Shown here: positions 1 to 64,000 of the stretch, in pieces
How positions within the stretch are numbered: the stretch's first letter is position 1
Layout of the letters: every line of letters starts with the position of its first letter
Origin: Nitrospirota bacterium
Lineage (GTDB): Bacteria; Nitrospirota; UBA9217
NCBI GenBank assembly: GCA_035623825.1
Contig: DASPSR010000061.1
Coordinates: forward strand, 1 to 64,000
Reading direction: 5' to 3'
DNA: 64,000 bases
Position numbers and translations under genes: made by a program
The notes under the pieces: generated by a model
The model's input: the letters and a program-made list of their open reading frames with translations, nothing else
Databases searched by the model: none
What the model was told of the DNA's origin: nothing

Positions 1-938
1 CGGTACATGAGAGAGAACATCATCTCGGCACCGCCTGTTGCGCCGGGGGTTGGAACAAGGGTCATGAGAGCGAAGACAAATACCTGAAGCACCATGAACA
101 GTATCGGCCGGACAGGTATGCCCATGCTCGCCAGCAAAAGCGATATTATGGAGTAACGGCATATCCATTGGAACGAAGTGAGGGTCATGGTCATCGCAAA
201 GACAAATTTCCCCTCACGGGCAATAAGGCTGTAGGTTCCAATAAAGTTGTTATACACTGATCGAACTTTAGCCTTCAGCACAGCAAGGCCAGGCAACCAC
301 TGTCTTGATTCGCCAGCTTTTCTTTTGACCAGCCATAGGATAACGCACAGGCAAAAGACAATGCCTCCCAAAAGCGCCCACAGCGTCGGGTTTCGAAGTT
401 TTTCCAGGACGATCATTATCTGCGGTAGGTCCCATGACGATGTAATCGTCAGCGATAACGGAACCATAACCAGGAAAAAAATGATGTCTTCCATGTTTTC
501 AAGCGCGGAAAGGGACAGTGCGGCGCCACCCGTAAAACCATGACGCATCAGCATTCCGAGCTTGACGGCGCTGCCGCCGATCAGCGTCGGGCTGACAGCA
601 GCGCCGAGTTCGGCACCGATCGCGATTTTAAAAACCGAGGGGAAGGTTATCCTGTTCCCGAGAAACCTGCTCCATATGAGCAGGCGAAGTGAACCGGTGA
701 ACCACGGGACGATGCTCAGCAGCATCGCGAGCGCGAAGTACAGCGGGGAAAAATGAAGTACCGAAGCGAGAGCCTGCCGGTCGGTGGTGGCGAGATAAAA
801 AAAGATGTTCACGATAATGCCGATGGGTATGAGAAAGAACAGTTTCTGAAAAAGCTGGTCCATCCATTCGGGGATGCCGGTGGAGGGTATTGTCGAAGTC
901 TTGGCGCCGACGTTCGTCTTATCACGCACAGCTGGCAT
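1..938 (-). CDS. Lysylphosphatidylglycerol synthase TM-domain / flippase-like membrane protein (YbhN/UPF0104-like), runs off the window start
   Basis: Not in the ORF track. Manual translation gives MDQLFQKLFFLIPIGIIVNIFFYL...VPTPGATGGAEMMFSLMY, with multiple TM segments and the PTPGxxGxxE motif. Start is ATG 938 (overlapping the upstream gene) or ATG 863. Confidence 0.75.
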   Translation of the reverse strand, partial: MPAVRDKTNVGAKTSTIPSTGIPEWMDQLFQKLFFLIPIGIIVNIFFYLATTDRQALASVLHFSPLYFALAMLLSIVPWFTGSLRLLIWSRFLGNRITFPSVFKIAIGAELGAAVSPTLIGGSAVKLGMLMRHGFTGGAALSLSALENMEDIIFFLVMVPLSLTITSSWDLPQIMIVLEKLRNPTLWALLGGIVFCLCVILWLVKRKAGESRQWLPGLAVLKAKVRSVYNNFIGTYSLIAREGKFVFAMTMTLTSFQWICRYSIISLLLASMGIPVRPILFMVLQVFVFALMTLVPTPGATGGAEMMFSLMY

Positions 939-2796
939 GCCGGTCCGTTTCTGTGTGCTGGTGATAGGAAAGGAAGCGTTGAGCTCCGTCCTTGCCTAGG
1001 TACCGTTCCAGCATCTTAGGTTCTGTCTTTGTCAGATCGACCATGATCAGGCCGTCAAGAACGTTGCCGAAAGCGGGATCAACGTTAAATCCGATAATTT
1101 TGCCTCCCAATCTAATGTATTGCTTTAAGAGAATCGGGACTCCCTTGTTGTCAGTTTCGATGGAGGAGATTAGTTCTGAAATATCATCGATGTCATCGTT
1201 CAAGAATCTCACTGCTGCGTCCATGTCCCATCCTCTGACCGATCTTGAGCGAAGTGGCTTTCTCGCCCTCACAAATTCCGCCATATCTTGCCGAAACTTG
1301 GTCTTTTTGAGGAAACCGACCATGAGCTGCTTGGACATCGGTTGATATTCATCGGTGATACTCACAGGACCGAACAGCGTCTTGTAATAAGGGTTTTCTA
1401 TGATAAACTTGCCGATGCCTTTCCAGAGCAGAAGAAGCGGGGCATATGACTTCTGATATTCAGGACGGATAAACGAACGGCCCAATTCCAGAGCAGGCCC
1501 GAGGCGGTCCAGGAAATCTTTCCTATAGCGAAAAAGCGTACTGGTATAAATGCCATGGAGCCCATGCTGTTTGGTCAACTCATCGGTTCGGCCGAGCCGA
1601 TAGGCGCCGATTACTTCTTTTTTCGTCTTGCTCCAAACAAACATGTGGACATAGCTGCGATCGAATCGGTCCAGGTCGAAGGCCTTACCGGTCCCTTCCC
1701 CGACGGCGCGGAACGTGATCTCCCTCAGACGTCCGATCTCAAGAAGAACATGGGGTATCTGATCGGCAGTGGCATGCAGAACGACATGATCTCCGCTCTC
1801 AACAAGCGTCTGGCTAGGTGGCAGAAGGCGGATCTCTTTCGCCAGATCGTCCGGCTTTTGAGGATTTATGATGGATCCACCGGTGTTGTGGATCCTTATC
1901 GATGGGAACGACAAGAAGCGCCGCGATCGCTGGTTGGTTTGGCGATGCTCCAGGATATAGGTACGCAATCGGAGATACTCCATGATGACGGCATCCTGTT
2001 CAAGGCTCTTTAGCCTGTCGAAAGAGATGACATCCCCTGAGCGAACCTGAATGATTTTCCGACCCTTGTTCAAAAGTTCGTTCGGAAGAAGCGCGGTCCT
2101 CAGGAAAGGATGGACCAATCCCGCCATGTGGAAGGCTGTGCTGTTCGTTCCTTGAAAAAACACCGGGAGCACCGGCGCATTGGTTTTTTTTATGATTCGC
2201 GCGATGCTCGGGCTCCATGCGGGGTCAGTGACAGTCCCTTTCTGAATATCGAAATGCGAGACTTCGCCAGCGGGGAAGACCACGAGCATGCCTCCATTGC
2301 GCACCCAATGGATGCACTCCCGGATCGGCCGGATGTTTTCCCTGACGGACGATCCCCGCTTGAACGGATCTACGGCAATGAGCATTTCCCGCATTTCAGG
2401 TATAGCATTAAGCAGGTAATTCGCCATAAATTTCACGTCGCAGCGCAGGGACCGCAGGATCGATGCCAGGATGATGCCTTCGATGCCGCCGAATGGATGA
2501 TTTGCAACAACGATCACGGGCCCTTTGGTTATCATCAGGCGGGAAAGATCCTGTTCGGAAAGTTCGTACGTCAGATCCAACCTTTCCAGTACCTTATCAG
2601 TGAAAGGACGGCTGTCCGTCATCTGTGAGATGTCAGCGTATGCACGGTTCAGTCTTGGAAATGCGAGGACATGTTCTATTGGGCCCTTCATTATCGAAAA
2701 GAGTTTCTTTTGCAGCGGATCCTTGAAATCGATATCGAGGGAGAAAATTTTATCTGTCTCTATCTGCTCCAGCACGCTTAGTTCCCCTTTCCTCAT
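922..2796 (-). CDS. olsF: Bifunctional amino-lipid (ornithine lipid) synthase, OlsF-type: N-terminal PlsC acyltransferase plus C-terminal GNAT (OlsB-like)
   Basis: NHPFGGIEG and FPAGEVS acyltransferase motifs; C-terminal RLREITFR, DLDRFD, IGAYRL, LELGRSF, LWKGI and VPILLKQY motifs. True start may be GTG 2775, which has an SD. Confidence 0.8.
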   Translation of the reverse strand: MRKGELSVLEQIETDKIFSLDIDFKDPLQKKLFSIMKGPIEHVLAFPRLNRAYADISQMTDSRPFTDKVLERLDLTYELSEQDLSRLMITKGPVIVVANHPFGGIEGIILASILRSLRCDVKFMANYLLNAIPEMREMLIAVDPFKRGSSVRENIRPIRECIHWVRNGGMLVVFPAGEVSHFDIQKGTVTDPAWSPSIARIIKKTNAPVLPVFFQGTNSTAFHMAGLVHPFLRTALLPNELLNKGRKIIQVRSGDVISFDRLKSLEQDAVIMEYLRLRTYILEHRQTNQRSRRFLSFPSIRIHNTGGSIINPQKPDDLAKEIRLLPPSQTLVESGDHVVLHATADQIPHVLLEIGRLREITFRAVGEGTGKAFDLDRFDRSYVHMFVWSKTKKEVIGAYRLGRTDELTKQHGLHGIYTSTLFRYRKDFLDRLGPALELGRSFIRPEYQKSYAPLLLLWKGIGKFIIENPYYKTLFGPVSITDEYQPMSKQLMVGFLKKTKFRQDMAEFVRARKPLRSRSVRGWDMDAAVRFLNDDIDDISELISSIETDNKGVPILLKQYIRLGGKIIGFNVDPAFGNVLDGLIMVDLTKTEPKMLERYLGKDGAQRFLSYHQHTETDRHASCA

Positions 2797-2811
2797 ATTG
2801 CATAGTATTAG

Positions 2812-4056
2812 CTATGCGAATCGAGCCCGTATAACGTCCGTGATCCTATAGCCCCATGACCAGAACCCTGTTTCCGGACAGGGTGACAGGCGGGAATCCT
2901 TCCCAATGAGATACCGGTGCCCGCGCCAGACGACGGTCGAGCTAATGATCGGCACAAACCACACAATGCCGATAATGATGTCTTTTATCGGAGCCAGGAT
3001 ATAAAGCAGCGGAGATGGTTTATCCATCTCGTTTCCGCCGGCCACGGTGTTAATGGTCCAACCGATGATAGAGTCGCCAAAGACCTTTATCAGACCGATA
3101 ATTGCAGCAAAAGCAAGGGTTACACGCGACGGTCCCTCAAGGATCACCGGAAGTGTGGCGACGAATACCGGATTGGCGAGCAATTCCGAGAAATATCTGA
3201 ACCCGCCGATCTTCCACCTGAGTTTGCCCCACCGTGTGTGGCGGTTCAGGAAGCGTTTGATCCCCCAGTATTCGTTCACGTTGCTGATCATGTAGTTTGA
3301 CAAAACGACCTTTTTGCCTGCGCGATGCATTTCGCGTCCTATGACGAAGTCCTCTGCCAGGATATCCTTAAAGGCCTCAAGCCCTCCCAGCGCTTCGAGG
3401 TCCTCTTTTTTCATGAGCATGGACTTCCCGATAACACAAGGCATGCCCAGAAACCTGTCGAGAAAGCTGACGCTGCCGAGGATAAATGAGTTCAAGTGCA
3501 GATTCTCGAGGATCGCGCCAATGCTGCGGCCGCCTACTCCTCGTATCACATTGCTTACGAGTCCGACAGCCGGGTCTTCGGTGTGGCGTACGATTTCCCG
3601 GAGGTAGTTTTTCCCGACCGTTACGTTACTGTCACTGATGAGGATGTAGGGATGGCGGGCCTTCCGGCAAGATGGAATGAGATTGTTTACCTTCGGATTC
3701 AGGCCTGAGTTGCATCGCTCAACGACAATGGTAATATCTTGGTCCGGGTACCTGGCCTGTACCATTTGAGCGACTTTATAGGCCGGATCGTTGTGGTCCT
3801 GAAGGGAGAACAAAATCTCGTACATCGGGTAATCCTGAGTGCAGAAGCTGGAGAGGTTGTCGAAGAGCTTATCATCAAGGCCTCGCAGTGGTTTGAGGAT
3901 CGAAACCGGAGGCAGGGGATGGGCCTGACGGGCCTGCACTCTCCCCGCGGGTGGCCGTTTTCGCTTCATGAGAGAGCACACCGCTCCTGCCTGCAAAAGG
4001 CAGAGTATGAGCCCAATGGTGGAGATTACTGCACACGACAGGAAAAATAGCGTCAT
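2812..4056 (-). CDS. Glycosyltransferase family 21 (ceramide glucosyltransferase / HpnI-like)
   Basis: SILKPLRG, GLNPKVNNL, ISDSN, LAEDF and RHTRW motifs; N- and C-terminal TM helices; AGGAGG SD before ATG 4056. Confidence 0.85.
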   Translation of the reverse strand: MTLFFLSCAVISTIGLILCLLQAGAVCSLMKRKRPPAGRVQARQAHPLPPVSILKPLRGLDDKLFDNLSSFCTQDYPMYEILFSLQDHNDPAYKVAQMVQARYPDQDITIVVERCNSGLNPKVNNLIPSCRKARHPYILISDSNVTVGKNYLREIVRHTEDPAVGLVSNVIRGVGGRSIGAILENLHLNSFILGSVSFLDRFLGMPCVIGKSMLMKKEDLEALGGLEAFKDILAEDFVIGREMHRAGKKVVLSNYMISNVNEYWGIKRFLNRHTRWGKLRWKIGGFRYFSELLANPVFVATLPVILEGPSRVTLAFAAIIGLIKVFGDSIIGWTINTVAGGNEMDKPSPLLYILAPIKDIIIGIVWFVPIISSTVVWRGHRYLIGKDSRLSPCPETGFWSWGYRITDVIRARFA

Positions 4057-4177
4057 CTGGTCCCTCCTTTTATGGTGCTGCCAAGGATTGACAACAAAAT
4101 AGATTCTCAATGCGAGGTTGAGATCGTCTGCACATGCGTAATGTCGAAATATTCCTATATGCCATTCTTGTCATGGT

Positions 4178-4870
4178 TCAATTTCTAAATAGCGTGATTG
4201 CTACTCCCCTGTTATGCCTGATGCACTGTTTCACCGCTTCTACGTCCTTTTCGCAATTGAGGAGCGTTTTCCAAGAGTACAGATGGCGCGCTGTGTGAAA
4301 GTCGCTGTTGGCGACGTAGGGATATTTCTTCAGACTGATAACGTTGAAGACATCATCCCGGTTTGCGATCTCCCAGGCATCTATGTATTTCGCATACTTG
4401 TCTCGGTTGTTCCAGAGAAAGAGCGTGTCTTTGTTGAGGATGTCGGGCGTATGATGCGGATGACAGGCAACGGTCAGTGCATCCTGCCGCTTCGCTTCAA
4501 GAAAAATATCTTCGTAGTCCAGGCAGGCGGGAACGAATTCTTTGATGTCGAGAAGAAGGAGATGAGCTGATTTGGCATTGGAAATGTAATTTTTACTTAT
4601 TTCAACCCCTGGAATAACGAGCATGCCGTACTTTTGCCATGCACGGTCGGCTTCTTGGCGGATGATGGAAAGGTACTCATCAAAATTATCTCCACGTACC
4701 GAAAGGTTGAACTGCCGTGCAAATTTGCCGACCGAGTTGTCGCCACTAACTACATGATCAGTGATGGCAACTACATCAAATCCGGCCTGACCGAATAGGT
4801 CAATCGTATCGCGCATGCTAAGTGATCCATCCGAGTAGTTCGTATGAATATGAAAGTCGCACAGAATCAT
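4178..4870 (-). CDS. PHP-domain metal-dependent phosphoesterase
   Basis: DFHIHTNYSDG, AITDH, PGVE, HPH and NSDFH motifs. Confidence 0.9.
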   Translation of the reverse strand: MILCDFHIHTNYSDGSLSMRDTIDLFGQAGFDVVAITDHVVSGDNSVGKFARQFNLSVRGDNFDEYLSIIRQEADRAWQKYGMLVIPGVEISKNYISNAKSAHLLLLDIKEFVPACLDYEDIFLEAKRQDALTVACHPHHTPDILNKDTLFLWNNRDKYAKYIDAWEIANRDDVFNVISLKKYPYVANSDFHTARHLYSWKTLLNCEKDVEAVKQCIRHNRGVAITLFRN

Positions 4871-4878
4871 TTATCAAA

Positions 4879-4933
4879 ATCATACTTTATTTCTATTACG
4901 GTAATATTAAGATAATATTAAGTTTTTGTTACA
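4879..4933 (-). promoter_or_regulatory. Pho-box-like array (4 heptamers, 11-bp period) plus -10
   Basis: Minus strand: TGTAACA-aaaa-CTTAATA-ttat-CTTAATA-ttac-CGTAATA-(9 nt)-TATGAT. Confidence 0.75.
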
Positions 4934-5182
4934 GTTTGAAAGACTTTGGATGGGAAATGGGAAGGGTCTTGAACTGGAATCTAGGAGCGGCAACGGTTTA
5001 AGAGCCGTTAAGGTCTTCTGCCTGGACATGAAGACCATGGCTCGCTCGGTTTTTTCTCCTCGAAGGCTGTCATTATCCAAGCTCTCGTGTCTTCAGGTAA
5101 AATTTTCATTATAATACAAGTGATTATCGCTTCTCGCGTCATGATTAATCGCTAATCAGTCTGAGAAACAACCTCAGCGTCC

Positions 5183-5461
5183 TTATTGATCGTTGGTGCC
5201 GTCCCCCCGGTCCGCAGGCCGGCTGCACTCGAGCACGAGAGACTTGACTGCGGCTTCTATCTCAGCGAGCTTGACACAATGATCAGGCGTCATGGAGAGG
5301 ACCGACTTCCTCATCCGGTCTTCGAAGGTCTCTCCTCCCTCGATCATGTCATAGTCGACTATGATCGCCTGGACGGGACCGGTGGAGTAAATATCTGCTA
5401 CGACGCCGCTTTCGATTTTGATGATCACGGTGTCAGTCACAGGCCTCTTCTCGCGATCCAA
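5183..5461 (-). CDS. Small hypothetical protein (92 aa)
   Basis: TTG start with GGGGG SD; globular-looking VIIKIESGVVADIYS...IIVDYD sequence; has its own upstream promoter. Confidence 0.6.
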   Translation of the reverse strand: MDREKRPVTDTVIIKIESGVVADIYSTGPVQAIIVDYDMIEGGETFEDRMRKSVLSMTPDHCVKLAEIEAAVKSLVLECSRPADRGDGTNDQ

Positions 5462-5538
5462 TCGTTTTTCCCCCTGACTGAGCGTGCGACGGCACCATGT
5501 CGCATCAGCTCTTAGGATATCGTGTGATTGACGATGAG

Positions 5539-5593
5539 ATCATAGCGTGGCATTGTTACGTCATAGTTACGGCACGATGAAGATATGGTTACA
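5539..5593 (-). promoter_or_regulatory. Pho-box-like array plus -10, overlapping the GH1 stop codon
   Basis: Minus strand: TGTAACC-atat-CTTCATC-gtgc-CGTAACT-atga-CGTAACA-(9 nt)-TATGAT. Confidence 0.7.
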
Positions 5594-6848
5594 TCGCTGA
5601 GCGGCTTTGGATCAGATATGCGTAGTATGTCGCTGCATAGGTGGGCGCGCGTTCGAAGGTATCAAAATCTACCCTGTACAGTCCGAACCTGGCATCGAGT
5701 CCCTGCAACCATTCGTAATTGTCGATGAGGGTCCAATAGTAATATCCTTTCACATCGAGTCCGTCTCGGAGACATTTTTCAACAACATCGACGTGCTTCT
5801 TCAAATATTTTATCTTTTCCTCGGTATCGTGCGAGGCGATCCCGTTTTCGGTGATGATGATCGGCAGATTGAGCCGCGAAGCGTACCGAAGGACTTTTTC
5901 AAGACCACGCGGGTGGATTTCCCAGCCAAGGGTGCTGAGCCCATAGCCGTCAATGTCCAGGTGCCTGAGCTCAACACCCATTTTCTTGAACGGATTGAAC
6001 CGAAGATGGATGCGTGTATAGTAGTTAACTCCGAAAAAGTCAAGTTTGTTCTTGATGGGGACCTCGATCTCCACGGGGCGGGAAAAGGGGAACTTGACGA
6101 TGAAAGTGCCGGTGTTGAAAGCCTGGATGATCGAGTGGTTATAAAAGTAGTTGGCCGTTTTCTTCAGGACGCGATCGAGCGGGTTCCATTTTTTCCACGG
6201 GGCGAAGACGGACATGTTATGCGCGACGCTCACCTGGGCGTCGGGGACGTATCGGTGGATGATGTCGTAGGCCTTCCCATGGCAGGTGAAGATGTTTTTA
6301 AGAGCAACGAGCGAGCGGGGGACGTCACGAAGGCCTGGCGGCGTGCACCCCTCGAGGTAGCCGCCGAGCAGGATTACATAGGGCTCATTGAACGTTATCC
6401 AGTATCTGACCCCTTCGAGAGTGGAGACCATCATCTCCGTGTAGCGTAGAAACTTCTCAATCGAGGCCGTCCTGTGCCAGGGATGACGATCCATGAACCA
6501 GCGGGGGTGGGTAAAGTGGTGGAGGGTCACCATCGGCTCGATGTGATAGCTTCTGAGAATGTCGATGACCTCTTGATAATGTCCGACGGCCTCTTCATCC
6601 CAAGTGAATTCCCGAGGCTGGATCCTGCTCCACTCGAGCGAAAAGCGGTAAGCATTGACACCCAGCTCCTTGAGGAGCTTGAGATCTTCGCGGAAAAGTT
6701 TGTAGTGGTCCGTAATAAGCGGATTTTTCCTCAGCGTGGGGTCCCAGGTTGTCCAATCGGCGTCAGGGGAACCTTCGAGTTGAAACGCCGATGTTGCGAC
6801 GCCCCACTGAAAATCTGATGGAAAAATCTTTTTCTTCTGCTCCAGCAT
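5589..6848 (-). CDS. Glycoside hydrolase family 1 (beta-glucosidase-like)
   Basis: FQWGVATSAFQLEG, YRFSLEWSRI, TFNEP (acid/base), ITENG (nucleophile) and DNYEW motifs. Confidence 0.93.
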   Translation of the reverse strand: MLEQKKKIFPSDFQWGVATSAFQLEGSPDADWTTWDPTLRKNPLITDHYKLFREDLKLLKELGVNAYRFSLEWSRIQPREFTWDEEAVGHYQEVIDILRSYHIEPMVTLHHFTHPRWFMDRHPWHRTASIEKFLRYTEMMVSTLEGVRYWITFNEPYVILLGGYLEGCTPPGLRDVPRSLVALKNIFTCHGKAYDIIHRYVPDAQVSVAHNMSVFAPWKKWNPLDRVLKKTANYFYNHSIIQAFNTGTFIVKFPFSRPVEIEVPIKNKLDFFGVNYYTRIHLRFNPFKKMGVELRHLDIDGYGLSTLGWEIHPRGLEKVLRYASRLNLPIIITENGIASHDTEEKIKYLKKHVDVVEKCLRDGLDVKGYYYWTLIDNYEWLQGLDARFGLYRVDFDTFERAPTYAATYYAYLIQSRSAM

Positions 6849-7106
6849 GAAGTCCTGCGTTTCCCGCTACTATGAACAGTATATTACCATGAAACCAAGC
6901 CCAGCCATCATCATTATGTACAAGAATATCTCTTTCAATTTGTCAAGGTGCCCCTTCTATCAATGCTGTTATAAGTGTCTCGCTTGTCCGATTTTCAGAT
7001 ATTATTTCGGAGACGTTACGATCGCCAGAACCCTGATCGGGATCATGAGTCTGAACATGCCATTGAAGATCCTGACAAGATATTATAAAGTATACTTGCA
7101 CGGCAA

Positions 7107-7146
7107 TATTACAGGAGTGTTACAGCCGGGTTAAAATTAAATGAAA
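7107..7146 (-). promoter_or_regulatory. Pho-box-like array upstream of GH1
   Basis: Minus strand: TTTCATT-taat-TTTAACC-cggc-TGTAACA-ctcc-TGTAATA; TATACT and TATAAT follow at 12 and 19 nt rather than 9. Confidence 0.55.
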
Positions 7147-7626
7147 TAAGTGGCGCAACGCAAATGATCCACAGACTGATCAGGGGGGTTTTGAACGACA
7201 CTGTTCAAACATGTGTTTTTGAAGCGAATTCCAAAAATGAATGAAAGGATTGAAGTGTACGAAGAATATTATTATAATGTAAGAGCTTAGGTCCCTGAAC
7301 CCGAAGACATATGGCGTGGTAAGATTGACGTGATGCAAGGTAACAGGAGACTTGCCTGATAGGCAATAATCCGCCGACAACTTAGGAAATCCCTCTTGGT
7401 TTAAATCGATTTCTGTCAACCCTCTCTAACAGGCACTTCGGTCTAACCAGTCGCGAATGCGAGCGCCGTGCTCGATAACAGCGGTTAGTGTATGTCCTTG
7501 GACATAGACCATTAAATCTAGCGTTTTTTGCCCATTTCGCCCCGTCCGGAGACTTCATCACTTCTTATCGGTGCTATAATTTAATTAGAAAAGAGGGGAA
7601 TGTTATTAGGAAAGGGGGTAATACGT

Positions 7627-7809
7627 ATGATCGTCGATTTGGACAGGAAGGAACGAGATCTTCTCGTCACTGAACTAGAGGGAACCACGATCCCGCAGAT
7701 CAGGGAACTGATCGCTTCGGGAAGCTTGCGGAAAAAAGGTCGTGATGAGCTGAGAGAGGATGAGATGGTGCTCAAGACGTTGCTCGAAAAACTGAAAAAG
7801 GCCGCCTGA
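7627..7809 (+). CDS. Small hypothetical protein (60 aa)
   Basis: AAGGGGG SD, upstream TGcTATAAT extended -10, downstream terminator; sequence MIVDLDRKERDLL...LLEKLKKAA. Confidence 0.65.
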   Translation: MIVDLDRKERDLLVTELEGTTIPQIRELIASGSLRKKGRDELREDEMVLKTLLEKLKKAA

Positions 7810-7874
7810 TCAGAGGTCGATGTTAAGGCGAGTCTGCGCTCTACGGTGTAGTCACGAGAGACCAGGCGACGGAG

Positions 7875-7901
7875 AAAAGGGATGCAGGTGCATCCCTTTT
7901 T
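7875..7901 (+). terminator. Intrinsic terminator (bidirectional shape)
   Basis: AAAAGGGATGC-aggt-GCATCCCTTTTT. Confidence 0.75.
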
Positions 7902-8230
7902 CGTTTTGGTTGCTGCACCAAGCGAGTGTTTTCGAGCTTGGCGGGGTAGAGGTAAAAGTGCTTTCAGGAGAATTTACAACTTTCCTGATCACTCTGTCAT
8001 CAAACACCATGGAATAACGTTGAAGCAGGGTTGCAGCCTCTTGAGAGTTTGATAATGTCTCGAGCGAAAAAACGACGACCTCATCGTAGCATTCATCTCA
8101 ATGTCAATAATGTATCATTAATCACCCCAGCCCCTCCTGACTTCAACGGATTAGAATGGATTACGGTCGAAAATTGAATGTCGAACCGCTCCCGACGCAA
8201 AATCGTGGTATCCTGTAAATAGGAAGACAA

Positions 8231-8512
8231 ATGAACAAGAAAAGACTGACGATGATTACAAAAGCCCTCTTCATAGGCGTTGGAGCTGAATCTTGAAGAT
8301 AAAGGGAGAATAATGAAGGACAGGGCTGATACGATTCGGCAGGAAGGCGATGCAATGGTTAAAGAGGGCTTAAAAATGTGGAGAAAAAGTTTATGGTTGA
8401 AAAGGGCGAAATGATGATCAAGGACGGTGTTATGCTGATGAAGGAAGGCCTGTCACGTCAAGAAGTGGGTGATATGATGATAAAAGAAGGTTAAATGATG
8501 ATGAATAAATAG
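8231..8512 (+). pseudogene. Degraded gene for a small Met-rich exported protein
   Basis: Signal-like MNKKRLTMITKALFIGVG, then in shifted frames EGDAMVKEGLKM and MVEKGEMMIKDGVMLMKEG...GDMMIKEG*MMMNK. Needs two frameshifts and one stop. Confidence 0.45.
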
Positions 8513-8598
8513 AGGTTGGAACAAATACATTTTTGGGGCGTCTTCCGTGTAAGGAATTCAAGATAGGTTTGTAAAACAACTCAAGAAAGGGATTGATC

Positions 8599-9195
8599 AT
8601 GTCAATCCACATCCGCATTTTCTCCGATTACATATGACCCTTCTGCTACATCGGCGAGGGCATCGTCGAAAAGCTGAGACAGGAGTTTGACCTCGACGTG
8701 GAATGGACCGGCTTGGAAATTCACCCAGATACGCCACCTCGGGGGCGGCCCTTGACCGAGCTCTTCCGGCAAGAGGACATCGACCGCATGATGAAGCATC
8801 TGCGCGGTATGGGGGCTTCTTTTGGAATTACATTCGCCGATCGCCCCTTCCTATCGAATTCCCGCCTTGCACTGATCACGGCAGAGCTCGCCCGTGAGCA
8901 GGGTGGATTCCAATCCGTGCATGCAGCAATCTTTTCAGCCTACTTTTCGCAAGGGATCGATATCGGAGATCTCGATGTGCTGTCCGACATCATGCGGAAT
9001 ACAGGCCTTGATGCAGCGATGTTAAAGAATGCCATCAGTAGCAGTACCTATACATCTCGGCTGCTGCAAGCGCAGCAGGATGCATCTCAGGCCGGCATCA
9101 CCGGAGTGCCTACCTTTGTAATAGCCGGCAAACGTACAATCGTCGGAGCCCAACCACTCGACGTTTTCCGGAAGGCTCTCGGAAAAAGTTCCTGA
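8599..9195 (+). CDS. DsbA/FrnE-family thiol oxidoreductase, selenoprotein (UPFC motif)
   Basis: ATG 8599 (AAAGGGA SD) is in frame with ORF 8698..9195 through TGA 8635-8637: MSIHIRIFSDYI-U-PFCYIG. C-terminal GITGVPTF and IVGAQP motifs. Confidence 0.85.
8651..8669 (+). promoter_or_regulatory. Candidate bacterial SECIS hairpin
   Basis: TCGGCGA-gggca-TCGTCGA (7 bp, one G-U); loop starts with G and lies 20 nt after the UGA. Confidence 0.65.
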
Positions 9196-9371
9196 GATCA
9201 TGAGCCGGATGATGATATTTGATGTTGGGCCTGATCGCAAGGAAGATGCCGGCCTGTAAGTCCCGTTGCAGCGGGTTTTTTAAAGCTTGCGTATATTTAC
9301 AATACATTAGTATTATATTTATAGGGTCACGATAAATGCATCTTTCATTATAAATATCGCAATGTTTTGCC

Positions 9372-9400
9372 TTGACGAATGGTATCTGCCGAGATAACAT
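9372..9400 (+). promoter_or_regulatory. sigma70-type promoter for aor
   Basis: TTGACG-17 nt-TAACAT. Confidence 0.55.
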
Positions 9401-9461
9401 TACAGCATATTGACTCATTCGTCATGTTGGAGAAACGCCTTGAAGAATGGGAGGAGGCATT

Positions 9462-11198
9462 ATGGATAAGATTCTAAGAATCGATGTGGGAGCCGAAGGC
9501 GGCCCCAAGGTGACAGCGGTTCCGGTTGGCGATTATGCAGGATTGGGGGGCAGGGCACTTACGTCAGCGATCGTCTCCAGGGAGGTTCCGCCGCTCTGTC
9601 ATGCGTTGGGAGGCGAGAACAAGCTCGTCATCGCTCCCGGACTTCTGAGCGGTTCGGCCGGCGCCATGTCTGGCCGGATTTCCGTCGGCTGTAAAAGCCC
9701 GCTCACCGGAGGCATCAAGGAGGCCAACTCCGGCGGACAGCCTTCCCAGGTTCTGGCCAAGCTTGGCTACAATGCCATTGTGCTCGAAGGGAAGCCGACG
9801 AGCAACGACCTCTATAAGGTCTTCATCAACAAGGATGGGGTCAAGATCTCCAAGGATAACAGCCTCAGGATGCTCACGAACTACGATCTCATTGACAAGA
9901 TGAAAAAGGAATACGGCGACAAGATAGCGTGCATCTCGATCGGTCCTGCCGGCGAGATGAAGATGTGTGCCGCATCGATTGCTTTTACCGACATAGAGCT
10001 GCGGCCGACCCGCCATGCCGGCCGCGGCGGCGTGGGTGCGGTCATGGGCGCAAAGAACGTCAAGGTCATCGTCCTCGATTCTACCGGCATGCCGACGCGG
10101 GCCCCTAAGGACCAACAGAAGTTCCAGGATGCCAACAAGAGGTTCGTCGATGGCCTCAAGAAACACCCTGTCACCGGCCAAGGCCTCCCCGCCTACGGAA
10201 CCAACGTGCTTACGAACATCCTGAACGAAGTGGGGGGCTATCCCACCTATAACTTCAAGCAGGGCCGTTTCGACGGCGCAGCGAAGATCAGCGGCGAGAC
10301 TCAGGCGGAAACCGAGACGAAGCGCGGCGGCCTCGCGACCCACGGATGTCACCGCGGCTGCGTCATCCAGTGTTCCGGCGTGTTCAACGACAAGGACGGT
10401 CACTACCTTACGAAACAACCCGAGTACGAAACCGTCTGGGCCCACGGAGGCAATTGCGGCATCAGCGACCTGGACAAAATCGCCATGATGGACTTTCTCG
10501 ATGACAATTACGGTCTGGATACCATAGAAATGGGCGCGACGATCGCAGTGGCGATGGAAGCGGGCCTCGCCAAGTTCGGCGATGCCGACGCGGCCATCAA
10601 TCTCATACACGAGGCCGGCAAGGGCACGCACCTCGGCAGGATCCTTGGCAGCGGGGCCGCCGTGACGGGCAAGGCCTTCGGTGTCGAGAGGGTCCCGGTG
10701 GTCAAGGGACAGGCAATGCCGGCATACGATCCGCGTGCGGTCCAGGGCATCGGTGTCACCTACGCTACGAGCCCCATGGGAGCGGACCACACCGCGGGAT
10801 ACGCGGTTGCCCAGAACGTCCTGAAGGTGGGCGGCGATGTGAACGCCCTCAAGCCAGAAGGACAGATAGAACTTTCGAGGAACCTCCAGATCGCCACCGC
10901 GGCAATAGACTCGACCGGCATGTGCCTCTTCATAGCCTTCGCGGTTCTCGACCAGCCCGACACCTTCCAGGCTTTGCTCGACATGTTGAACGCTTTCTAC
11001 GGGCTGAACCTGACGGGAGACGGCGTGACCGATCTGGGGAAGAAGGTCCTTAAGATGGAGCGGGACTTCAATGCCCGCGCCGGCTTCACTCCGCAGCATG
11101 ACCGGTTGCCGAGCTACTTCAAGACAGAAAAATTCGCGCCGCACAACGTCACCTTCGGCGTCAAGGACGAGGATCTTGACAAGGTCTTCAACTGGTAA
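9462..11198 (+). CDS. aor: Aldehyde:ferredoxin oxidoreductase (tungstopterin AOR family)
   Basis: KSPLTGGIKEANSGG, IGPAGE, AGRGGVGAVMGAKNVK, CHRGCVIQC, PEYET, GLDTI and AYDPR motifs; GGAGG SD before ATG 9462. Confidence 0.93.
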   Translation: MDKILRIDVGAEGGPKVTAVPVGDYAGLGGRALTSAIVSREVPPLCHALGGENKLVIAPGLLSGSAGAMSGRISVGCKSPLTGGIKEANSGGQPSQVLAKLGYNAIVLEGKPTSNDLYKVFINKDGVKISKDNSLRMLTNYDLIDKMKKEYGDKIACISIGPAGEMKMCAASIAFTDIELRPTRHAGRGGVGAVMGAKNVKVIVLDSTGMPTRAPKDQQKFQDANKRFVDGLKKHPVTGQGLPAYGTNVLTNILNEVGGYPTYNFKQGRFDGAAKISGETQAETETKRGGLATHGCHRGCVIQCSGVFNDKDGHYLTKQPEYETVWAHGGNCGISDLDKIAMMDFLDDNYGLDTIEMGATIAVAMEAGLAKFGDADAAINLIHEAGKGTHLGRILGSGAAVTGKAFGVERVPVVKGQAMPAYDPRAVQGIGVTYATSPMGADHTAGYAVAQNVLKVGGDVNALKPEGQIELSRNLQIATAAIDSTGMCLFIAFAVLDQPDTFQALLDMLNAFYGLNLTGDGVTDLGKKVLKMERDFNARAGFTPQHDRLPSYFKTEKFAPHNVTFGVKDEDLDKVFNW

Positions 11199-11216
11199 CT
11201 GGAACCATACGGATCG

Positions 11217-11249
11217 AAAAAGGAGAGACGCCGGGTCTCTCCTTTTTTT
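11217..11249 (+). terminator. Intrinsic terminator after aor
   Basis: AAAAAGGAGAGAC-gccgg-GTCTCTCCTTTTTTT. Confidence 0.85.
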
Positions 11250-11329
11250 ATTTCTCCTTCAGGCACGCCGGATGCGTGTTGAGCTCGCCCTAACAACAAT
11301 TCATACTTCGAATGGCGCAGTGAGGCGAT

Positions 11330-11968
11330 ATGAGCATAACCGTAAAGAATTCTGATGAGATCGAAGCTTATCCCCGTCTTGCATTCGTCGTGGCTGAGCC
11401 GCTGGTCTCGCGTTTTTTTCTGCTGCTTCAGCAGGGGGTAATGATCCGGGTTCGGACCGGCTGCAGCGTTGAAGCTTTCCTGCGGGAAGAGATCAAGGCC
11501 ACCCCGGAAACCATCGAAAAGATTCAGTCGATAGTGCTTGACGGAAGGCCGGTCGATGACATCGGCTCAGCTGTGCTGCACGACGGCTCGACGCTGGCTC
11601 TCTCTGCCGCAATGCCCGGACTGGTAGGGGCCACTCTGAGGCGGGGAGGGACTTATTCATCGTTTCGCGGCGCGATCACGTATCACGAATCAGGGCAGGC
11701 ATGCACGCCGGGAGAGGGGTGGGTGAGTATAAAGCTCTTCAATCTTTTGATGGCAGAACTGGGAACTGGTCTATTGCAGAAAGGTGTTCTGCTCAGCTCT
11801 TCCGATTTTCTCGGCTTCCTAGCCGAGCGAGCGCATGAGTTCCGGCAGGGATGCAGCGTCACCCTGAATGGCAGGTCAATCGATGTCGGGATGCTGGGGA
11901 GTGACGCAGGGTTGGGAAGGGAAGGCAAGGTCCTTCTTTCGGTATCTTCGGGGCCGGCGGAGGCATGA
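11330..11968 (+). CDS. Conserved hypothetical protein, AOR-associated
   Basis: LDGRPVDD...LALSAAMPGLVGATLRRGG segment (ubiquitin-like flavour); GAGG SD; AOR neighbourhood. Confidence 0.7.
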   Translation: MSITVKNSDEIEAYPRLAFVVAEPLVSRFFLLLQQGVMIRVRTGCSVEAFLREEIKATPETIEKIQSIVLDGRPVDDIGSAVLHDGSTLALSAAMPGLVGATLRRGGTYSSFRGAITYHESGQACTPGEGWVSIKLFNLLMAELGTGLLQKGVLLSSSDFLGFLAERAHEFRQGCSVTLNGRSIDVGMLGSDAGLGREGKVLLSVSSGPAEA

Positions 11969-11977
11969 CATCAGAAG

Positions 11978-12202
11978 TTATCCTCCGGCAATCGGGGGGA
12001 AGAGCGCGAGTTCATCTCCGTCCTTAAGGACATAATCTCCGGGACGATGCTCCCCGTTTACGATCCTGAGAAGCCTAATCGTCCCGGGGAGGCGCAGGGC
12101 ACTTATGACGTCATCAACGGCCGTGCCTTCGGGGAATGCGGCCACCTGTTCATCAGGGCCGAATTGTCGCAGCACCGCAAAAAGCCGGATCGTAATGTTC
12201 AT
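11978..12202 (-). CDS. MoaD/ThiS-family sulfur carrier
   Basis: 74 aa, MNITIRLFAVLRQ...LKDGDELALFPPIAGG, ending in GG. Confidence 0.9.
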   Translation of the reverse strand: MNITIRLFAVLRQFGPDEQVAAFPEGTAVDDVISALRLPGTIRLLRIVNGEHRPGDYVLKDGDELALFPPIAGG

Positions 12203-12323
12203 AAGTAACAGTATACCAGACTTACCAAGGCTCCCGGATGCATACCGTGCGAACTTGCTGAAAAAAGGTATGCATATGACCGGCATCATACCGGCTCCCG
12301 GCCAGGCCGGGTAGAATAGAAGC

Positions 12324-13613
12324 ATGGCGTCCAGAGAATATCCCTCCAAACTGTTTGTCGAAGTGACCACCCTGTGCAACCTCCAGTGCGGCATGTGCGT
12401 AAAGCAGAGCGGCATTGGCGGGATTCCCGAGGGCATGATGTCGCCGGAGACTTTCGAGCGATTGAGCCCCGTCTTTCCACATCTTGATTCTCTCGTGTTG
12501 AACGGCATCGGCGAGCCCCTGCTCCATCCGCACTTGGAAACGTTCATTGCAAGAGCGCGGTCCCTCCTTCAGGAGCAAGCCGTGGTCGGATTTCAGTCGA
12601 ACGGCATGATGTTGAACGATCAACGGGCCGCGTCGCTTGTCGGCGCGGGGCTTGACCGCATCTGCCTCTCTCTCGACACAGTGTCCGATAACAGTTTCCG
12701 CTCCATCAGGACAGGCGGGGAAATGCAGGGTATCGTGGCAGCGTTCGCGAGTTTGAACAAAGCCAAGTCGCGGCGCGGGAGAAGCGACCTAAAGATCGGG
12801 ATTGAATTCGTGCTGATGCGTGATAATCTCGCCGAGCTGCCCGAAGCAATCCGCTGGGCCGGCAGGGCAGGCGCAAGTTTCGCCATCGTTACCCAGCTGC
12901 TTCCTTACGACGGAGAACTGGTCGTGCAGACAGCCTATGACACCAATACAACCGCCGCCATCGCCATCTATGAAAAGTGGAAGACAAAGGCTTCGAAGGA
13001 AGGCCTTGATATCCGCCGGTATCTCGAAGTTTTCATGAAGGTCGTCAAGACCGCGGAGGAAGAGCGGATCATCGGTTTTGTCGAGAAGATGAGGAATGAC
13101 GCAGAGGCACAGGGCGTAACCCTCCATGTAGAACGGCTGCTAAAGCGAGACGAGGAATGGTTCGCTGACGCCGCCAGTGTTTTCGATGAGGCGCGCCGGG
13201 CCGCCCGGGAGGGAGGAGTCGAACTGACGCTGCCCGGCATGGCACCACGGAATACGAGAAAATGCGAGTTCGTAGAGGGGAAAAGCGCGTTCGTTTCATG
13301 GGACGGCAATTTGCATCCCTGCTACTTCCTCTGGCACCGCTACTCCTGCTATGTTGGAGGAATCGAAAAGCGTGTGAAACCGTGGGTCATCGGCAGCCTG
13401 CACGATCGAGACATTACTACCATCTGGAACGATGAGGGCTCCCGCTTGTTCAGGGAGCGCGTACTCGGATACCGGTTCCCGTTCTGTTTTGACTGCGGTT
13501 TCGCGCTTTGCGATTATGTCGGTGAAGCGGACTTTGAGCAGGATTGTTATATCGAACAGGTCCCCTGTGGATCCTGTCTCTGGTGTACCGGCTTGTTTCA
13601 CTGCCTCCAGTAA
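12324..13613 (+). CDS. Radical SAM/SPASM putative metalloenzyme maturase
   Basis: CNLQCGMC, GIGEPLLHP, Cys-rich SPASM tail (CEF...PCYF...CFDCGFALC...CGSCLWCTGLFHC). Confidence 0.88.
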   Translation: MASREYPSKLFVEVTTLCNLQCGMCVKQSGIGGIPEGMMSPETFERLSPVFPHLDSLVLNGIGEPLLHPHLETFIARARSLLQEQAVVGFQSNGMMLNDQRAASLVGAGLDRICLSLDTVSDNSFRSIRTGGEMQGIVAAFASLNKAKSRRGRSDLKIGIEFVLMRDNLAELPEAIRWAGRAGASFAIVTQLLPYDGELVVQTAYDTNTTAAIAIYEKWKTKASKEGLDIRRYLEVFMKVVKTAEEERIIGFVEKMRNDAEAQGVTLHVERLLKRDEEWFADAASVFDEARRAAREGGVELTLPGMAPRNTRKCEFVEGKSAFVSWDGNLHPCYFLWHRYSCYVGGIEKRVKPWVIGSLHDRDITTIWNDEGSRLFRERVLGYRFPFCFDCGFALCDYVGEADFEQDCYIEQVPCGSCLWCTGLFHCLQ

Positions 13614-13742
13614 TTGACTGGTAAAGACCGTTTTGTGCACCTCGGTCATCTTTTCGGCCAGTACATCTTCGGACCGCCGCCACAGAAGCTTAAGCCATCA
13701 TCGCATATGATATAATGAGAAAAGTTCGGACAATGGCAGGAG

Positions 13743-14255
13743 ATGGGCGTCATGCCGGAATCATCCAACGAAAGCAAGGCATCTGGCCGCAGGGATCCCG
13801 GCCTTGAGATTTCACTGGAATCCATAGCCTCGCAGATTCGGGCCACCGATGGGAAGGACATCCCGTTCAGAAGGGCGATTCTTACGGTAGGTAATCGCAG
13901 CGTGACGGATGTCGTCGACCTGACGATTCACGCCTCGCTCGGTCAGGAGGGCGGAACGATCCATGATGTGTCTCCTGTATTCGCAGGGGCCGCTTCGTCA
14001 GTTCCTCCCGGCGGTAGTATCCGATGGGATGTGTACGATCTTTTGATCCCGGCTCACCCCGGGACAGCCAGCAAGGTCCACATGTTCGGGTATCGGGCGG
14101 CACTGAACTGGAGATTCGACCTCGCCGTTTGGGCCGAATACCGCCTATCGGGATCCATCAGCCGGGTGCAGCTTGCTGAAGCGCGATGGGCATTGCGATG
14201 GAGCGTTACAGATCCTTCTACCGGCGCAGTGGGGCTGACCATCGATGTGACGTAA
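13743..14255 (+). CDS. Hypothetical protein
   Basis: AGGAG SD; 170-aa beta-rich ORF filling the gap between neighbours. Confidence 0.55.
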   Translation: MGVMPESSNESKASGRRDPGLEISLESIASQIRATDGKDIPFRRAILTVGNRSVTDVVDLTIHASLGQEGGTIHDVSPVFAGAASSVPPGGSIRWDVYDLLIPAHPGTASKVHMFGYRAALNWRFDLAVWAEYRLSGSISRVQLAEARWALRWSVTDPSTGAVGLTIDVT

Positions 14256-14336
14256 AGGCCCGATGTTTCACCACCAACCAGATCTGGTCCCTCTTCGGCT
14301 CCTCTCTCAATCGAACCTGAAGTTTCGGTGCAATAG

Positions 14337-15656
14337 ATGCTCAACACCGTTGATATAGCTGAGAACATGACTAAAAACCGTAGACACCCCGCTGGATTGT
14401 ATGTACTCTTTTTTACTGAAATGTGGGAGCGTTTCTCCTACTACGGAATGAGGTCTCTCCTGGTCTACTACATGATTAAACACCTGCAGTTCACGCAGGA
14501 ACGGTCGTCCCAGATTTACGGGCTTTATACAGGGTTTGTCTACTTCACCCCCCTTTTTGGCGGCATGCTTGCGGACCGAGTCCTTGGACAAAGACGGACG
14601 GTCATATTGGGAGGGGTGCTCATGGCTATCGGACATTTTCTGATGGCCGTCGAAAGCTTGTTCTTTCCCGCGCTCATGTTCCTCATACTCGGAAATGGCG
14701 CATTCAAGCCGAATATCTCTACGCAGGTTGGAGCGTTGTACCCTCAAGGAGACCATCGGCGCGACCGCGCGTTCAGCATTTTTTACATGGGAATAAATCT
14801 TGGCGCGTTCTTTTCGCCTCTCGTGTGCGGAACACTCGGGGAAAAGATCGCTTATCACTGGGGCTTTGGCGCTGCCGGCGTCGGCATGGTGACCGGACTC
14901 CTCATATACCTCTGGGGCCAGAAGCACCTTGCACCCGATCTCATCATGCAGCAAAAGGGACACAATGGACAGAAGTCTTCGGAACCGATGACGCACGGAG
15001 ACTGGCTGAGGATCTGCGCAATCTTCGTTATGATGACCCTGAGCATCATTTTCTGGAGTGTTTACGAACAGCAGGGCAACACAATGGCCCTCTGGGCCGA
15101 CGTAAACACGGACCGGTTGTTCTTCGGCTGGGAGATGCCGGCCTCGTGGTTTCAATCGTTCAACCCGCTCATGATCTTCATTTTAGTCCCGGCGCTGAAC
15201 ATGTTCTGGGGCTGGCAGGACCGCCTTGGAAAGGAACCTTCGAGCGTCGCCAAGATGGGGATTGGCTGCATCCTCCTTGCTGCGGCATTCTTGATCCTGA
15301 TCCCGCCCGCCAGGGAACTGGCGATCACTCCCAAGGCAAGCATCTGGTGGTTGACGTCATGCGCATTCGTGCTCACAGTAGGCGAAATCTATCTTTCCCC
15401 GATAGGCCTGTCGCTTGTGACCAAAATCGCTCCCATCCGGATCGTCTCAATGATGATGGGTGTCTGGTTTCTGTCGAGCTTTTTCGGCAACTACCTGTCG
15501 GGATATCTGGGAACGTTCTGGGAGAAAATGTCCAAAGCGAATTTCTTCCTGCTGATGTTCACCCTGTCATTCGCCACGGGCCTGGCGTTTTTTGCTCTCC
15601 TAAGGCCGCTAAAAAAAGCAATCGGATACGGCAAACAGAAATCCATGGAGGTGTGA
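14337..15656 (+). CDS. POT/PTR-family proton-dependent oligopeptide transporter (MFS)
   Basis: EMWERFSYYGMR, GGMLADRVLG, FKPNIS and FSIFYMGINLG motifs. Start may be 14367. Confidence 0.93.
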   Translation: MLNTVDIAENMTKNRRHPAGLYVLFFTEMWERFSYYGMRSLLVYYMIKHLQFTQERSSQIYGLYTGFVYFTPLFGGMLADRVLGQRRTVILGGVLMAIGHFLMAVESLFFPALMFLILGNGAFKPNISTQVGALYPQGDHRRDRAFSIFYMGINLGAFFSPLVCGTLGEKIAYHWGFGAAGVGMVTGLLIYLWGQKHLAPDLIMQQKGHNGQKSSEPMTHGDWLRICAIFVMMTLSIIFWSVYEQQGNTMALWADVNTDRLFFGWEMPASWFQSFNPLMIFILVPALNMFWGWQDRLGKEPSSVAKMGIGCILLAAAFLILIPPARELAITPKASIWWLTSCAFVLTVGEIYLSPIGLSLVTKIAPIRIVSMMMGVWFLSSFFGNYLSGYLGTFWEKMSKANFFLLMFTLSFATGLAFFALLRPLKKAIGYGKQKSMEV

Positions 15657-16090
15657 TGCCGAAGAGGGGAACAGATGGGCGGATCACATCGCCTTGCGCG
15701 ACAAATTCTATTTAGAAACAACTATCAAAAATATAAAGTTTATCATTAATTAATGCTATCTAATTACCTGAAATATAATAATATTAATATTCTTAATTAT
15801 CCTGAAAATAGCCATAAATATTAGCAGAGTAAAAAATGTTTTATCAGTTATCGTGGAGTTACAATGTATTGTGGGTTGCAAACCGTATTTTTGTATTCTC
15901 TCCGGACTGCACAGGACATCGTGGAACTTGCGGTTCTGGACCTAGCATATTTCGCAGTACCCATGGGAGCGAATGATGGTCAGTATTCAGCTCAGCTGCT
16001 TGTGTCGTATGCAGATTGTCTATTTTGAGAGAAGCTTTGACATGCTTCTGCAAAGAGAGGTAAAATATAGTGTCTTAAGCAGGAGCGAGC

Positions 16091-16276
16091 ATGCATTATA
16101 AAAAAACCATTGATCAAAGCGGCTCTGGTAAAGAGTATAAGACGGCGGAAGGTCCCAAGAGGGCATCAAATGACGACGCCTGCAGGTGTCAAGAAGTTTC
16201 GGAAATGGGACCGAAGCAGCTTTTCAAGCTCATGATAAGTGACTTGACGTTTTGGAAAAAAAAGAAAAGCGGATGA
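16091..16276 (+). CDS. Small hypothetical protein
   Basis: AGGAG SD; C-terminal SEMGPKQLFKLMISDLTFWKKKK. Confidence 0.5.
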   Translation: MHYKKTIDQSGSGKEYKTAEGPKRASNDDACRCQEVSEMGPKQLFKLMISDLTFWKKKKSG

Positions 16277-16341
16277 TGGGGATTGCGGTGTCTCTTTTAA
16301 AGCTTGACCTCGAAAACGACATTCTGAACGGAGGATGATGA

Positions 16342-16947
16342 ATGGGATATAAACAGCAATTCCAGCCTCTTACAAGGGAAGATAGGATAACTGTTGTTCT
16401 ATACCGCATGGGCATTTTTCTGTCCTCTATTATCATATCCGCAATGGCATATCTTTTGACGACGGTAGCTTCAAATGCCAGCGCTGCCGCTATCGGCGCG
16501 TCAGGTGACATCCTTGCCTACGGGCTCTATGCATCCGTGGGCATGAGCGTGTTCTTCATTCATCTCTATGTAGTCAAGCTCAAAAAATACCTAAAGAACC
16601 TATATTACATCAGCCTAGGTTGTCTTGTCGCACTTCTTTTCATCGGCGGCGGGTTCCTGTCAGAAGCGATCGGGCGCGAACCGTATGGACCTCTTCTCCT
16701 ACTGCCGATTTCCGGATGTCTGGGATTTGTGACAGCAAAGGAGGCTTTCTGCTTCCAGCTCTTCGAGGGCTATATCCTTGCCATGATCATGCCGCTCTAC
16801 CTGCTGCTAATCTCGGGAAGAATCCTCCTTGGACGGGGTGCGGCCTACGGCCTGATCCTCATTGCAGTAATGCTTGTCATTTTCACGCTGCGAAAAGTGT
16901 TCATGCCACTCACCTATGATATTGGCGATAAATCCGCCTATCGCTAA
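16342..16947 (+). CDS. DUF2301-like integral membrane protein
   Basis: VVLYRMG, FIHLY, KEAFCF and DIGDKS motifs; about 6 TM segments. Confidence 0.8.
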   Translation: MGYKQQFQPLTREDRITVVLYRMGIFLSSIIISAMAYLLTTVASNASAAAIGASGDILAYGLYASVGMSVFFIHLYVVKLKKYLKNLYYISLGCLVALLFIGGGFLSEAIGREPYGPLLLLPISGCLGFVTAKEAFCFQLFEGYILAMIMPLYLLLISGRILLGRGAAYGLILIAVMLVIFTLRKVFMPLTYDIGDKSAYR

Positions 16948-17327
16948 AACTGATTAATCTTCACAAGCTGATCCTGCGATTTGAAAATATTCATTCTGAC
17001 CTGATTATATTCTGCTTAAGGATTATAAGCCAAAGTCTGCGGTAACTTTCGCCATCTAACCTTCGCAAGAAACTGTACGTCACATGGCATGATGCAGAAA
17101 CACAGGAGACAGACTGAAATATTCAATGTGCTATGCAGTGACCGCGAAGAGAATTTTGGGTGGTATCGGAAGGGGTATGCTGATCTTACTCATGAGGTTC
17201 TTCCATCGCTGGGTAGTAGTGTTTACCAGCAAAAATAACAGTTTTGGTGAAATATCAGTTTATGGTCATCCGCAGACGAGACTGCCAGCTCGAAAATGAC
17301 AATATATGATTTCACAAAAAGACGATA

Positions 17328-17792
17328 TTATTGTTTTGTATAAGTCAGCCTCAGGAAAGCTGCGCGGTCGCTGCAGGGGTCGTGGAAAAGATTAAACGTA
17401 AGTGCATTGCCGCTTATGGAGTACGTATAAGAACCGCTTGTGGTTTCCCCCGTGGTCCCGTTGATGCAGGAATCGAAATCGGTCATTAGTATCACGTTTC
17501 CGCTCATCGTAAAACTTCCCCGAACTGCCGGCATGCCAGGAAGATTTAAATCGCGCGAATAAGTGTTGTCTGCTTTAAATGTAAGGTTATATCCTCCGTT
17601 AACCCACGTGCCGGCAAGTGGATTCAGAGGAGCTGTTGTATATGTATTAGACCTGCTTTCTTCACCGACGGGGTTCTGTGGAATCGTGTTCGAACCGGAG
17701 TTGCCGCTTCCGCCGCTTCCGCATGCAAGTAGGGAAGTCATAAAGAAAGAACATGATAGCAACGATAACACGCTTTTGATTCTCATTCTCAT
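17328..17792 (-). CDS. Lipoprotein with a small beta-barrel-like domain
   Basis: LLAC lipobox, Gly/Ser linker, LAGTW, one Cys pair; GGGGA SD. Confidence 0.75.
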   Translation of the reverse strand: MRMRIKSVLSLLSCSFFMTSLLACGSGGSGNSGSNTIPQNPVGEESRSNTYTTAPLNPLAGTWVNGGYNLTFKADNTYSRDLNLPGMPAVRGSFTMSGNVILMTDFDSCINGTTGETTSGSYTYSISGNALTFNLFHDPCSDRAAFLRLTYTKQ

Positions 17793-17981
17793 TGGATCCC
17801 CCTCTTATAAATCGGATATTCATCTTGCTGACGACGCTGCATAGGGGCTGTGAGAACATTATCCATGTGTCAAGAGCAATAATATCACCTATATATCCGT
17901 CCGGTTCCCACCAGAGTCCAGCCCTAGAAGTGAGACTGAGAAAGTAGAGACTGAGTTTGATGGTTATATGTATCAGCCGTC

Positions 17982-18021
17982 TGTTACAAGTCGTTTAAAA
18001 CAATGTTAAATTTTGATGAAA
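17982..18021 (-). promoter_or_regulatory. Pho-box-like array upstream of the lipoprotein
   Basis: Minus strand: TTTCATC-aaaa-TTTAACA-ttgt-TTTAAAC-gact-TGTAACA-(9 nt)-TACATA (imperfect -10). Confidence 0.6.
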
Positions 18022-18208
18022 TTATTCAAGATATGAGTTTCTCTCTGGGGAGTTTAGCTTGGGTGATGAAAAGCGCTTCAACACACTTCAAGAACATCTG
18101 GGCTTTTGGACGGTCGTGTGGAATGAGGCTGTCACGATGTGAACAACAGACGCATCGAAGAGCGGAGCATACCCTGAAACAGCCACAGGACAGTATTTGT
18201 CCCTTTCA

Positions 18209-18658
18209 TTAATCCCGTCCCTGGTCGTTATCCTGAGGTTGTACCTGCGGTGGCTTCCCTTTTTTTCGTTGGTTCAGGTAGGCTGCAATCATAGGGAAAT
18301 CAGCAGCAACCCAATCGAGTGACGGTAGCTCGATTGGCGACATCCAGAGATGTGCTTTGTGCTCGTGAAGCGAGATTTCCCCTGATACTATGGCGCAGAT
18401 GAAGGGGTACAGAATCACGGAAAAATTAGGATAATCATGGCTTACGGTAGGCAATGGCCGGACGATTTCTATCTGCAGATTCAGTTCTTCAGCCACCTCA
18501 CGGACAACGCAATGCTCAGGCCGTTCGCCCCGGTGGATCTTTCCGCCGGGAAACTCCCATTTGAGAGGCAGATTCATGCGCTCGCTTCTCTGGACGGCGA
18601 GGATCTTTTCATTCTGCTCTATAATCGCGCAGGCAACCCGCATGGTTTTTCTAGACAT
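18209..18658 (-). CDS. NUDIX hydrolase, MutT/NudG-like
   Basis: WEFPGGKIHRGERPEHCVVREVAEEL Nudix box. Confidence 0.9.
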   Translation of the reverse strand: MSRKTMRVACAIIEQNEKILAVQRSERMNLPLKWEFPGGKIHRGERPEHCVVREVAEELNLQIEIVRPLPTVSHDYPNFSVILYPFICAIVSGEISLHEHKAHLWMSPIELPSLDWVAADFPMIAAYLNQRKKGKPPQVQPQDNDQGRD

Positions 18659-18946
18659 GTTCTCTTATTCCATAATATCGAGCATGGATCTTTTTATGGC
18701 GCACGATTTCCTCGGTATTTATGTGATAACTTATCCATCTCAAGGCAACGAGATTTGGCCAACCGGAATCGTTTCCAAGGTTCCACAAATTTTCGTGCAA
18801 TAAGGAGACAGACGAGTTTCCGTTTTTTGAAAAAGTCTGATACATCACATCAATCCTTGATCCGAGCCTAAAAGTATGCGACAGATGGTTTACATGACAC
18901 GGTGATGTTTCCGGCCAATTGAGGCTAGCCCTCCTTCCATAAGATG

Positions 18947-18975
18947 TTGACACCGCTTGGCCTACACGTTACAAT
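18947..18975 (+). promoter_or_regulatory. sigma70 promoter
   Basis: TTGACA-17 nt-TACAAT. Confidence 0.7.
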
Positions 18976-19024
18976 AAAGACATGGTTGAGTAAAAATCCT
19001 GGGTCGAGAGGTGGATGCGCGGGT

Positions 19025-19294
19025 ATGTGGAAAACCATCGGCGGCTTCGTGGTGAGCAATTTTGCAGAAGTTTTTGTAAAGGAGCTGGTAAAAGAGGTCA
19101 CGAAAGCCAATAAGCCGGCACCGCAGCAGCAACGCAACACCGCTTCCGTTTCGAAGCCAACGAAAAACGATCCTCAGCAGCCCATAGCTTTTGCAAAGGG
19201 ACAGGTCATGGTGCTCGAATGGGTGCCTACCTCGAAACAGGAGACTAACGACCAGGACACCGAACAGGAGACAGGCCCTTCTGCTGGTGGTTAA
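19025..19294 (+). CDS. Small hypothetical protein (89 aa)
   Basis: Downstream of a near-consensus promoter; GAGG SD; MWKTIGGFVVSNFAEVFVKELV. Confidence 0.5.
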   Translation: MWKTIGGFVVSNFAEVFVKELVKEVTKANKPAPQQQRNTASVSKPTKNDPQQPIAFAKGQVMVLEWVPTSKQETNDQDTEQETGPSAGG

Positions 19295-19307
19295 TAGTAA
19301 CGAACAA

Positions 19308-19685
19308 TTATTTGACCGCGGCCCTCATAAAATCCATCAACGCTACAACCCCGACAATCGCGGTTCCATCTGTTACGAATACCCTCGCAATATTGTAGTT
19401 TTGCATCATGTTCATGAGTTGAGCAACATCCATATCTGTTTTCACGCAAATCACCGGTTTGGTGGCAATATCGGCGACGCTGATGTTCATCGGGTCGATG
19501 TCCTTCGCAAGGACCTTATTGAATATATCGCGCACGGCCACGATCCCGAAACTGTCCGAGTCGTTCCTAGGCTTGATCAGTACCGATCTGATCATTTTCT
19601 TCGTCATCAGCTTCATGACTTCGTTGACGCTTGTCTCTGCCGGTACGGACTCGATGGTTTTGTTCATCATTTCTCCAACCTTCAT
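19308..19685 (-). CDS. CBS-pair protein
   Basis: Two CBS repeats (MKVGEMM...GIVAVRDI; VADIATKPV...VGVVALMD); AGGAG SD. Confidence 0.9.
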   Translation of the reverse strand: MKVGEMMNKTIESVPAETSVNEVMKLMTKKMIRSVLIKPRNDSDSFGIVAVRDIFNKVLAKDIDPMNISVADIATKPVICVKTDMDVAQLMNMMQNYNIARVFVTDGTAIVGVVALMDFMRAAVK

Positions 19686-19986
19686 GTGTATATCTCCTTG
19701 GGCCGGGGCGCAGGTGATGGACTATGAGAACCGGTAGAACGGCTTCGCGTGATGTGCTGAGGTAACGGCCCAAACCGCAGCCCGCTGATCTATAGGTCAT
19801 ACACGCATTGAGGTAATCTTAACATAGGCATGAGTCTTCTGCAACAGGTTCTTCAGCGGACTTCCGAAGGATTGTTGTGAAGATAGAATATTGAACTATC
19901 CTCAGTGCATTCCGAATGTATGAGAGTGATGCTATAATCAGGCAGGTCTGCTCTGCAGAAATCAGCTGCCTGGACCGAGAGTAACT

Positions 19987-20685
19987 ATGGACTTCGCTTT
20001 TCCATTCAGTCTTGCCATAGCAAAGATACTGGCCTCAAACTTTGTCTCCAGACGCATGAAGATCACGGCTGAATATGAGTCTGTGAGACGCATTCTCTCA
20101 ATGTTCACTGCGCAGATCGTTAAAAGCGTTGTGAACGCTATACTCTTGCTGGTTGCCGTCTATGGCGCAGGTTTGATCTTCAATCGCAGAACAAGTGTTC
20201 TCGTAATTTGCTCAGTGTACATGGCATCGGTTATCGAGAGCCTGGTGCGGCTATTTCGAGGACTACCCGACCTGTTTGCAATCGTCTTTATTCATCGATG
20301 CAGTCCACGCTCATTTATCAGAGCGAGAGTGCAGCGGGAGGTGTTCCAGCGACTCGGCGAGGTTGATGCCCGGAGCTCTGTATTCAAGCGGCTGTTCAAA
20401 CAAATCATGCTTCGTTCGAATGTAGAGATTGCGAGGGAGGTCGCGCAAAAGGCCACACCTGTTATCTGGGGCCGGGTGGTTGGTCGGTTCACGGCAACAG
20501 CAACCGCCCTTGTCGCATACATCGTCGTCTTTCGATTCTTAGTTGCACCTTATCTTATTGCCGGACATACGAAGCTCACGGTATGGCAGGCGCTGCTCTA
20601 TCCGGTTGCTTATGCGTCCGACCACTTCTTTGGTACTTCATTAGTTAAACACGTTCACTCTATACGGTTTCGATTGTTCGGTTGA
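19987..20685 (+). CDS. Hypothetical membrane protein
   Basis: 232 aa with 3-4 hydrophobic segments; upstream TGcTATAAT. Confidence 0.6.
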   Translation: MDFAFPFSLAIAKILASNFVSRRMKITAEYESVRRILSMFTAQIVKSVVNAILLLVAVYGAGLIFNRRTSVLVICSVYMASVIESLVRLFRGLPDLFAIVFIHRCSPRSFIRARVQREVFQRLGEVDARSSVFKRLFKQIMLRSNVEIAREVAQKATPVIWGRVVGRFTATATALVAYIVVFRFLVAPYLIAGHTKLTVWQALLYPVAYASDHFFGTSLVKHVHSIRFRLFG

Positions 20686-20788
20686 AATGACCGAATCAGC
20701 ATGGAGGGTTGAGATGAATGGAGCCGGGGTAAGCCCCCGTAAAACGGCAAATATCGTCGGCGTACGTATGGTTTTGGTGTTTCCAGCT

Positions 20789-21490
20789 CTAGTAATGATT
20801 TGCTGAGCCGGATCCGCTGCGATCAAATCTTCCGTATTTTAGAAAGTGCGCGACTTGCCTTATAACCAGAGGGCTCCTCATGATGAACGTGTGGGTGCTG
20901 GGTACTATTATATAATCACTCATCTCGGAGAGCAGGGTGCTATTAACCGAAACCATTCCATCATCGGCTCCTTCCAAGAAGGCTGAGAACAGAAGGTTTA
21001 TGCTTCTGTTGCCTGCGATTACACCCACCTCGATCTCGACCGGTTTCAGGCGGCGGACTACGGATTCGGTTCCCCTTCCGATCTCTTGTCCCGCCGGGCC
21101 AGTGATCCATTTGTAGAGGGGAACACGCAGAAGCAGATCGACAAGCTCGCTCCCCTGGTTAGGCGGGGAGAGCATAACGAGCCTGCTGCCCAAGGGCACT
21201 GAGTGACGCTGGAGGTACTGACGGACGATGATACCACCTAGAGAGTGGCCGACAAAATGAATTTTCTCCGCTCCGTCGGCTTCACAGCTCTGCACAGCTC
21301 GTGCGAGATACGATTCTGCAACCGTCTCGATCGATTTGGTTGTTGAAGGATAGGCGAGGTTAATGGTCGCATAGCCGAGGTCTTTCAGCTGCTGCTCGAG
21401 CATGCGCATGGACTGTCTGAAGCGGCCCAGACCATGCAGGAGGATAACGCACTCACTTGTGTTACCCACCGTTCGATTCTCCGAGTCCAC
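20789..21490 (-). CDS. Alpha/beta hydrolase (lipase/esterase-like)
   Basis: LLHGL, GHSLGG nucleophile elbow, PPNQGS, DGMV and HTF motifs. Confidence 0.9.
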   Translation of the reverse strand: MDSENRTVGNTSECVILLHGLGRFRQSMRMLEQQLKDLGYATINLAYPSTTKSIETVAESYLARAVQSCEADGAEKIHFVGHSLGGIIVRQYLQRHSVPLGSRLVMLSPPNQGSELVDLLLRVPLYKWITGPAGQEIGRGTESVVRRLKPVEIEVGVIAGNRSINLLFSAFLEGADDGMVSVNSTLLSEMSDYIIVPSTHTFIMRSPLVIRQVAHFLKYGRFDRSGSGSANHY

Positions 21491-21678
21491 GATATAAGAC
21501 GCCCATACGTTAAGCCTCCCGCTCCATTATTATACATTGTTTTGTAATCTGGAGCTTCTCCAAAATTCTTGCAATTCATCCGCACTTAATGTACATTCAA
21601 AAGAGAGGGGACAACACCTTAAAGCCACTCAAGTCAACTCAAGGAAACCTTACCATTACAAAAATAAGGAGGAGACCT

Positions 21679-22050
21679 ATGGGATATCTGGAAAGCATTA
21701 ACTTGGACAAGATCAAGAAAGACCTGCAGGAAGGGCTGGAAAAGGGAATGGCGGCAATGAAGAAAGGCGTCATCGTCGCCCAGAAGAAGGCAGAGGAACT
21801 CACCGAAGAAGGAAAGCGGCAGTATAAAATATTAACACTCAAGACCAGGATTCATGAGGCGGTCAGCGATCTCGGCGCCAAGGCCTATGTCCTCATGAGC
21901 GGAACGAGGGCTAAAAACCCCGCCCTCGATGCTGGGGTGAAGGAAATCATGGCAAAGATCAAAGACCTCGAGCAACAGATGGCGGTACTCGAAGGTAAGG
22001 ACATAACGGCGCAACCCAAAGCACGACCTAGGACCCGTAAAAAGAAATGA
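21679..22050 (+). CDS. Hypothetical coiled-coil protein
   Basis: AGGAGG SD; helical, with a Lys-rich tail. Confidence 0.7.
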   Translation: MGYLESINLDKIKKDLQEGLEKGMAAMKKGVIVAQKKAEELTEEGKRQYKILTLKTRIHEAVSDLGAKAYVLMSGTRAKNPALDAGVKEIMAKIKDLEQQMAVLEGKDITAQPKARPRTRKKK

Positions 22051-22083
22051 ACCGCTTACTGCATCAATCATAATGCTATTAGC

Positions 22084-22129
22084 AAAGGGTGCTGCGTAGA
22101 ATTCTTATTTCGCTGCACCCTTTTATTTT
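22084..22129 (+). terminator. Intrinsic terminator
   Basis: AAAGGGTGC...GCACCCTTT followed by TATTTT. Confidence 0.55.
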
Positions 22130-22227
22130 CCTGGCGTGTCATATTCTAAATGGTATTAAATATGGAGATTTCTCATTGGGTCAGGCAACGGTGTGTGATA
22201 CGAAGTGTATGTCATCCGCCCTGTCAT

Positions 22228-22503
22228 TTACGATTTAGAAATTTTCTTGTAGGTCTTGCAGCGGGGATATTGCGAGCACCTGAAGCGTGTAATTGATTGC
22301 TCATTTCTATATAGGTACATGGGGCTTCCGCATGTACTGCATAGCGGTCTATCTTTAACTCTTGTGCGATTAGAATCTGTAAATTGCGTCCTGCAAACTA
22401 AACAGAGATAACGCTGTTTTCCGGTTCGTATTTTTCCATCACGGTTAACTGCCCCTGACCCACATTTTGGGCAGTTTATTTTATAGATAGTGTCCTTTGA
22501 CAT
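22228..22503 (-). CDS. Double Zn-finger protein (IS1 InsA-like ribbon plus C4 finger), copy 1
   Basis: CPKCGS...GKQRYLCLVC and CSTCGSPM...FRCSQYPRCK. Confidence 0.8.
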   Translation of the reverse strand: MSKDTIYKINCPKCGSGAVNRDGKIRTGKQRYLCLVCRTQFTDSNRTRVKDRPLCSTCGSPMYLYRNEQSITRFRCSQYPRCKTYKKISKS

Positions 22504-22633
22504 GACAGTATCATCAAACTATCTTATCACGGTATCGTGTCTGACAGGATGTTCCGGTGAAAGACTTTACACTTATTGTTTCATTGTGTGGCTTTGAATT
22601 AAAATCTTAAAAATTCCCTTATGAGTCTCGAAC

Positions 22634-22861
22634 TCAGCTGTGCTGTAGCCGCTCTTTAACGATCCTGCTGACGATGATTGGCAAGAAGATCCTGATTTTT
22701 GCGTCTTTTTTCAATACTTCCAGGATATCCCGGTATAACCCGCTTACTTCTTCAACAGAGATCCCTAGCTCCTGCGCGAGTTTCTGGATAGCACGTGCAT
22801 GCTGACCATGATCCTTTTCATCTCCAATCGGACCAGCGTTCTTCACACTTTGTTCAGGCAT
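22634..22861 (-). CDS. DUF3562-like small three-helix protein, copy 1
   Basis: AIQKLAQEL...LY...AKIRIFLPIIVSRIVKERL; GGAGG SD. Confidence 0.7.
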   Translation of the reverse strand: MPEQSVKNAGPIGDEKDHGQHARAIQKLAQELGISVEEVSGLYRDILEVLKKDAKIRIFLPIIVSRIVKERLQHS

Positions 22862-22979
22862 TCATTCCTCCTGGCTCCCGTTGACAGGTCACTGCTGGGC
22901 ACCTAGACTGCATTGGCAGTTTGTCTCTTGCGATTACTCAGCGGAAAATATATACAACCCTTCAAGGGCATATATTTAC

Positions 22980-23012
22980 AGTATATCCGCGGAATGTTAC
23001 AGTAATATTACA
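22980..23012 (-). promoter_or_regulatory. Pho-box-like pair plus -10
   Basis: Minus strand: TGTAATA-ttac-TGTAACA-(9 nt)-TATACT. Confidence 0.7.
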
Positions 23013-23510
23013 TGATGCAAAAATATCCAAAAGGGCTATATTTAAGTATGTTGGATATTTGGGGCGGTGTTCAAGAAGATTCAACAAAAAAGGGGTTAAT
23101 GCAGACAGTGTGCATTGCTTTAAGATATCACTGGGAAAAATTCGTCCTTTGAACATACGACAGGAGAATCTATATGTAATGTGGAAATGGATACGTATTC
23201 TGTTTGAAGTTTGGATTTTTGTCAAAAAAGACAACAACATAGGCATGAGTTGCTGCAAATAATCCCTTTTTAACTGTCTCTCCTGTAAACTATGCACAAC
23301 GAAAGTGACACAATCGGCAAATGAAGCTTTTTAGCTTTCTAAATTTATTTAAGAACTACAACATTGAAGAAATATATGTTTTTACTACCGTAGTTGATCA
23401 TTGTCGATGGGATATCAATCCATTTTAATACCGCCCGCTTAAAACAGCAGTCAATTGAAGTTTATGTACCGCCAAGACCCCTTTGAAAATGCCAAAATAT
23501 CCCAAAAAGG

Positions 23511-23539
23511 TTGGCTATATGACAAACTCATGGTATACT
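23511..23539 (+). promoter_or_regulatory. sigma70-type promoter for the DUF5132/HMA2/ATPase cluster
   Basis: TTGGCT-17 nt-TATACT with extended -10 (TGgTATACT). Confidence 0.55.
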
Positions 23540-23680
23540 GATAAATTAGAAACGCTAGCATAGCCCAGTCAAAACGAATGTGTTCCTGAAAGGTTGACGC
23601 TGTAGGTAAGTAATGAAAGATGCGGTAGACACTGATATTGTATGAAGATAATATAATTGAATTAGAAAGGAGATCATTGT

Positions 23681-23971
23681 ATGGCGCTCATCGAAGATGG
23701 TTTGAAAGGCAACCTCGCTACTGGACTGGCTATCGGTATTGGCGCAGCTATATTGGCGCCGGTGGTAATTCCTCTGTTTTCCAATATCTCTAAACCATTG
23801 GCAAAAGCCGCAATAAAAGGAGGCATCCAGCTCTACGAACGCGGCAAGGAAGTCTTGGCTGAGGTCGTTGAAATTACTGAGGATATTGTCGCTGAAGCAA
23901 AGGCCGAACTGGCTGAGTCAACCGCTGCAGAAGCATCGGTGGCAGCCGAGGCAGCACTTCCGAAGAGTTAG
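23681..23971 (+). CDS. DUF5132-like protein (GxxxG hydrophobic helix plus amphipathic helix)
   Basis: TGLAIGIGAAILAP...KPLAKAAIKGGI...EDIVAEAKAE; AAGGAG SD. Confidence 0.8.
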   Translation: MALIEDGLKGNLATGLAIGIGAAILAPVVIPLFSNISKPLAKAAIKGGIQLYERGKEVLAEVVEITEDIVAEAKAELAESTAAEASVAAEAALPKS

Positions 23972-24489
23972 TGAGACATGTTATGATTCCTGATGCCGTC
24001 ATTGCCCATGCATCAAGAGGGAGATTGCGCATCAAAATACCCTCTCAAAGGGGTAAACTGGTTGCGCTTAAGTCTTATGGTGACCAGTTTGCCTCATGTC
24101 CAGGTGTTCTCTCTATTGAGGTGAATCCGGCAACGGGCAGTATGCTCTTGATACACCAAACAACCTTGGCTGAAATTGCGGAATACGCACGGTCCAAGAA
24201 CCTTTTTATCTTGAAAGAGCAGAAGAGTCCAAAAGAACCATCAGCAGGTCTTCGTGGCGATATTGGAAAGACGTTCAAGAGCCTTGATCGACAGATTCAG
24301 AGCCTTACGGATGGCGATCTGGACTTGAGCGGATTTACGTTTGCAGCATTAATTGTAGCGGGCACAGCGCAAATTCTTTCAGGGAACGCAGGACCTATAC
24401 CGTGGTTTGCCGCATACTGGTATGCGTTCCACCTTTACTCGAGGACACAAGAGGGGGAAAAGAAGCAGGGTCAACAGGACCGGGAGTAA
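23971..24489 (+). CDS. HMA2-domain membrane protein (FezC-like architecture)
   Basis: HASRGRLRIK...EVNPATGSMLL (Cys-free HMA2) plus a C-terminal hydrophobic segment PWFAAYWYA. Confidence 0.8.
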   Translation: MRHVMIPDAVIAHASRGRLRIKIPSQRGKLVALKSYGDQFASCPGVLSIEVNPATGSMLLIHQTTLAEIAEYARSKNLFILKEQKSPKEPSAGLRGDIGKTFKSLDRQIQSLTDGDLDLSGFTFAALIVAGTAQILSGNAGPIPWFAAYWYAFHLYSRTQEGEKKQGQQDRE

Positions 24490-24650
24490 CAGTAACGGGA
24501 GTCTTTCAGGTATATCCGCTTGCCAGTTAGCAAAGTAGTGAGCACCATACAATTCTTTCCTTACTGAAAATCCGATCCCAATGGAATCAGAATTACCATA
24601 AAGCATAAGGGAGCATGTTATGTTTAGTGCACCTTAACAGGAGAAACGCC

Positions 24651-25373
24651 ATGAGTGACAGAAAAAAGAAAACTCCGATGATTCAGACCGAGAAGCAAAG
24701 TCCACGCAGCAGAGCGACAGAAGAGGCTCAGGCTGTCACTGCGAAAATGAAAGGAGAAACAGATATGGCCAGCGCAGAGACCACAGGCAGTAGAGTGTCC
24801 GCAGAAGAGATCGGCAAAGCAGGAACTACAGTGAAAGAGGGTGTCGTCAGTAGTCTCAAGGGGATAAACGAGATAGAGGCGGAGATCGTCAGCCTAGTCA
24901 GAAATACCGTATCCAATACCCTCCGAGCAACGGGCTCGGTCGCCGGCGAGGCTGTCGGCGTCACGAAGGACGTGATAAAGGGCGCCATTCAGGCCACGGA
25001 AGAGGTCGGCACAGGGCTCATCTTGAGCACCAAGAGCGTTGCAAAAGGGGTAGTGATGGGCGTGAGCGACGTGGGCGGCGATGTTATTTCCGTTGCGGGG
25101 TCTACCGTGAAGGGTGCCGTAAAGGGTGCGGCAGAGATCGGCGCGGATGTTGCCATGGTTGCGCGACGGGCAGTCGACGGTGTGATCGAGGCCACCAAGG
25201 AAGTGGGGGGGAACGCTGAAGAGGTTGCGAAAGTCGCCGTGAACGGCGCTATTGATGCAGCATCTTCGATCGGCAATACGGCGGTCAAGGCGGTCAAGGA
25301 CATGCTCGTAGGCGTTGTTGAAGGAGTGAAGGAAGTCGCCAGCACCGCATTACCGAAGGCCAAGCAGGCCTGA
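24651..25373 (+). CDS. Ala/Val/Gly-rich protein with eight 22-aa amphipathic repeats
   Basis: Repeats such as TKDVIKGAIQATEEVGTGLILS and TKSVAKGVVMGVSDVGGDVISV; two in-frame starts (24651, 24765), each after AGGAGAAAC. Confidence 0.8.
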   Translation: MSDRKKKTPMIQTEKQSPRSRATEEAQAVTAKMKGETDMASAETTGSRVSAEEIGKAGTTVKEGVVSSLKGINEIEAEIVSLVRNTVSNTLRATGSVAGEAVGVTKDVIKGAIQATEEVGTGLILSTKSVAKGVVMGVSDVGGDVISVAGSTVKGAVKGAAEIGADVAMVARRAVDGVIEATKEVGGNAEEVAKVAVNGAIDAASSIGNTAVKAVKDMLVGVVEGVKEVASTALPKAKQA

Positions 25374-25420
25374 CCACAACTCGTCTGTCGAACGATTTTC
25401 CTCAATTTCTAGATGGGGGG

Positions 25421-28400
25421 GTGCCTGTGGTCCAGGCCGTTCATACCTCTGTAAAAGGACGGGCCCGTTATAAGGTGGAGGGTCTGTATCGCTCGGAATC
25501 CCTGAAGCAGCAGATCGAGCAACATCTTGCGCAGCACAAATGGATCCTGAGCGTATCAGTCAATACACTGACGGGTACCGTCTTGGTGCTTTTCGATTCG
25601 CAGAACGGCAATCGTGCGTCATCGATAGCTTCTCTCCTTGAAACCCTAATCGAACGAAGCAACAGCAGCCTGCTTCCAGGGAAGGAAAGCCAGGCAACTG
25701 TTTCCCAGCATAGTGAAAGAAAGAATGCCGTTCGCTCAGAAGCCACTGCGGTCCCCCCCCGAACTCCCGCCGGCAAAGAAGTGCTAAGCCTGCATACCGT
25801 TCGTAAGCAAGTCTCCCATGCCGAGGAGCAAAAGGACGAAGCTTGGCATTGCATGTCAAAGGGAGAGGTGCTTCAGAGATGGGGTACCTCAGCGTCAACA
25901 GGCCTATCCGAGGAATCAGTCCGTCTTCTATTCAACCAGTACGGTCCAAACCTTCTCCCAGAATCCGTTCCCCGCTCGGGATGGAGCATCTTTTTCGATC
26001 AGTTCAAGTCCCTGCCAGTGGCCATGCTCAGCGTATCCGCTGGCATTTCTGTTGCCACGGGCGGATTTGCCGATGCCGTGGTAATCATGGCTGTGGTCGT
26101 CATTAACGCATCGATAGGGTATGTCACCGAGAGCCAGACGGAGAGGACCATTCAAGGGCTGAAGAACCTCGTGCAGCCTTCCGCTATTGTGGTTCGCAGC
26201 GGGGTCATGTCGACCATCGATGCAAAGGATGTCGTGCCCGGCGACCTGCTTGTGTTAAGACCGGGAAGCTATGTCTCGGCGGACGCCCGTCTCATTGAGG
26301 CGAAATATCTGAGCATTGATGAGTCTGCGCTTACGGGCGAAAGCATGCCCGTCATAAAAATCACTGACAAACTGGAATTGGCGGACATGCCCCTTGCCGA
26401 TCGGACGAATATGGTATATATGGGCACCCTGGTCACCGGAGGACAGGGTCTTGCCATCGTGGTGGCAACGGGGAAGTTCACCGAGGTCGGAAAGATCCAG
26501 ACCCTGGTCGGAGAGGCGCGGCCGCCCGATACGCCCCTAGAACGGCAAATGGACAGATTGGGAGTCCAGCTAGTCTATGTCACGTTGGGCGTATGCGGAA
26601 TTGTTTTCATTGTCGGGATCCTAAGGGGTTACGGTTTTCTTCAGATGCTCAAGTCCTCCATCGCTCTTGCCGTGGCCGCCGTCCCGGAAGGACTGCCTAC
26701 CGTTACAACGACGACCCTTGCGCTCGGCATCAGGCGCATGCGTGACCTTAAGGTGCTCATCCGTCACCTAGACGCCGTTGAAACACTTGGCTCGGTCGAG
26801 ACCATCTGTCTCGATAAAACCGGCACCATCACCATGAACAGGATGTCGGTGGTCCAGGTCCATGCCGGCTCTCGCCGCTTTGATGTCGTTGACAGCAGGA
26901 TCAGGTCGGATGGTAAGACGGTCAATCCCTATACGAATGAGGATATCCTCCGTCTGATTCACCTGTCCGTTCTCTGCAACGAATCGATGGTATCAGGCTG
27001 TGAAGGCGAGTATGTCGTTGAAGGTTCATCAACGGAGAACGCGCTCGTTCATTTAGCGCTCGGTGCCGGAGTGGATGTCAATTCGTTGCGGGCTCAGCAT
27101 CCCTTGATTAAGATGACCCATAGGTCGGAGGACCGGCATTACATGAGCACACGTCACGGGTCGAATGACGGCGGCCAACTCCTGGCCCTCAAGGGAAGCC
27201 CCTCGGACGTGCTCTCGCTGAGCAAATGGTACATGAAGGATGGAAAGCAACTGGAGCTGGACGACACCGCCCGTGCTGTCTTCGAGGCCGAAAATGAGCG
27301 TATGGCCGCCGAGGCGCTGCGGGTGCTCGCCGTTGCGTTTGCAGTCAACGATGGCGCCACGTTACGCACTGATGAGATTATCCAGCAAGGACTGATCCTG
27401 GTCGGGCTCATCGGGATGGCGGACGTGGTCAGGAGCGGCGTCAAGGATCTCATCGATATGTTCCACCGAGCTGGGATCGATACGGTCATGATCACCGGGG
27501 ACCAGAGCCCCACGGCATATGCAATCGGCAAGGAACTCAATTTGAGCAATGGGAAAGAACTCGAGATCCTGGACTCAAGCAATCTTGCCCGTATCGAACC
27601 CGATGTCATGAAGGCGCTTGCCGGACGTGTCCATGTTTTCGCTCGCGTCAGCCCAGCCAACAAGCTCCAGATCGTCCAGGCCCTCCAGTCGGCGGGTAAG
27701 GTCATAGGCATGACCGGCGACGGCATCAATGACGGACCGGCTCTGAAGGCGGCCGATATAGGTATCGCAATGGGACACACGGGCACTGATGTCGCGCGTG
27801 AGGTTGCTGATGTGGTCCTGGAAGATGACAATTTAGAGACCATGGTCGTGGCCATAAGCCAAGGGCGGACGTTCTACAATAATCTGAGAAAATCGGTCCG
27901 GTACATGATTTCCAAGAACACGGGCGAGATAATGATCATGTTCACGGCACTGGTGGCCGGTTTGGGACAGCCGTTCAACGTCATGCAACTGCTCTGGATT
28001 AACATGATATCGGACATCTTCCCCGGCCTCGCTCTTGCTCAGGAGCCGCCTGAGCCGGATGTTCTCCTGCGGCCCCCTCGCGATCCCGACGAACCGCTCA
28101 TCAAGACCAGCGACTTCAAGAGACTGCTCTTTGAAGCGTCTACCATCTCGGCGGGGACCCTTGCTGCTTATGGCTACGGGGTTCTCCGCTACGGCCAGGG
28201 CCCCCAGGCAAGCACGATGGCCTTTACGAACTTTGTCACGGCAGGCCTCCTGCACGCGATCAGCAACCGCTCCGAGACCCACAGCATCTTTGACGCTGAA
28301 CAGCTTGCACCGAACAAGTACCTCAATATTGCCCTGACGGGCTCACTGGGGCTGCAGGCCATGACCTTGATCATTCCGGGCCTCAGGAACTTCCTGGGGA

Positions 28401-28570
28401 TGGGTGTGCTGGGACCCTTGGATCTGGTGGTGACCATGGGAACAGCCGTCGCGCCCCTGCTTATCAACGAAGCGACCAAAAAGGCTGCCGCTCCTCTGCC
28501 GTTGCTAAATGGCAGTGCGGCGGTCCCGGTTACCGCTCTGAATAACAGTCAAATTGTCGCAGCTCTTTGA
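25421..28570 (+). CDS. P2-type cation-transporting ATPase with N-terminal HMA2 domain
   Basis: TGES, VPEGLP, DKTGT, TGD, GDGINDGPAL and QLLWINMISD motifs; N-terminal GRARYKV...SVNTLTGTVLV. Confidence 0.92.
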   Translation: MPVVQAVHTSVKGRARYKVEGLYRSESLKQQIEQHLAQHKWILSVSVNTLTGTVLVLFDSQNGNRASSIASLLETLIERSNSSLLPGKESQATVSQHSERKNAVRSEATAVPPRTPAGKEVLSLHTVRKQVSHAEEQKDEAWHCMSKGEVLQRWGTSASTGLSEESVRLLFNQYGPNLLPESVPRSGWSIFFDQFKSLPVAMLSVSAGISVATGGFADAVVIMAVVVINASIGYVTESQTERTIQGLKNLVQPSAIVVRSGVMSTIDAKDVVPGDLLVLRPGSYVSADARLIEAKYLSIDESALTGESMPVIKITDKLELADMPLADRTNMVYMGTLVTGGQGLAIVVATGKFTEVGKIQTLVGEARPPDTPLERQMDRLGVQLVYVTLGVCGIVFIVGILRGYGFLQMLKSSIALAVAAVPEGLPTVTTTTLALGIRRMRDLKVLIRHLDAVETLGSVETICLDKTGTITMNRMSVVQVHAGSRRFDVVDSRIRSDGKTVNPYTNEDILRLIHLSVLCNESMVSGCEGEYVVEGSSTENALVHLALGAGVDVNSLRAQHPLIKMTHRSEDRHYMSTRHGSNDGGQLLALKGSPSDVLSLSKWYMKDGKQLELDDTARAVFEAENERMAAEALRVLAVAFAVNDGATLRTDEIIQQGLILVGLIGMADVVRSGVKDLIDMFHRAGIDTVMITGDQSPTAYAIGKELNLSNGKELEILDSSNLARIEPDVMKALAGRVHVFARVSPANKLQIVQALQSAGKVIGMTGDGINDGPALKAADIGIAMGHTGTDVAREVADVVLEDDNLETMVVAISQGRTFYNNLRKSVRYMISKNTGEIMIMFTALVAGLGQPFNVMQLLWINMISDIFPGLALAQEPPEPDVLLRPPRDPDEPLIKTSDFKRLLFEASTISAGTLAAYGYGVLRYGQGPQASTMAFTNFVTAGLLHAISNRSETHSIFDAEQLAPNKYLNIALTGSLGLQAMTLIIPGLRNFLGMGVLGPLDLVVTMGTAVAPLLINEATKKAAAPLPLLNGSAAVPVTALNNSQIVAAL

Positions 28571-28597
28571 GCGCGCGCAGCTCGCGGAGAGGTCCAC

Positions 28598-29797
28598 ATG
28601 AAAAAAGACTTTATGTTCACCTCGGAATCGGTCACAGAAGGCCATCCAGACAAGCTCTGCGACGTCATCAGTGACGCCATTGTTGATCATGTGCTCCAGA
28701 AGGATCCCTACGCCAATATCATCGCCGAATGCGCCGTTTCCACGGCTATCGTTTTTATCGCTGCCAGATTCGCAACCGTTGCCAACGTGGATTATGCCAA
28801 TGTGGCCAGGCAGGTAATCAGCCAGGTTGACTACGACCAGGCGGCCTTCAATGCGAAGACCTGCAGCGTGATCACGAGTCTCAAAGAGGTTCCGAAGGAG
28901 AGGCGGCTCCCAGCCGATGAGCGCAGCATGACTGATGAAGAGATCGAGCGTGTCACCGCCAAAAATCAGGTTACCGTGTTCGGATTCGCCTGTAATCAAA
29001 CGGCGGCCTTCATGCCGCTTCCGGTCTGGCTGGCCCACCGTCTCGCCCGGAAGCTCACAGCCGTGCGACTGCAGAAGACGCTCACTTACCTTGCCCCCGA
29101 TGGTAAAACCCAGGTGGGGATTGAATATCGGGCCGGCAGGCCGTATCGCGTGCACAGCGTCACCATCATTGCGAGCCAGAAACAGTCTGCTGACAGAGGC
29201 GGACCTGATCTCGAAAGGCTTTCAGAGGATATCAGGGAATCAGTTTTGCAGCCAGTATTCCAGGACGAGGAGATTAAGCCGGATGGAGCGACGCGGATAT
29301 TCATCAATCCCGATGGTGCCTTCATAGGTGGTGGTCCCGCGGTACACTCGGGACTGACGGGAAGAAAGAATGCAATCGACACGTATGGTGAATATTCCCG
29401 CCACAGCGGTGCAGCGCTGAGCGGAAAAGACCCCTCCCGGATCGACCGGATCGGCGCGTACGCTGCCCGCTACGCAGCCAAGAATGTGGTTGCCGCCGGG
29501 ATTGCCAAAGCCTGTGAAATCCAGCTCAGTTATTCCATAGGCCTCGCACGGCCGGTGAGCATCCAGGTGGAAACCTTCGGGACCGGCGAAATGCCTGATG
29601 AAAAAATAGCCGACATTGTGGAAAAAAATTTCGATTTCCGGCCAGAGGGGATCGTCCGTCAGTTCAACCTGCGACAACTCCCCTCTGCAGTGAAAGGCGG
29701 ATTCTATCGGAAGCTCGCGGCATACGGTCAGATGGGAAGGATGGATATCGGTTTGCCGTGGGAGTTGACTGACAGGGCGCCCCGCTTGAAAGGGTAA
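28598..29797 (+). CDS. Divergent MetK (SAM synthetase)-family protein
   Basis: FTSESVTEGHPDK, PDGKTQV, GLTGRK, SGKDP and AYAARYAAKN retained; GAGDQG replaced by TAKNQV. Confidence 0.88.
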   Translation: MKKDFMFTSESVTEGHPDKLCDVISDAIVDHVLQKDPYANIIAECAVSTAIVFIAARFATVANVDYANVARQVISQVDYDQAAFNAKTCSVITSLKEVPKERRLPADERSMTDEEIERVTAKNQVTVFGFACNQTAAFMPLPVWLAHRLARKLTAVRLQKTLTYLAPDGKTQVGIEYRAGRPYRVHSVTIIASQKQSADRGGPDLERLSEDIRESVLQPVFQDEEIKPDGATRIFINPDGAFIGGGPAVHSGLTGRKNAIDTYGEYSRHSGAALSGKDPSRIDRIGAYAARYAAKNVVAAGIAKACEIQLSYSIGLARPVSIQVETFGTGEMPDEKIADIVEKNFDFRPEGIVRQFNLRQLPSAVKGGFYRKLAAYGQMGRMDIGLPWELTDRAPRLKG

Positions 29798-29929
29798 GGG
29801 GGGCATCATGTCTGACAATATGGCGAGTGATGCGTTCAGGGCGCGAACTAAGCGAACGGAGGTTGGCGCAGCGTGATGGTTTGCATCATGTGACCATACT
29901 GTCAGTCTGGCGCGAGGGGGGATTACAAC

Positions 29930-30190
29930 GTGAACGGACAGACCTTAGATGATAATGAGAAACAGAAGCGTAATCACCGACTTGCTATCGAGAACGTGGC
30001 GCAGGACCTTCAGTGCTCCAAAGAGAGTGTAATGACATTGTACGAGATCGTGTTGACGCGTTATATGCGAAAAGCCAGGATCAAGGATTTTGTTACGCCG
30101 CTGGTCATCAAACGCGTCAAAGAACTGCTTAAAGATGATACACCCCCATCTACCCTGGAAGGCAGGAGAAATCGTAACTCAGAATTTTGA
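29930..30190 (+). CDS. DUF3562-like small three-helix protein, copy 2
   Basis: HRLAIENVAQDL...LYE...ARIKDFVTPLVIKRVKELL; GAGGGGG SD; paralog of 22634..22861. Confidence 0.7.
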   Translation: MNGQTLDDNEKQKRNHRLAIENVAQDLQCSKESVMTLYEIVLTRYMRKARIKDFVTPLVIKRVKELLKDDTPPSTLEGRRNRNSEF

Positions 30191-30382
30191 TCATGACCGG
30201 AATGTTTCGTGAAAGCTGTCTTGACCGGGGTCTGAAACAGGTTGCGTTCTTGACATCATAAGGTTCGGAATCACTGCCAGTGGATGAAATAACGAAATAA
30301 AGGGAAGGGAATAATGAACCGTAGCTCCTGGAGAATCGTCGAAACAGGAGGGCAAGTGTAGATCATCTATCTGTCTGTTAGA

Positions 30383-30754
30383 TTAGAGCAATATAGCCAA
30401 GAATGACAATCCGGTTCCTTCGAGAGCGCTTCCAATAAACGCTCCAGTGACGGCTCTGGTCATCGCGTTATATGCCTTAGTTGTTGCTTGATGGATCACC
30501 TGATCATTGGTGATCGTTTTGTCGGGATGGTAGAAACCTACCCTCTCTAGAGCGCTCAGGATGTCCTGATGATTGATCTCCTTGGGATTGTAGTTGATCA
30601 AGAGACTGCCGGTAGTCGTATTGAAATCAGCTGTTCCGATACCATGTCCCATGTTCACGAGAGCCTTTTGTACATCATAATGAACCGCGCTGTTCTTGAA
30701 TAACGGATTTTTGATACGTAATCTGCCCGGAACGTTATGCACGTAATGGTTCAC
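30383..30754 (-). CDS. HMA2-domain protein with C-terminal GxxxG-like anchor
   Basis: YVHNVPGRLRIK...FNTTTGSLLINY; tail GAFIGSALEGTGLSFLAILL; AAGGAGG SD. Confidence 0.8.
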   Translation of the reverse strand: MNHYVHNVPGRLRIKNPLFKNSAVHYDVQKALVNMGHGIGTADFNTTTGSLLINYNPKEINHQDILSALERVGFYHPDKTITNDQVIHQATTKAYNAMTRAVTGAFIGSALEGTGLSFLAILL

Positions 30755-31037
30755 CAGGTAAGCCCTCCTTAAAAGAGATTTTAGTATATCCCTTGCAATT
30801 GGGGTAATCTGAGCACCTGAAGCGCATCACATGCGTTTCCCGCCTGTACACATGCATCGAGAGACCGCATGAGGGACACGTCGGTCGAGTTTTCGGTTCA
30901 AGGCGTTTAGAGCCGAGAAGAAACTGTCTGCCGCACATTATGCATTTGTAGCGTTGCCTCCCGTCATGCACATGACCATATCTATACAGCGCTTCTGAAC
31001 TACAAGCCGGGCATCTGTACGCGATCGCCGTTGCCAT
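30735..31037 (-). CDS. Double Zn-finger protein (InsA-like ribbon plus C4 finger), copy 2
   Basis: CPACSS...GRQRYKCIMC and CPSCGLSM...FRCSDYPNCK; GGAAGG SD before ATG 31037. Confidence 0.8.
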   Translation of the reverse strand: MATAIAYRCPACSSEALYRYGHVHDGRQRYKCIMCGRQFLLGSKRLEPKTRPTCPSCGLSMHVYRRETHVMRFRCSDYPNCKGYTKISFKEGLPGEPLRA

Positions 31038-31061
31038 AGTGTTTATCCTTCCCATGAAAAA

Positions 31062-31116
31062 ACAATACACTACATATGTTACAATTGTGTTACAACATAG
31101 TTAAATTTTTGTTACA
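31062..31116 (-). promoter_or_regulatory. Pho-box-like array (4 heptamers) plus -10
   Basis: Minus strand: TGTAACA-aaaa-TTTAACT-atgt-TGTAACA-caat-TGTAACA-(9 nt)-TATTGT. Confidence 0.8.
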
Positions 31117-31452
31117 GACGATCATAGCCGCTAAGGCTGCGTAGTTGCAGTAAAAAGGCGCTCGTAAAATAATAATGTCAGCTCATGATTTATTTCTCGA
31201 ATGGATGCTTGATCTGCTATAATTGTCGATACTGAAGCGGCAAACGAATTGCGCATATGAGAGGATTATGTCGGTGCCGTGAATTACCTTGTGATAGCCG
31301 GTGGTGATCCGTAGCAGACATGAGAGATCGGCACACTTTGTGTGATAATCGAATACGATCATCAGGGGCTGTTGCGGATAATGCGGTTATCAACTCATCA
31401 GATGGGCAATCGACTACGCTGCTCTGAGAAATTTATTAACAGGCGGGACTGG

Positions 31453-31731
31453 ATGCAAAGACATCGTATACTCAGTTATGCGAATATAGATAAAGCCAAG
31501 ATTGACGTGATGTTGAAAGAGTTGATCGCTCGTGGAGCCGCGGTTAGAGGGAAAAATCCATGGGACATCGACACGTATCATCACGGCGTAATATTAAGAG
31601 CCGAATGGAACGAGGCTGCTTCGACCTTGGCCGTATCCGTAACACACAATAACTGGTACATCTCACGCGAGACGATATGTGACCAGATCGACTCACTGAT
31701 GCATACTATCAAGGAGCCGGAAACGGTATGA
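31453..31731 (+). CDS. Small hypothetical protein
   Basis: ATG 31453 after AGGCGGGA; GKNPWDIDTYHHGVILRAEW looks like a conserved domain. Confidence 0.6.
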   Translation: MQRHRILSYANIDKAKIDVMLKELIARGAAVRGKNPWDIDTYHHGVILRAEWNEAASTLAVSVTHNNWYISRETICDQIDSLMHTIKEPETV

Positions 31732-31943
31732 ACCGTTAAGGAAAGGTCACGAGAATGTGTTATAAAAGAGGGAGGAGCGAAATGACCGGTTAAAAGGGCA
31801 ATATTAGCGGTCACGCAAAGATTCAAGCTCCGGGTTGATTGCGAAAGGGGTCTTTCTAATGGAGCCATCGTCTGAAGAAAAAGCAGTCTATCAAGAAAGA
31901 GTAAGAAGCAATATGCATGACGCGATAGCTCTCGATGGCGGAA

Positions 31944-33701
31944 TTAATTTAAATAGATTTTTGCCTTCGTTCCTTTCCCATGCGTGCTTTCGATCTTAAT
32001 ATCCCAGCCGTGCGCTTTCACGAGGTGTTTCACGATCGCAAGGCCGAGGCCGGTTCCCCCCATGTTCCGCGAGCGGCCCGGATCGACCCGGTAGAAACGC
32101 TCGCCGAGCCTCGGCAGATGTTTTTGCGGGATCCCAATGCCGGTATCTACTACGAATAAATAGATCCTTCCGTTTTCGTTTGCGTCTCCAAACGTTACAC
32201 TGCCCGTTTCGGTGAACTTGATAGCATTGTCCACGAGGTTGGTTAGAATCTGGATGAGCCGGTCCCGATCGGCTTCAATGGTTCTGGGCTCAGGAAGGAC
32301 CTGCGTTTTGATCGCAAGGTTCTTTGCCTTAGCCTTGTCCCCAAGCACAGTCAAGACGTGCTCCGTGACATCCTTTATATCGACGCTCGATTTTTGAACC
32401 TTGATGACGCCCAGTTCGAGTTTCGAAATAGTCATAAGATCATCCACAAGACTGTTGATCCGCTCGCTGTTGGCCTTGATGGTCTGCAGAAATTTGACGG
32501 CATGATCGCGGTCATCGATAGCGCCTTCCAGCAGCGTATCGGCAAAACCTTGAATGGCGGTGATCGGGGTCTTTATCTCGTGGGAGATGTTGGCGACGAA
32601 ATCCTTTCTGGTCTGTTCGAGCCTTTTCAGCTGTGTGATGTCATGGAATATGGCGACAAACCCTGAGAGTTCCCGTTCGGTATAAAAAAGAGGGGATACC
32701 TGGACGACGCAATGCTGCTCCAGGGGAGAATCGATCGTTATCTCGGCGCTGGCTGCCCTTTCTTCCTTCCGCACCGTTTCCATGAGCGACAGGAAATCGC
32801 TGCTCCTGACGACCTCGATGAAGGGTTTTCCCTGGAGAGCGATGTCGCCAAACAGTTTTCTCGCCGCGACGCTGGACAGCATGATCATGCCCTTTGCATC
32901 GATGATGAACAGGGCATCGGGAATGTTCCTGAGTATCATGCTCAGGCGATGCTGTTCCTCCTCATGGCAGACTATGCTGTTTTTAAGTTCCTCGGACATT
33001 GCATTAAGGCTCTCGGCAATCTCGTCGAACTCTCCCGCACGGCTAAGAAACAGTTTTTTACCGACTTCGCCTCGGGAAAGTGATCTGGCAAAATCCCTAA
33101 TCTGCCGCGTTAGCTTCCGGATATGTTCCATTTGCCAAAGCAAGAAGATGCCGGTAGCCAAAAGGACAGAAAAGACAATGGAAAGGATCTTGAACCTGAG
33201 GATGTTAATCGACGCATCGACGTCTTTGAGCGGAATGCTTAGGCGGATGAATCCTTCAGGGCCTGCTCCTCTCTCGACTTTGATTGCGACATAGAGGAAG
33301 TTATATTTCATGGTGTCGCTGAACCGGATGGCATTGCCCGTACCGCTCAAGGACGCCTGCTGGATCTCCTGCCGGTGCCCATGATTGTCCATAAGTGAAG
33401 AATCATTATCAGAGTCGCCGATGACCCTTCCGTTGAGTGCAATGAGCGTGACCCGTGAGCCCGTCCTTGCCTTGAGCTTTCGGCAAAGGTCATCGAGGGG
33501 CGATGGCGCGTTCAAGGATATGGTGCTTGAGATGAGGTTCGCCTGAACAGCGAGGTTGTTTTGAAGACCCTCGACATATCTCTCCCGGACCGCGCTGGTG
33601 ATGAACAGTTCGGTAATAAGCGCCGCAAGGATCATGATGATTGCATAGATGATGAAGATCCGCCGAAAGATACTCGGCTTATGAATGTGGTTATTCGACA
33701 T
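31944..33701 (-). CDS. phoR: Phosphate regulon sensor histidine kinase (2 TM, HAMP, PAS, HisKA, HATPase)
   Basis: MDNHGHRQEI periplasmic motif, RKDFVANISHEIKTP, RFYRVDPGRSRNMGGTGLGLAIVKH; overlaps the phoB end. Confidence 0.85.
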   Translation of the reverse strand: MSNNHIHKPSIFRRIFIIYAIIMILAALITELFITSAVRERYVEGLQNNLAVQANLISSTISLNAPSPLDDLCRKLKARTGSRVTLIALNGRVIGDSDNDSSLMDNHGHRQEIQQASLSGTGNAIRFSDTMKYNFLYVAIKVERGAGPEGFIRLSIPLKDVDASINILRFKILSIVFSVLLATGIFLLWQMEHIRKLTRQIRDFARSLSRGEVGKKLFLSRAGEFDEIAESLNAMSEELKNSIVCHEEEQHRLSMILRNIPDALFIIDAKGMIMLSSVAARKLFGDIALQGKPFIEVVRSSDFLSLMETVRKEERAASAEITIDSPLEQHCVVQVSPLFYTERELSGFVAIFHDITQLKRLEQTRKDFVANISHEIKTPITAIQGFADTLLEGAIDDRDHAVKFLQTIKANSERINSLVDDLMTISKLELGVIKVQKSSVDIKDVTEHVLTVLGDKAKAKNLAIKTQVLPEPRTIEADRDRLIQILTNLVDNAIKFTETGSVTFGDANENGRIYLFVVDTGIGIPQKHLPRLGERFYRVDPGRSRNMGGTGLGLAIVKHLVKAHGWDIKIESTHGKGTKAKIYLN

Positions 33702-34395
33702 AGTAGCCAACCCCCCTCCGGGTCCTGATATATACAGGATTAGAGGGGTCATTTTCAATCTGGGTCCTCAGCCGTCGTATGTGCACATCAACGGTCCTCG
33801 GTTCAACGTAGGACTCGTCCTTCCAGACAGCGTCGAGCAGCTGTTCACGGCTGAAGACCCTGCCCTTTCTCTCGGCCAGAAACAGGAGTAATTTGAACTC
33901 TGTTGCGCTGAGGTGCAAGGGGGCATCAGCCTTGGTCACCTGATAGGTCTCTGCGTTGATACGCAGATCGCCGATGTTAATGACCTTGTCCTTCGTCACG
34001 CCTTCGCCGGTCCTTCGGAGGATGGCCTTCACTCGCGCAACGAGCTCCTTTGGACTGAAGGGTTTTGCCATATAGTCGTCGGCGCCGGTTTCGAGGCCGC
34101 GTACCCTGTCCGATACTTCACCCCTGGCGGTCAGCATGATGATGGGGATGGCTTCTGTTTTTGGATTGCTCCTGAGCATGCGGCAGAGCTCAACGCCCTG
34201 GATGCCCGGGAGCATGAGATCGAGGATGATTAGGTCAAATTGCCCCTTGCGGACCTTTTCGAGAGCATCCTCGCCGTCAGGGGCAGTGAAAACTTTAAAA
34301 CCCTCTTTTTTGAGATTATATGAGACTAGTTCTACGAGATCAGGTTCATCATCCACTACCAATATCTTTCTTGCATTCATACTGAACGTCCTCAT
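33691..34395 (-). CDS. phoB: Phosphate regulon response regulator (OmpR family)
   Basis: Receiver motifs VVDDE, LDLMLP and KPF; recognition helix RTVDVHIRRLR as in PhoB/PhoP. Start may be 34380. Confidence 0.85.
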   Translation of the reverse strand: MRTFSMNARKILVVDDEPDLVELVSYNLKKEGFKVFTAPDGEDALEKVRKGQFDLIILDLMLPGIQGVELCRMLRSNPKTEAIPIIMLTARGEVSDRVRGLETGADDYMAKPFSPKELVARVKAILRRTGEGVTKDKVINIGDLRINAETYQVTKADAPLHLSATEFKLLLFLAERKGRVFSREQLLDAVWKDESYVEPRTVDVHIRRLRTQIENDPSNPVYIRTRRGVGYYVE

Positions 34396-34444
34396 CTGTT
34401 TTTTACGTCACTAATTTTGGAAAAGTGTCGCTCCAATTTTTGTA

Positions 34445-34473
34445 ATTATTGCTCATTTCGCGGATTTTGTCAA
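34445..34473 (-). promoter_or_regulatory. Possible sigma70 promoter of phoBR
   Basis: Minus strand TTGACA-17 nt-AATAAT; no heptamer array seen here. Confidence 0.45.
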
Positions 34474-34500
34474 AACCTCTTTTTGATGGGGGATGGAATC

Positions 34501-34537
34501 TATAAAACGATCATGACACACTTAGTATCATGATCGT
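34501..34537 (-). terminator. Hairpin, possible terminator of the STT3-like gene
   Basis: ACGATCATGA-11 nt-TCATGATCGT followed by TTTATA on the minus strand. Confidence 0.45.
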
Positions 34538-34670
34538 CATTGCACGCTATCGAGGAATGCAAGTCACGCAGCACCGCACGGAGATCGGGCAACGCAAAGG
34601 AATCGGTCGTCCTGACTAACAGTTGATCAAGAAAGTGCTGGGTCCGCGCCTTCGACCTGGTTCTCGTCCC

Positions 34671-36764
34671 TCAATGCCCCAAGGTGTCGCCGGTGACCTC
34701 CCAGATCTGATAAATGGGGCTGTAAAGAACAAGGGGTTGAAAGTACTTCCTGTCCGGTTGGTGCCGTACAAAGAGCTTATGGAACACTGAGTTGGTGAGC
34801 TCCGGGAGCGTGAGCACTGCTAAACGGCCTGGGAAGAAGATGTCCAATTCAGACCCCGACTCTCGGTACTTCTGAGTACCTTCATATATCATATTTCGGA
34901 AAAAGGCCTGGCTCAAGTTGACCTGACTCGAGCTGACCGTGGCAATCCCAATTTGCAGGTCCGCCTCTAATCCGCCTCCGCTTATATTCTGATCCGTGCC
35001 ATTCACCTCCTGAAAAACGAGGTAAGGTGCCACGTCGTTCCTCAGATGCCCAGGACGCCAAGTGCCCGGACGGTACCAGCCATCAAACGAACGCAACAGG
35101 CTGAATTCAAGAAAGAGAAAAATCCTTCGGTTAGATTGCGGAAAGAGGAATGACTCCCAAGATCGGCTACCGGCCGGAGGCTCTTGCAATCCTGCGGTTG
35201 CAATGATTTGACCGGCTTTGGAAGGACCTGCAGCCAGGGCTTCTATTAATGTGTCAAACTTCTTGGCTGGTCCCCCCGATCGCGCCCAAAAATCTATCAG
35301 CCCCTGCTCTCCCCGGTTCGCGTAAAATTGGATCCAATTCGCAGCCAGTCGAAAATCATCAGTGGCAAAAGGAATTGCATTGGCCACCACTGCCTGTCCG
35401 TTCCCGCCAATGCCTCCGTCCGCAACAGGTGTCCTTCCCGACTCATAGGCGACGGGATAGCCCACGCTCCAACCGCACCAGATCAAAGAGCCCTCGGGTG
35501 TGAGTTTTCCCACCTTCGCGATCCCCTCCATGATCTGCGGATCAACATAGGGCCAGATAACGCCGACGGGGATTTGATTGATTAAAACCAGACCGGTTAT
35601 TACTCCGGCGGCGGCGGGATCGGCCCAACGCCAGGGGGAGGCAGCGAAGCGTTGCCATACCTCGGATACAAGGACTCCTGAGCCGAGTGCCAGGAGGGGA
35701 GACAAAAAAATTATAAATCGCTGCCCCGTAAAGAATATCAAAACCCCAATCGAGGCGAGGGGCAGCAGTACGATCGCGTCGCGCCACTTTTTTCGCAGAA
35801 TAAGCACTACGCCAAGAACTCCAACCAGGAACCCGACAACGCTGCCGCTTGTCATGCGCGCAATGTAGGTGAAATCATGCTTCTCCAATTCCGACAGAAA
35901 AAGGGATGGGCTTGGAAACGGGCTTTTTTCGCGGACAAAGACAACATCAGAGAGAATTTTGATCTGCTGGAGCAAGCCTGATACTCCATAGATCGCGATC
36001 GCGGCAGCCAGAATGATCCCCGATGAAAAAAGCAGCCACAATTTCCTCCTGTTGAGTGATCCTTCAGAGGTTATTAGGGAGAGGACAATAGGTACGACTG
36101 AAAGGTACACGACCATAATAGCATTGGTATCCCAGGACCAATAAAGCAGACAGCCTAATCCAGCCAAAAAAGTCGAGAACAACAGCACTTTTGCCATATC
36201 GCGCTCACGAATACGTAATGATGCCCAGGCAATCCACAAGCTCAATGGGACTATCAGACAGTCGGTATCATAAAACGCGAATCCTGACCGGTACACCCAG
36301 AGAGGGGCCATAGTTCCGATTAGGCCGGCGAAAGCGCCTGCAATCCAGCTACCTCCAACATCCGCTGCAAGGAGATAGAGCGGGATTGCCGCCGATGTTC
36401 CGAGAACAACAGGTATCCAGGCGGCACACCATTCAAGGGACACCCCAGTCACCCTTGACAACGTAGCAGCGAGTAACGAAAGGAGAGGCGACAAATACGG
36501 AAACGGTTCCGGATCGTTGGCGACGACATCAGATCGGCCGGCTTTTCTTTCGTTCATATCCCTCGCCAGGCCCAGATAGTGATAACCGTCGCATTCTCTT
36601 AAAACCGGCGACCCTTTGTAAAAAGCCTGTTCCGGGGCCTTCTCCCAGGCATGCCAGACGGATGCTCGCTGTCCGGCTCCCGCAGCCAAAATTCCGATAA
36701 GACACAGAACAGGCAGCGCTCTCTGCAGGAGAAACGTTCCAGTGAGGTCACTTTTCTTTATCAT
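34671..36764 (-). CDS. STT3/PglB-like GT-C glycosyltransferase (oligosaccharyltransferase-like)
   Basis: DGYHYL, YRSGFAFYDTD, SELE, QRFIIFLSP, IWCGWSVGYP...TPVADGG; about 11-13 TM segments plus a periplasmic domain. Confidence 0.8.
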   Translation of the reverse strand: MIKKSDLTGTFLLQRALPVLCLIGILAAGAGQRASVWHAWEKAPEQAFYKGSPVLRECDGYHYLGLARDMNERKAGRSDVVANDPEPFPYLSPLLSLLAATLSRVTGVSLEWCAAWIPVVLGTSAAIPLYLLAADVGGSWIAGAFAGLIGTMAPLWVYRSGFAFYDTDCLIVPLSLWIAWASLRIRERDMAKVLLFSTFLAGLGCLLYWSWDTNAIMVVYLSVVPIVLSLITSEGSLNRRKLWLLFSSGIILAAAIAIYGVSGLLQQIKILSDVVFVREKSPFPSPSLFLSELEKHDFTYIARMTSGSVVGFLVGVLGVVLILRKKWRDAIVLLPLASIGVLIFFTGQRFIIFLSPLLALGSGVLVSEVWQRFAASPWRWADPAAAGVITGLVLINQIPVGVIWPYVDPQIMEGIAKVGKLTPEGSLIWCGWSVGYPVAYESGRTPVADGGIGGNGQAVVANAIPFATDDFRLAANWIQFYANRGEQGLIDFWARSGGPAKKFDTLIEALAAGPSKAGQIIATAGLQEPPAGSRSWESFLFPQSNRRIFLFLEFSLLRSFDGWYRPGTWRPGHLRNDVAPYLVFQEVNGTDQNISGGGLEADLQIGIATVSSSQVNLSQAFFRNMIYEGTQKYRESGSELDIFFPGRLAVLTLPELTNSVFHKLFVRHQPDRKYFQPLVLYSPIYQIWEVTGDTLGH

Positions 36765-36794
36765 GTGTGTCCTTTCTTTTTCTCCCTAATGCTC

Positions 36795-37849
36795 TTACAT
36801 GGGAAAAGCAGGAACTCCTTGCTTTTGGAACCTGACCAGATAGAGCAAGATCAGCATTGGAACCAGATACTGTCCGATAACGACCAATGCGAGGTCAGTC
36901 TTCTGTAGCATTGTGAAATGAAACAAAGCCATAAGCGCATTGTCGATTCTATGAAACAGATGGATCAGAAACAGGACGCCGATGCCGCTCCAAGGAGACG
37001 GATCCTTTGTCGCCAGGGTATCGAGGAGGCGGCAAGAACCAGAGAGACGGCGATGACGATACTGAAGGTTTCATAGTACACCGCGGTTTCGTGCGCAAGC
37101 CCTGCAGGACGGCCGAACAGGGATAATCCGAAGACCATCAGCCGGTCAAGGAGCAGTATATATCCATGATTAAGCCTGAGCCAGACCAGGAATACGATTG
37201 ACGAAATCAATCCAAAGCGGGTCAGCAAACCCGTCGTGTCCGGTGACGAGCCCTCCCTTGTTCCACACCTCTCGGCAGATCTCATCCAGAGGATGCAGCA
37301 TGAGAGCACAAGAAGCAGGGTAAATACCTGACCAAGATATACGTGGGTCACATCAAAGAGCCGGATGTCATATCGGCTTATGACGAACGTAGCCACCAGC
37401 CGGAACACGTTGCCTAGATACAATACGGGGATTCCCCAAGCCAGGGCCGTCCCCTTTTGCCGCCACGATGAAGGATGAAACGCCACAAAGCAAACGAAAA
37501 GGATTGACGCGAAAATGGGCGTGCACTCAGGAATGATCCGGACAGCCAGTCCATTTTCTGAAACCACGTCGCCGGCAGTCGAAGCGGTAAAGCCCATGGC
37601 ATTCAGTACCAGACCAAGCATGGAGGCGGTATGTTCGTTAAAGGGTCTTGTAAACGACGACGGCAGCGCGTGAATGAGCGCATAGAGGCCGATACAGGCA
37701 AGGGTGAAGGCCGCGATTGCACGCAAACGGCCATAACGTGCCGCCTCCAATACGGTATTGTCCGGTGCATCCTCTCTGATGACGAGTGCCCTTTTTTTGT
37801 CGCGACGATGTCTTGATTTTCGCTTACCCATTATCGTCCTGGGGGTCAC
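36795..37849 (-). CDS. xrtH: Exosortase H-like protein with a C-terminal membrane extension interrupted by a 1-nt frameshift near 36987
   Basis: Catalytic triad IPECT / GNVFRL / THVYLGQ; adjacent IPTL-CTERM substrate. The ORF stops at 36965 but another frame continues GIGVLFLIHLFHRIDN...IGQYLVP to TAA 36795. Confidence 0.75.
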
Positions 37850-40298
37850 GTTTATTTCTCTGCCTGCTCCTGCCCATAATCGCTCCCAGCGCGGCGACAG
37901 CGATCAGCATTCCCCAAGTCCCGAGCGCTGGCACAGTATTTATGCTGAACGTAGCCACGATTGTATGATTTGCCGTAACATCCGTGATGGTATAAGTCCC
38001 CTTAATGACGCTCGCAGTCACGTCAACACCGTTGTCCGTTAACGAGGACAGATGATACCCTGCGTTTGCGGTAATAGTCAAGAGCACACTACCCCCGCTC
38101 GCGACCGACGCCGTGGCGGGGGCGTCGGTCCCTCCACCGCCACCGGCGACCGACGAGGTAATAGTGAATGTCTGGGGTATGGTAAGAGTTATCTGGGCTG
38201 TATGGGTAAAACTGCTGCCTGTGCCGGTGACGACCAAGGGAAACGTCCCTAGAGGTGCAGAAGCGCCAACCGTGAGGTTCAGCGTCGAGCTTCCTGACCC
38301 GGGCGAAGCGATCGGGTTCGGACTGAAAGCCGCTATCACACCGGCTGGGAGACCTGAAATGGACAGGGATACGGCATTATTGAAGTTGCCGAGAACGGTC
38401 GTGGTGATCGTTGATGTTCCCGCTGCGCCTTGGGTAACGGAAAGTGTGGTGGCTGACGCGGTGACGGTGAAGTCCGGTGTCCAGTTCATAACGAGCGAGT
38501 CTGCATCCACTGAACCAAGTCCCGTTGCAAGATTATATCCTGCTGCGGCAGCGTATCCAGTAACGCCAGGCACCGTGTTGTTTCCTGATGTGATATCATG
38601 AAAGACCGGTACTCCGCCCGATGCATACTGGGCATTGCCCAGCTGGTACAGCCGGGTGTTCGCGTTGCCTTGGCGCTGGCCAGCCCTCTGCACGACAAGC
38701 GTCATGAGTCCGGCAAAGGCAGGAGCTGACGCCGAAGTCCCCCTGACGGCATGGAGCGACCCCTGTGTTTCGACCAGATAGGCGTCATGGCCCGCCGCGT
38801 TAAGCGATACGTCAGGGACATTGCGACTGTTATTCGCGGGCACACCAGGCGCCACCTGCCACCCAGGCTGGACGTACAGCGAGGAAGCGCCTCCTCCGGT
38901 AGCCCACAACCCGGAACCGCCTGAAACACTGCCGCTCTCGTTCCAAGCGATCTCTGGTATATAGCTAAATGCGGACGAATATCCCGCACCGTTCGTTGTG
39001 CTCCAGTAACTGCCCCCCCCTTCATCGAACTGCGTGCCGCCGACGGCGACATTATACGGCGTGGAAGCAAGCCCGTTCACGCCAAGGCCCGTTCCGCTTG
39101 ATGCCGATGGTGGGTTGCACCCAGCTGCACCGGAATCGCCCGAGGAAACAAATGCCGTGATGCCCTGGGCAGCGGCTTGCTGCCATAGATTATTGTAAAA
39201 AACGTTCTCCGCCGTTCCCAAAGCCGACTCGCACGAACCGAAGCTGATGCTCATCACAGGGGCCAGGTTGTTATTTACGATATACTGGGCAGAAAGGTCC
39301 ACACCATCGGTTGCCACAGTCGACTTCGATACAACGAATAGAATAGCGGCGTTCCTTGCCACGGCCCCGGACCATTCAACATCGAGGTCGGCTTCTGTAT
39401 CCTCGTCTGCGCCCAGATCGCCGGGGTCAGGGCCGTTCACGATCACCTGGGGAGGATTGGAGGGCAGTCCCATCATGCTACGGAAGGTCGTCCAATTGGT
39501 GCTGGACGGGTGTGTGCGGCCCACGATGGCGACCTTCTCGCCGCTGCCGTCAATTCCCGCGGCATAGAGCCCATTGACATCGTATACGGTGGCGAAGTCC
39601 GACGGGGATATATAGTGAGTTGAGCCAACCGTGTACTGAGGAGCTTTTCCGGGCAAAGCGGCGGGCATGACACCTCCGTTCATCGCTACGCGGGGAAAGT
39701 CGTGCAGGGTGACGATACCCGCCACCACATCCGACAGCCCCCTCGGGATACTCGGGTCCTGAGCGTTGGCATGATGCATCCGGCCGTTTACAAAATATGT
39801 ATGTATCGAGGTGTGGAAGGCCCGGTTAACGTCCCCGGCGGTGCCGGAGAAGTTGATCCAGGAGCCGCTCCGTGCAACTTCGCTAACTTTAAATCCGTAG
39901 GATCTAAGCCAGCCTGTGATGGCATCGATATCGGCAGCTGCAACCCCGAAACGCGTCCCGAACTCTTCCGGCGTCAGCCAATGATGGAAGTTGGATGATG
40001 CCGGGTCATACAGCCCGGCAAGGTACCGTTCGAGCTCAGCCTGTTTTCGGGGATCCCGGCGCAATGCAAGGATCATCAGCTCCATGGGCAAGGACGACGG
40101 CGCCGCTCCCCTGTCGAATTCGGCCCGTGCGTAGGGGTGCACGTTCCCGTGCAAGGTCACCCTGTCATTGTCGTCGATGATGCGGGCTGGGCGCGCAAGG
40201 GCCGGTGAAACTGCAAGAAGAATAAAAGCCAAGGTGAATATCACGAAGAAACTGATTCCCCTCGGCTTCTGTGTAAAGCGCTTTTCCGGTTTAGTCAT
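37824..40298 (-). CDS. S53 (sedolisin/kumamolisin) protease with pro-domain, Ig-like modules and IPTL-CTERM sorting signal
   Basis: Signal peptide; WLTPEEFG pro-domain; EADLD, SSGDSG and GTSASAP motifs; tail VPALGTWGMLIAVAALGAIMGRSRQRNKR. Confidence 0.92.
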   Translation of the reverse strand: MTKPEKRFTQKPRGISFFVIFTLAFILLAVSPALARPARIIDDNDRVTLHGNVHPYARAEFDRGAAPSSLPMELMILALRRDPRKQAELERYLAGLYDPASSNFHHWLTPEEFGTRFGVAAADIDAITGWLRSYGFKVSEVARSGSWINFSGTAGDVNRAFHTSIHTYFVNGRMHHANAQDPSIPRGLSDVVAGIVTLHDFPRVAMNGGVMPAALPGKAPQYTVGSTHYISPSDFATVYDVNGLYAAGIDGSGEKVAIVGRTHPSSTNWTTFRSMMGLPSNPPQVIVNGPDPGDLGADEDTEADLDVEWSGAVARNAAILFVVSKSTVATDGVDLSAQYIVNNNLAPVMSISFGSCESALGTAENVFYNNLWQQAAAQGITAFVSSGDSGAAGCNPPSASSGTGLGVNGLASTPYNVAVGGTQFDEGGGSYWSTTNGAGYSSAFSYIPEIAWNESGSVSGGSGLWATGGGASSLYVQPGWQVAPGVPANNSRNVPDVSLNAAGHDAYLVETQGSLHAVRGTSASAPAFAGLMTLVVQRAGQRQGNANTRLYQLGNAQYASGGVPVFHDITSGNNTVPGVTGYAAAAGYNLATGLGSVDADSLVMNWTPDFTVTASATTLSVTQGAAGTSTITTTVLGNFNNAVSLSISGLPAGVIAAFSPNPIASPGSGSSTLNLTVGASAPLGTFPLVVTGTGSSFTHTAQITLTIPQTFTITSSVAGGGGGTDAPATASVASGGSVLLTITANAGYHLSSLTDNGVDVTASVIKGTYTITDVTANHTIVATFSINTVPALGTWGMLIAVAALGAIMGRSRQRNKRDPQDDNG

Positions 40299-40649
40299 GA
40301 CTCAGAGCTAAAAAAAGAATTTAAAAACGAACCTTCGGAAAAGAAGAACTCTAGTCGATTTGTTTCCCTTTCCCGTTTTTAGACCAAAAAAGACAGTCAT
40401 GTCATCTTCGTGACGGTCACGTTCGATCTATCAGAAAGCTTAAATAACAAAATGATGCTGCTTCAGCGTCAAGCTTATAAGCTCCCTGATATATATGACT
40501 TTAAAAAACGGCCTAGAAGTGTGTCCTCACTAGGGACTTGAATCAATAAAGTTTCGAAACCGTGAAGGGCTGTCAAATGCCTGATTCCTCGCTGCGCTCA
40601 GAATGGCAGCATGGGAAAAAAGGGTCTCACGGCACGCTGCAGCAGCTTT

Positions 40650-40704
40650 ATTAGACAAGATATACGTTACAGAACAGTGAAGGTTGCATTACAGTTCTGT
40701 TAAT
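40650..40704 (-). promoter_or_regulatory. Pho-box-like array upstream of the S53/exosortase/STT3 operon
   Basis: Minus strand: ATTAACA-gaac-TGTAATG-caac-CTTCACT-gttc-TGTAACG-(9 nt)-TCTAAT. Confidence 0.6.
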
Positions 40705-41130
40705 TTTTGTATGAAGACCGCGTACACGGGGAAGAAGAAAAATGGCTGCATACGATGTAAATCGTTCAAGAAACGTGAACATTTCAGTGTTCGGCGGCTT
40801 TGGCGATCCCCGATTGATGATCCGCGAAAGAATTGGATCAAGTTAAGCAAAAGAGCGAAGATCGACAGAATCAGATGTCCCGGAATGAATCACTTGATAA
40901 AATCTCCGGTAACAACCCATGAGTGAAGATAGTGATTGCTTATTTCAATTGTGTATATCGACGGCTTAACAACGTAAAGTCGAATGACAACATCAGGCAT
41001 TTCAATTTATAGGCGATATATTGAAAGCATCCATTTCCTGCCGGAGATAGATGGTGTTGATATTCATTCGCACTTGCAGTTCGAGAAAATTGAGAACACT
41101 ATGTGCAAAGGGCATAAAAATTCATAATAA

Positions 41131-41174
41131 TGTAAATCCTTTTTAACAAAAATGTAACAAAAGACCCCTATAAT
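41131..41174 (+). promoter_or_regulatory. Pho-box-like array plus -10
   Basis: TGTAAAT-cctt-TTTAACA-aaaa-TGTAACA-(9 nt)-TATAAT. Confidence 0.75.
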
Positions 41175-41286
41175 TGTGCTGGCAAAATGTAGTGATTAGC
41201 CTTGATGATTCTGCTTTACTCAGCCACTTTATCAAGGACATCCATACACAGTAGCCTCGTTCATAGCGGCTACGATAGAATGGAAA

Positions 41287-42324
41287 ATGAACAAAACACC
41301 GTATATCATTTGTTTGATACTAACCCTCATCTGGCCTGCGCTTTCCTTTGCCGATCCCGTTCCCGTGGATATGGATATAGAGGCGAACGGGAAGGGGAGT
41401 TTCTTGCTGACGGGAGGAAGTGTCGCAGGCGTTCATGACATTGATATCGAGATAGGTTATGATCCCAACTTGCTGGAGAATCCCCACGTGCAGATAGTTC
41501 ATGGAGGAGATCTTATACGGGCAAATGGCGCCTCACCGGGAAATCTGCTCATAAATATTGGCAGGCCATCTGCAGATCCTTTACTCCAGGTCATTATTAA
41601 CTTCGATGCAAAGACGGATCAGGAGGGCGGCGTCTATTACATGTCCGCGACTTCCAGACCCAAGACTGAGAGCAAGGCTGAGGAGCCATCTGGGCACGAT
41701 AGAAACACGGGAACGGTCGGGATTTCTGTACTGAAAGGAGCAGCTTCATCGTCGGGCGCCGATAATAACGTTCTGATGGAAGAGATGGCGGCCCTTACGC
41801 ATGATGAAAAGAACGTATTGCAGCGATTCAAGCAATTCAAGGGGAAGAAGGGCCTCAGGTCTTTTACCGCTCTGTTCGGCAGGGGTGCCGGCGACAGGTT
41901 TGTGCAAGAGCCGGCAATTGCGATCTCTGATGGGAAGACGCCGGTTACGGTCAAGATGCAAGTGCCGCCGGAAGGATCCCGGACTGCAGGGATCGCTCTG
42001 GCCGATGCGTCACTCATATCGAAAGAAGAGAACGGAAAAGGCGTAGTCATCACTGTGCTGCCGAGCGAAGGGACATGGAACGCGAGGCTGGTCATGGTGT
42101 CAGGCCAGGACGTACTGGGCTGTCCGCTTGTCGTTGCCCCGCCAGTGAACATAACAAACGGTATCGATGAAAATAATTTTCTTGATGCGCTGCAGGCATA
42201 CATTAGCAGTCAATCACCGGCATTTCAGCAGGCTGACAAAATTTACATCTCAGAGTATATATTCACCGCCAATTACCTTGCCGAGATGCAGAAGAAGGCT
42301 CGATTGGCTGTCTCGCAGCACTGA
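41287..42324 (+). CDS. Exported protein with a cohesin-like N-terminal beta-sandwich
   Basis: Signal peptide; VAGVHDIDIEIGYDPNLLENP resembles cohesin; C-terminal YIFTANYL. Confidence 0.7.
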   Translation: MNKTPYIICLILTLIWPALSFADPVPVDMDIEANGKGSFLLTGGSVAGVHDIDIEIGYDPNLLENPHVQIVHGGDLIRANGASPGNLLINIGRPSADPLLQVIINFDAKTDQEGGVYYMSATSRPKTESKAEEPSGHDRNTGTVGISVLKGAASSSGADNNVLMEEMAALTHDEKNVLQRFKQFKGKKGLRSFTALFGRGAGDRFVQEPAIAISDGKTPVTVKMQVPPEGSRTAGIALADASLISKEENGKGVVITVLPSEGTWNARLVMVSGQDVLGCPLVVAPPVNITNGIDENNFLDALQAYISSQSPAFQQADKIYISEYIFTANYLAEMQKKARLAVSQH

Positions 42325-42488
42325 TCAAAAAAGGCGAGGTGATCGAGCCGTCTTCAAGAAATTGGTTCCGGAGGAACTTGGAGGAAGAAGGCGCCTGTTC
42401 ATATGATTGGGGAATCGCGCACTGGACTGAAACGTAAGAAAAATAGCAAAGGCTTGACCAAAGGGTTTAGAAAAATAAGTTTCCAAGA

Positions 42489-42543
42489 TTTCATTTAATC
42501 TTCTTTGAACTGTAATTAAAATGTAACATTCATTGTGTATAGT
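42489..42543 (+). promoter_or_regulatory. Pho-box-like array plus -10
   Basis: TTTCATT-taat-CTTCTTT-gaac-TGTAATT-aaaa-TGTAACA-(9 nt)-TATAGT. Confidence 0.7.
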
Positions 42544-42639
42544 CGGTGCAGTGATGAAGTATAGAAGTTTGAACGGGACGTTACCCCGTTTCCTCTGATA
42601 TTCAATTAAACATACATAACTGAATAACAAACGACTGTC

Positions 42640-42687
42640 AGGGTCCTTTGCTGACCGATAGAATTCTTATCGCGCACCAGAAAGCCC
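42640..42687 (+). ncRNA. Unrecognised leader RNA motif, copy 1
   Basis: AGGGTCCTTTGCTGA-c-[CGATAG-aattc-TTATCG]-cgca-CCAGAAAGCCC. Confidence 0.65.
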
Positions 42688-42732
42688 GAACCGATGATGA
42701 TGCTTCCATATCCCGGTTCGGGCTTTTTTTTT
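42681..42732 (+). terminator. Intrinsic terminator within the leader, overlapping motif copy 1
   Basis: AAAGCCCGAACCG-20 nt-CGGTTCGGGCTTT, ending in a run of 9 T. Confidence 0.85.
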
Positions 42733-42738
42733 CGGTTC

Positions 42739-42776
42739 AGGGTACTTGGCTGGCCTGTAAAGGGAACAGAAAGCCC
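42739..42776 (+). ncRNA. Unrecognised leader RNA motif, copy 2
   Basis: AGGGTACTTGGCTGG-[CCT-gtaa-AGG]-ga-ACAGAAAGCCC. Confidence 0.55.
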
Positions 42777-42924
42777 GGATCACTGGCCAGTCGCACAACA
42801 GTGAAGTTTTCCGGGACGAAGCGGCTGGTCAAATAATCCAAATAAGGAAAGGAGGGCAAAAAAACAGAAGGGATTCACTGCATCGATAAAAAAAGAGCGG
42901 ATGCCGGCCCGAGGCCGCATCCAG

Positions 42925-43015
42925 CCTTCGGTACAAAGCCAAAATCCGGGTAACCGGATGACGGAAAGCCATGCGGGTCCACAAGAAAAGGTGGATGGCC
43001 GGGTTGCCTGAGGGG
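42925..43015 (+). ncRNA. c-di-GMP-I (GEMM-I) riboswitch
   Basis: G-CC-AAA-ATCCGG-gtaa-CCGGAT-GACGGAAAGCC...CGGGTCC...GGATGGCCGGGTTGCC matches the GEMM core (GNRA-capped P2, GACGGAAAG junction, P3); G at the position-20 equivalent (42938). Confidence 0.85.
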
Positions 43016-43167
43016 AAGTACCTGCCCGGCGATTTAAACAAAAGCCTGTGGGGCGCCAGTTCGCGCAGCGAATCGGGCGATAAAAACCATAGAATGTGGA
43101 AAAAACGGAAAGGCCGTTGGGCAGCGAGAATCAAGTTACCCAAAATCACTACTCAGGAGGAGAGAAA

Positions 43168-43950
43168 ATGAAGAAGATCATGATGCTTCTAGTGGTCGCC
43201 GTTCTCATGCTCGGCGTGAGCGGACAGGCCATGGCGTATTTCACTGATGGCGACTTGATCCGTGTCGTGTATTCCACTCGAAACGGCACGGGCTATGAGT
43301 ATGCCACAGACCTGGGCTCACTTTCTGCCTTGGGGTTATCGAGTACTGGAGGAGCATATACCGGCGGCCCCCAGACTATAAGCACCAGCAATTTCGGCAT
43401 ATTGCCGGGTCAGACTACCTTCAGCAATATGTATGTTACATACTTTATTGCAGACGCTGCCCTGAACAGCGGCAACGGTGCAGCTTGGACAAGCGGCCAT
43501 ATGACAAATAGCGGTTATTTCCTTCCGAATGGGGCAGCCAGTTTCTTTACTGCCACGGAGGTTCCCATGGCACTTTGGAACAGCGTGGGTACTATAAGCA
43601 CTCAGAACGCTCAGATCGAGTCTACAGGGTCATCCTTCTGGGTCAATGCCGAATCAAGTGGGGCAACCCTCGCTACTTATCTGGGTTTCCTTGATAACAC
43701 GAAGCAGCTCAGCGAGGAAAACCTGACGCCACTCAATACGACCGGCGGGACTGTGGATCAGCTCCTGTATTACTACGGCTCCAACCTAAATGCCGGAGGT
43801 CGGGGCACGGCTGTCGCTGAGATCGTAACCAATGCCAACGGATCCACGACCATCGAGGGAGTTGCCGCGACACCGATTCCGGCTGCGGTATATCTCTTCG
43901 GCTCCGGTCTGCTCGGCATGTTCGGCCTGCGCAGGAAAATGGCTGCCTAA
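43168..43950 (+). CDS. VPLPA-CTERM (PEP-CTERM-like) sorted surface protein
   Basis: AGGAGG SD; signal peptide; Ser/Thr/Gly/Asn-rich body; tail TPIPAAVYLFGSGLLGMFGLRRK. Confidence 0.9.
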   Translation: MKKIMMLLVVAVLMLGVSGQAMAYFTDGDLIRVVYSTRNGTGYEYATDLGSLSALGLSSTGGAYTGGPQTISTSNFGILPGQTTFSNMYVTYFIADAALNSGNGAAWTSGHMTNSGYFLPNGAASFFTATEVPMALWNSVGTISTQNAQIESTGSSFWVNAESSGATLATYLGFLDNTKQLSEENLTPLNTTGGTVDQLLYYYGSNLNAGGRGTAVAEIVTNANGSTTIEGVAATPIPAAVYLFGSGLLGMFGLRRKMAA

Positions 43951-44135
43951 GCGGTTGCTTACAACTTAAACATCGAGGAATGAAGCCGTCTTTGATTGCG
44001 ATTTTTGAGGCCGTCATTTCCGGCTTGAACAGATGCGACAGGTGTTACCATTGAAGCGCTCGGCAATGACGAAATGCACTTGAAAAACAAATAAAGAAGT
44101 AAATCTTGAAGCGTGTAAATAAGGAGAATAACGAC

Positions 44136-45425
44136 ATGAAGATCAAAATAATTGCATTGCTTATTGCTGTCGTCAGCCTCTTCCCGTTCGTGGGAACGGC
44201 TTCGGCAGCCTCCTGCTTTTCTACCGGCGTCTCCGGAGCTCCGGCTGTTCCCCAGGGAGATCTGAATATTTACGGAGCATCCGCCCAGTTTACATTCTGG
44301 AAGAACGAGTTCGTGAATTACCTGACAGCTGCAGGCTGCACGTGGGCAAACGGCACCAGCTGGGCCCAGTCGCAGGCGACGGACAGTGCTACCAATCCGT
44401 CTCACTATGTTATACAGGCGAATTGCTCTGCTGTCGGCGGCCCCGCGGTTGTAAATTTCCGGGTTTCTTCCAAGGCTTCCTATGATGGCCCGGCTGCGGT
44501 CGACGCCCAAGTTACGCCTTACTCGGTTAACAACTGCGGAGTAGGAGCAAATGCAAATCAGAGGGAATTGCTCCACGGCGGTACGGTAGCCTGCCCCTGG
44601 GGATCCACAAGCTGTCCGGCTCCGGCTGCCGCTAACGGGGACTGTGAGGTCGTTACCTGGGGCTCCGCTGATGTCGCGGTGGGAGACTTTCAGCAAATTA
44701 CAACCGGTGCGTCCGGACGCAACTTTAAACTTAATCCCTTGGTTATGTCTGCTAATACGGTTGATTTCTGCCACCCGAATGCAATTGGCTTTGGTTTTTG
44801 GGTGAACAATAGTGTTACGACGACGGCCGGACCAATTATCAGCAACATCCAAGCGCTGGAAGCAAGGATGATCTATTCGGGTAAACTGACCAACTGGAGT
44901 CAGCTTGCCTCCACTTCCATGAACGCTGCGCCCATCGTAGTATGTTCAAGAACGGCTGGTTCTGGAACGGCCGCATCATTGGACTTTCAGATTGTGAGGC
45001 CATCCTCAATCATCACGACTCCGCTTGGAAACGATAAATTTAACGACTCTACCGGTAACGAGGTCACTTGCGTGAGCTCAAACGCCGGCGCTATCGGTGT
45101 TTTTGACGCGGACCGGAGTGTCGCGGGACTCAATATAAGCGGGCCGCTCTCAGTCAATGGTATTGCGCCAAGTACGGCGGCTCTTGAAGGCGCAACCTAT
45201 CTTTACACTGACGGTGCTCAGCATGCATATGTGTCGCTGGCTAATTCGGCAGTGCCCTGGATCAATGATGTATGCCTTTGGGCTGGATGGCCAGCAAGGC
45301 TCCCCAGTGCTACCTGGGCCTCCACGTGCAATATGAATTACTTGCCAGGGGGTAATGGCGCTGGCAGTCTCGCCGCATGGGCGCCTTCTACCGTTAAGGG
45401 TACCCTTGGATGCACTTGCCCGTAG
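44136..45425 (+). CDS. Secreted Cys-rich PstS/DING-like substrate-binding-fold protein
   Basis: IYGASA, IYSGKLTNWSQL, SRTAGSGT and GAIG motifs typical of the PstS fold; signal peptide; 14 Cys. Confidence 0.75.
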   Translation: MKIKIIALLIAVVSLFPFVGTASAASCFSTGVSGAPAVPQGDLNIYGASAQFTFWKNEFVNYLTAAGCTWANGTSWAQSQATDSATNPSHYVIQANCSAVGGPAVVNFRVSSKASYDGPAAVDAQVTPYSVNNCGVGANANQRELLHGGTVACPWGSTSCPAPAAANGDCEVVTWGSADVAVGDFQQITTGASGRNFKLNPLVMSANTVDFCHPNAIGFGFWVNNSVTTTAGPIISNIQALEARMIYSGKLTNWSQLASTSMNAAPIVVCSRTAGSGTAASLDFQIVRPSSIITTPLGNDKFNDSTGNEVTCVSSNAGAIGVFDADRSVAGLNISGPLSVNGIAPSTAALEGATYLYTDGAQHAYVSLANSAVPWINDVCLWAGWPARLPSATWASTCNMNYLPGGNGAGSLAAWAPSTVKGTLGCTCP

Positions 45426-45529
45426 CAGTAGCAGATTGTTCTTCCCCTCGCCTGTGCCATCCTTTGGAAGGCTGGGTGAGGGGGCCACTTGCCTCGCAGG
45501 AAAAGGCATCATGAATGAGAGTGGTCTTC

Positions 45530-45558
45530 GCGGGGTCCCTTGTTGGGGCCCCGCTTTT
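45530..45558 (+). terminator. Intrinsic terminator
   Basis: GCGGGGTCCC-ttgtt-GGGGCCCCGC-TTTT. Confidence 0.8.
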
Positions 45559-45752
45559 AATTTTTTGGAGTGCGATCGTCAAACAGCGATCGCGGAGCCC
45601 TTAAAATTGAAAAGGTAATATTTATTGTCGAGTTTTGCCGAGCTGGATTCTTGATCGCAAAATTATAAATAACAATTTGTTAAACCGTCAATATGAAAGT
45701 GGCGCTTAAGAATATTCTTTACAACCAAGAGATGAAAGAAGTCTTTTAAAAT

Positions 45753-45818
45753 CTTCATGGAATCTTAATAGGTTTGTAACCAAACTAAAATGATTCTGTA
45801 ACAAAAATCATGTAAGCT
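45753..45818 (+). promoter_or_regulatory. Pho-box-like array (5 positions) plus -10 for the TPS/TonB operon
   Basis: CTTCATG-gaat-CTTAATA-ggtt-TGTAACC-aaac-TAAAATG-attc-TGTAACA-(9 nt)-TAAGCT. Confidence 0.7.
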
Positions 45819-45835
45819 CAGGCATACAAAATACA

Positions 45836-45888
45836 AGGGTACTTCGCTGAATTGATGTTCTTTCGATGCATCAATTACCGGGAAGCCC
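45836..45888 (+). ncRNA. Unrecognised leader RNA motif, copy 3
   Basis: AGGGTACTTCGCTG-[AATTGATG-11 nt-CATCAATT]-a-CCGGGAAGCCC, about 10 nt after the predicted transcription start. Confidence 0.65.
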
Positions 45889-46305
45889 ATGACGAGTCCA
45901 CAAAACCCGTTCGGCTTCCTAAAAAAATATTACGAACGGGGCATATGACTTCCCCCCTGTTTTAATAATACCCTTGTTTATTTTTCCAATGAGTGCCTGA
46001 CATAGCCGGTAATTATTGAGTGGACAGAGAGAGCAATTATAGAAATCAACTGGCATGCACTCAACGTAAAGTCACGGGATGAATTACGCAGTCCGAAGAT
46101 AGCGAATGTGTATCGACACTTTTATTCCGTCCGTGGGCAAAATTGTACATGTGGCGAGACAGAATAAAAGGTGAAGTTTCCTCTTTCTTTCCGGCTATTT
46201 GGTTTTTTTAATGTCGCCGGAGCCCAAAAAAAATTTTAAGCGTCATTCACAAACAGCATTATCTTGCTGTTTACGATTCTAAATGCAAGTCGCGAGGTGC
46301 CGGTC

Positions 46306-47367
46306 ATGGAAAGGATAACAAAACTCAGCGATGCAATCAGGAAGCTCATGGAAGTGGAATTCAGCGGCTACATAAAGATCAATTTCAGCCAGGGAAGTAT
46401 TGGGCGGGTCGAAAAGTCCGAGGAGTTTGAGGACACGGCAATCCTGATTACGGGAAGGGACAACGGGAAAAAGAGCGGTCTGGGAGGGCAGGTCAATCAT
46501 GAAACCCTCAAGGCCGTACCCATTATGCTGTTGCTGTCCATTGCCCTTGCTGGCTGCGCCGCTTCAGCAAAAGTCAGGCCGCCTCAGCCCGCAGGGGAGT
46601 CCGGGAACGTCAGGGTTGTCCGGTCCGGAGATGTTGCGGACATCCGCTACCTTTGCCGTCTCAAATCAGGAGAGGTCGCGGCTGCAACGGACCCGGTTGC
46701 GGAAAGCCAGCCCAAGTCGAATATTTATGAGAAACGGGAGGAGACCGGCCCCCTGTCAGTTCAGGCAATCGGCGCCGATGAGGCAGATCTGACGGCAGGA
46801 TCTCCCTTCACTCAACCTTCCTTCGAAGAGGAAATCCAGTATTACCTTGGTCGGACGATCATTGGCATGAAGCAAGGTGATAAGCTCACGGCAGAGCTCA
46901 AGGCTAAGGACTCGCAGTCAAGGGTACACGAGGAATATATCTTGCGCCTCAACCGTGTCCGCACACATCCCAAATTGATGGTAATGCAGAAACACACCTA
47001 CGAGTACGCGACAAAACAATCTCCTGAGATCGGACAGGCATATACCTACGACCCCGATTTTCCCGGCAAGGTGGAGTCGATTTCGGACGAGGGTGTAACG
47101 ATCAGGATCATGGTGACGCCGGGAGCCGTTAAAGAAACGCCCTTCGGTTCTGGACGATACAGCGAGGATGGCGACAACTACAAAATGGAGATAGATGCGC
47201 GTAAAGGAGCGCTCATCCGCATGGCTGGCCTGGTCGGACGGATCGTTTACGTTGATGACAAGGCATTTCACATAGATTTCGGCAACCCCTTCGGCGGCGA
47301 AACGCTGATCTGCGATGTGACGGTGGAAAAAATCGCGGAGGAGAAAACAGCGAAGAGCGGAAAGTAG
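46306..47367 (+). CDS. FKBP/SlyD-like peptidyl-prolyl isomerase lipoprotein fused behind a small DUF2292-like domain
   Basis: IIGMKQGD, IDFGNPFGGETLICDVTV; internal lipobox LAGC; N-terminal FSGYIKINFSQGSIGRVEKSE. Confidence 0.75.
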   Translation: MERITKLSDAIRKLMEVEFSGYIKINFSQGSIGRVEKSEEFEDTAILITGRDNGKKSGLGGQVNHETLKAVPIMLLLSIALAGCAASAKVRPPQPAGESGNVRVVRSGDVADIRYLCRLKSGEVAAATDPVAESQPKSNIYEKREETGPLSVQAIGADEADLTAGSPFTQPSFEEEIQYYLGRTIIGMKQGDKLTAELKAKDSQSRVHEEYILRLNRVRTHPKLMVMQKHTYEYATKQSPEIGQAYTYDPDFPGKVESISDEGVTIRIMVTPGAVKETPFGSGRYSEDGDNYKMEIDARKGALIRMAGLVGRIVYVDDKAFHIDFGNPFGGETLICDVTVEKIAEEKTAKSGK

Positions 47368-47373
47368 CGGCAT

Positions 47374-48957
47374 GTGAAAATAACGGATCTGCGACTCCTC
47401 CACGCGATAGTGATGATCATTGCATATGCGGCTCTCCTGTCCCGCCCGTGTTGTGCGGGGGAAGCCGGCAACACGGGATTCGAGATCAAAGCATTCGAGG
47501 TCACCAGTAACACCCTGATTCCCGATGATAAACTGCGCAGCGCGGTTGCCTCTTTTACCGGGGTAGGAAAAACAGCGACTGACGTGGAGAACGCGCGGGA
47601 CGTCCTGGAGAAACTGTATCACGATGCCGGCTATCCCACAGTGATAGTGAACATTCCGGAACAGACCCTGCAGGACGGAATCGTCAAACTGCAGGTCATC
47701 GAAAGCAGGGTAGGCAGGATCAGGGTTACGGGCAACCGGTATTTCACCATAGAGAAGCTGTTGAAGGACTTGCCTTCCCTTGCTCCGGGCACGATAATTT
47801 ATCTGCCGGATGTTCAGAAGGAGATTGGACGTCTGAATGCAAGCCAGGACATCAAGGTCGATCCCATCATGTCACCGGGCAAGGAAGTCGGGACCATCGA
47901 CGTGGAGCTCAGGGTAGAGGATCATCTCCCGCTGCACGGTTATCTGGAACTGAACAACCGGGCGAGCCCGAATACATCGCCGCTGCGGCTGAATGCGCTC
48001 GTCCACTACGACAATCTCTGGCAGCAGGAGCATTCTCTCTCCCTCCAGTGCCAGGTAGCGCCCGTGAACCCGAAAGACGCAAAAGCGCTTGCCGTTTCTT
48101 ACGCTATTCCGGCGCCATGGCAGAAGGAAGACCAGGTAGCCCTTTACGGGGTATGGTCGGACAGTAATACGGCATTCGGCGAGGGATTCAGGGTTATTGG
48201 AAAGGGACAGATATACGGCATACGCGGAGTCACCACCCTGCCACCGTACAAACTCTATGCCCATGCCGTGACCTTGGGTGTCGATTACAAACATTTCGAT
48301 CAGGGCGGTTTCACAGGGGCAAGTGGCCCGATTTCGTATCTGCCTTTTATGGTTTCGTATAGCTCCTCGCTTCCCGATACTTGGGGAGGGATGACCCAGT
48401 TCGGTGTGGGATTGAACTTTTCACTGCGTGGAGTAGTCTCGAATGAGAGTGAATTCGAGAACAATAGGTACCAGGCAATGGCGAACTATGTTTACGTCGT
48501 CGCGAGCATTACGCGTACCCAGAAGCTGCCATGGGGAATGGGTCTCCTCGTGAAGGTGGACGGACAATCCGCCAACCAGCCGCTCATCGTCAACGAACAG
48601 TATCTCGCCGGCGGCATGGAAAGCGTCCGCGGTTACAAGGAAAACGAGCAGGCTGGTGACAACGGCATGCACGGGATGATCGAGCTTTCCTTCCCGGACC
48701 CTTTCGAGAAATCCTCTGCGGCGAAGTTGATCCATATGAGTCCCTTTCTCTTCTATGATTTTGCCGCTTTGACCATTATCGACCCGCTTCCCACCCAGGC
48801 TGAAAAAATCAGGCTTGCGGGCACCGGCGCGGGAGTGCGCGGCCAAGTCTGGAAGCATCTCGAATATGAAGTAGACTGGTCTTTGGCCCTGAAAGACACG
48901 GACATAACGAAGAGAGATGACGAACGAGTGTATTTTATAGTGAAAGCGGAGTTCTGA
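47374..48957 (+). CDS. ShlB/FhaC/HecB-family two-partner secretion transporter (TpsB)
   Basis: POTRA motifs LEKLYHDAGY and IPEQ; GGMESVRGY; C-terminal Phe. Confidence 0.92.
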   Translation: MKITDLRLLHAIVMIIAYAALLSRPCCAGEAGNTGFEIKAFEVTSNTLIPDDKLRSAVASFTGVGKTATDVENARDVLEKLYHDAGYPTVIVNIPEQTLQDGIVKLQVIESRVGRIRVTGNRYFTIEKLLKDLPSLAPGTIIYLPDVQKEIGRLNASQDIKVDPIMSPGKEVGTIDVELRVEDHLPLHGYLELNNRASPNTSPLRLNALVHYDNLWQQEHSLSLQCQVAPVNPKDAKALAVSYAIPAPWQKEDQVALYGVWSDSNTAFGEGFRVIGKGQIYGIRGVTTLPPYKLYAHAVTLGVDYKHFDQGGFTGASGPISYLPFMVSYSSSLPDTWGGMTQFGVGLNFSLRGVVSNESEFENNRYQAMANYVYVVASITRTQKLPWGMGLLVKVDGQSANQPLIVNEQYLAGGMESVRGYKENEQAGDNGMHGMIELSFPDPFEKSSAAKLIHMSPFLFYDFAALTIIDPLPTQAEKIRLAGTGAGVRGQVWKHLEYEVDWSLALKDTDITKRDDERVYFIVKAEF

Positions 48958-49192
48958 TGTCGCTGAAAATATTCGGCTTAGGATCAGCGATTGCAATCCT
49001 CGATTATATACAGGACTTATGCGTCCTGTATTAAAGGTATCAAGAAAAATGGTTTATCCGATAAGCAGTTTTCCGGTCCGGTCTGTCGCCGGACTGGGAT
49101 GATATCGTTTGTACTCCAGGAGTGATCGGTTCCAGGCCGCGACTGCGGATTCGACTGACGTCATCCGCGATGGAATCCTTGGAGGGGAAAAT

Positions 49193-52100
49193 ATGAAGAC
49201 CGGTGTTTTTCATAAAATGCTCGGGCTGCTCTGCTGCGCGTCGCTCCTCTTTCCCCAATACGCCCTGGCAGGCGGCGTTAACATACCCGGTTTTACGGGC
49301 GTGGTTACGCCCCGCTCAACTGTGGCCGCACCGGCCCCTGCGCCCGCTCCCGTCACGGTCAATATACCCGGCTTTTACGGACCTGCTGTTACGCCTCCAC
49401 TGCCAGCCCAGTTACCGATTTTAAAAAATGTCGTCCAGGGGGCAACGGTTGAGTCCCCTTTGAATAACCAGCTTACGATTGATCAGACTCAGCAGCAGGC
49501 CATCATCAACTGGGCATCCTTCAATATCGGTGCTGCTGCCTCCGTCACATTTAACCAACAGCATCAATCGGGCTGGGTCGCCGTGAACAGGATTTGGGAC
49601 GCAAATCCCACGCTCATCTTCGGGAAGCTCTCGGCGGACGGAAAGATCTATCTGATAAATCAGAACGGCATCCTCTTCGGCCCAGGCTCGAAGGTGAATG
49701 TCAACGGCCTTGTGGCATCGGCACTCAATATCAAGGACAATGATTTTCTCAACAACGTACTGAACTTCACGGCTATGGATTATCAAGGGTCAATCCTTAA
49801 TCCTGTTCAGAATAATCCGAATTACCTTGCGGCTGTCTCAAACCTCGGGGAGATAGACACCGCGGACGGAGGATACGTCTTTCTCATTGCTCCCCGCGTG
49901 GACAACTACGGCACGATCAATGCGCCAGCTGGCCAGCTTGGCCTCATCGCAGGAACGGACGTAAATTTACATGCCTCGCAAGGTACCAACCCCGCACAAA
50001 CCTATGTTGTCATAATCAATGATTCCTTCCTCACGTCGCCAAAGAGCACTGATGCCAACTTCGGCCGCGCGGTGAACGGGGACACGGGCAAGCTGAACGC
50101 AGACGGCGGTGTTGCCGGCATGTACGGTAACAACGTCGATCAGTGGGGTGTCATCCGCTCCGTAACGGCTTTCAAGAACAATAAGGGCTACGTGGAGCTG
50201 ATGGCAGCGAACAAGATCACGACAGGCGCTGACAGCAGCATCATGCTTCCGGTCGATAATGAAGTGGACCCGACGACCGGCTTGCCACCAACAATCAGCG
50301 AAACATTCGACATCCAGCCAACTGTGTTCATAGGAGGTTTAAACGGGACTAACGCCGCTGCAACGCAGATCGATCTTGGGGGGAAAATCGTTGCCCCCGC
50401 AGGACAAGTTACACTGAGAGCCGCCAATCAAGTAGCCATGGAATCGGGCAGCGGCATTGACGTAAGCGGGGTCGTGGCAGACCTTTCTGTAGCCGTCATC
50501 ACTGCAAAGCTGAACAGCATAGAGCTTCGGGACGATGACACCCAGAAGGGCGGGGTCCTGCAAGGGCAGAACATTACAACCCCTGTAACGGCGGGGTCCA
50601 CAATAGGCAATCTCTCGCAGGACCTGCTGACGCAGGACAAGACGGCACAGGAACGGCTCATCGGAGGCGATATAAGAAAGGTGGCAGTGCAAAACTCAAG
50701 TACTGGCCAAAGCAGCTGGTCATACAACTCCATAACAGGAAACATCAGTGTGAATGTGGCGAGCGGCGATATCATCGTCAAGCAAGGAGCCTCCCTCAAT
50801 TTTGCCGGTGGGGAGATCAATTATGTTGGCGGCCTGGTGAATTCGACGAAACTGCTTTCAGGCACGACCATTTACGACATAAGCAATGCCCCCGCCAATA
50901 TCCAGTATGATCAGATCCTCGGAAATTATGTGAAGTCATACGCCCGGTTCGGTATGCAGCAGTCCTATACAGGCCTTTATTATGGCGGGGCATCTCCGGC
51001 TATGACGCACGAGACCGGCTACAGCGTAGGCGGCGATGCGGGCACGCTTTCGCTTTCAGCAACCACGATCGTCCTAAACGGTCAGATAAACGGCAGTGTG
51101 AATCGCGGCACGTATCAAAACGCCTGGACCACGTCAGCTTCGTATTCGTCTTCTGCCGATTATTATGAAGCGCTTATGCTTTCAAAGGCTGAGGGGCTCG
51201 AAACACCGCGAGCAGGAAATCTGACGATAAACGCATCGAATATCTCGGTTGTTTCCGAAACTGATACTCAAAACGATATAACGCCGGCGACCACTTCGCT
51301 GCTCTCGGCTAAGACCCTGAACAATGCAAACTTGGGCACACTCGGTCTCACCGCGGATCTGACCATTTCGACAGCTGCCGATGCCGCTCTTGCGCTTCAG
51401 CCGGGCGGGTCATTCACAGCGCAGGCAAGACTGATCAGTTACGAAGGACAGATCACGGTCCCGGGAGGGAACATTAATTTGTACACCGTGCAGAATTCAA
51501 CGAGCTATCGTGACACAAGTGGCAATCTCAACTCGAACTACGTAGCCCTCCCCAACGGCCTCACCGAGAGGATTGTTCTCGGGAGTAAAAGCGTTCTTGA
51601 CGCATCCGGGCAACGGATCGATAACAGTCAGACCGGGACAGGAAATGCCGTTACGACTCCCGGATTTACGAACGGAGGGAAAATATACATCGAGGATCAG
51701 ACGGACCTGGGTGCCGGCGTCTTCTTGCAAAAGGGGGCCGTCGTGAACGTGAGCGGCGGCTATTCTATCGACCAGAAGGGCAAGGTCACAGGAGGAAGCG
51801 CAGGGGCCGTAATCATTCAGGGGGCGAACATCGAACTTGACGGATCTCTGCAGGGGTACGCATTGGCTGATCCGAAAGGAAAGCTCGCTGGAGGCGCCAT
51901 AACTCTTACATCGCTCAATGCTTCAGTGGTCCCGGCTACATCGATTCCTCAGTGGTATGATTGGAGCACTTTCGATCCTTTGAGCAGCGATTCTTCTAGA
52001 TCATCAATACCGGCTCAAATGAAAGGCATGTTCTACCTTGCTGATAACGAGTTCGGCGATACCGGCTTCACTCAGATCACGGTCAACAGCAAGAATGATG

Positions 52101-55100
52101 TCACTATAGGGAGCCCGGGGGGAGTAAATACGAATGTCGCTCCATCGTTGATCAGATCGAAGAATCCGGTAGCGGCGCAAGCGGGGTTGAACGCAAAAAC
52201 CGGGGAGCAGGAGGTCCCCGGAAATCCGAACCTCATCAGCCTCGACCCTTCCCTAGATTACATGGCCGGTCAATCGCAATTTACCGCCGCCGCAGGGGTC
52301 GCCTTTTCTTCTAGTTCAAGCGGAACAGGCTTTACAGGAATCTTAAGTCAGAATTCCGCTCCCACAACGCTTTCGGTCTTAAACGGCACGATGATCCGGA
52401 CAACGCCTGGCGGAAAAATAATCCTATCAAGCGGTGTGCCGGGAACGACAACCGGCTCGGTCATGATGGACGGGAAGCTGGATTCTCGGGCCGGAACTAT
52501 CAACGTAACGGCAACTGGCGGCAATCTTCTGATTGGCGAGAACGCTACGATCCTCGCGAAGGGGTTCAATACTCCTGATCCGTCATCAACCCCGAATGGC
52601 TTCAGCGTTAATCACCAGCCGATGAACGGCGGGAATGTTTCCCTGATTGCGACAGCTAATGGGGACCAAGCAGGAACTGGAAACCTGACCATAGCTTCGG
52701 GGGCAACAATAGATGTGTCGGGATCGGACGCAGTCATGAATACGGTCCTGTCAGGAAGCAAGACGACCACCTATCAAACAGCGGGCAATCCCGGGAGCGT
52801 CTCCTTGAGCTACGGGGGCATCCCGGTATTGGAAGGTGCCGTAGTTGCCAACAACGCGAATCTAAACGGCCTCGGAGGCATCGGCGGAGGCACACTGGCG
52901 ATGACGTATACGTACCCGCTCAATTCTCCAGGAGCCAACAACATGTCCATCGGTAGCTATATTGGCTATTTTCTTAGGGGTGGCTTCGACGACCTGACAT
53001 TCAAGAGCAATTATACTATTAGTTTCGACTCTGGCGACGTCAGCTATGTCATCCCCCGGAAACTTACCCTGGACGCCCCGAATATCATCGGCACGGGAAA
53101 CACGGTGACATTAAGCGCGGCCTGGATAGTGCTTAAAAACACTTCAACGGTTTCTCCGCAGCCCGCAAATTCAACGGTCCCAGCTGCCGGAAATTTAACG
53201 CTTTCCGGCGGATGGACCGATGCGTCAGGAATGCACAGCGGTTTTATCGATGTAATCGGAAGCATCCAGATCGACGGCTTTAAGGACGTAACGCTAAGGA
53301 CCGACCAAGACATTACCCTGAGCCAGGCATTGTACAACGACAACTTCATAGCCGGGCAACATGGAAATCCGGGAACGGTCAATCCCGGAATGCTTGGGAC
53401 AACTGGCGATCTCGTTCTTGATGCCGCCCGCATATATCCAGGCAATTACTATGAATATGACAAGAACGGAAGCAAGATGTTCCCGTATATATACTCTGAC
53501 TATACCGTGCAGGCCAATGGAAAGGTAACCCTGCAGCACACGTTCAGTAACACAGACGCTGCTGCTGACCCGCCTATCTATTCAGCGGGTGGGAGCCTGA
53601 CTATCATCAGCCGCGGTCTCAGCGGAAGCGGAGGTATCGACGTAGAACAAGGCGTGACTGTTGCAGCGCCCCTGGGGACCATCAATCTCAATGCACCGGG
53701 GAATCGAATCTATCTTGCGTCAGGCAGCACATTGACCATAGCCGCGAATGTGGCCAGTGTGCTCTATGGCGAGTTGGACCAGAACAACCTCTGGCTCGTT
53801 CCAGATAAGGCAAAGCCAGCCCCCGGCTCCGGCTCGGAATCATTTTTCACGCAAGACGCCCTTTCCAATAAAGGTATCAACCTTAATGCCGATGAAGTCA
53901 TAACCCGGCAAGGTTCCAAGATCGACGTCTCCGGCGGCGGGTCAGTATTTGCATACTCGTTCCAGCCGGGTGTGCAAGGCTCTGTTGATCCGCTCACCGA
54001 ATCCGGACGCTACGTCGTGTTTAAAGCGGATACCGTTCCGATGCCGGGAACGGATGTATACCTTCAGGGTGAGGGAGGCCTGAGCGCGGGAATGTACACC
54101 CTGCTTCCCCTTGATTCTTCCCATCCGCAAAATGCCCGGTACGCATTCATGCCCGGGGCATATATTCTCGAGGTGCAGAAGGGCGCGTCCTTGCCGGCGC
54201 AGGGAGCGCTGTCACAAGACGGCTATCCCCTCGTTGTCGGATATTCCGCCATTGCCGACACGTCGATAAAGAGCACGCAGCCTCAGGTTTACAGCGTACG
54301 TGCCGCATCCGAAGTCCTGACGACGGAGGGAAATTACGTGCAACCGGTCCCCTCTGTGTCCGGCAATGCCGGCAATATCAACATAACGGGCACTACGATG
54401 ATCCTCGACGGACAGCTTAAAGCAGCGGCATTTGACGGGTATCAAGGCGGCACGATCAGCCTGAAAGCTTCAAACATCACCGTTCAGTCGGAATCTGCAT
54501 CGCCATTGGCGGGTATACTGTTTGATTTCAATACCCCGCTGTCTAAGGTCAACAGCGGCCTCATGGGCAAATTGACCATTTCGTCTAACGGTATTACTGG
54601 CTTTCATGAAGTGGACCTCGGCGATGTGGATCAAACCGCGAAGGGTATAACAAACAGCATTACGGTAAAGGCGGGGGCGGAGCTCGATGCGGACATTATT
54701 TCCCTATCAGCGCGCGGGTCAGCGAGTTCCTCTATAACGCTTGAAGGCGGGTCCAAGCTTGTTGCAGCAACCGGAGACGGCGAGATCAATATCATTACGC
54801 CGGGTACTCTCGTTATCGGCGACAGCGGGTCCGCAGCAACCCTGCACGCCGCCCATGCGGTCAACATTACCGCGAACAATGTGACCGGGATGAACGGATC
54901 TTTCCAGTCAGAAGGAGGCGCTCTGACCTTAAACAGCAGCGCAATATTTTTCGATGACGGGACGCGCACCGACCCCGGCCTTCATTTGACACAGGCAATG
55001 TGGAACAATTTCACCGGATTTCAGGACTTCACATTGGTCAGCAACAGCGGCAGCAATGCAGGCATCCAGTTCCTGACAAGCGTCGATCTTACAGCAGTCA

Positions 55101-58100
55101 ACAGCTTGACCCTAGACGCCAGCCGGATCGCCAATATGAGTCCGAATGCCATTACCGTTAACCTGTCGGCGCCAACGATCAATTTCAAGAATTCGGGCAC
55201 TTCTTCAACGTCACTGCCTGACGCCTCAATGGGCGCCGCTACCTTCACGGCAACGGCCAAGCCTATAAACGCCGGAGGAGCCGGTACGATCAACTTCGGC
55301 GAAGGAGATATCCTGTTCGACAATTTCAAAATGATCGCTATCAACAGCCAGAACGATTTGACGCTCCTGGGGAAGGGAAGCCTGAGCACAGGAAATGGAG
55401 ATCTCGCTATCAGCGCGGCCCGAATGATCACCGCCAGCACGAGCAGGACAGTGACTGATACCGTGGATAACATACAAACGACAGCCATTACTGCTCCTGA
55501 TTTCGTGATCTATACAGGCAGCAATTACAATAACGACATGCAGAGTACGCTCGGTCTCATCCCCGGCGGAGCGATCTCGATAAACGGCAATGGAAACTAT
55601 AAACAGTCCCCTGCTCAGGGGGGAGGCATGCTGGAGATCTGGGGAACTTCGATCAGGACTGACAATGGCGGCGTAATACAAGCCGACGGCGGAACGATCA
55701 AAATGGTTGCAACCGGGGGCGACATCGCCCTTAACAACACAAGCCAGATACTCGCAAAGGGAACAGTTGACGCGCCTGGTGGCCAGGTGTTCCTGCAGTC
55801 GACCAGCGGCGGCATCGTCATCGATAACACGTCCTCGATCGATGTCTCCGCAGGATCACAGGGTGACGCGGGGCTTATCAACATCAAGGCGCCGATAGGG
55901 GGCGTCACGATAAACGGCAATCTCGAAGGAAAGGCTCAGGGCGGAGCGGGAGGTTCCCTTGTTATCGATACTTATCAGTTTGATAATTCTGATACGACCA
56001 AGCCAAATACCGACATGGCGAATCTCCTGAACACTATTTCAGCTTCCAGCGGTGGTTTCACCGAAAGAATCGATCTGAGGGCGACCACAGGCGACATCGT
56101 TATCGGCTCCGACGTAAATGCGCACCACGTTAAACTGACCGCAGACGGAGCCACCAGCGGCGGCAATATCGATGTAAACGGGAATATCATTGCCGATGCC
56201 GAGGGGACGGCAGGCGGAGGCATCGAGCTCTACGCCAAGAACAATCTTTCGATCAACGGAGGTATTCGGGCTGTTTCCACGGTACCCGGCTCTCTCGATC
56301 CGAACGTGCTCCTGAGTTCAACTCAGGGGTCGGTCAGTATAAACGGGAAAATAGATGTTTCCGACAGCAATGGGAATATGAACGGTATCGTCTATCTGCG
56401 GGCACTGCGTAACGCCAATAATAACGACATAAGCGCCTCCCTGGGTCCCCAAGGCTCTATCGTCGGCCAATCAACGGTTTACGCAGAAGCAGTCGATAAA
56501 CCGGTCGATATATCTTCTTTGTCACCGTTGCAGACCCTGTCCCAGGAGATCAGCGCCACAACAGTCTTTTACAACAACTATGTGAATAATACTAGCAGTT
56601 TCGGATCTGGGATCAAGAACTTCCATCTCCTTCCGGGAATCGAGCTCTATAGTGCCGGGGATATTAACTGGAACACGGCACTGGATCTCACCGATTACCG
56701 CTTCGGGGGCGAACCGGGCGTCCTGACCATCCGTTCTGCAGGGAACCTCAACATTAATGCCAGCCTTGCTGACGCTCCTGCGTATGCGGCATCAGGTAAT
56801 AATTTCATTACAGCAGCTCCTGCTGGGCGCAATTCCTGGGGATTTAATCTCGTCGCTGGAGCCGACCCTTCGAGCGCAGATTATATGGCTATAAACACGC
56901 TGGGCACGGGGAACCTCACCATAGCTGATAACGTTATCGTCTACACCGAGAGCGCGCCCATCCGTTTCGCCTCTGGTGGAGATACGGTTATCGGAACGGG
57001 ACAGGCGATTTCTCACGCTAATTTCCCCAGTTACATGATTACTGACGGTATGTACTACAATCTGGCGTCATTCACCGGATCGATCCGAGGAAACATCGGC
57101 CGTGACCTCAATGTTTACGGCGCCATCCAGACAGCCACGGGTGACATCGACATAAACGTTGGCCGCGATCTCAACCTCTTCGTCGGAAATGATTCGAGCT
57201 ATGCCGGCGCCGGCGCTATCCGTACGACAGGGCAGCTTTCTGCTCAGGCGGCGAGCGATCCAATGGGGTCATATGCTCTGGACCCGAAACCTATAGATCC
57301 GGCAACTGGGCAGCCCTTTCAAACCATTATGCAACAAGATCCGGAAGGGACATACTGGTGGAGGTATACAGGGGGCGGAAGCATCACGCTCGAGGTGGGC
57401 AGGCAAGTGGGTAAGCCGGTCAACGGAACGTGGGTTACCGCGGACGGAGCGGGCCAGCAGACAAGTGTTAGCTGGGACTATTATTCACAAATATACGTCA
57501 CCATTAATAATTCTAGTTCGTATGCTTATTACGGGCTTTTTTCAGCCGACTATATCTACGGCACAGCCGGCCTTGCCACGATGGGAGGAGGGAACCTGTC
57601 CGTCCGCACCGGCGGGGACTTCCTTGCGCAGGCTGGGACGTTCGGTTCGGGTAACCTTGCCATTTATTCCGGAGGGGATATCAGGGGCCGGTTTCTCAAC
57701 GCGATGGGGCAGGGCGTTCAAGGACAAGAGAGCCAGGGGATAGGGGAGATCCATGCCATGGGCAATGTCGGGGCGTCCGCATCACCGGTGCAGATCGAGC
57801 TTATTAACAGCAAGACGAATGTGACCGCCCAGGGAGAGATCCAGGTCGGCGCTGTGGTGAACCCCTCTCTGGCAAGCGATCAAATCGAGCAGTACCGGGC
57901 ACAGGACTTCGTATATGACTCCTACACACCGGAGACGAGCATCAGTCTGAAAGCAGGAACTGATGTGACGCTTGCCGGAAGATCCCCCTATTATGAGAAC
58001 CCGACCGCGGCCCAGACTTACGAGAGGGTCCTTCCCGCGCACGTGAGCGTTGTCGCCGGTGGCAATTTGTATATGCTGAACGACTTTACGCTCGCGTCAG

Positions 58101-59737
58101 CTTCCGATGGGAACCTCAGCCTTGATGTCAGGGGCGACGTGATAGGACAGGTTGTCAATGTTAATGGAGGATATCGCTCTGCGCAGATACTCGTATCGGA
58201 CCTTTCGCCCGATAACTGGTACGGACTCTTCTATGTTAGCGGCAATAATGACTCAGTCGCAGGAGATATCGGTTGGATTGCTAACCGTGACGAAAACAAA
58301 CACGGCATTTACAATCCGATGGGCAAGGGTTCCGTGTCACTTCCCCCGGAGCCGCTGCATCTAGGTGACAGCCAACCTATAGTGATACAAGCGGGCGGAA
58401 ACATCGAGAACCTGAATCTCCTGTTCCCCAAAAAGGCCGAGGTGATAGCTGGCCAGAACATCGAGAATATTACCTACGATGGGCAGAACATCGACCCCAA
58501 GGATGTGTCCATGATCCGGGCCGGAGGAGATATTTCAATGCAATACGTCAAGGCGTCCAGTACTTCGCTGCAAGGCGGTCTGATTGAAGGCGGCCCGGGG
58601 GTCTTCCTTGTCCAGGCTGGCGGCTCAATAAATCTGGGTTCACTATCAGGCGGGATTCAGGAGATCGGCAACGGCGATAATGCCGCTTTAGGGACAGGCA
58701 AGAGCAGCCTTGTTGTTATGGCTGGGTACTCGTTCGACATAGATTCATCCGATATCAGCTCTGTCTTCAACACAGCGGCCGATGTTAGCAATTTCTTTTC
58801 CACGATCCAGAAGGCCGGGGATGACTACGCAAAGCTCCTGTCTGGCGGCAAACTGACAGACGCCGCCACGCTTCTTCAGAACACGAGGAATGCGGACATC
58901 GCCCCCCTTGAGAAAACAGCGAGCGGCAGAGGGGACATCGACATGACCGCATCGCAAATCCTGACATCGAACGCCGCATCCGACATTTTCGTCATCGCTA
59001 ACGGAAACCTGAACCTGGGAACGACCGCGCTGCCGAGCGTTACTTTAGTGAATACGACAACAGGAATAACAACGGCAAACGGCGGCACGATCAACATATT
59101 CGCGGTCAAGGACGTCGATGTTCAGGAATCGCGCGTAATGACCTTCTTTTCGCAGCAGGACGTGGTCGACCCATCGATCTCTTACGGCGACATTACGGTG
59201 TGGAGCGATGATGGAAACATCAATGCGGGCCGGGGGTCGAGAACCGCGGTGAACGCTTCTGCGCCAAAAACAGTGTTTGATACCAGCACGCATGAGTACA
59301 AGACGGTGTTTACTCCACCTGCGGTCGGAAGCGGCATACGGGCCCTGACCTACGGAGAAAACCCGCCCATGCCCGGTAATGTTCATCTCTTCGCTCCAAC
59401 CGGCGTTATTGACGCGGGCGAAGCGGGGATCGCGGGAAGTACGGTCACCCTGGCCGCCCTCAAGGTCACGAACGTCACGAACATCACTTTCTCAGTGGGT
59501 TCCGTCGGCGTGCCGCAGCAATCGGTAGGAACGGCCAATATCGGGTCGTTGTCAGGCACCGGGAACATGACGCAAAACACTCAATTGGCAAACGATGTCT
59601 CCGGCCTCGCCATGGCACAGTCTCAGGCATCGCAGATGATCGAGGATATTGTCACGAAGTGGCTGGATGTAAAGGTCATTGACTTCGTTGAAGACGCGCA
59701 CAATGACCAGAACGATGACGAAAGCAAGAAGAAATAG
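49193..59737 (+). CDS. Giant filamentous-haemagglutinin-family exoprotein (TpsA, PdtA-like) with C-terminal DUF3739, 3514 aa
   Basis: GGAGGGG SD; signal peptide; TPS domain IINWASFNIG...YLINQNGILFG; beta-helix repeats; GNINAGRG...APTGVIDAGEAGI. Confidence 0.93.
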   Translation: MKTGVFHKMLGLLCCASLLFPQYALAGGVNIPGFTGVVTPRSTVAAPAPAPAPVTVNIPGFYGPAVTPPLPAQLPILKNVVQGATVESPLNNQLTIDQTQQQAIINWASFNIGAAASVTFNQQHQSGWVAVNRIWDANPTLIFGKLSADGKIYLINQNGILFGPGSKVNVNGLVASALNIKDNDFLNNVLNFTAMDYQGSILNPVQNNPNYLAAVSNLGEIDTADGGYVFLIAPRVDNYGTINAPAGQLGLIAGTDVNLHASQGTNPAQTYVVIINDSFLTSPKSTDANFGRAVNGDTGKLNADGGVAGMYGNNVDQWGVIRSVTAFKNNKGYVELMAANKITTGADSSIMLPVDNEVDPTTGLPPTISETFDIQPTVFIGGLNGTNAAATQIDLGGKIVAPAGQVTLRAANQVAMESGSGIDVSGVVADLSVAVITAKLNSIELRDDDTQKGGVLQGQNITTPVTAGSTIGNLSQDLLTQDKTAQERLIGGDIRKVAVQNSSTGQSSWSYNSITGNISVNVASGDIIVKQGASLNFAGGEINYVGGLVNSTKLLSGTTIYDISNAPANIQYDQILGNYVKSYARFGMQQSYTGLYYGGASPAMTHETGYSVGGDAGTLSLSATTIVLNGQINGSVNRGTYQNAWTTSASYSSSADYYEALMLSKAEGLETPRAGNLTINASNISVVSETDTQNDITPATTSLLSAKTLNNANLGTLGLTADLTISTAADAALALQPGGSFTAQARLISYEGQITVPGGNINLYTVQNSTSYRDTSGNLNSNYVALPNGLTERIVLGSKSVLDASGQRIDNSQTGTGNAVTTPGFTNGGKIYIEDQTDLGAGVFLQKGAVVNVSGGYSIDQKGKVTGGSAGAVIIQGANIELDGSLQGYALADPKGKLAGGAITLTSLNASVVPATSIPQWYDWSTFDPLSSDSSRSSIPAQMKGMFYLADNEFGDTGFTQITVNSKNDVTIGSPGGVNTNVAPSLIRSKNPVAAQAGLNAKTGEQEVPGNPNLISLDPSLDYMAGQSQFTAAAGVAFSSSSSGTGFTGILSQNSAPTTLSVLNGTMIRTTPGGKIILSSGVPGTTTGSVMMDGKLDSRAGTINVTATGGNLLIGENATILAKGFNTPDPSSTPNGFSVNHQPMNGGNVSLIATANGDQAGTGNLTIASGATIDVSGSDAVMNTVLSGSKTTTYQTAGNPGSVSLSYGGIPVLEGAVVANNANLNGLGGIGGGTLAMTYTYPLNSPGANNMSIGSYIGYFLRGGFDDLTFKSNYTISFDSGDVSYVIPRKLTLDAPNIIGTGNTVTLSAAWIVLKNTSTVSPQPANSTVPAAGNLTLSGGWTDASGMHSGFIDVIGSIQIDGFKDVTLRTDQDITLSQALYNDNFIAGQHGNPGTVNPGMLGTTGDLVLDAARIYPGNYYEYDKNGSKMFPYIYSDYTVQANGKVTLQHTFSNTDAAADPPIYSAGGSLTIISRGLSGSGGIDVEQGVTVAAPLGTINLNAPGNRIYLASGSTLTIAANVASVLYGELDQNNLWLVPDKAKPAPGSGSESFFTQDALSNKGINLNADEVITRQGSKIDVSGGGSVFAYSFQPGVQGSVDPLTESGRYVVFKADTVPMPGTDVYLQGEGGLSAGMYTLLPLDSSHPQNARYAFMPGAYILEVQKGASLPAQGALSQDGYPLVVGYSAIADTSIKSTQPQVYSVRAASEVLTTEGNYVQPVPSVSGNAGNINITGTTMILDGQLKAAAFDGYQGGTISLKASNITVQSESASPLAGILFDFNTPLSKVNSGLMGKLTISSNGITGFHEVDLGDVDQTAKGITNSITVKAGAELDADIISLSARGSASSSITLEGGSKLVAATGDGEINIITPGTLVIGDSGSAATLHAAHAVNITANNVTGMNGSFQSEGGALTLNSSAIFFDDGTRTDPGLHLTQAMWNNFTGFQDFTLVSNSGSNAGIQFLTSVDLTAVNSLTLDASRIANMSPNAITVNLSAPTINFKNSGTSSTSLPDASMGAATFTATAKPINAGGAGTINFGEGDILFDNFKMIAINSQNDLTLLGKGSLSTGNGDLAISAARMITASTSRTVTDTVDNIQTTAITAPDFVIYTGSNYNNDMQSTLGLIPGGAISINGNGNYKQSPAQGGGMLEIWGTSIRTDNGGVIQADGGTIKMVATGGDIALNNTSQILAKGTVDAPGGQVFLQSTSGGIVIDNTSSIDVSAGSQGDAGLINIKAPIGGVTINGNLEGKAQGGAGGSLVIDTYQFDNSDTTKPNTDMANLLNTISASSGGFTERIDLRATTGDIVIGSDVNAHHVKLTADGATSGGNIDVNGNIIADAEGTAGGGIELYAKNNLSINGGIRAVSTVPGSLDPNVLLSSTQGSVSINGKIDVSDSNGNMNGIVYLRALRNANNNDISASLGPQGSIVGQSTVYAEAVDKPVDISSLSPLQTLSQEISATTVFYNNYVNNTSSFGSGIKNFHLLPGIELYSAGDINWNTALDLTDYRFGGEPGVLTIRSAGNLNINASLADAPAYAASGNNFITAAPAGRNSWGFNLVAGADPSSADYMAINTLGTGNLTIADNVIVYTESAPIRFASGGDTVIGTGQAISHANFPSYMITDGMYYNLASFTGSIRGNIGRDLNVYGAIQTATGDIDINVGRDLNLFVGNDSSYAGAGAIRTTGQLSAQAASDPMGSYALDPKPIDPATGQPFQTIMQQDPEGTYWWRYTGGGSITLEVGRQVGKPVNGTWVTADGAGQQTSVSWDYYSQIYVTINNSSSYAYYGLFSADYIYGTAGLATMGGGNLSVRTGGDFLAQAGTFGSGNLAIYSGGDIRGRFLNAMGQGVQGQESQGIGEIHAMGNVGASASPVQIELINSKTNVTAQGEIQVGAVVNPSLASDQIEQYRAQDFVYDSYTPETSISLKAGTDVTLAGRSPYYENPTAAQTYERVLPAHVSVVAGGNLYMLNDFTLASASDGNLSLDVRGDVIGQVVNVNGGYRSAQILVSDLSPDNWYGLFYVSGNNDSVAGDIGWIANRDENKHGIYNPMGKGSVSLPPEPLHLGDSQPIVIQAGGNIENLNLLFPKKAEVIAGQNIENITYDGQNIDPKDVSMIRAGGDISMQYVKASSTSLQGGLIEGGPGVFLVQAGGSINLGSLSGGIQEIGNGDNAALGTGKSSLVVMAGYSFDIDSSDISSVFNTAADVSNFFSTIQKAGDDYAKLLSGGKLTDAATLLQNTRNADIAPLEKTASGRGDIDMTASQILTSNAASDIFVIANGNLNLGTTALPSVTLVNTTTGITTANGGTINIFAVKDVDVQESRVMTFFSQQDVVDPSISYGDITVWSDDGNINAGRGSRTAVNASAPKTVFDTSTHEYKTVFTPPAVGSGIRALTYGENPPMPGNVHLFAPTGVIDAGEAGIAGSTVTLAALKVTNVTNITFSVGSVGVPQQSVGTANIGSLSGTGNMTQNTQLANDVSGLAMAQSQASQMIEDIVTKWLDVKVIDFVEDAHNDQNDDESKKK

Positions 59738-59752
59738 AGGAAACCCGGGCAT

Positions 59753-61570
59753 ATGGACAGGAGATATTTTCTTACATCGATACATCTATTGACAAAAATA
59801 TTCGTACTGGCCGGAGGCTTGGCGTTTTTCATTGGCGTTCTTGCTGTTCCGGACGCGCATGCCTGGTGGGATGGCAAGTGGCAGCAGCGCAAGAAAATAC
59901 AGTTCGATACCTCGGAGAAGGCCGCCGACATCAAGGAGAACCTGGTCGATGTTACCCTGCTTGTACGTCTTCATACGGGAAACTTCACTTTCTCCGGTGC
60001 AAAGGCAGATGGGTCTGACCTGCGGTTCGTGAGCAGCGACGACAAGACTCCTCTGAAGTTTCACATCGAAAAGTTCGATCCCTCGGAAGAGATGGCATTG
60101 ATCTGGGTCAAGGTTCCCAGTGTATCCGCGAGCTCAGCCCAGAATTCGATCTGGATGTATTATGGCAATTCTTCCGCCCCGGACGGACAGGATAAGGGCG
60201 GCACCTTCGATATGAACTATGTGGCCGTCTATCACCTGGCGGAGAAGGACGGCAATCCGCGGGATGCGACCGCTTACGCCAACAATGTAGCAGGCTTTAC
60301 CGGCAAGCTGGGGATCCCCTCAGTTCTAGGAAACGGCGCGCAGTTCGACGGAACCACTGGCGGTCAGATGACAATTGCCAGATCACCATCGCTCACCTTC
60401 ACCAAGGGCTTTACCTTTTCATCCTGGGTCCGTATGAACCAGCCCTCGGGCAGCTCACAGCTGTTTTCCTGGGATGACGGAATCCAGTCGATCGTGATCG
60501 GCATCGACAACGGGAATGCATACTGCAGTCTGGGGTACGGTAAAGGACCGGTGACCGAGACGCCGAAAACGGTTGCCTTGATTCCGAATCACTGGCAGCA
60601 CCTCGCCGTCGTTGTGGACTCTGAAAAGCGGATCACAGTGTATCTGGATGGCAAGGAAGCTTCGGCAAGCGTTCTGAACAGGGCCATTCCAGCGCCATCT
60701 TCGGACATCATCCTCGGTGGAGCTGCAAAAGGGGGGAATGCGTTCATCGGTGACCTCGATGAAGTGCAGTTGTCGAATAGCGTCAGGACTGCCGGCTGGA
60801 TCAAGGCCGAGTTCCAGAGCCAGGGACCGGACGGAGTGCTGACGTCCTATCTAGAAGAAGAAACCGGAGGTGGCGGCGGCGAATCATTTACCATCCACAT
60901 GATGAAAGTGATCATGAGAACCATCACCCTTGATGGATGGCTGATCATCGGGGTGCTGGTGATCATGGGTTTTGGCTCCCTATATATATTTCGGCAGAAG
61001 GTCGCGATGCTAAACCGCGCCAAAAAGGTCAATCAGACCTTTTCCCAGTCCTTCAGAGATCTGGATCATCCATTTTCCCTAATTGATAAAGAACAACACT
61101 TCCATGGATCGCCTATCTACCGAGTCTACCGGGCCGGGTGCGAGGAATTGAAGAGTTCTTCTGCCGGCAACAAGGCAAAACCCTTCGAATTAGGAAAGGG
61201 GCTGCCCGAGAAGGTCATGAACGGTTTCAAGGCTGCCGTCGAAATAGAGGCCATGTATGAAAGTAGAAAACTGTCCGCGGGCATGGTCATTATGAACATG
61301 AGTGTCGCCGGCGGTCCCTTCTTGGGGCTGCTTGGCACGGTCTGGGGCGTCATGAATACCTTTGCGGGACTTGCAGAGAGCGGTGAAGCTAACCTGGCCG
61401 CCATCGCGCCGGGCGTCGCCTCGGCCCTCTCCTGCACGCTGGCAGGGCTACTGGTCGCTATTCCTTCATTGTTCGCCAGTAGCTACGTCACGAGCCGCAT
61501 CAAAGACATGAATGCCGATGTGAACGTCTTCATCGAAAGGTTCATTCTCATGCTGGAAGGGGAAAAATGA
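59753..61570 (+). CDS. exbB: DUF2341 + LamG + MotA/TolQ/ExbB fusion
   Basis: WWDGKWQQRKKI, DGSDLRF, WQHLAV and GDLDEVQ (LamG); GPFLGLLGTVWGVM and IAPGVASAL. Confidence 0.9.
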   Translation: MDRRYFLTSIHLLTKIFVLAGGLAFFIGVLAVPDAHAWWDGKWQQRKKIQFDTSEKAADIKENLVDVTLLVRLHTGNFTFSGAKADGSDLRFVSSDDKTPLKFHIEKFDPSEEMALIWVKVPSVSASSAQNSIWMYYGNSSAPDGQDKGGTFDMNYVAVYHLAEKDGNPRDATAYANNVAGFTGKLGIPSVLGNGAQFDGTTGGQMTIARSPSLTFTKGFTFSSWVRMNQPSGSSQLFSWDDGIQSIVIGIDNGNAYCSLGYGKGPVTETPKTVALIPNHWQHLAVVVDSEKRITVYLDGKEASASVLNRAIPAPSSDIILGGAAKGGNAFIGDLDEVQLSNSVRTAGWIKAEFQSQGPDGVLTSYLEEETGGGGGESFTIHMMKVIMRTITLDGWLIIGVLVIMGFGSLYIFRQKVAMLNRAKKVNQTFSQSFRDLDHPFSLIDKEQHFHGSPIYRVYRAGCEELKSSSAGNKAKPFELGKGLPEKVMNGFKAAVEIEAMYESRKLSAGMVIMNMSVAGGPFLGLLGTVWGVMNTFAGLAESGEANLAAIAPGVASALSCTLAGLLVAIPSLFASSYVTSRIKDMNADVNVFIERFILMLEGEK

Positions 61571-61571
61571 G

Positions 61572-61988
61572 ATGCGCCGCGGGATAAACCCTTATGATGA
61601 TCATGAAATTTACGACGAGATCAATGTGGTCCCCATGCTGGACCTGGCCTGGAACCTCCTTCTGGTGTTCATGATCGTCGTGACGGCGTCCGTACAGGGT
61701 ATCAGCGTCGATCTTCCCAAAGCGAGTGCGGCTGCGGGAAAGGTCAAATCCACGACGAGGGCGATCACCATCACCGCGGATGGGACCATCTATCTTGACA
61801 GTTTTCCCATGACTTTGGAAGAACTGGAGATCAGGCTCCGTCAGTATAAAGGCATGGACCCCAATTTCCCGGTGGTCATCCGGGGCGATAAGAAGATCTC
61901 CTATGAGAAAGTCATTGATGTGCTGGACCTTCTGCAGCGCTTGGAGATTACACAGCTTGGCCTGGTGACTCAGAAGCTCGTGAAGTGA
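61572..61988 (+). CDS. exbD: ExbD/TolR biopolymer transport protein
   Basis: EINVVPMLD, VDLPKA and VVIRGDK motifs. Confidence 0.92.
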   Translation: MRRGINPYDDHEIYDEINVVPMLDLAWNLLLVFMIVVTASVQGISVDLPKASAAAGKVKSTTRAITITADGTIYLDSFPMTLEELEIRLRQYKGMDPNFPVVIRGDKKISYEKVIDVLDLLQRLEITQLGLVTQKLVK

Positions 61989-62164
61989 GATCTGATACAG
62001 GATGCAAATTACAAATAAGTCACTGATTTCAACAGTAATTAAACACCATGACTTTTGGGGTCATTCTTTTGAAATTTATCTAGGATTTGAGATTTACAGA
62101 TTGTGTTTTCTGTTGCCGATCTTATTTTATCGGGAATATATAGTTTGTGATTTGAGCAAGACAG

Positions 62165-62866
62165 ATGCAGGAAAATCAAGAAAAACAGCCGATTTCCTGG
62201 CTCCTTATCGCTGTGTTCATCATTCTGGCGGGAGTGGGCGCCTATATCGTTAAAACGGTTCTCTCAGGGACGGAGCTGAAAAAGAAGGACACAACCACCA
62301 CTGTCACCTTGCTAAAGCCGCCACCGCCGATGATCAAGGAAAAGCCTCCTGAACCTGAGCCGATCAAGGAGATCCCGAAGAGGGAAGAGATCATCAATCA
62401 GGAAGTGAACAAGGAGCAGGGCCCCGAGAACGACATCAAGGACAGCACGCCTGCGGGGGACAACCTAGGCGTTGATGCCGAGGGTACAGCAGGCAGCGAT
62501 AGCTTCGGCTTGGTCGGGAAAAAAGGGGGCAGAAGCCTCATTGCCGGAGGCGGACCGGGCATTGGAACGGGCTCTCTTCTGACAAAGTTCGCCGGCTATA
62601 CCCAGATCGTGACGGTGGAACTCAGAAAAAAGGTCATGAAGCTCCTTGATGAAGAAGGCGGAATCCCCAAGGGCAAGTTTCAAGCCGTCGTCAGGGTGAG
62701 CATTGACACGAACGGCAAGGTTACTGACTACCGGATCATCGGTTCATCGGGAAACAACAAAATGGATGATGCGGTAAATCGGTCACTGCGCACATTCCGA
62801 ATCAGTGAGCCACCACCGGATGGCATGCCGCGGACGATGGATATCAAGATCATCTCTCAGGGCTGA
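62165..62866 (+). CDS. TonB/TolA-like energy transducer
   Basis: N-terminal TM, PPPP/PEPEP linker, C-terminal IIGSSGNNKMDDAV...PPPDGMP. Confidence 0.85.
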   Translation: MQENQEKQPISWLLIAVFIILAGVGAYIVKTVLSGTELKKKDTTTTVTLLKPPPPMIKEKPPEPEPIKEIPKREEIINQEVNKEQGPENDIKDSTPAGDNLGVDAEGTAGSDSFGLVGKKGGRSLIAGGGPGIGTGSLLTKFAGYTQIVTVELRKKVMKLLDEEGGIPKGKFQAVVRVSIDTNGKVTDYRIIGSSGNNKMDDAVNRSLRTFRISEPPPDGMPRTMDIKIISQG

Positions 62867-63007
62867 TGCAGCGGACAGGGAATCACAAAAACTTTCTTGG
62901 ACGTGGATAAATCGGCTCAATGCGGATGATGAAAAAAGAAAACTAGCGACTGCTGCTTTTGTGATGAAGGCCTGAATACTATCACATGAAAGGAATCAGG
63001 AATATAT

Positions 63008-64000
63008 ATGAGAGAGATCAACCGGCTTCTGGCGTCTGCATCTCAGGAGTTGATGGGGAAAAGTTTCACCGTCCGCATTGCGGTACTCCTGGTGCTTGTC
63101 ACTATCGGCTGTGCGCATCCCAAGCCGACGACAATCACGCATGAGAGCACTCCGTCCCAGAGCGAGGCCGCCATGGCACCTCTGAAGTCACGCAAGGGGT
63201 CTGTCGATCAGACGAAGGGAACGGCCCCAGCTCAGGAGTCACATGCTGCTACGGAGGCACATCAGCCCGAGGCAGCTGCCCCCGCGCTTGTTCAGTCCGT
63301 AACACCGAGCACGGAAGGGACAGGGACTGCATCCATTGAGAAATCACGGGCTGACCAGGAGGCGCATGAGAAGGAGTTGATCGAGCAGATCACCGCTCAA
63401 GTGACTGCGGATGTCAGCAAGAAGGTTGAGGAGCAAGTAAGAAGCGAGGTCATGAATGAAATGTACCGGGAGATCTGGAAAGTCAACCAGGCAATGAAGG
63501 AGAAGGACGAGCGGCTCCGCTTCGGCGGCGACATCAGGCTGCGGTATGAGGCAGATTATTTTAATTCGAGCAACGCCATCCTGTTTCAGCCTTCCAATCC
63601 GTCTCAGCAAATGAATACGCAGAACAACACATCCCGCTTCAAGTACAGGGTCCGTTTTGGGGCAGAGGCAAAGGTGAATGATCAGGTGGAAGCGGTCGTT
63701 AGATTGTCCACAGGGACCACGACAAATCCCGTGACGGAAAACAACACCATGGGCACTTATATGAATAAGGGCAGTGTCGTGTTCGATCTTGCCTATATCA
63801 AGTGGCAGCCATGGAAGGCCCTTACCCTCTACGGCGGCCGCATGCCAAATCCGTTTCTGCATTCCGACCTGGTATGGGCCCCGGATCTGAACTTCGATGG
63901 GTTTGTCGCGAAAATGAAGAGCCCGGCTACGGAATCCTGGGCCCCCTTTTTGACAGTCGGGGCATTTCCCCTGCAGCAATATGACTTTAGCGCGCACAAC
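63008..64000 (+). CDS. Putative outer-membrane porin (Porin_5 / PA0696-like), truncated by the window end
   Basis: Not in the ORF track. Open frame from ATG 63008 or 63053: ...VLLVLVTIGC...FGGDIRLRYE...RLSTG...DLAYI...GRMPNPF...DLVWAPDLNFDG. Confidence 0.85.
   Translation, partial: MREINRLLASASQELMGKSFTVRIAVLLVLVTIGCAHPKPTTITHESTPSQSEAAMAPLKSRKGSVDQTKGTAPAQESHAATEAHQPEAAAPALVQSVTPSTEGTGTASIEKSRADQEAHEKELIEQITAQVTADVSKKVEEQVRSEVMNEMYREIWKVNQAMKEKDERLRFGGDIRLRYEADYFNSSNAILFQPSNPSQQMNTQNNTSRFKYRVRFGAEAKVNDQVEAVVRLSTGTTTNPVTENNTMGTYMNKGSVVFDLAYIKWQPWKALTLYGGRMPNPFLHSDLVWAPDLNFDGFVAKMKSPATESWAPFLTVGAFPLQQYDFSAHN

Follow-up and report, generated by a model that had tools for sequence, protein, structure and literature searches.

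A MetK-like protein family with replaced methionine-binding residues is encoded directly downstream of a calcium-type P-type ATPase

The stretch of DNA analysed here (the window, 64,000 nucleotides from a Nitrospirota bacterium) carries an operon that encodes, in this order, a DUF5132 protein, a CoBaHMA membrane protein, a repeat protein, a P-type ATPase and a paralog of the S-adenosylmethionine (SAM) synthetase MetK, for which we use the label METK* (Table 1). The METK* reading frame is intact, starts with ATG and has the sequence GGAGAGG five bases 5' of the start. Further downstream are a second small CoBaHMA gene, a zinc-ribbon gene and a two-component pair, a PhoR/PnpS-like kinase with a PhoB-like regulator, whose scores stay just below the respective cut-offs. 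Several of these neighbours are found again close to the module in other Nitrospirota. The cyanobacterial module is a minimal set of three genes, encoding a DUF5132-hairpin protein, the ATPase and METK*, and no PhoBR neighbours were found at the cyanobacterial METK* loci. The window also encodes an OlsF-like ornithine-lipid synthase (ornithine lipid being free of phosphorus).

Table 1. Position of the operon, its upstream elements and its neighbours in the window
Feature	Position	Strand	Remarks
Conserved 18-mer GTAGGTAAGTAATGAAAG, candidate regulator site	23602..23619	+	identical or nearly so in 9/9 aligned upstream regions of close relatives
Promoter-like TAGACA-17-TAATAT	23626..23654	+	adjoins the 18-mer; conserved in relatives
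DUF5132 protein, 96 aa	23681..23971	+	first gene of the operon; below the 100-aa ORF filter and therefore missed by it
CoBaHMA (PF19991 HMA_2) protein	23971..24489	+	C-terminal hydrophobic hairpin; GTG start overlaps the stop of the preceding ORF
Ala/Val/Gly/Lys-rich repeat protein, 252 aa	24615..25373	+	no family match; its place before the ATPase is conserved in loci of Nitrospirota and Desulfobacterota
P2A-type P-type ATPase, 1049 aa	25421..28570	+	N-terminal CoBaHMA/HMA_2 domain at residues 6-64
Shine-Dalgarno-like GGAGAGG	28587..28593	+	in the 27-nt gap between ATPase stop and METK* start; read from the sequence
METK*, MetK-like paralog, 399 aa	28598..29797	+	MAT fold; retains the triphosphate/metal side chains, with substituted methionine ligands
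Second small CoBaHMA (HMA_2) protein	30383..30754	-	conserved near the module in Nitrospirota
Zinc-ribbon protein	30735..31070	-	travels with the second CoBaHMA gene
PhoR/PnpS-like histidine kinase and PhoB-like response regulator	31944..34395	-	375.4 bits for the kinase (cut-off 400), 287.7 bits for the regulator (cut-off 296.2); listed as context

The case for the promoter-like element lies in its conservation in relatives, since a scan for promoter sites gave numbers at the level of chance overall (6 sites against 5.0 expected). A reading of the neighbouring 18-mer as a Pho box was considered and rejected: it has two relatives with three mismatches in the whole genome, neither of them in front of a recognisable phosphate gene, the neighbours being an MntP-like gene and one without an assigned family in one case, and a DUF1579 gene and an aspartyl-protease-like gene in the other. 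The link of the module to phosphate starvation is one of adjacency only, and control of the operon by PhoB is not supported.

METK* is a full three-domain MetK homolog with the MAT fold. It matches all three Pfam domains of MetK (PF00438, PF02772 and PF02773, with E-values from 4e-32 to 4e-56), its closest solved structures are bacterial MetKs (E about 1e-95), its identity to MetK is about 40-48%, and on TIGR01034, the NCBI equivalog model for metK, it scores 375.8 bits and passes the cut-off of 309.4. An AlphaFold2 model of the monomer, built from 32 family members, is of moderate confidence (mean pLDDT 71.9), falling to low confidence at residues 93-104 and at residues 241-274, the latter being the active-site loop; when compared using Foldseek the predicted structure resembles solved MetK and MAT2A structures, including that of E. 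coli MetK, with TM-scores of 0.73-0.81.

Residues were compared with those of E. coli K-12 MetK, taken from its genome record (L040 6707-7861) and numbered as in the mature protein, using a MAFFT alignment of the window METK*, E. coli MetK, seven relatives and nine canonical MetKs of related genomes, and a wider comparison of columns between 81 METK* family members and 106 canonical MetKs. In E. coli numbering, the window METK* retains H14, D16, E42, D163, K165, F230, R244, K245, K265 and D271, and shows the changes E55R (in FIAARF), Q98V, D118N (in TAKNQV), D238H (in VHSGLTGRK) and K269R, the altered residues being R57, V98, N123, H250 and R281 in its own numbering. The preliminary description of this DNA had claimed the retention of H14, D16, E42, K165, R244, K245, K265 and D271 together with these five substitutions, and when set against the recorded E. 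coli protein every one of them holds.

The ligands of methionine and SAM, namely E55, Q98, D238 and K269, are found in 99-100% of the 106 canonical MetKs and are replaced throughout the 81 METK*, so that the replacement of the methionine ligands, likewise claimed at the outset, is borne out for the window protein and across its family. The changes E55R, F262L, K269R, V270I and A274G each occur in 81/81 METK*, and D118N is seen in 71/81 with D retained in 8, whereas 99-100% of the canonical set has E at position 55, K at 269, F at 262, V at 270 and D at 118; position 98, a Q in canonical MetKs, is hydrophobic in the family. D238H is also seen in 81/81, but by construction, because the METK* set was picked by the pattern H[SA]GLTGRK. 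Moreover, T227 has become D or E in 77/81, R229 is replaced by P, A or Q and G117 by K, R or T, and the gating-loop positions 99-106 show no conservation among METK*.

According to the available text of PMC6850014, the nitrogen of methionine is bound in human MATa2 by Glu70 and Asp258 and the oxygen by Gln113, with Asp258 also contacting the ribose O3'. These three residues are E55, D238 and Q98 of E. coli MetK. The same text reports that patient mutants, including Asp258Gly and changes of Lys289, lose SAM formation with their phosphatase activity unaffected, and patient and engineered mutants of human MAT1A/MAT2A at D258, K289 and Q113, the very positions changed in METK*, lose SAM formation whilst tripolyphosphatase activity persists. 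However, the human changes are loss-of-function point mutants, whereas those in METK* are fixed, charge-reversing and family-wide.

On the other side of the active site, the side-chain ligands of triphosphate, Mg2+ and K+ (H14, D16, E42, K165, R244, K245, K265 and D271) are each kept in at least 90% of the 81 METK*, with H14 kept in 81/81 pump-linked members and F230 mostly kept. The glycine-rich phosphate loop is altered by G258S, G260S/A and F262L, such that HGGGAFSGKD becomes HSGAALSGKD in the window, and thus the preliminary statement that METK* keeps the triphosphate site stands for the side chains but not for this loop. GAGDQG and the GGGAFSGKD-type loop, which we take to be the signature motifs of MetK, are both absent from the window METK*, the former being replaced by TAKNQV, and G115, A116, G117, D118, G120, G258 and G260 are each conserved in 100% of canonical MetKs. 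The 106 canonical MetKs have 149 columns with conservation of 90% or more, and the 81 METK* keep 94 of these, among them every triphosphate and metal side chain. In E. coli MetK, D118N and D238N were reportedly found by Taylor and Markham to hurt SAM formation far more than tripolyphosphatase activity, and H14 is said by the same authors to be required for cleavage of the C5'-O5' bond; if this role of H14 is right, its conservation would mean that adenosyl-transfer chemistry is retained, beyond hydrolysis of PPPi alone.

In a search of 41 related genomes (G000 being this assembly) the TIGR01034 scores fell into two classes, 582-610 bits for canonical metK and 365-387 bits for METK*, the latter found in G000-G003 (of the same genus), in G004, G014 and G017 (of the same family) and in G034. 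A scan using one genome per species found 80 METK* loci with 68-83% identity in Nitrospirota, Desulfobacterota and many Nostocales and other cyanobacteria, and the carriers include complete genomes of cultured strains and many heterocystous cyanobacteria. Chlorogloeopsis fritschii PCC 6912, Anabaena azotica and Nostoc strains are examples of cultured carriers. Such identity across three phyla indicates that METK* is under strong purifying selection, and it exceeds that of the adjoining ATPase (69% vs 53% between the window and Nostocales). Close relatives are abundant in metagenomes, where they carry the JGI/NCBI names 'S-adenosylmethionine synthetase' or 'methionine adenosyltransferase'. More distant members, recovered by an exhaustive profile-free search at 42-57% identity, share H238 and R269 and vary at positions 55 and 118; some of them have no K165, and parts of the wider family may therefore be inactive. 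One of these distant members (P0134) retrieved generic MAT clusters only from the ESM Atlas, and a tblastn search of plasmids returned canonical metK only, with all 188 records below 60% identity.

A quick maximum-likelihood tree of 52 rows separates 26 family members from 26 canonical MetKs at 100% SH-aLRT, and within the family a pump-linked core clade of 19 rows, including the window METK*, is recovered at 98% SH-aLRT with phyla intermixed inside it. Together with the alignment, the tree shows that the changes mark a deep paralog family and are not private to the window gene. A recent duplication inside Nitrospirota was considered and rejected, since in this tree the family branches as sister to every bacterial MetK sampled and mixes phyla within it. 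We know of no MetK paralog with another function, and our literature searches did not contradict this. No publication on a MetK-like family paired with a P-type ATPase was found in a search that left aside supplements and Gaschignard 2024 (Proteins, CoBaHMA).

The ATPase that precedes METK* has the domains Cation_ATPase_N, E1-E2, HAD and Cation_ATPase_C in addition to its N-terminal HMA_2 (PF19991). PMR1- and SERCA-type calcium pumps come closest to it, although its score stays under the NCBIfam equivalog cut-offs (631 vs 798), and its best solved relatives are SPCA1 (8iww, E 1e-151) and Listeria LMCA1 (6zhf, E 9e-140). The PEGL motif and the N...D of TM6, presumably calcium ligands, align with those of SPCA1; in contrast to SPCA1 and LMCA1, the window ATPase carries an additional CoBaHMA domain at its N-terminus and has a MetK-like gene as obligate partner. 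In all 74 METK* loci whose flank measures 3.2 kb or more, the 3' end of the ATPase gene lies on the same strand no more than 400 nt upstream of METK*. Among six loci with shorter flanks four have the ATPase upstream, and the remaining two begin inside METK*. Many of the pairs overlap start with stop, the gap in the window being 27 nt. A metagenome scan made with an alignment of distant family members gave 80 loci, of which 77 are canonical metK and three are of the H238 type; the ATPase is present at both H238-type loci that have flank (2/2) and is paired with none of the 77 canonical genes. At one canonical locus a P-type ATPase does lie 3.5 kb away, but it is unrelated, with 27% identity. 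The preliminary description had tied METK* to the adjacent pump, and as a gene pairing this is strongly supported (74/74 vs 0/77), but its suggestion that METK* supplies phosphate to the pump has no support, because a P-type ATPase draws its phosphate from ATP itself. A complex prediction for two METK* copies with residues 1-200 of the ATPase scored 0.00 with an uncertain partner fold, and speaks neither for nor against a contact.

Invariant pairing of this kind raises the possibility that METK* is a dead pseudoenzyme, which would serve as a nucleotide- or polyphosphate-sensing regulatory subunit or as a scaffold of the P-type ATPase. Regulatory partners are common for P2-type pumps, and the altered glycine-rich and gating loops and the loss of K165 in distant family members would also fit such a role. 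However, every catalytic side chain, H14 included, is kept in the pump-linked members (81/81), which is unusual for a pseudoenzyme, and about 70% identity is held across phyla, so that we consider this explanation improbable.

Whether METK* stands alone in its genome bears directly on its function. It is the only bacterial-type metK match in this assembly (G000; 89.65% complete, in 67 contigs), in which no archaeal-type MAT (PF01941) was found, and it is also the sole match in G002 (99% complete) and G003. In the sister genome G001 the gene immediately preceding ahcY is a canonical metK, split by one frameshift. The G000 copy of ahcY is truncated where contig C42 begins, leaving residues 147-418 only, and the G003 copy is truncated by the end of a contig. 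The canonical metK is thus probably missing from both because the contigs break in ahcY, its neighbour in G001. G002 is without ahcY as well, the direct evidence for an assembly gap applying to G000 and G003 only. Both genes occur together in 5/5 contiguous genomes (the chromosomes of three cyanobacteria and the megabase-contig assemblies of two Nitrospirota), where canonical metK scores 537-599 bits, and both are also present in G004, G014 and G017. The canonical copy that the preliminary description had proposed to look for elsewhere in the genome was thus not found in this assembly, which at face value is the situation that the description had named as refuting it, but its absence falls at a contig break and every one of the contiguous genomes carries the pair.

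These data weigh upon the idea that METK* functions as an isozyme of SAM synthetase, produced with the pump in response to some stress and binding methionine in a changed way. Such an isozyme would account for the TIGR01034 score above the cut-off, for the retention of H14, D16, K165, K265, D271 and, mostly, F230, and for METK* being the only metK match in three short-read genomes of the genus. Nevertheless, we regard it as quite improbable, given that both acidic ligands of the methionine amino group have become bases in 81/81 members (E55R, and D238H by selection of the set), that Q98 is replaced by a hydrophobic residue, that the equivalent human mutants lose SAM synthesis in the available text of PMC6850014, and that a canonical metK coexists in the five contiguous genomes and three further members of the family, its absence from this assembly falling at a contig break. 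That METK* forms mixed oligomers with canonical MetK and so tunes SAM synthesis, as the building of MAT active sites from two subunits, the coexistence of the two proteins and their 94/149 conserved columns in common might suggest, is very improbable indeed, for it leaves the invariant pump linkage across phyla unexplained.

METK* resembles bacterial MetK (EC 2.5.1.6; E. coli MetK, 1fug, 7ll3) in its three-domain fold and its triphosphate and metal residues, but differs in that GAGDQG has become T/P-A/V-K/R-N-Q-V and GGGAFSGKD has become SG(S/A)ALSGKD, in that the gating loop is unconserved, and in that it forms a separate deep clade encoded downstream of a P-type ATPase gene and alongside a canonical MetK. 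From this comparison of sequences we think it probable that METK* is a neofunctionalised MAT-fold enzyme, not a SAM synthetase, which would carry out nucleotide-triphosphate chemistry with a cationic acceptor pocket and work with the pump. The preliminary description had also held that METK* is not a SAM synthetase, and the family-wide replacement of ligands, the loss of SAM formation in the human mutants and the coexistence with canonical metK lend support to that view.

We propose that METK* would bind a nucleoside triphosphate with Mg2+ and K+ through H14, D16, E42, D163, K165, R244, K245, K265 and D271 and would cleave or hydrolyse the triphosphate chain, the methionine pocket having been rebuilt from acidic to basic by E55R, D238H, K269R, the change of G117 to K, R or T, and D118N. 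The enzyme may split ATP at C5'-O5' or hydrolyse tripolyphosphate; in the first case the adenosyl group would go to water or to an anionic acceptor other than methionine, and in the second METK* would be a (tri)polyphosphate or ATP phosphohydrolase only. It would act as an obligate cytoplasmic partner of the probably co-transcribed, CoBaHMA-fused, calcium-type P-type ATPase, and through such functional coupling might be linked to phosphate or calcium. Within the reading of METK* as a neofunctionalised enzyme, three options appear roughly equal: that it hydrolyses triphosphate or ATP, that it transfers the adenosyl group to an anionic acceptor, or that it regulates the pump in a nucleotide-dependent way.

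Several observations run against this reading. The glycine-rich phosphate loop is changed at three positions, K165 is lost in some distant family members, and the monomer model is of low confidence over the very loop of the active site. The kept H14, F230 and D163 equally fit a working adenosyltransferase with a methionine-like substrate bound in another way. METK* also passes the metK equivalog cut-off and is the sole metK match in G000, G002 and G003.

A more far-reaching version, which we put forward tentatively and would not expect to hold in full, is that METK* could be the first MAT-fold enzyme with another reaction, in which water or an anionic acceptor would attack the C5' of ATP in the R55/H238/R269 pocket with release of tripolyphosphate, and that it could be mechanistically coupled to the calcium-type pump in an undescribed CoBaHMA/DUF5132 membrane system for cation and phosphate handling, which gene transfer would have distributed across Nitrospirota, Desulfobacterota and cyanobacteria.

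In the calcyanin literature PF19991 is called the CoBaHMA domain, and CoBaHMA and DUF5132 are common to the pump operon and to the genes around ccyA (calcyanin) of Microcystis aeruginosa PCC 7806. Beside ccyA they are described as candidates for intracellular CaCO3 formation in the available portion of 10.1101/2024.07.07.602159, a portion in which the terms adenosylmethionine and P-type have 0 occurrences each. No calcyanin gene was seen among the annotated ORFs of the window.

MetK is among the most conserved enzymes known, and METK* constitutes a large family that most likely has a changed substrate, its gene being tied to a pump in several phyla. The database name of METK* is probably wrong, because it belongs to a separate family with replaced methionine-binding residues that is always found behind one kind of pump, and its annotation as a methionine adenosyltransferase can mislead when SAM synthesis is deduced from a genome. 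METK* offers a handle on the role of the CoBaHMA/DUF5132 pump system and possibly on new adenosyl-transfer or triphosphate chemistry, and its carriers include cultured, genetically tractable cyanobacteria.

The module is present in RNA libraries of one cultured cyanobacterium, Chlorogloeopsis fritschii PCC 6912, where it is covered by RNA-seq contigs in 4/4 runs from four studies, contigs that neither prove a single transcript nor exclude carry-over of DNA. In three of the four runs a single contig of 6.9-7.4 kb, with no differences, begins about 100-130 nt ahead of the DUF5132 gene and continues across the ATPase and METK* genes. Chlorogloeopsis has a second ATPase-METK* module.

The organism's need for SAM is shown by the gene for a radical SAM/SPASM maturase that the window carries, next to which lies an aldehyde-ferredoxin-oxidoreductase-like gene. 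Canonical metK, the ordinary SAM synthetase gene as distinct from the MetK-like paralog, lies in two frames in the same-genus genome G001 (locus L039, 5974-7133), with the break near 6639-6672 and one TGA; this split may be a real frameshift or it may be a long-read assembly error. Directly after the split gene in G001 comes ahcY. Two assemblies of the genus built from short reads, that of the window itself (G000, contig C42, 1-818) and G003 (end of contig C39), have ahcY truncated where a contig ends, and in a third such assembly, G002, which is 99% complete, ahcY was not found. The metK-ahcY region of the genus seems to be poorly assembled or binned.

Immediately 3' of the MetK-like paralog, relatives carry a cation-efflux gene of about 300 aa, whose identity as CDF is verified for locus L035 (9213-10121) only. 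The CDF gene is absent after the paralog in the window (29797-30383), and a small DUF3562 ORF is found there.

Chlorogloeopsis fritschii PCC 6912 has a second module of P-type ATPase and MetK-like paralog in the same genome (L206, 3635-8542). D118 is retained in the paralog of this second module, and its ATPase is represented by two ORFs (3635-6520 and 6510-6830). In the cyanobacterial locus L093, very high depth was seen over two short stretches (7947-7979 and 9253-9320) that match many other RNA contigs; these are probably dispersed small repeats, intergenic and flanking the cyanobacterial paralog.

In several Nitrospirota loci other than that of the window, homologs of the first four genes tabulated are found again next to the pump module.

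Additional features of the window
Feature	Position	Strand	Remarks
OlsF-like ornithine-lipid synthase, HpnI-like glycosyltransferase, PHP-type metallohydrolase, GH1 glycosidase	922-6848		
Radical SAM/SPASM maturase	12324-13613	+	TIGR04311 'Geo_metal' type, 592 bits
Small DUF3562 ORF	29930-30190		133 nt past the MetK-like paralog
STT3-like oligosaccharyltransferase, exosortase-like protein, pro-kumamolisin-type protease (824 aa)	34671-40298	-	Consecutive
Single ORF	49109-59737	+	3542 aa

Follow-up and report, generated by a model that had tools for sequence, protein, structure and literature searches.

What is the structured element that occurs three times in a 64,000-nt stretch of a Nitrospirota genome (the whole stretch analysed, here called the window), which genes does it head, and what might decide between its alternative folds? 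These questions were addressed by sequence searches, folding and comparison of loci from other genomes.

Three copies of the motif and their gene context

The initial annotation had described three copies with a common consensus at 42640–42687, 42739–42776 and 45836–45888 (+ strand), and re-reading of the sequence confirmed them. The motif is ~45 bases long and reads GGG-UM-CUUN-G-CUG-A-[variable hairpin]-NAM-CRG-RAAG-CCC. The sequence AGGGTMCTTNGCTG had exactly three exact occurrences within the 64-kb window and GGGTMCTTNGCTG exactly three across the 3.24-Mb assembly, in which one-mismatch matches to GGGTMCTTNGCTG were no more frequent than expected by chance (13 besides the 3 exact ones, versus 20 for a reversed control pattern). 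Model R1, at E≤10, recovered only the three window copies genome-wide. The three window copies are real and far from chance.

Copy 1 (“type A”, GGGUCCUUUGCUG, long P2) scored 62.2 bits with R1 and 42.3 bits with R2, copy 2 (“type B”, GGGUACUUGGCUG, short P2 with a GUAA loop) 46.8 and 43.4 bits, and copy 3 (“type C”, a CGG GAAG 3′ arm and a long AU-rich P2) 55.4 bits with R1. Syntenic counterparts of copy 3 were present in G003, G017, G028, G035 and L132. The arms paired as first described, the apical stems paired in all copies, and the loop of copy 2 was indeed GUAA; the proposed compensatory position (N-R) was U-A in copy 1 and C-G in copy 3, but G·A in copy 2. Compared with shuffled sequences, z was −2.18 for copy 1 and −3.17 for copy 3; copy 2 alone folded no better than shuffles (z +0.30; 118/200 shuffles were as stable).

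At 42510–42543 (+) a promoter-like region was read, in which CTGTAAT and ATGTAAC form direct repeats of 11-nt period and TATAGT follows 10 nt behind them; the −10 hexamer came from a scan, and the same layout was kept in G017, G035 and G028. The earlier suggestion of a Pho-type promoter found support: TGTAAY is directly repeated with a period of 11 nt, a −10-like hexamer follows after ~10 nt, and this arrangement, conserved in relatives, would be compatible with a PhoB/OmpR-type promoter under the Pho-box rule. Further downstream, a Shine-Dalgarno-like GGAAAGGAGGG that no start codon follows was read at 42846–42856 (+), and GAAAGGAGG(U)G recurred 30–90 nt past non-terminator motif copies in other genomes. 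A c-di-GMP-I riboswitch aptamer was detected at 42928–43011 (+; Rfam RF01051, 56.2 bits versus a gathering score of 35). Such aptamers were often found downstream of the motif, in 15/20 loci by Rfam and, within 600 nt, in 44/116 loci by nhmmer.

The gene at 43168–43950 (+) encodes, by translation, a PEP-CTERM protein with a signal peptide and a tail ending in ATPIPAAVYLFGSGLLGMFGLRRKMAA, which has the C-terminal P-x-P, hydrophobic helix and basic cluster of such proteins. The protein itself had no Pfam match at E≤0.001; a relative at L135 matched TIGR03370 (VPLPA-CTERM, 27.8 bits versus a cut-off of 25.35). This PEP-CTERM family was found in 61/119 loci, and a PEP-CTERM-like tail was carried by the first ORF of ≥80 aa in 67/135 motif instances. 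Exosortase is the sorting enzyme for PEP-CTERM proteins, and an exosortase (EpsH family) gene was located at 36965–37849 (−; Pfam PF09721, 32.3 bits versus a cut-off of 25.7). The initial annotation had lacked both the c-di-GMP-I riboswitch and the PEP-CTERM/exosortase context. A gene for a secreted PBP-like protein followed at 44106–45425 (+; Pfam PBP_like_2, 29.6 bits; family in 41/119 loci), with a terminator behind it at 45530–45554 in the terminator scan. Beyond copy 3, Pfam matches defined a row of genes at 47374–62866 (+): TpsB (47374–48957), a TpsA-like protein of 3542 aa (49109–59737), ExbB with DUF2341/LamG, ExbD and TonB. The motif thus heads surface-protein genes, as had been proposed, namely the PEP-CTERM gene and the TpsB/TpsA/ExbBD/TonB row, and it always had the same orientation with respect to the genes behind it. 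Its place is in the leaders of genes for PEP-CTERM proteins, which exosortase sorts.

Spread, covariation and search for a known family

A scan for the exact pattern, with one genome taken per species, gave at least 119 stretches with the motif. Counted from record titles, 107 of them belonged to Desulfobacterota or “delta proteobacteria” (94) and Nitrospirota (13), and the titles included the cultured carriers Desulfosarcina alkanivorans PL12 and Desulfobulbus elongatus DSM 2908, so that bench tests are feasible. Tandem copies within a single leader occurred.

Among 143 distinct instances the N-R pair was U-A in 75, U-G in 25, C-G in 20 and non-canonical in 23. In alignment A4 (128 distinct sequences), 95.2% of the cells were paired, compared with 90.0% after shuffling, and 0/500 shuffles reached A4; slid out of register, at most 61% were paired. 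Covariation was seen at all four P2 pairs of A4. In A7, a sample chosen by the small protein described below rather than by the RNA pattern, 95.4% were paired, both sides had changed in 8/14 pairs, and again 0/500 shuffles reached the value. Compensatory variants were present in each helix (GGA/UCC, CUCC/GGAG, CCAU/AUAG, CCG/CGG and AUG/CAU). An RNA element with covarying helices, as first proposed, was borne out by these pairing statistics, and the search for further homologs suggested at the same time yielded the stretches counted above, with compensatory changes across all helices.

The motif had not been recognised as a named family at first reading, and a covariance-model search with the 4227 models of Rfam 15 agreed: no family matched over it. 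At the Rfam gathering score the whole window gave c-di-GMP-I only; at E≤10, in 42300–46300, the only match over the motif was AgvB (18.9 bits, E 3.2, versus a gathering score of 56). The EAR/epsC motif (RF01735) and JUMPstart/ops (RF01707) had no match in the window, and 20 other motif loci gave only matches of the c-di-GMP-I clan and one group II intron. No published description of the motif was found. The ANTAR target RNA, a tandem pair of small hexaloop hairpins of which the second overlaps a terminator, was rejected as an identity for the motif, which has a single bulged hairpin, its apical loop variable and at least 3 nt long.

Terminator overlap and a linked small protein

The 3′ arm of each copy had been proposed to start a competing hairpin as well. 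Copy 1 was followed by a clean intrinsic terminator (42684–42732, +; stem GCCCGAACCG/CGGUUCGGGC at 42684–42723 and U9 at 42724–42732; MFE −33.8 kcal/mol, z −3.18), with GCCC common to the 3′ arm of the motif and the 5′ arm of the terminator. When copy 1 and its downstream sequence were folded together, the MFE structure was the terminator, at −33.8 kcal/mol. Motif hairpin and terminator are mutually exclusive, the terminator having the greater stability. The same motif/terminator arrangement was found in four relatives, and the leader layout in five genomes of four genera. Behind copy 3, folding gave a competing hairpin without a U tract (GGGAAGCC...GGCUUCC, 45880–45919, +), with equivalent pairing in relatives; the competing hairpin of copy 2 was interrupted by AGUUUU and did not qualify as a terminator.

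Of 161 distinct instances, 110 showed an intrinsic terminator whose 5′ arm overlapped the 3′ arm of the motif (RAAGCCC), which supports the proposed competition with a downstream hairpin; 51 had no terminator by the criterion applied. This overlap is that of a classic, predicted, non-processive antiterminator/terminator switch. The processive mechanism like that of EAR, put or conAn which had been suggested was not supported, because direct terminator overlap is the mode of local antiterminators; nor did any Rfam model of such RNAs match.

An uncharacterised protein with a ~50-aa core matched the phyletic pattern of the motif. It was found in exactly the 3/151 Desulfobacterota genomes holding the motif, in exactly the 5/61 Nitrospirota-side genomes with strong motif matches, and in 13/15 further motif-bearing genomes. 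The two genomes without it were one with a chance-looking motif match and a MAG (G222) with a convincing motif, in which no small gene was seen; apart from G222, the one real-looking exception, the protein was present with the site and absent from the rest of the 151 and 61 genomes. Its gene occurred in 48/119 pattern loci, and in 37 of the 48 a motif of like strand began 0–350 nt behind it. When metagenome loci were selected by the protein, 56/75 of those with room downstream had a motif within 400 nt. The small gene stood directly before the motif in most Desulfobacterota loci, and the motif often started 2–11 nt past its stop codon, with spacings ranging up to several hundred nt.

Upstream of window copy 1 there was no small gene. 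The domain was found just after copy 3, in an ORF (46264–47367, +) in which its first ~65 residues (46303–46500; profile match at 46288–46437, 75.1 bits) were fused to a lipoprotein; in G017 and G035 the domain and the lipoprotein were two overlapping genes. An AlphaFold model (pLDDT 83.8) gave a confident small fold of one helix and a beta hairpin. The protein had no Pfam or NCBIfam match, the model no Foldseek match below E 2, and no known RNA-binding family or fold was found. A weak Atlas lead to DUF2292 (score 0.79, rank 15) was followed up: PF10055 matched none of six members at E≤10, and a DUF2292 search of its own genome matched neither small gene. The core was modestly charged, with a mean of +1.6 and about −2 to 0 in Nitrospirota-type copies.

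As to whether a ligand or a protein stabilises the hairpin, which had been left open at first, we lean towards a protein, given how closely the motif is tied to a small conserved gene. We tentatively propose, at a confidence just short of probable, that in operons for exosortase-sorted proteins the motif acts in cis, within leaders and intergenic spacers, as an antiterminator hairpin stabilised by the small protein. By default, transcription would stop, as at 42732 after copy 1. A factor holding the motif hairpin closed would block the terminator, and polymerase would read on to the c-di-GMP-I riboswitch as a second checkpoint and beyond it into the PEP-CTERM gene. That the factor is the protein with the ~50-aa core is put forward less firmly; co-occurrence alone cannot single it out, because PEP-CTERM, PBP-like or other cassette genes would share the phyletic pattern. 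Counting against the proposal are the modest charge and the lack of a match to an RNA-binding family or fold, the MAG G222, the missing small gene before copy 1 and the lipoprotein fusion of the local domain, the 51 instances with no terminator, the 23 non-canonical N-R pairs and the weak folding of copy 2. At copies without a terminator (copies 2 and 3 of the window), the same bound and unbound states may shift other pairings. A bolder version, which we regard as possible but doubtful, would make the hairpin the RNA operator of an unrecognised family of very small antiterminators (~50-aa core, helix plus beta hairpin), forming with c-di-GMP-I a two-checkpoint leader that would govern all exosortase-sorted matrix proteins of Desulfobacterota and Nitrospirota; fusion to a membrane or lipoprotein partner in the lineage of the window could then couple envelope status to read-through.

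Alternative readings and comparison with known systems

The motif could instead be a new riboswitch class, its hairpin binding a small molecule or ion, the bound state blocking the terminator, c-di-GMP-I completing a two-input gate and the small protein being only a member of the cassette. It resembles riboswitches in being a conserved, structured, aptamer-like element joined to an expression platform: the core has invariant bulges (UM, G, A and NAM) under a variable apical stem, terminator overlap is a typical platform, copies occur in tandem in one leader, and the element stands in series with a validated class. Copies dispersed within one genome can also lie far from any small gene: G065 has motifs near 0.23, 1.66 and 3.14 Mb, whereas its small genes are at 1.66 and 6.16 Mb. 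Against this, the products of the controlled genes are exported structural proteins rather than enzymes or transporters for some metabolite; the helix sequences are almost invariant over two phyla, which is more usual for protein recognition; the motif is a single bulged hairpin with no junction and no pseudoknot detected; and its phyletic and positional link to one small protein is near-perfect. We consider a riboswitch rather unlikely.

A loading site for a specialised UpxY-family NusG paralog, giving antitermination at the terminator of the leader and throughout the long TpsA operon, would draw on the neighbourhood of copy 3. Copy-3-type motifs lay directly before an intact UpxY-family gene in G028 and L132, and the window held a broken remnant of such a gene (46036–46231, +; frame change and in-frame stop, from tblastn fragments and three-frame translation). 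The paralog scored 127 bits on NF033644, an intact copy headed polysaccharide genes at G000:C55:66487–66990, and the subfamily, at ≥70% identity, was restricted to G000, G003, G017 and G028, with a pseudogene in G035, which are the 5/61 motif-bearing genomes. However, among ten motif-bearing genomes tested the paralog was present in eight and so does not occur wherever the site is: the Desulfobulbus genomes G062 and G218 each had one NusG-like match at 48–50 bits (cut-off 100), the level of housekeeping NusG. The motif-linked paralog of G035 was broken, only 1/119 pattern loci had such a gene within 8 kb, and a processive factor needs no direct terminator overlap. This reading is very improbable.

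A further alternative is a factor-free attenuator set by translation, in which a ribosome ending the small ORF would cover the 5′ arm and let the terminator form, and slow or uncoupled translation would leave the hairpin and allow read-through; it would account for the many motifs beginning 2–11 nt past the stop codon but not for the spacings of several hundred nt, no ORF precedes window copies 1–3 or the copies of Nitrospirota relatives, and ~25 bases invariant over two phyla would be needless in a simple antiterminator, so that we think it most unlikely. That there is no RNA switch at all, only a DNA operator, a repeat or the 3′-end structure of an upstream transcript, is barely credible: the arms are an inverted repeat in DNA too, and many elements follow a gene and end in a terminator, but the spacers of 10 to 39 nt always self-pair, the U-R pair (UA 117, UG 10, other 1) tolerates G-U and not its complement A-C, and the fixed strand and the compensatory changes across all helices stand against it.

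Among known systems, the proposed protein-stabilised antiterminator is closest in gene order to HutP and the hut operon of Bacillus subtilis, in which a small regulator gene, an RNA site overlapping an intrinsic terminator and the structural genes follow one another (hutP, terminator, hutH) and the regulator is thought to prevent the terminator. HutP, of ~150 aa, forms hexamers and its sites are UAG triplet repeats; the present motif, in contrast, is a bulged hairpin and its candidate partner has a core of ~50 aa of no known family. The RAT of the LicT-SacY-BglG system is a short imperfect, protein-stabilised hairpin with conserved bulges, its 3′ part lying over the 5′ arm of a terminator. The motif shares the short bulged hairpin and the terminator overlap (110/161 instances), a functional likeness only, but appears to differ from the RAT consensus, and differs in phyla and genes; no PRD-type antiterminator was seen in the loci, nor a PRD family among such of their 25 largest gene clusters as were scanned. 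Small hairpin riboswitches are similar in size, in the terminator-overlap platform and in the tandem or series arrangement with c-di-GMP-I; the gene set of the motif, however, is non-metabolic and linked to a specific small protein.

EAR (RF01735), put and similar RNAs likewise occupy leaders of long exopolysaccharide or surface operons, but they modify polymerase and need no terminator overlap, and the motif overlaps one in 110/161 instances. LoaP with a leader hairpin and RfaH with ops are specialised NusG paralogs with their sites. The likeness of LoaP, UpxY and RfaH lies in the UpxY-family gene behind copy-3-type motifs in two relatives and in a surface or exported regulon, and the difference in the absence of the paralog from 2/10 motif-bearing genomes tested; no match to an ops-like sequence was found.

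Bacteria of sediment, sludge and biofilms are common carriers of PEP-CTERM/exosortase systems, and to our knowledge essentially the only regulation described for these is the sigma-54 PrsR scheme of Proteobacteria. For the PEP-CTERM regulon the motif offers a concrete, testable control point in two phyla. What it contributes is either a riboswitch of a new class or a novel RNA-protein pair for antitermination, along with a recurrent series circuit that includes c-di-GMP-I riboswitches. According to Haft et al. (2006; PMC1569441), PrsK/PrsR/PrsT control PEP-CTERM genes with long upstream non-coding regions through a pair of DNA motifs, TTTACA-type repeats and a sigma-54 −24/−12 promoter ~71 nt from the start codon, and further PEP-CTERM regulators are said there to be still to be found. 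The present element differs from the Prs pair in being an RNA hairpin, and its GG-to-GC spacing, as read from the sequence, would not suit sigma-54.

Motif copies, their fold and distribution

The three copies of the motif on the plus strand (42640–42687, 42739–42776 and 45836–45888) were recovered with the coordinates and consensus that the initial annotation had assigned to them. The 14-base 5′ arm occurred exactly three times within the window, and a 13-base form, GGGTMCTTNGCTG, exactly three times in the whole assembly (3.24 Mb, 67 contigs); matches with one mismatch were not above control (16, the three exact ones included, vs 20 for the reversed pattern). A genome search at E ≤ 10 with a covariance model built from the window copies (R1) returned these three only. 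Predicted folds of copies 1, 2 and 3 had energies of −14.9, −10.3 and −19.1 kcal/mol (z −2.18, +0.30 and −3.17, respectively), and therefore energy alone could not separate copy 2 from shuffled sequences.

Other readings of the 5′ arm were also considered. The consensus sigma-54 promoter has a GG-to-GC spacing of 10 nt, and such a promoter was rejected on the 6–7 nt found here; boxA-like and anti-Shine-Dalgarno-like readings were dropped as poor matches to the consensus. An ops-like GGCGGTAG was present in the 5′ hairpin of two related motif-bearing genomes (G017 and G035), and was treated as a coincidence because it was not conserved in the window or in a third such genome, G028.

The motif had been read as a new structured leader RNA, and further homologs with covariation were found, both in Desulfobacterota and in the related genomes G003, G017, G028 and G035, which belong to three other genera. 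In these four genomes R1 detected syntenic triplets (two near copies and a third ~3 kb downstream); no convincing match was found in 53 other genomes, and three more had matches at E 0.1–1 only. An exact-pattern scan with one genome per species gave at least 119 stretches. By record title, the matches listed comprised 94 from Desulfobacterota or “delta proteobacteria” (including Geobacter, Smithella, Syntrophobacter, Desulfosarcina, Desulfobulbus and Desulfatiglans), 13 from Nitrospirota, two from unnamed bacteria and 10 from other taxa, these last lying mostly within coding sequence and looking like chance. Of 151 evenly sampled Desulfobacterota genomes, three carried the exact pattern and none the reversed control; these were also the three genomes obtained there with a second model that included the P2 pairs (R2), which scored only 42 first-look candidates per genome.

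Across 143 distinct instances the hairpin consisted of P1a (GGG/CCC) followed by a UM bulge, P1a′ (CUUN/RAAG) followed by a bulged G, P1b (CUG/CRG) followed by a mostly unpaired A, and P2, a variable hairpin with a spacer of 10 to 39 nt, joined by a linker of 3 nt (NAM). At the N-R position 75 instances had U-A, 25 U-G, 20 C-G and 23 a non-canonical combination. When 131 matches (128 distinct) were aligned with R2, 95.2% of cells were paired, compared with 90.0% after shuffling (none of 500 shuffles reached 95.2%) and at most 61% when the partners were slid, and two-sided changes were seen at all four P2 pairs. Most of these sequences came from the exact-pattern search, so that the invariance of P1 was partly by construction, and a second sample was therefore drawn via the small protein described below. 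In this alignment (A7, 70 distinct sequences) 95.4% of cells were paired, a value reached by none of 500 shuffles, and two-sided changes occurred at eight of 14 pairs. Compensatory variants were found for every helix, namely GGA/UCC in P1a, CUCC/GGAG and CCAU/AUAG in P1a′, and AUG/CAU and CCG/CGG (the latter in four sequences) in P1b. Helix sequences were nonetheless almost invariant across two phyla.

Mutually exclusive folds and a c-di-GMP sensor in series

An intrinsic terminator, defined as a stem of five or more pairs with a U-rich tail, followed the motif in 110 of 161 distinct instances, its 5′ arm starting within the last bases of the motif. For copy 1 the predicted stem (42684–42723, plus strand) was followed by nine U, and when copy 1 was folded with its downstream sequence, the terminator rather than the motif was the minimum-energy structure (−33.8 kcal/mol). 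The two folds were mutually exclusive, and the terminator was the stronger. In the terminator class the ten bases after CCC were moderately conserved (GRAUCRAGAG, 0.65–0.87 bits at positions 1–5 and 8). The other 51 instances included chance matches and a second class, to which window copy 2 belonged; here other hairpins came after the motif, as did a Shine-Dalgarno-like GAAAGGAGG(U)G that was not followed by a start codon. In the copy-3 type the 3′ arm CGGGAAGC paired with downstream GCUUCC(CG), with no U tract. The competing hairpin that the initial annotation had placed at the 3′ arm was found as a terminator in copy 1 and as this pairing in copy 3.

A perfect GAAAGGAGG(U)G lacking a start codon lay at 42846–42856 in the window, and others were downstream of motifs in five related loci (L089, L060, L101, L157 and L066). 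Gram-positive bacteria have Shine-Dalgarno-like elements that stabilise mRNA, which these leader sequences recall. TGTAAY direct repeats upstream of a −10-like hexamer, in a PhoB/OmpR-type layout, were present at 42510–42543 and 45774–45816, and PhoB-like response regulator genes in seven of 119 listed related loci.

A c-di-GMP-I riboswitch (42928–43011, plus strand, Rfam, 56.2 bits), absent from the initial annotation, shared the leader with copies 1 and 2. Rfam scans of 20 other loci placed an aptamer of the c-di-GMP-I clan behind the motif, in the same orientation, in 15, and a sequence profile built from the Rfam matches gave a c-di-GMP-I-like match no more than 600 nt behind it in 44 of 116 listed loci. 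The motif kept a constant orientation with respect to the genes that it precedes, and stood in series with a c-di-GMP sensor. Riboswitches for c-di-GMP ahead of PEP-CTERM genes are already on record for a Methylophaga strain (PMC12530212). Two variant c-di-GMP-I-GGC aptamers above gathering (L152:870–948, 73.3 bits; L066:7181–7259, 67.8 bits) adjoined Nitrospirota-type small-protein genes on the opposite strand, and L152 also carried a group II intron domain (6916–6991).

The downstream genes encoded surface proteins, as had been proposed. Copies 1 and 2 and the riboswitch were followed by a PEP-CTERM ORF (43168–43950, plus strand) whose translation had a signal peptide and PEP-CTERM tail, and behind copy 3 lay a row (47374–62866, plus strand) of a TpsB/TpsA pair and then ExbB-ExbD-TonB. 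The TpsA-like protein had 3542 aa with TPS and DUF3739 domains, and ExbB carried DUF2341 and LamG. The ~250-aa family of ORF 43168–43950 was found in 61, and that of a secreted PBP-like protein (44106–45425, plus strand) in 41, of 119 listed loci; other recurrent neighbours were FKBP/thioredoxin-like lipoprotein, PrsT-like TPR protein, PhoB-type regulator, chain-length and tyrosine-kinase export, and exosortase H genes. By a crude rule, under which spurious ORFs mislabel many leaders, the first ORF after the motif (n = 135) had a PEP-CTERM-like tail in 67 cases and none in 52, these including evident chance matches within coding regions of non-target phyla; there was no ORF in 11, and five ran off the locus end. 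Some Geobacteraceae copies preceded large proteins whose tail was of the P-x-L-x-x-W-G type. The window also held an exosortase gene (36965–37849, minus strand), adjoined by a homologue of STT3-like oligosaccharyl transferase (34671–36764, minus strand; PF02516, 39.9 bits).

Candidate partners of the hairpin

A small protein with the conserved core ..DKLxRLxxxIxxLxxxEFTGYIKINFxQGxIGRIEKFEE.. accompanied the motif. Of 61 Nitrospirota-side genomes it was present in exactly the five whose motif matches were strong, of 151 Desulfobacterota genomes in exactly the three that carried the motif, and of 15 further motif carriers in 13; it was not found in Oryzomonas MAG G222, where the motif looked real, or in G225, where the match looked like chance. 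Its gene occurred in 48 of 119 listed pattern loci, and in 37 of these a co-oriented motif started 0–350 nt past it. Among 80 metagenome loci picked by the small protein alone (from 259 relatives), 75 had room downstream, and 56 of these had the motif within 400 nt, many 2–11 nt past the stop codon. In the window it formed the first ~65 residues of ORF 46264–47367 (plus strand), fused in frame to an FKBP-like-family lipoprotein. The two were also fused in G003 and were separate overlapping genes in G017 and G035; the fusions hint that they may work together.

No Pfam or NCBIfam family matched the small protein, and DUF2292 membership was rejected in the absence of a match to the Pfam family. 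The predicted fold was confident (one helix and a beta hairpin, pLDDT 83.8), Foldseek against the PDB gave no match at E ≤ 0.001 (best E 2.4), the ESM Atlas gave weak leads (≤0.85), and the charge was only mildly basic. A second gene for it in the genome of the window (C46:31772–31930), behind polysaccharide export genes, had a degenerate motif, missed by the models, 5 nt beyond it; further on, near the contig end, came an oppositely oriented transposase-like ORF that looked like an insertion sequence.

In the proposed mechanism termination would be the default, and a factor stabilising the hairpin would allow read-through. The small protein, which would then bind the hairpin, is tentatively ranked first for this role because of its hutP-like gene order and exact phyletic match, but any cassette gene would have the same phyletic pattern. 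A ligand-binding riboswitch is a distinctly less likely reading.

That the motif is a loading site for a UpxY-family NusG paralog is improbable. An intact gene of this family lay directly behind a copy-3-type motif in G028 and L132 (NF033644, 127 bits), and among 61 relatives a UpxY subfamily with at least 70% identity occurred only in motif-bearing genomes. However, two motif-bearing Desulfobulbus genomes had a NusG match at housekeeping level only and the motif-linked copy in G035 was a pseudogene, so the paralog was not taken as an obligatory partner. At the same place the window had a broken remnant (46036–46231, plus strand) with a frame change and an in-frame TGA, and an intact paralog lay beyond the window (G000:C55:66487–66990), ahead of polysaccharide genes. 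A UpxY-family protein of Smithella (G063 C216:899–1399) was 66% identical to the Nitrospirota one, which suggests that the whole cassette may have moved between phyla. An attenuator set by translation is marginally less probable than UpxY loading, and a non-RNA reading is very improbable. Nothing was found in favour of the processive mechanism raised in the initial annotation.

Relation to known elements

No Rfam 15 model matched the motif, in agreement with its initial description as belonging to no named family. No description of it was found in full-text literature on PEP-CTERM/exosortase regulation or on structured ncRNA in Deltaproteobacteria, nor any mention in the portions consulted of PMC5737381, PMC2864571 and PMC3495685. 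Relative to Rfam 15 and this literature it thus appears to be undescribed; it could conceivably be identical with Desulfotalea-1 or Rhodopirellula-1, two motifs of Weinberg 2010 without Rfam entries. Haft et al. described TTTACA repeats and a sigma-54 promoter upstream of PEP-CTERM genes; judged by the sections of PMC1569441 consulted, these are DNA motifs and differ from the present element. In mode of action the motif resembles the RAT/LicT and HutP-type attenuators, being a member of neither, and also terminator-coupled riboswitches, to whose classes it does not belong.
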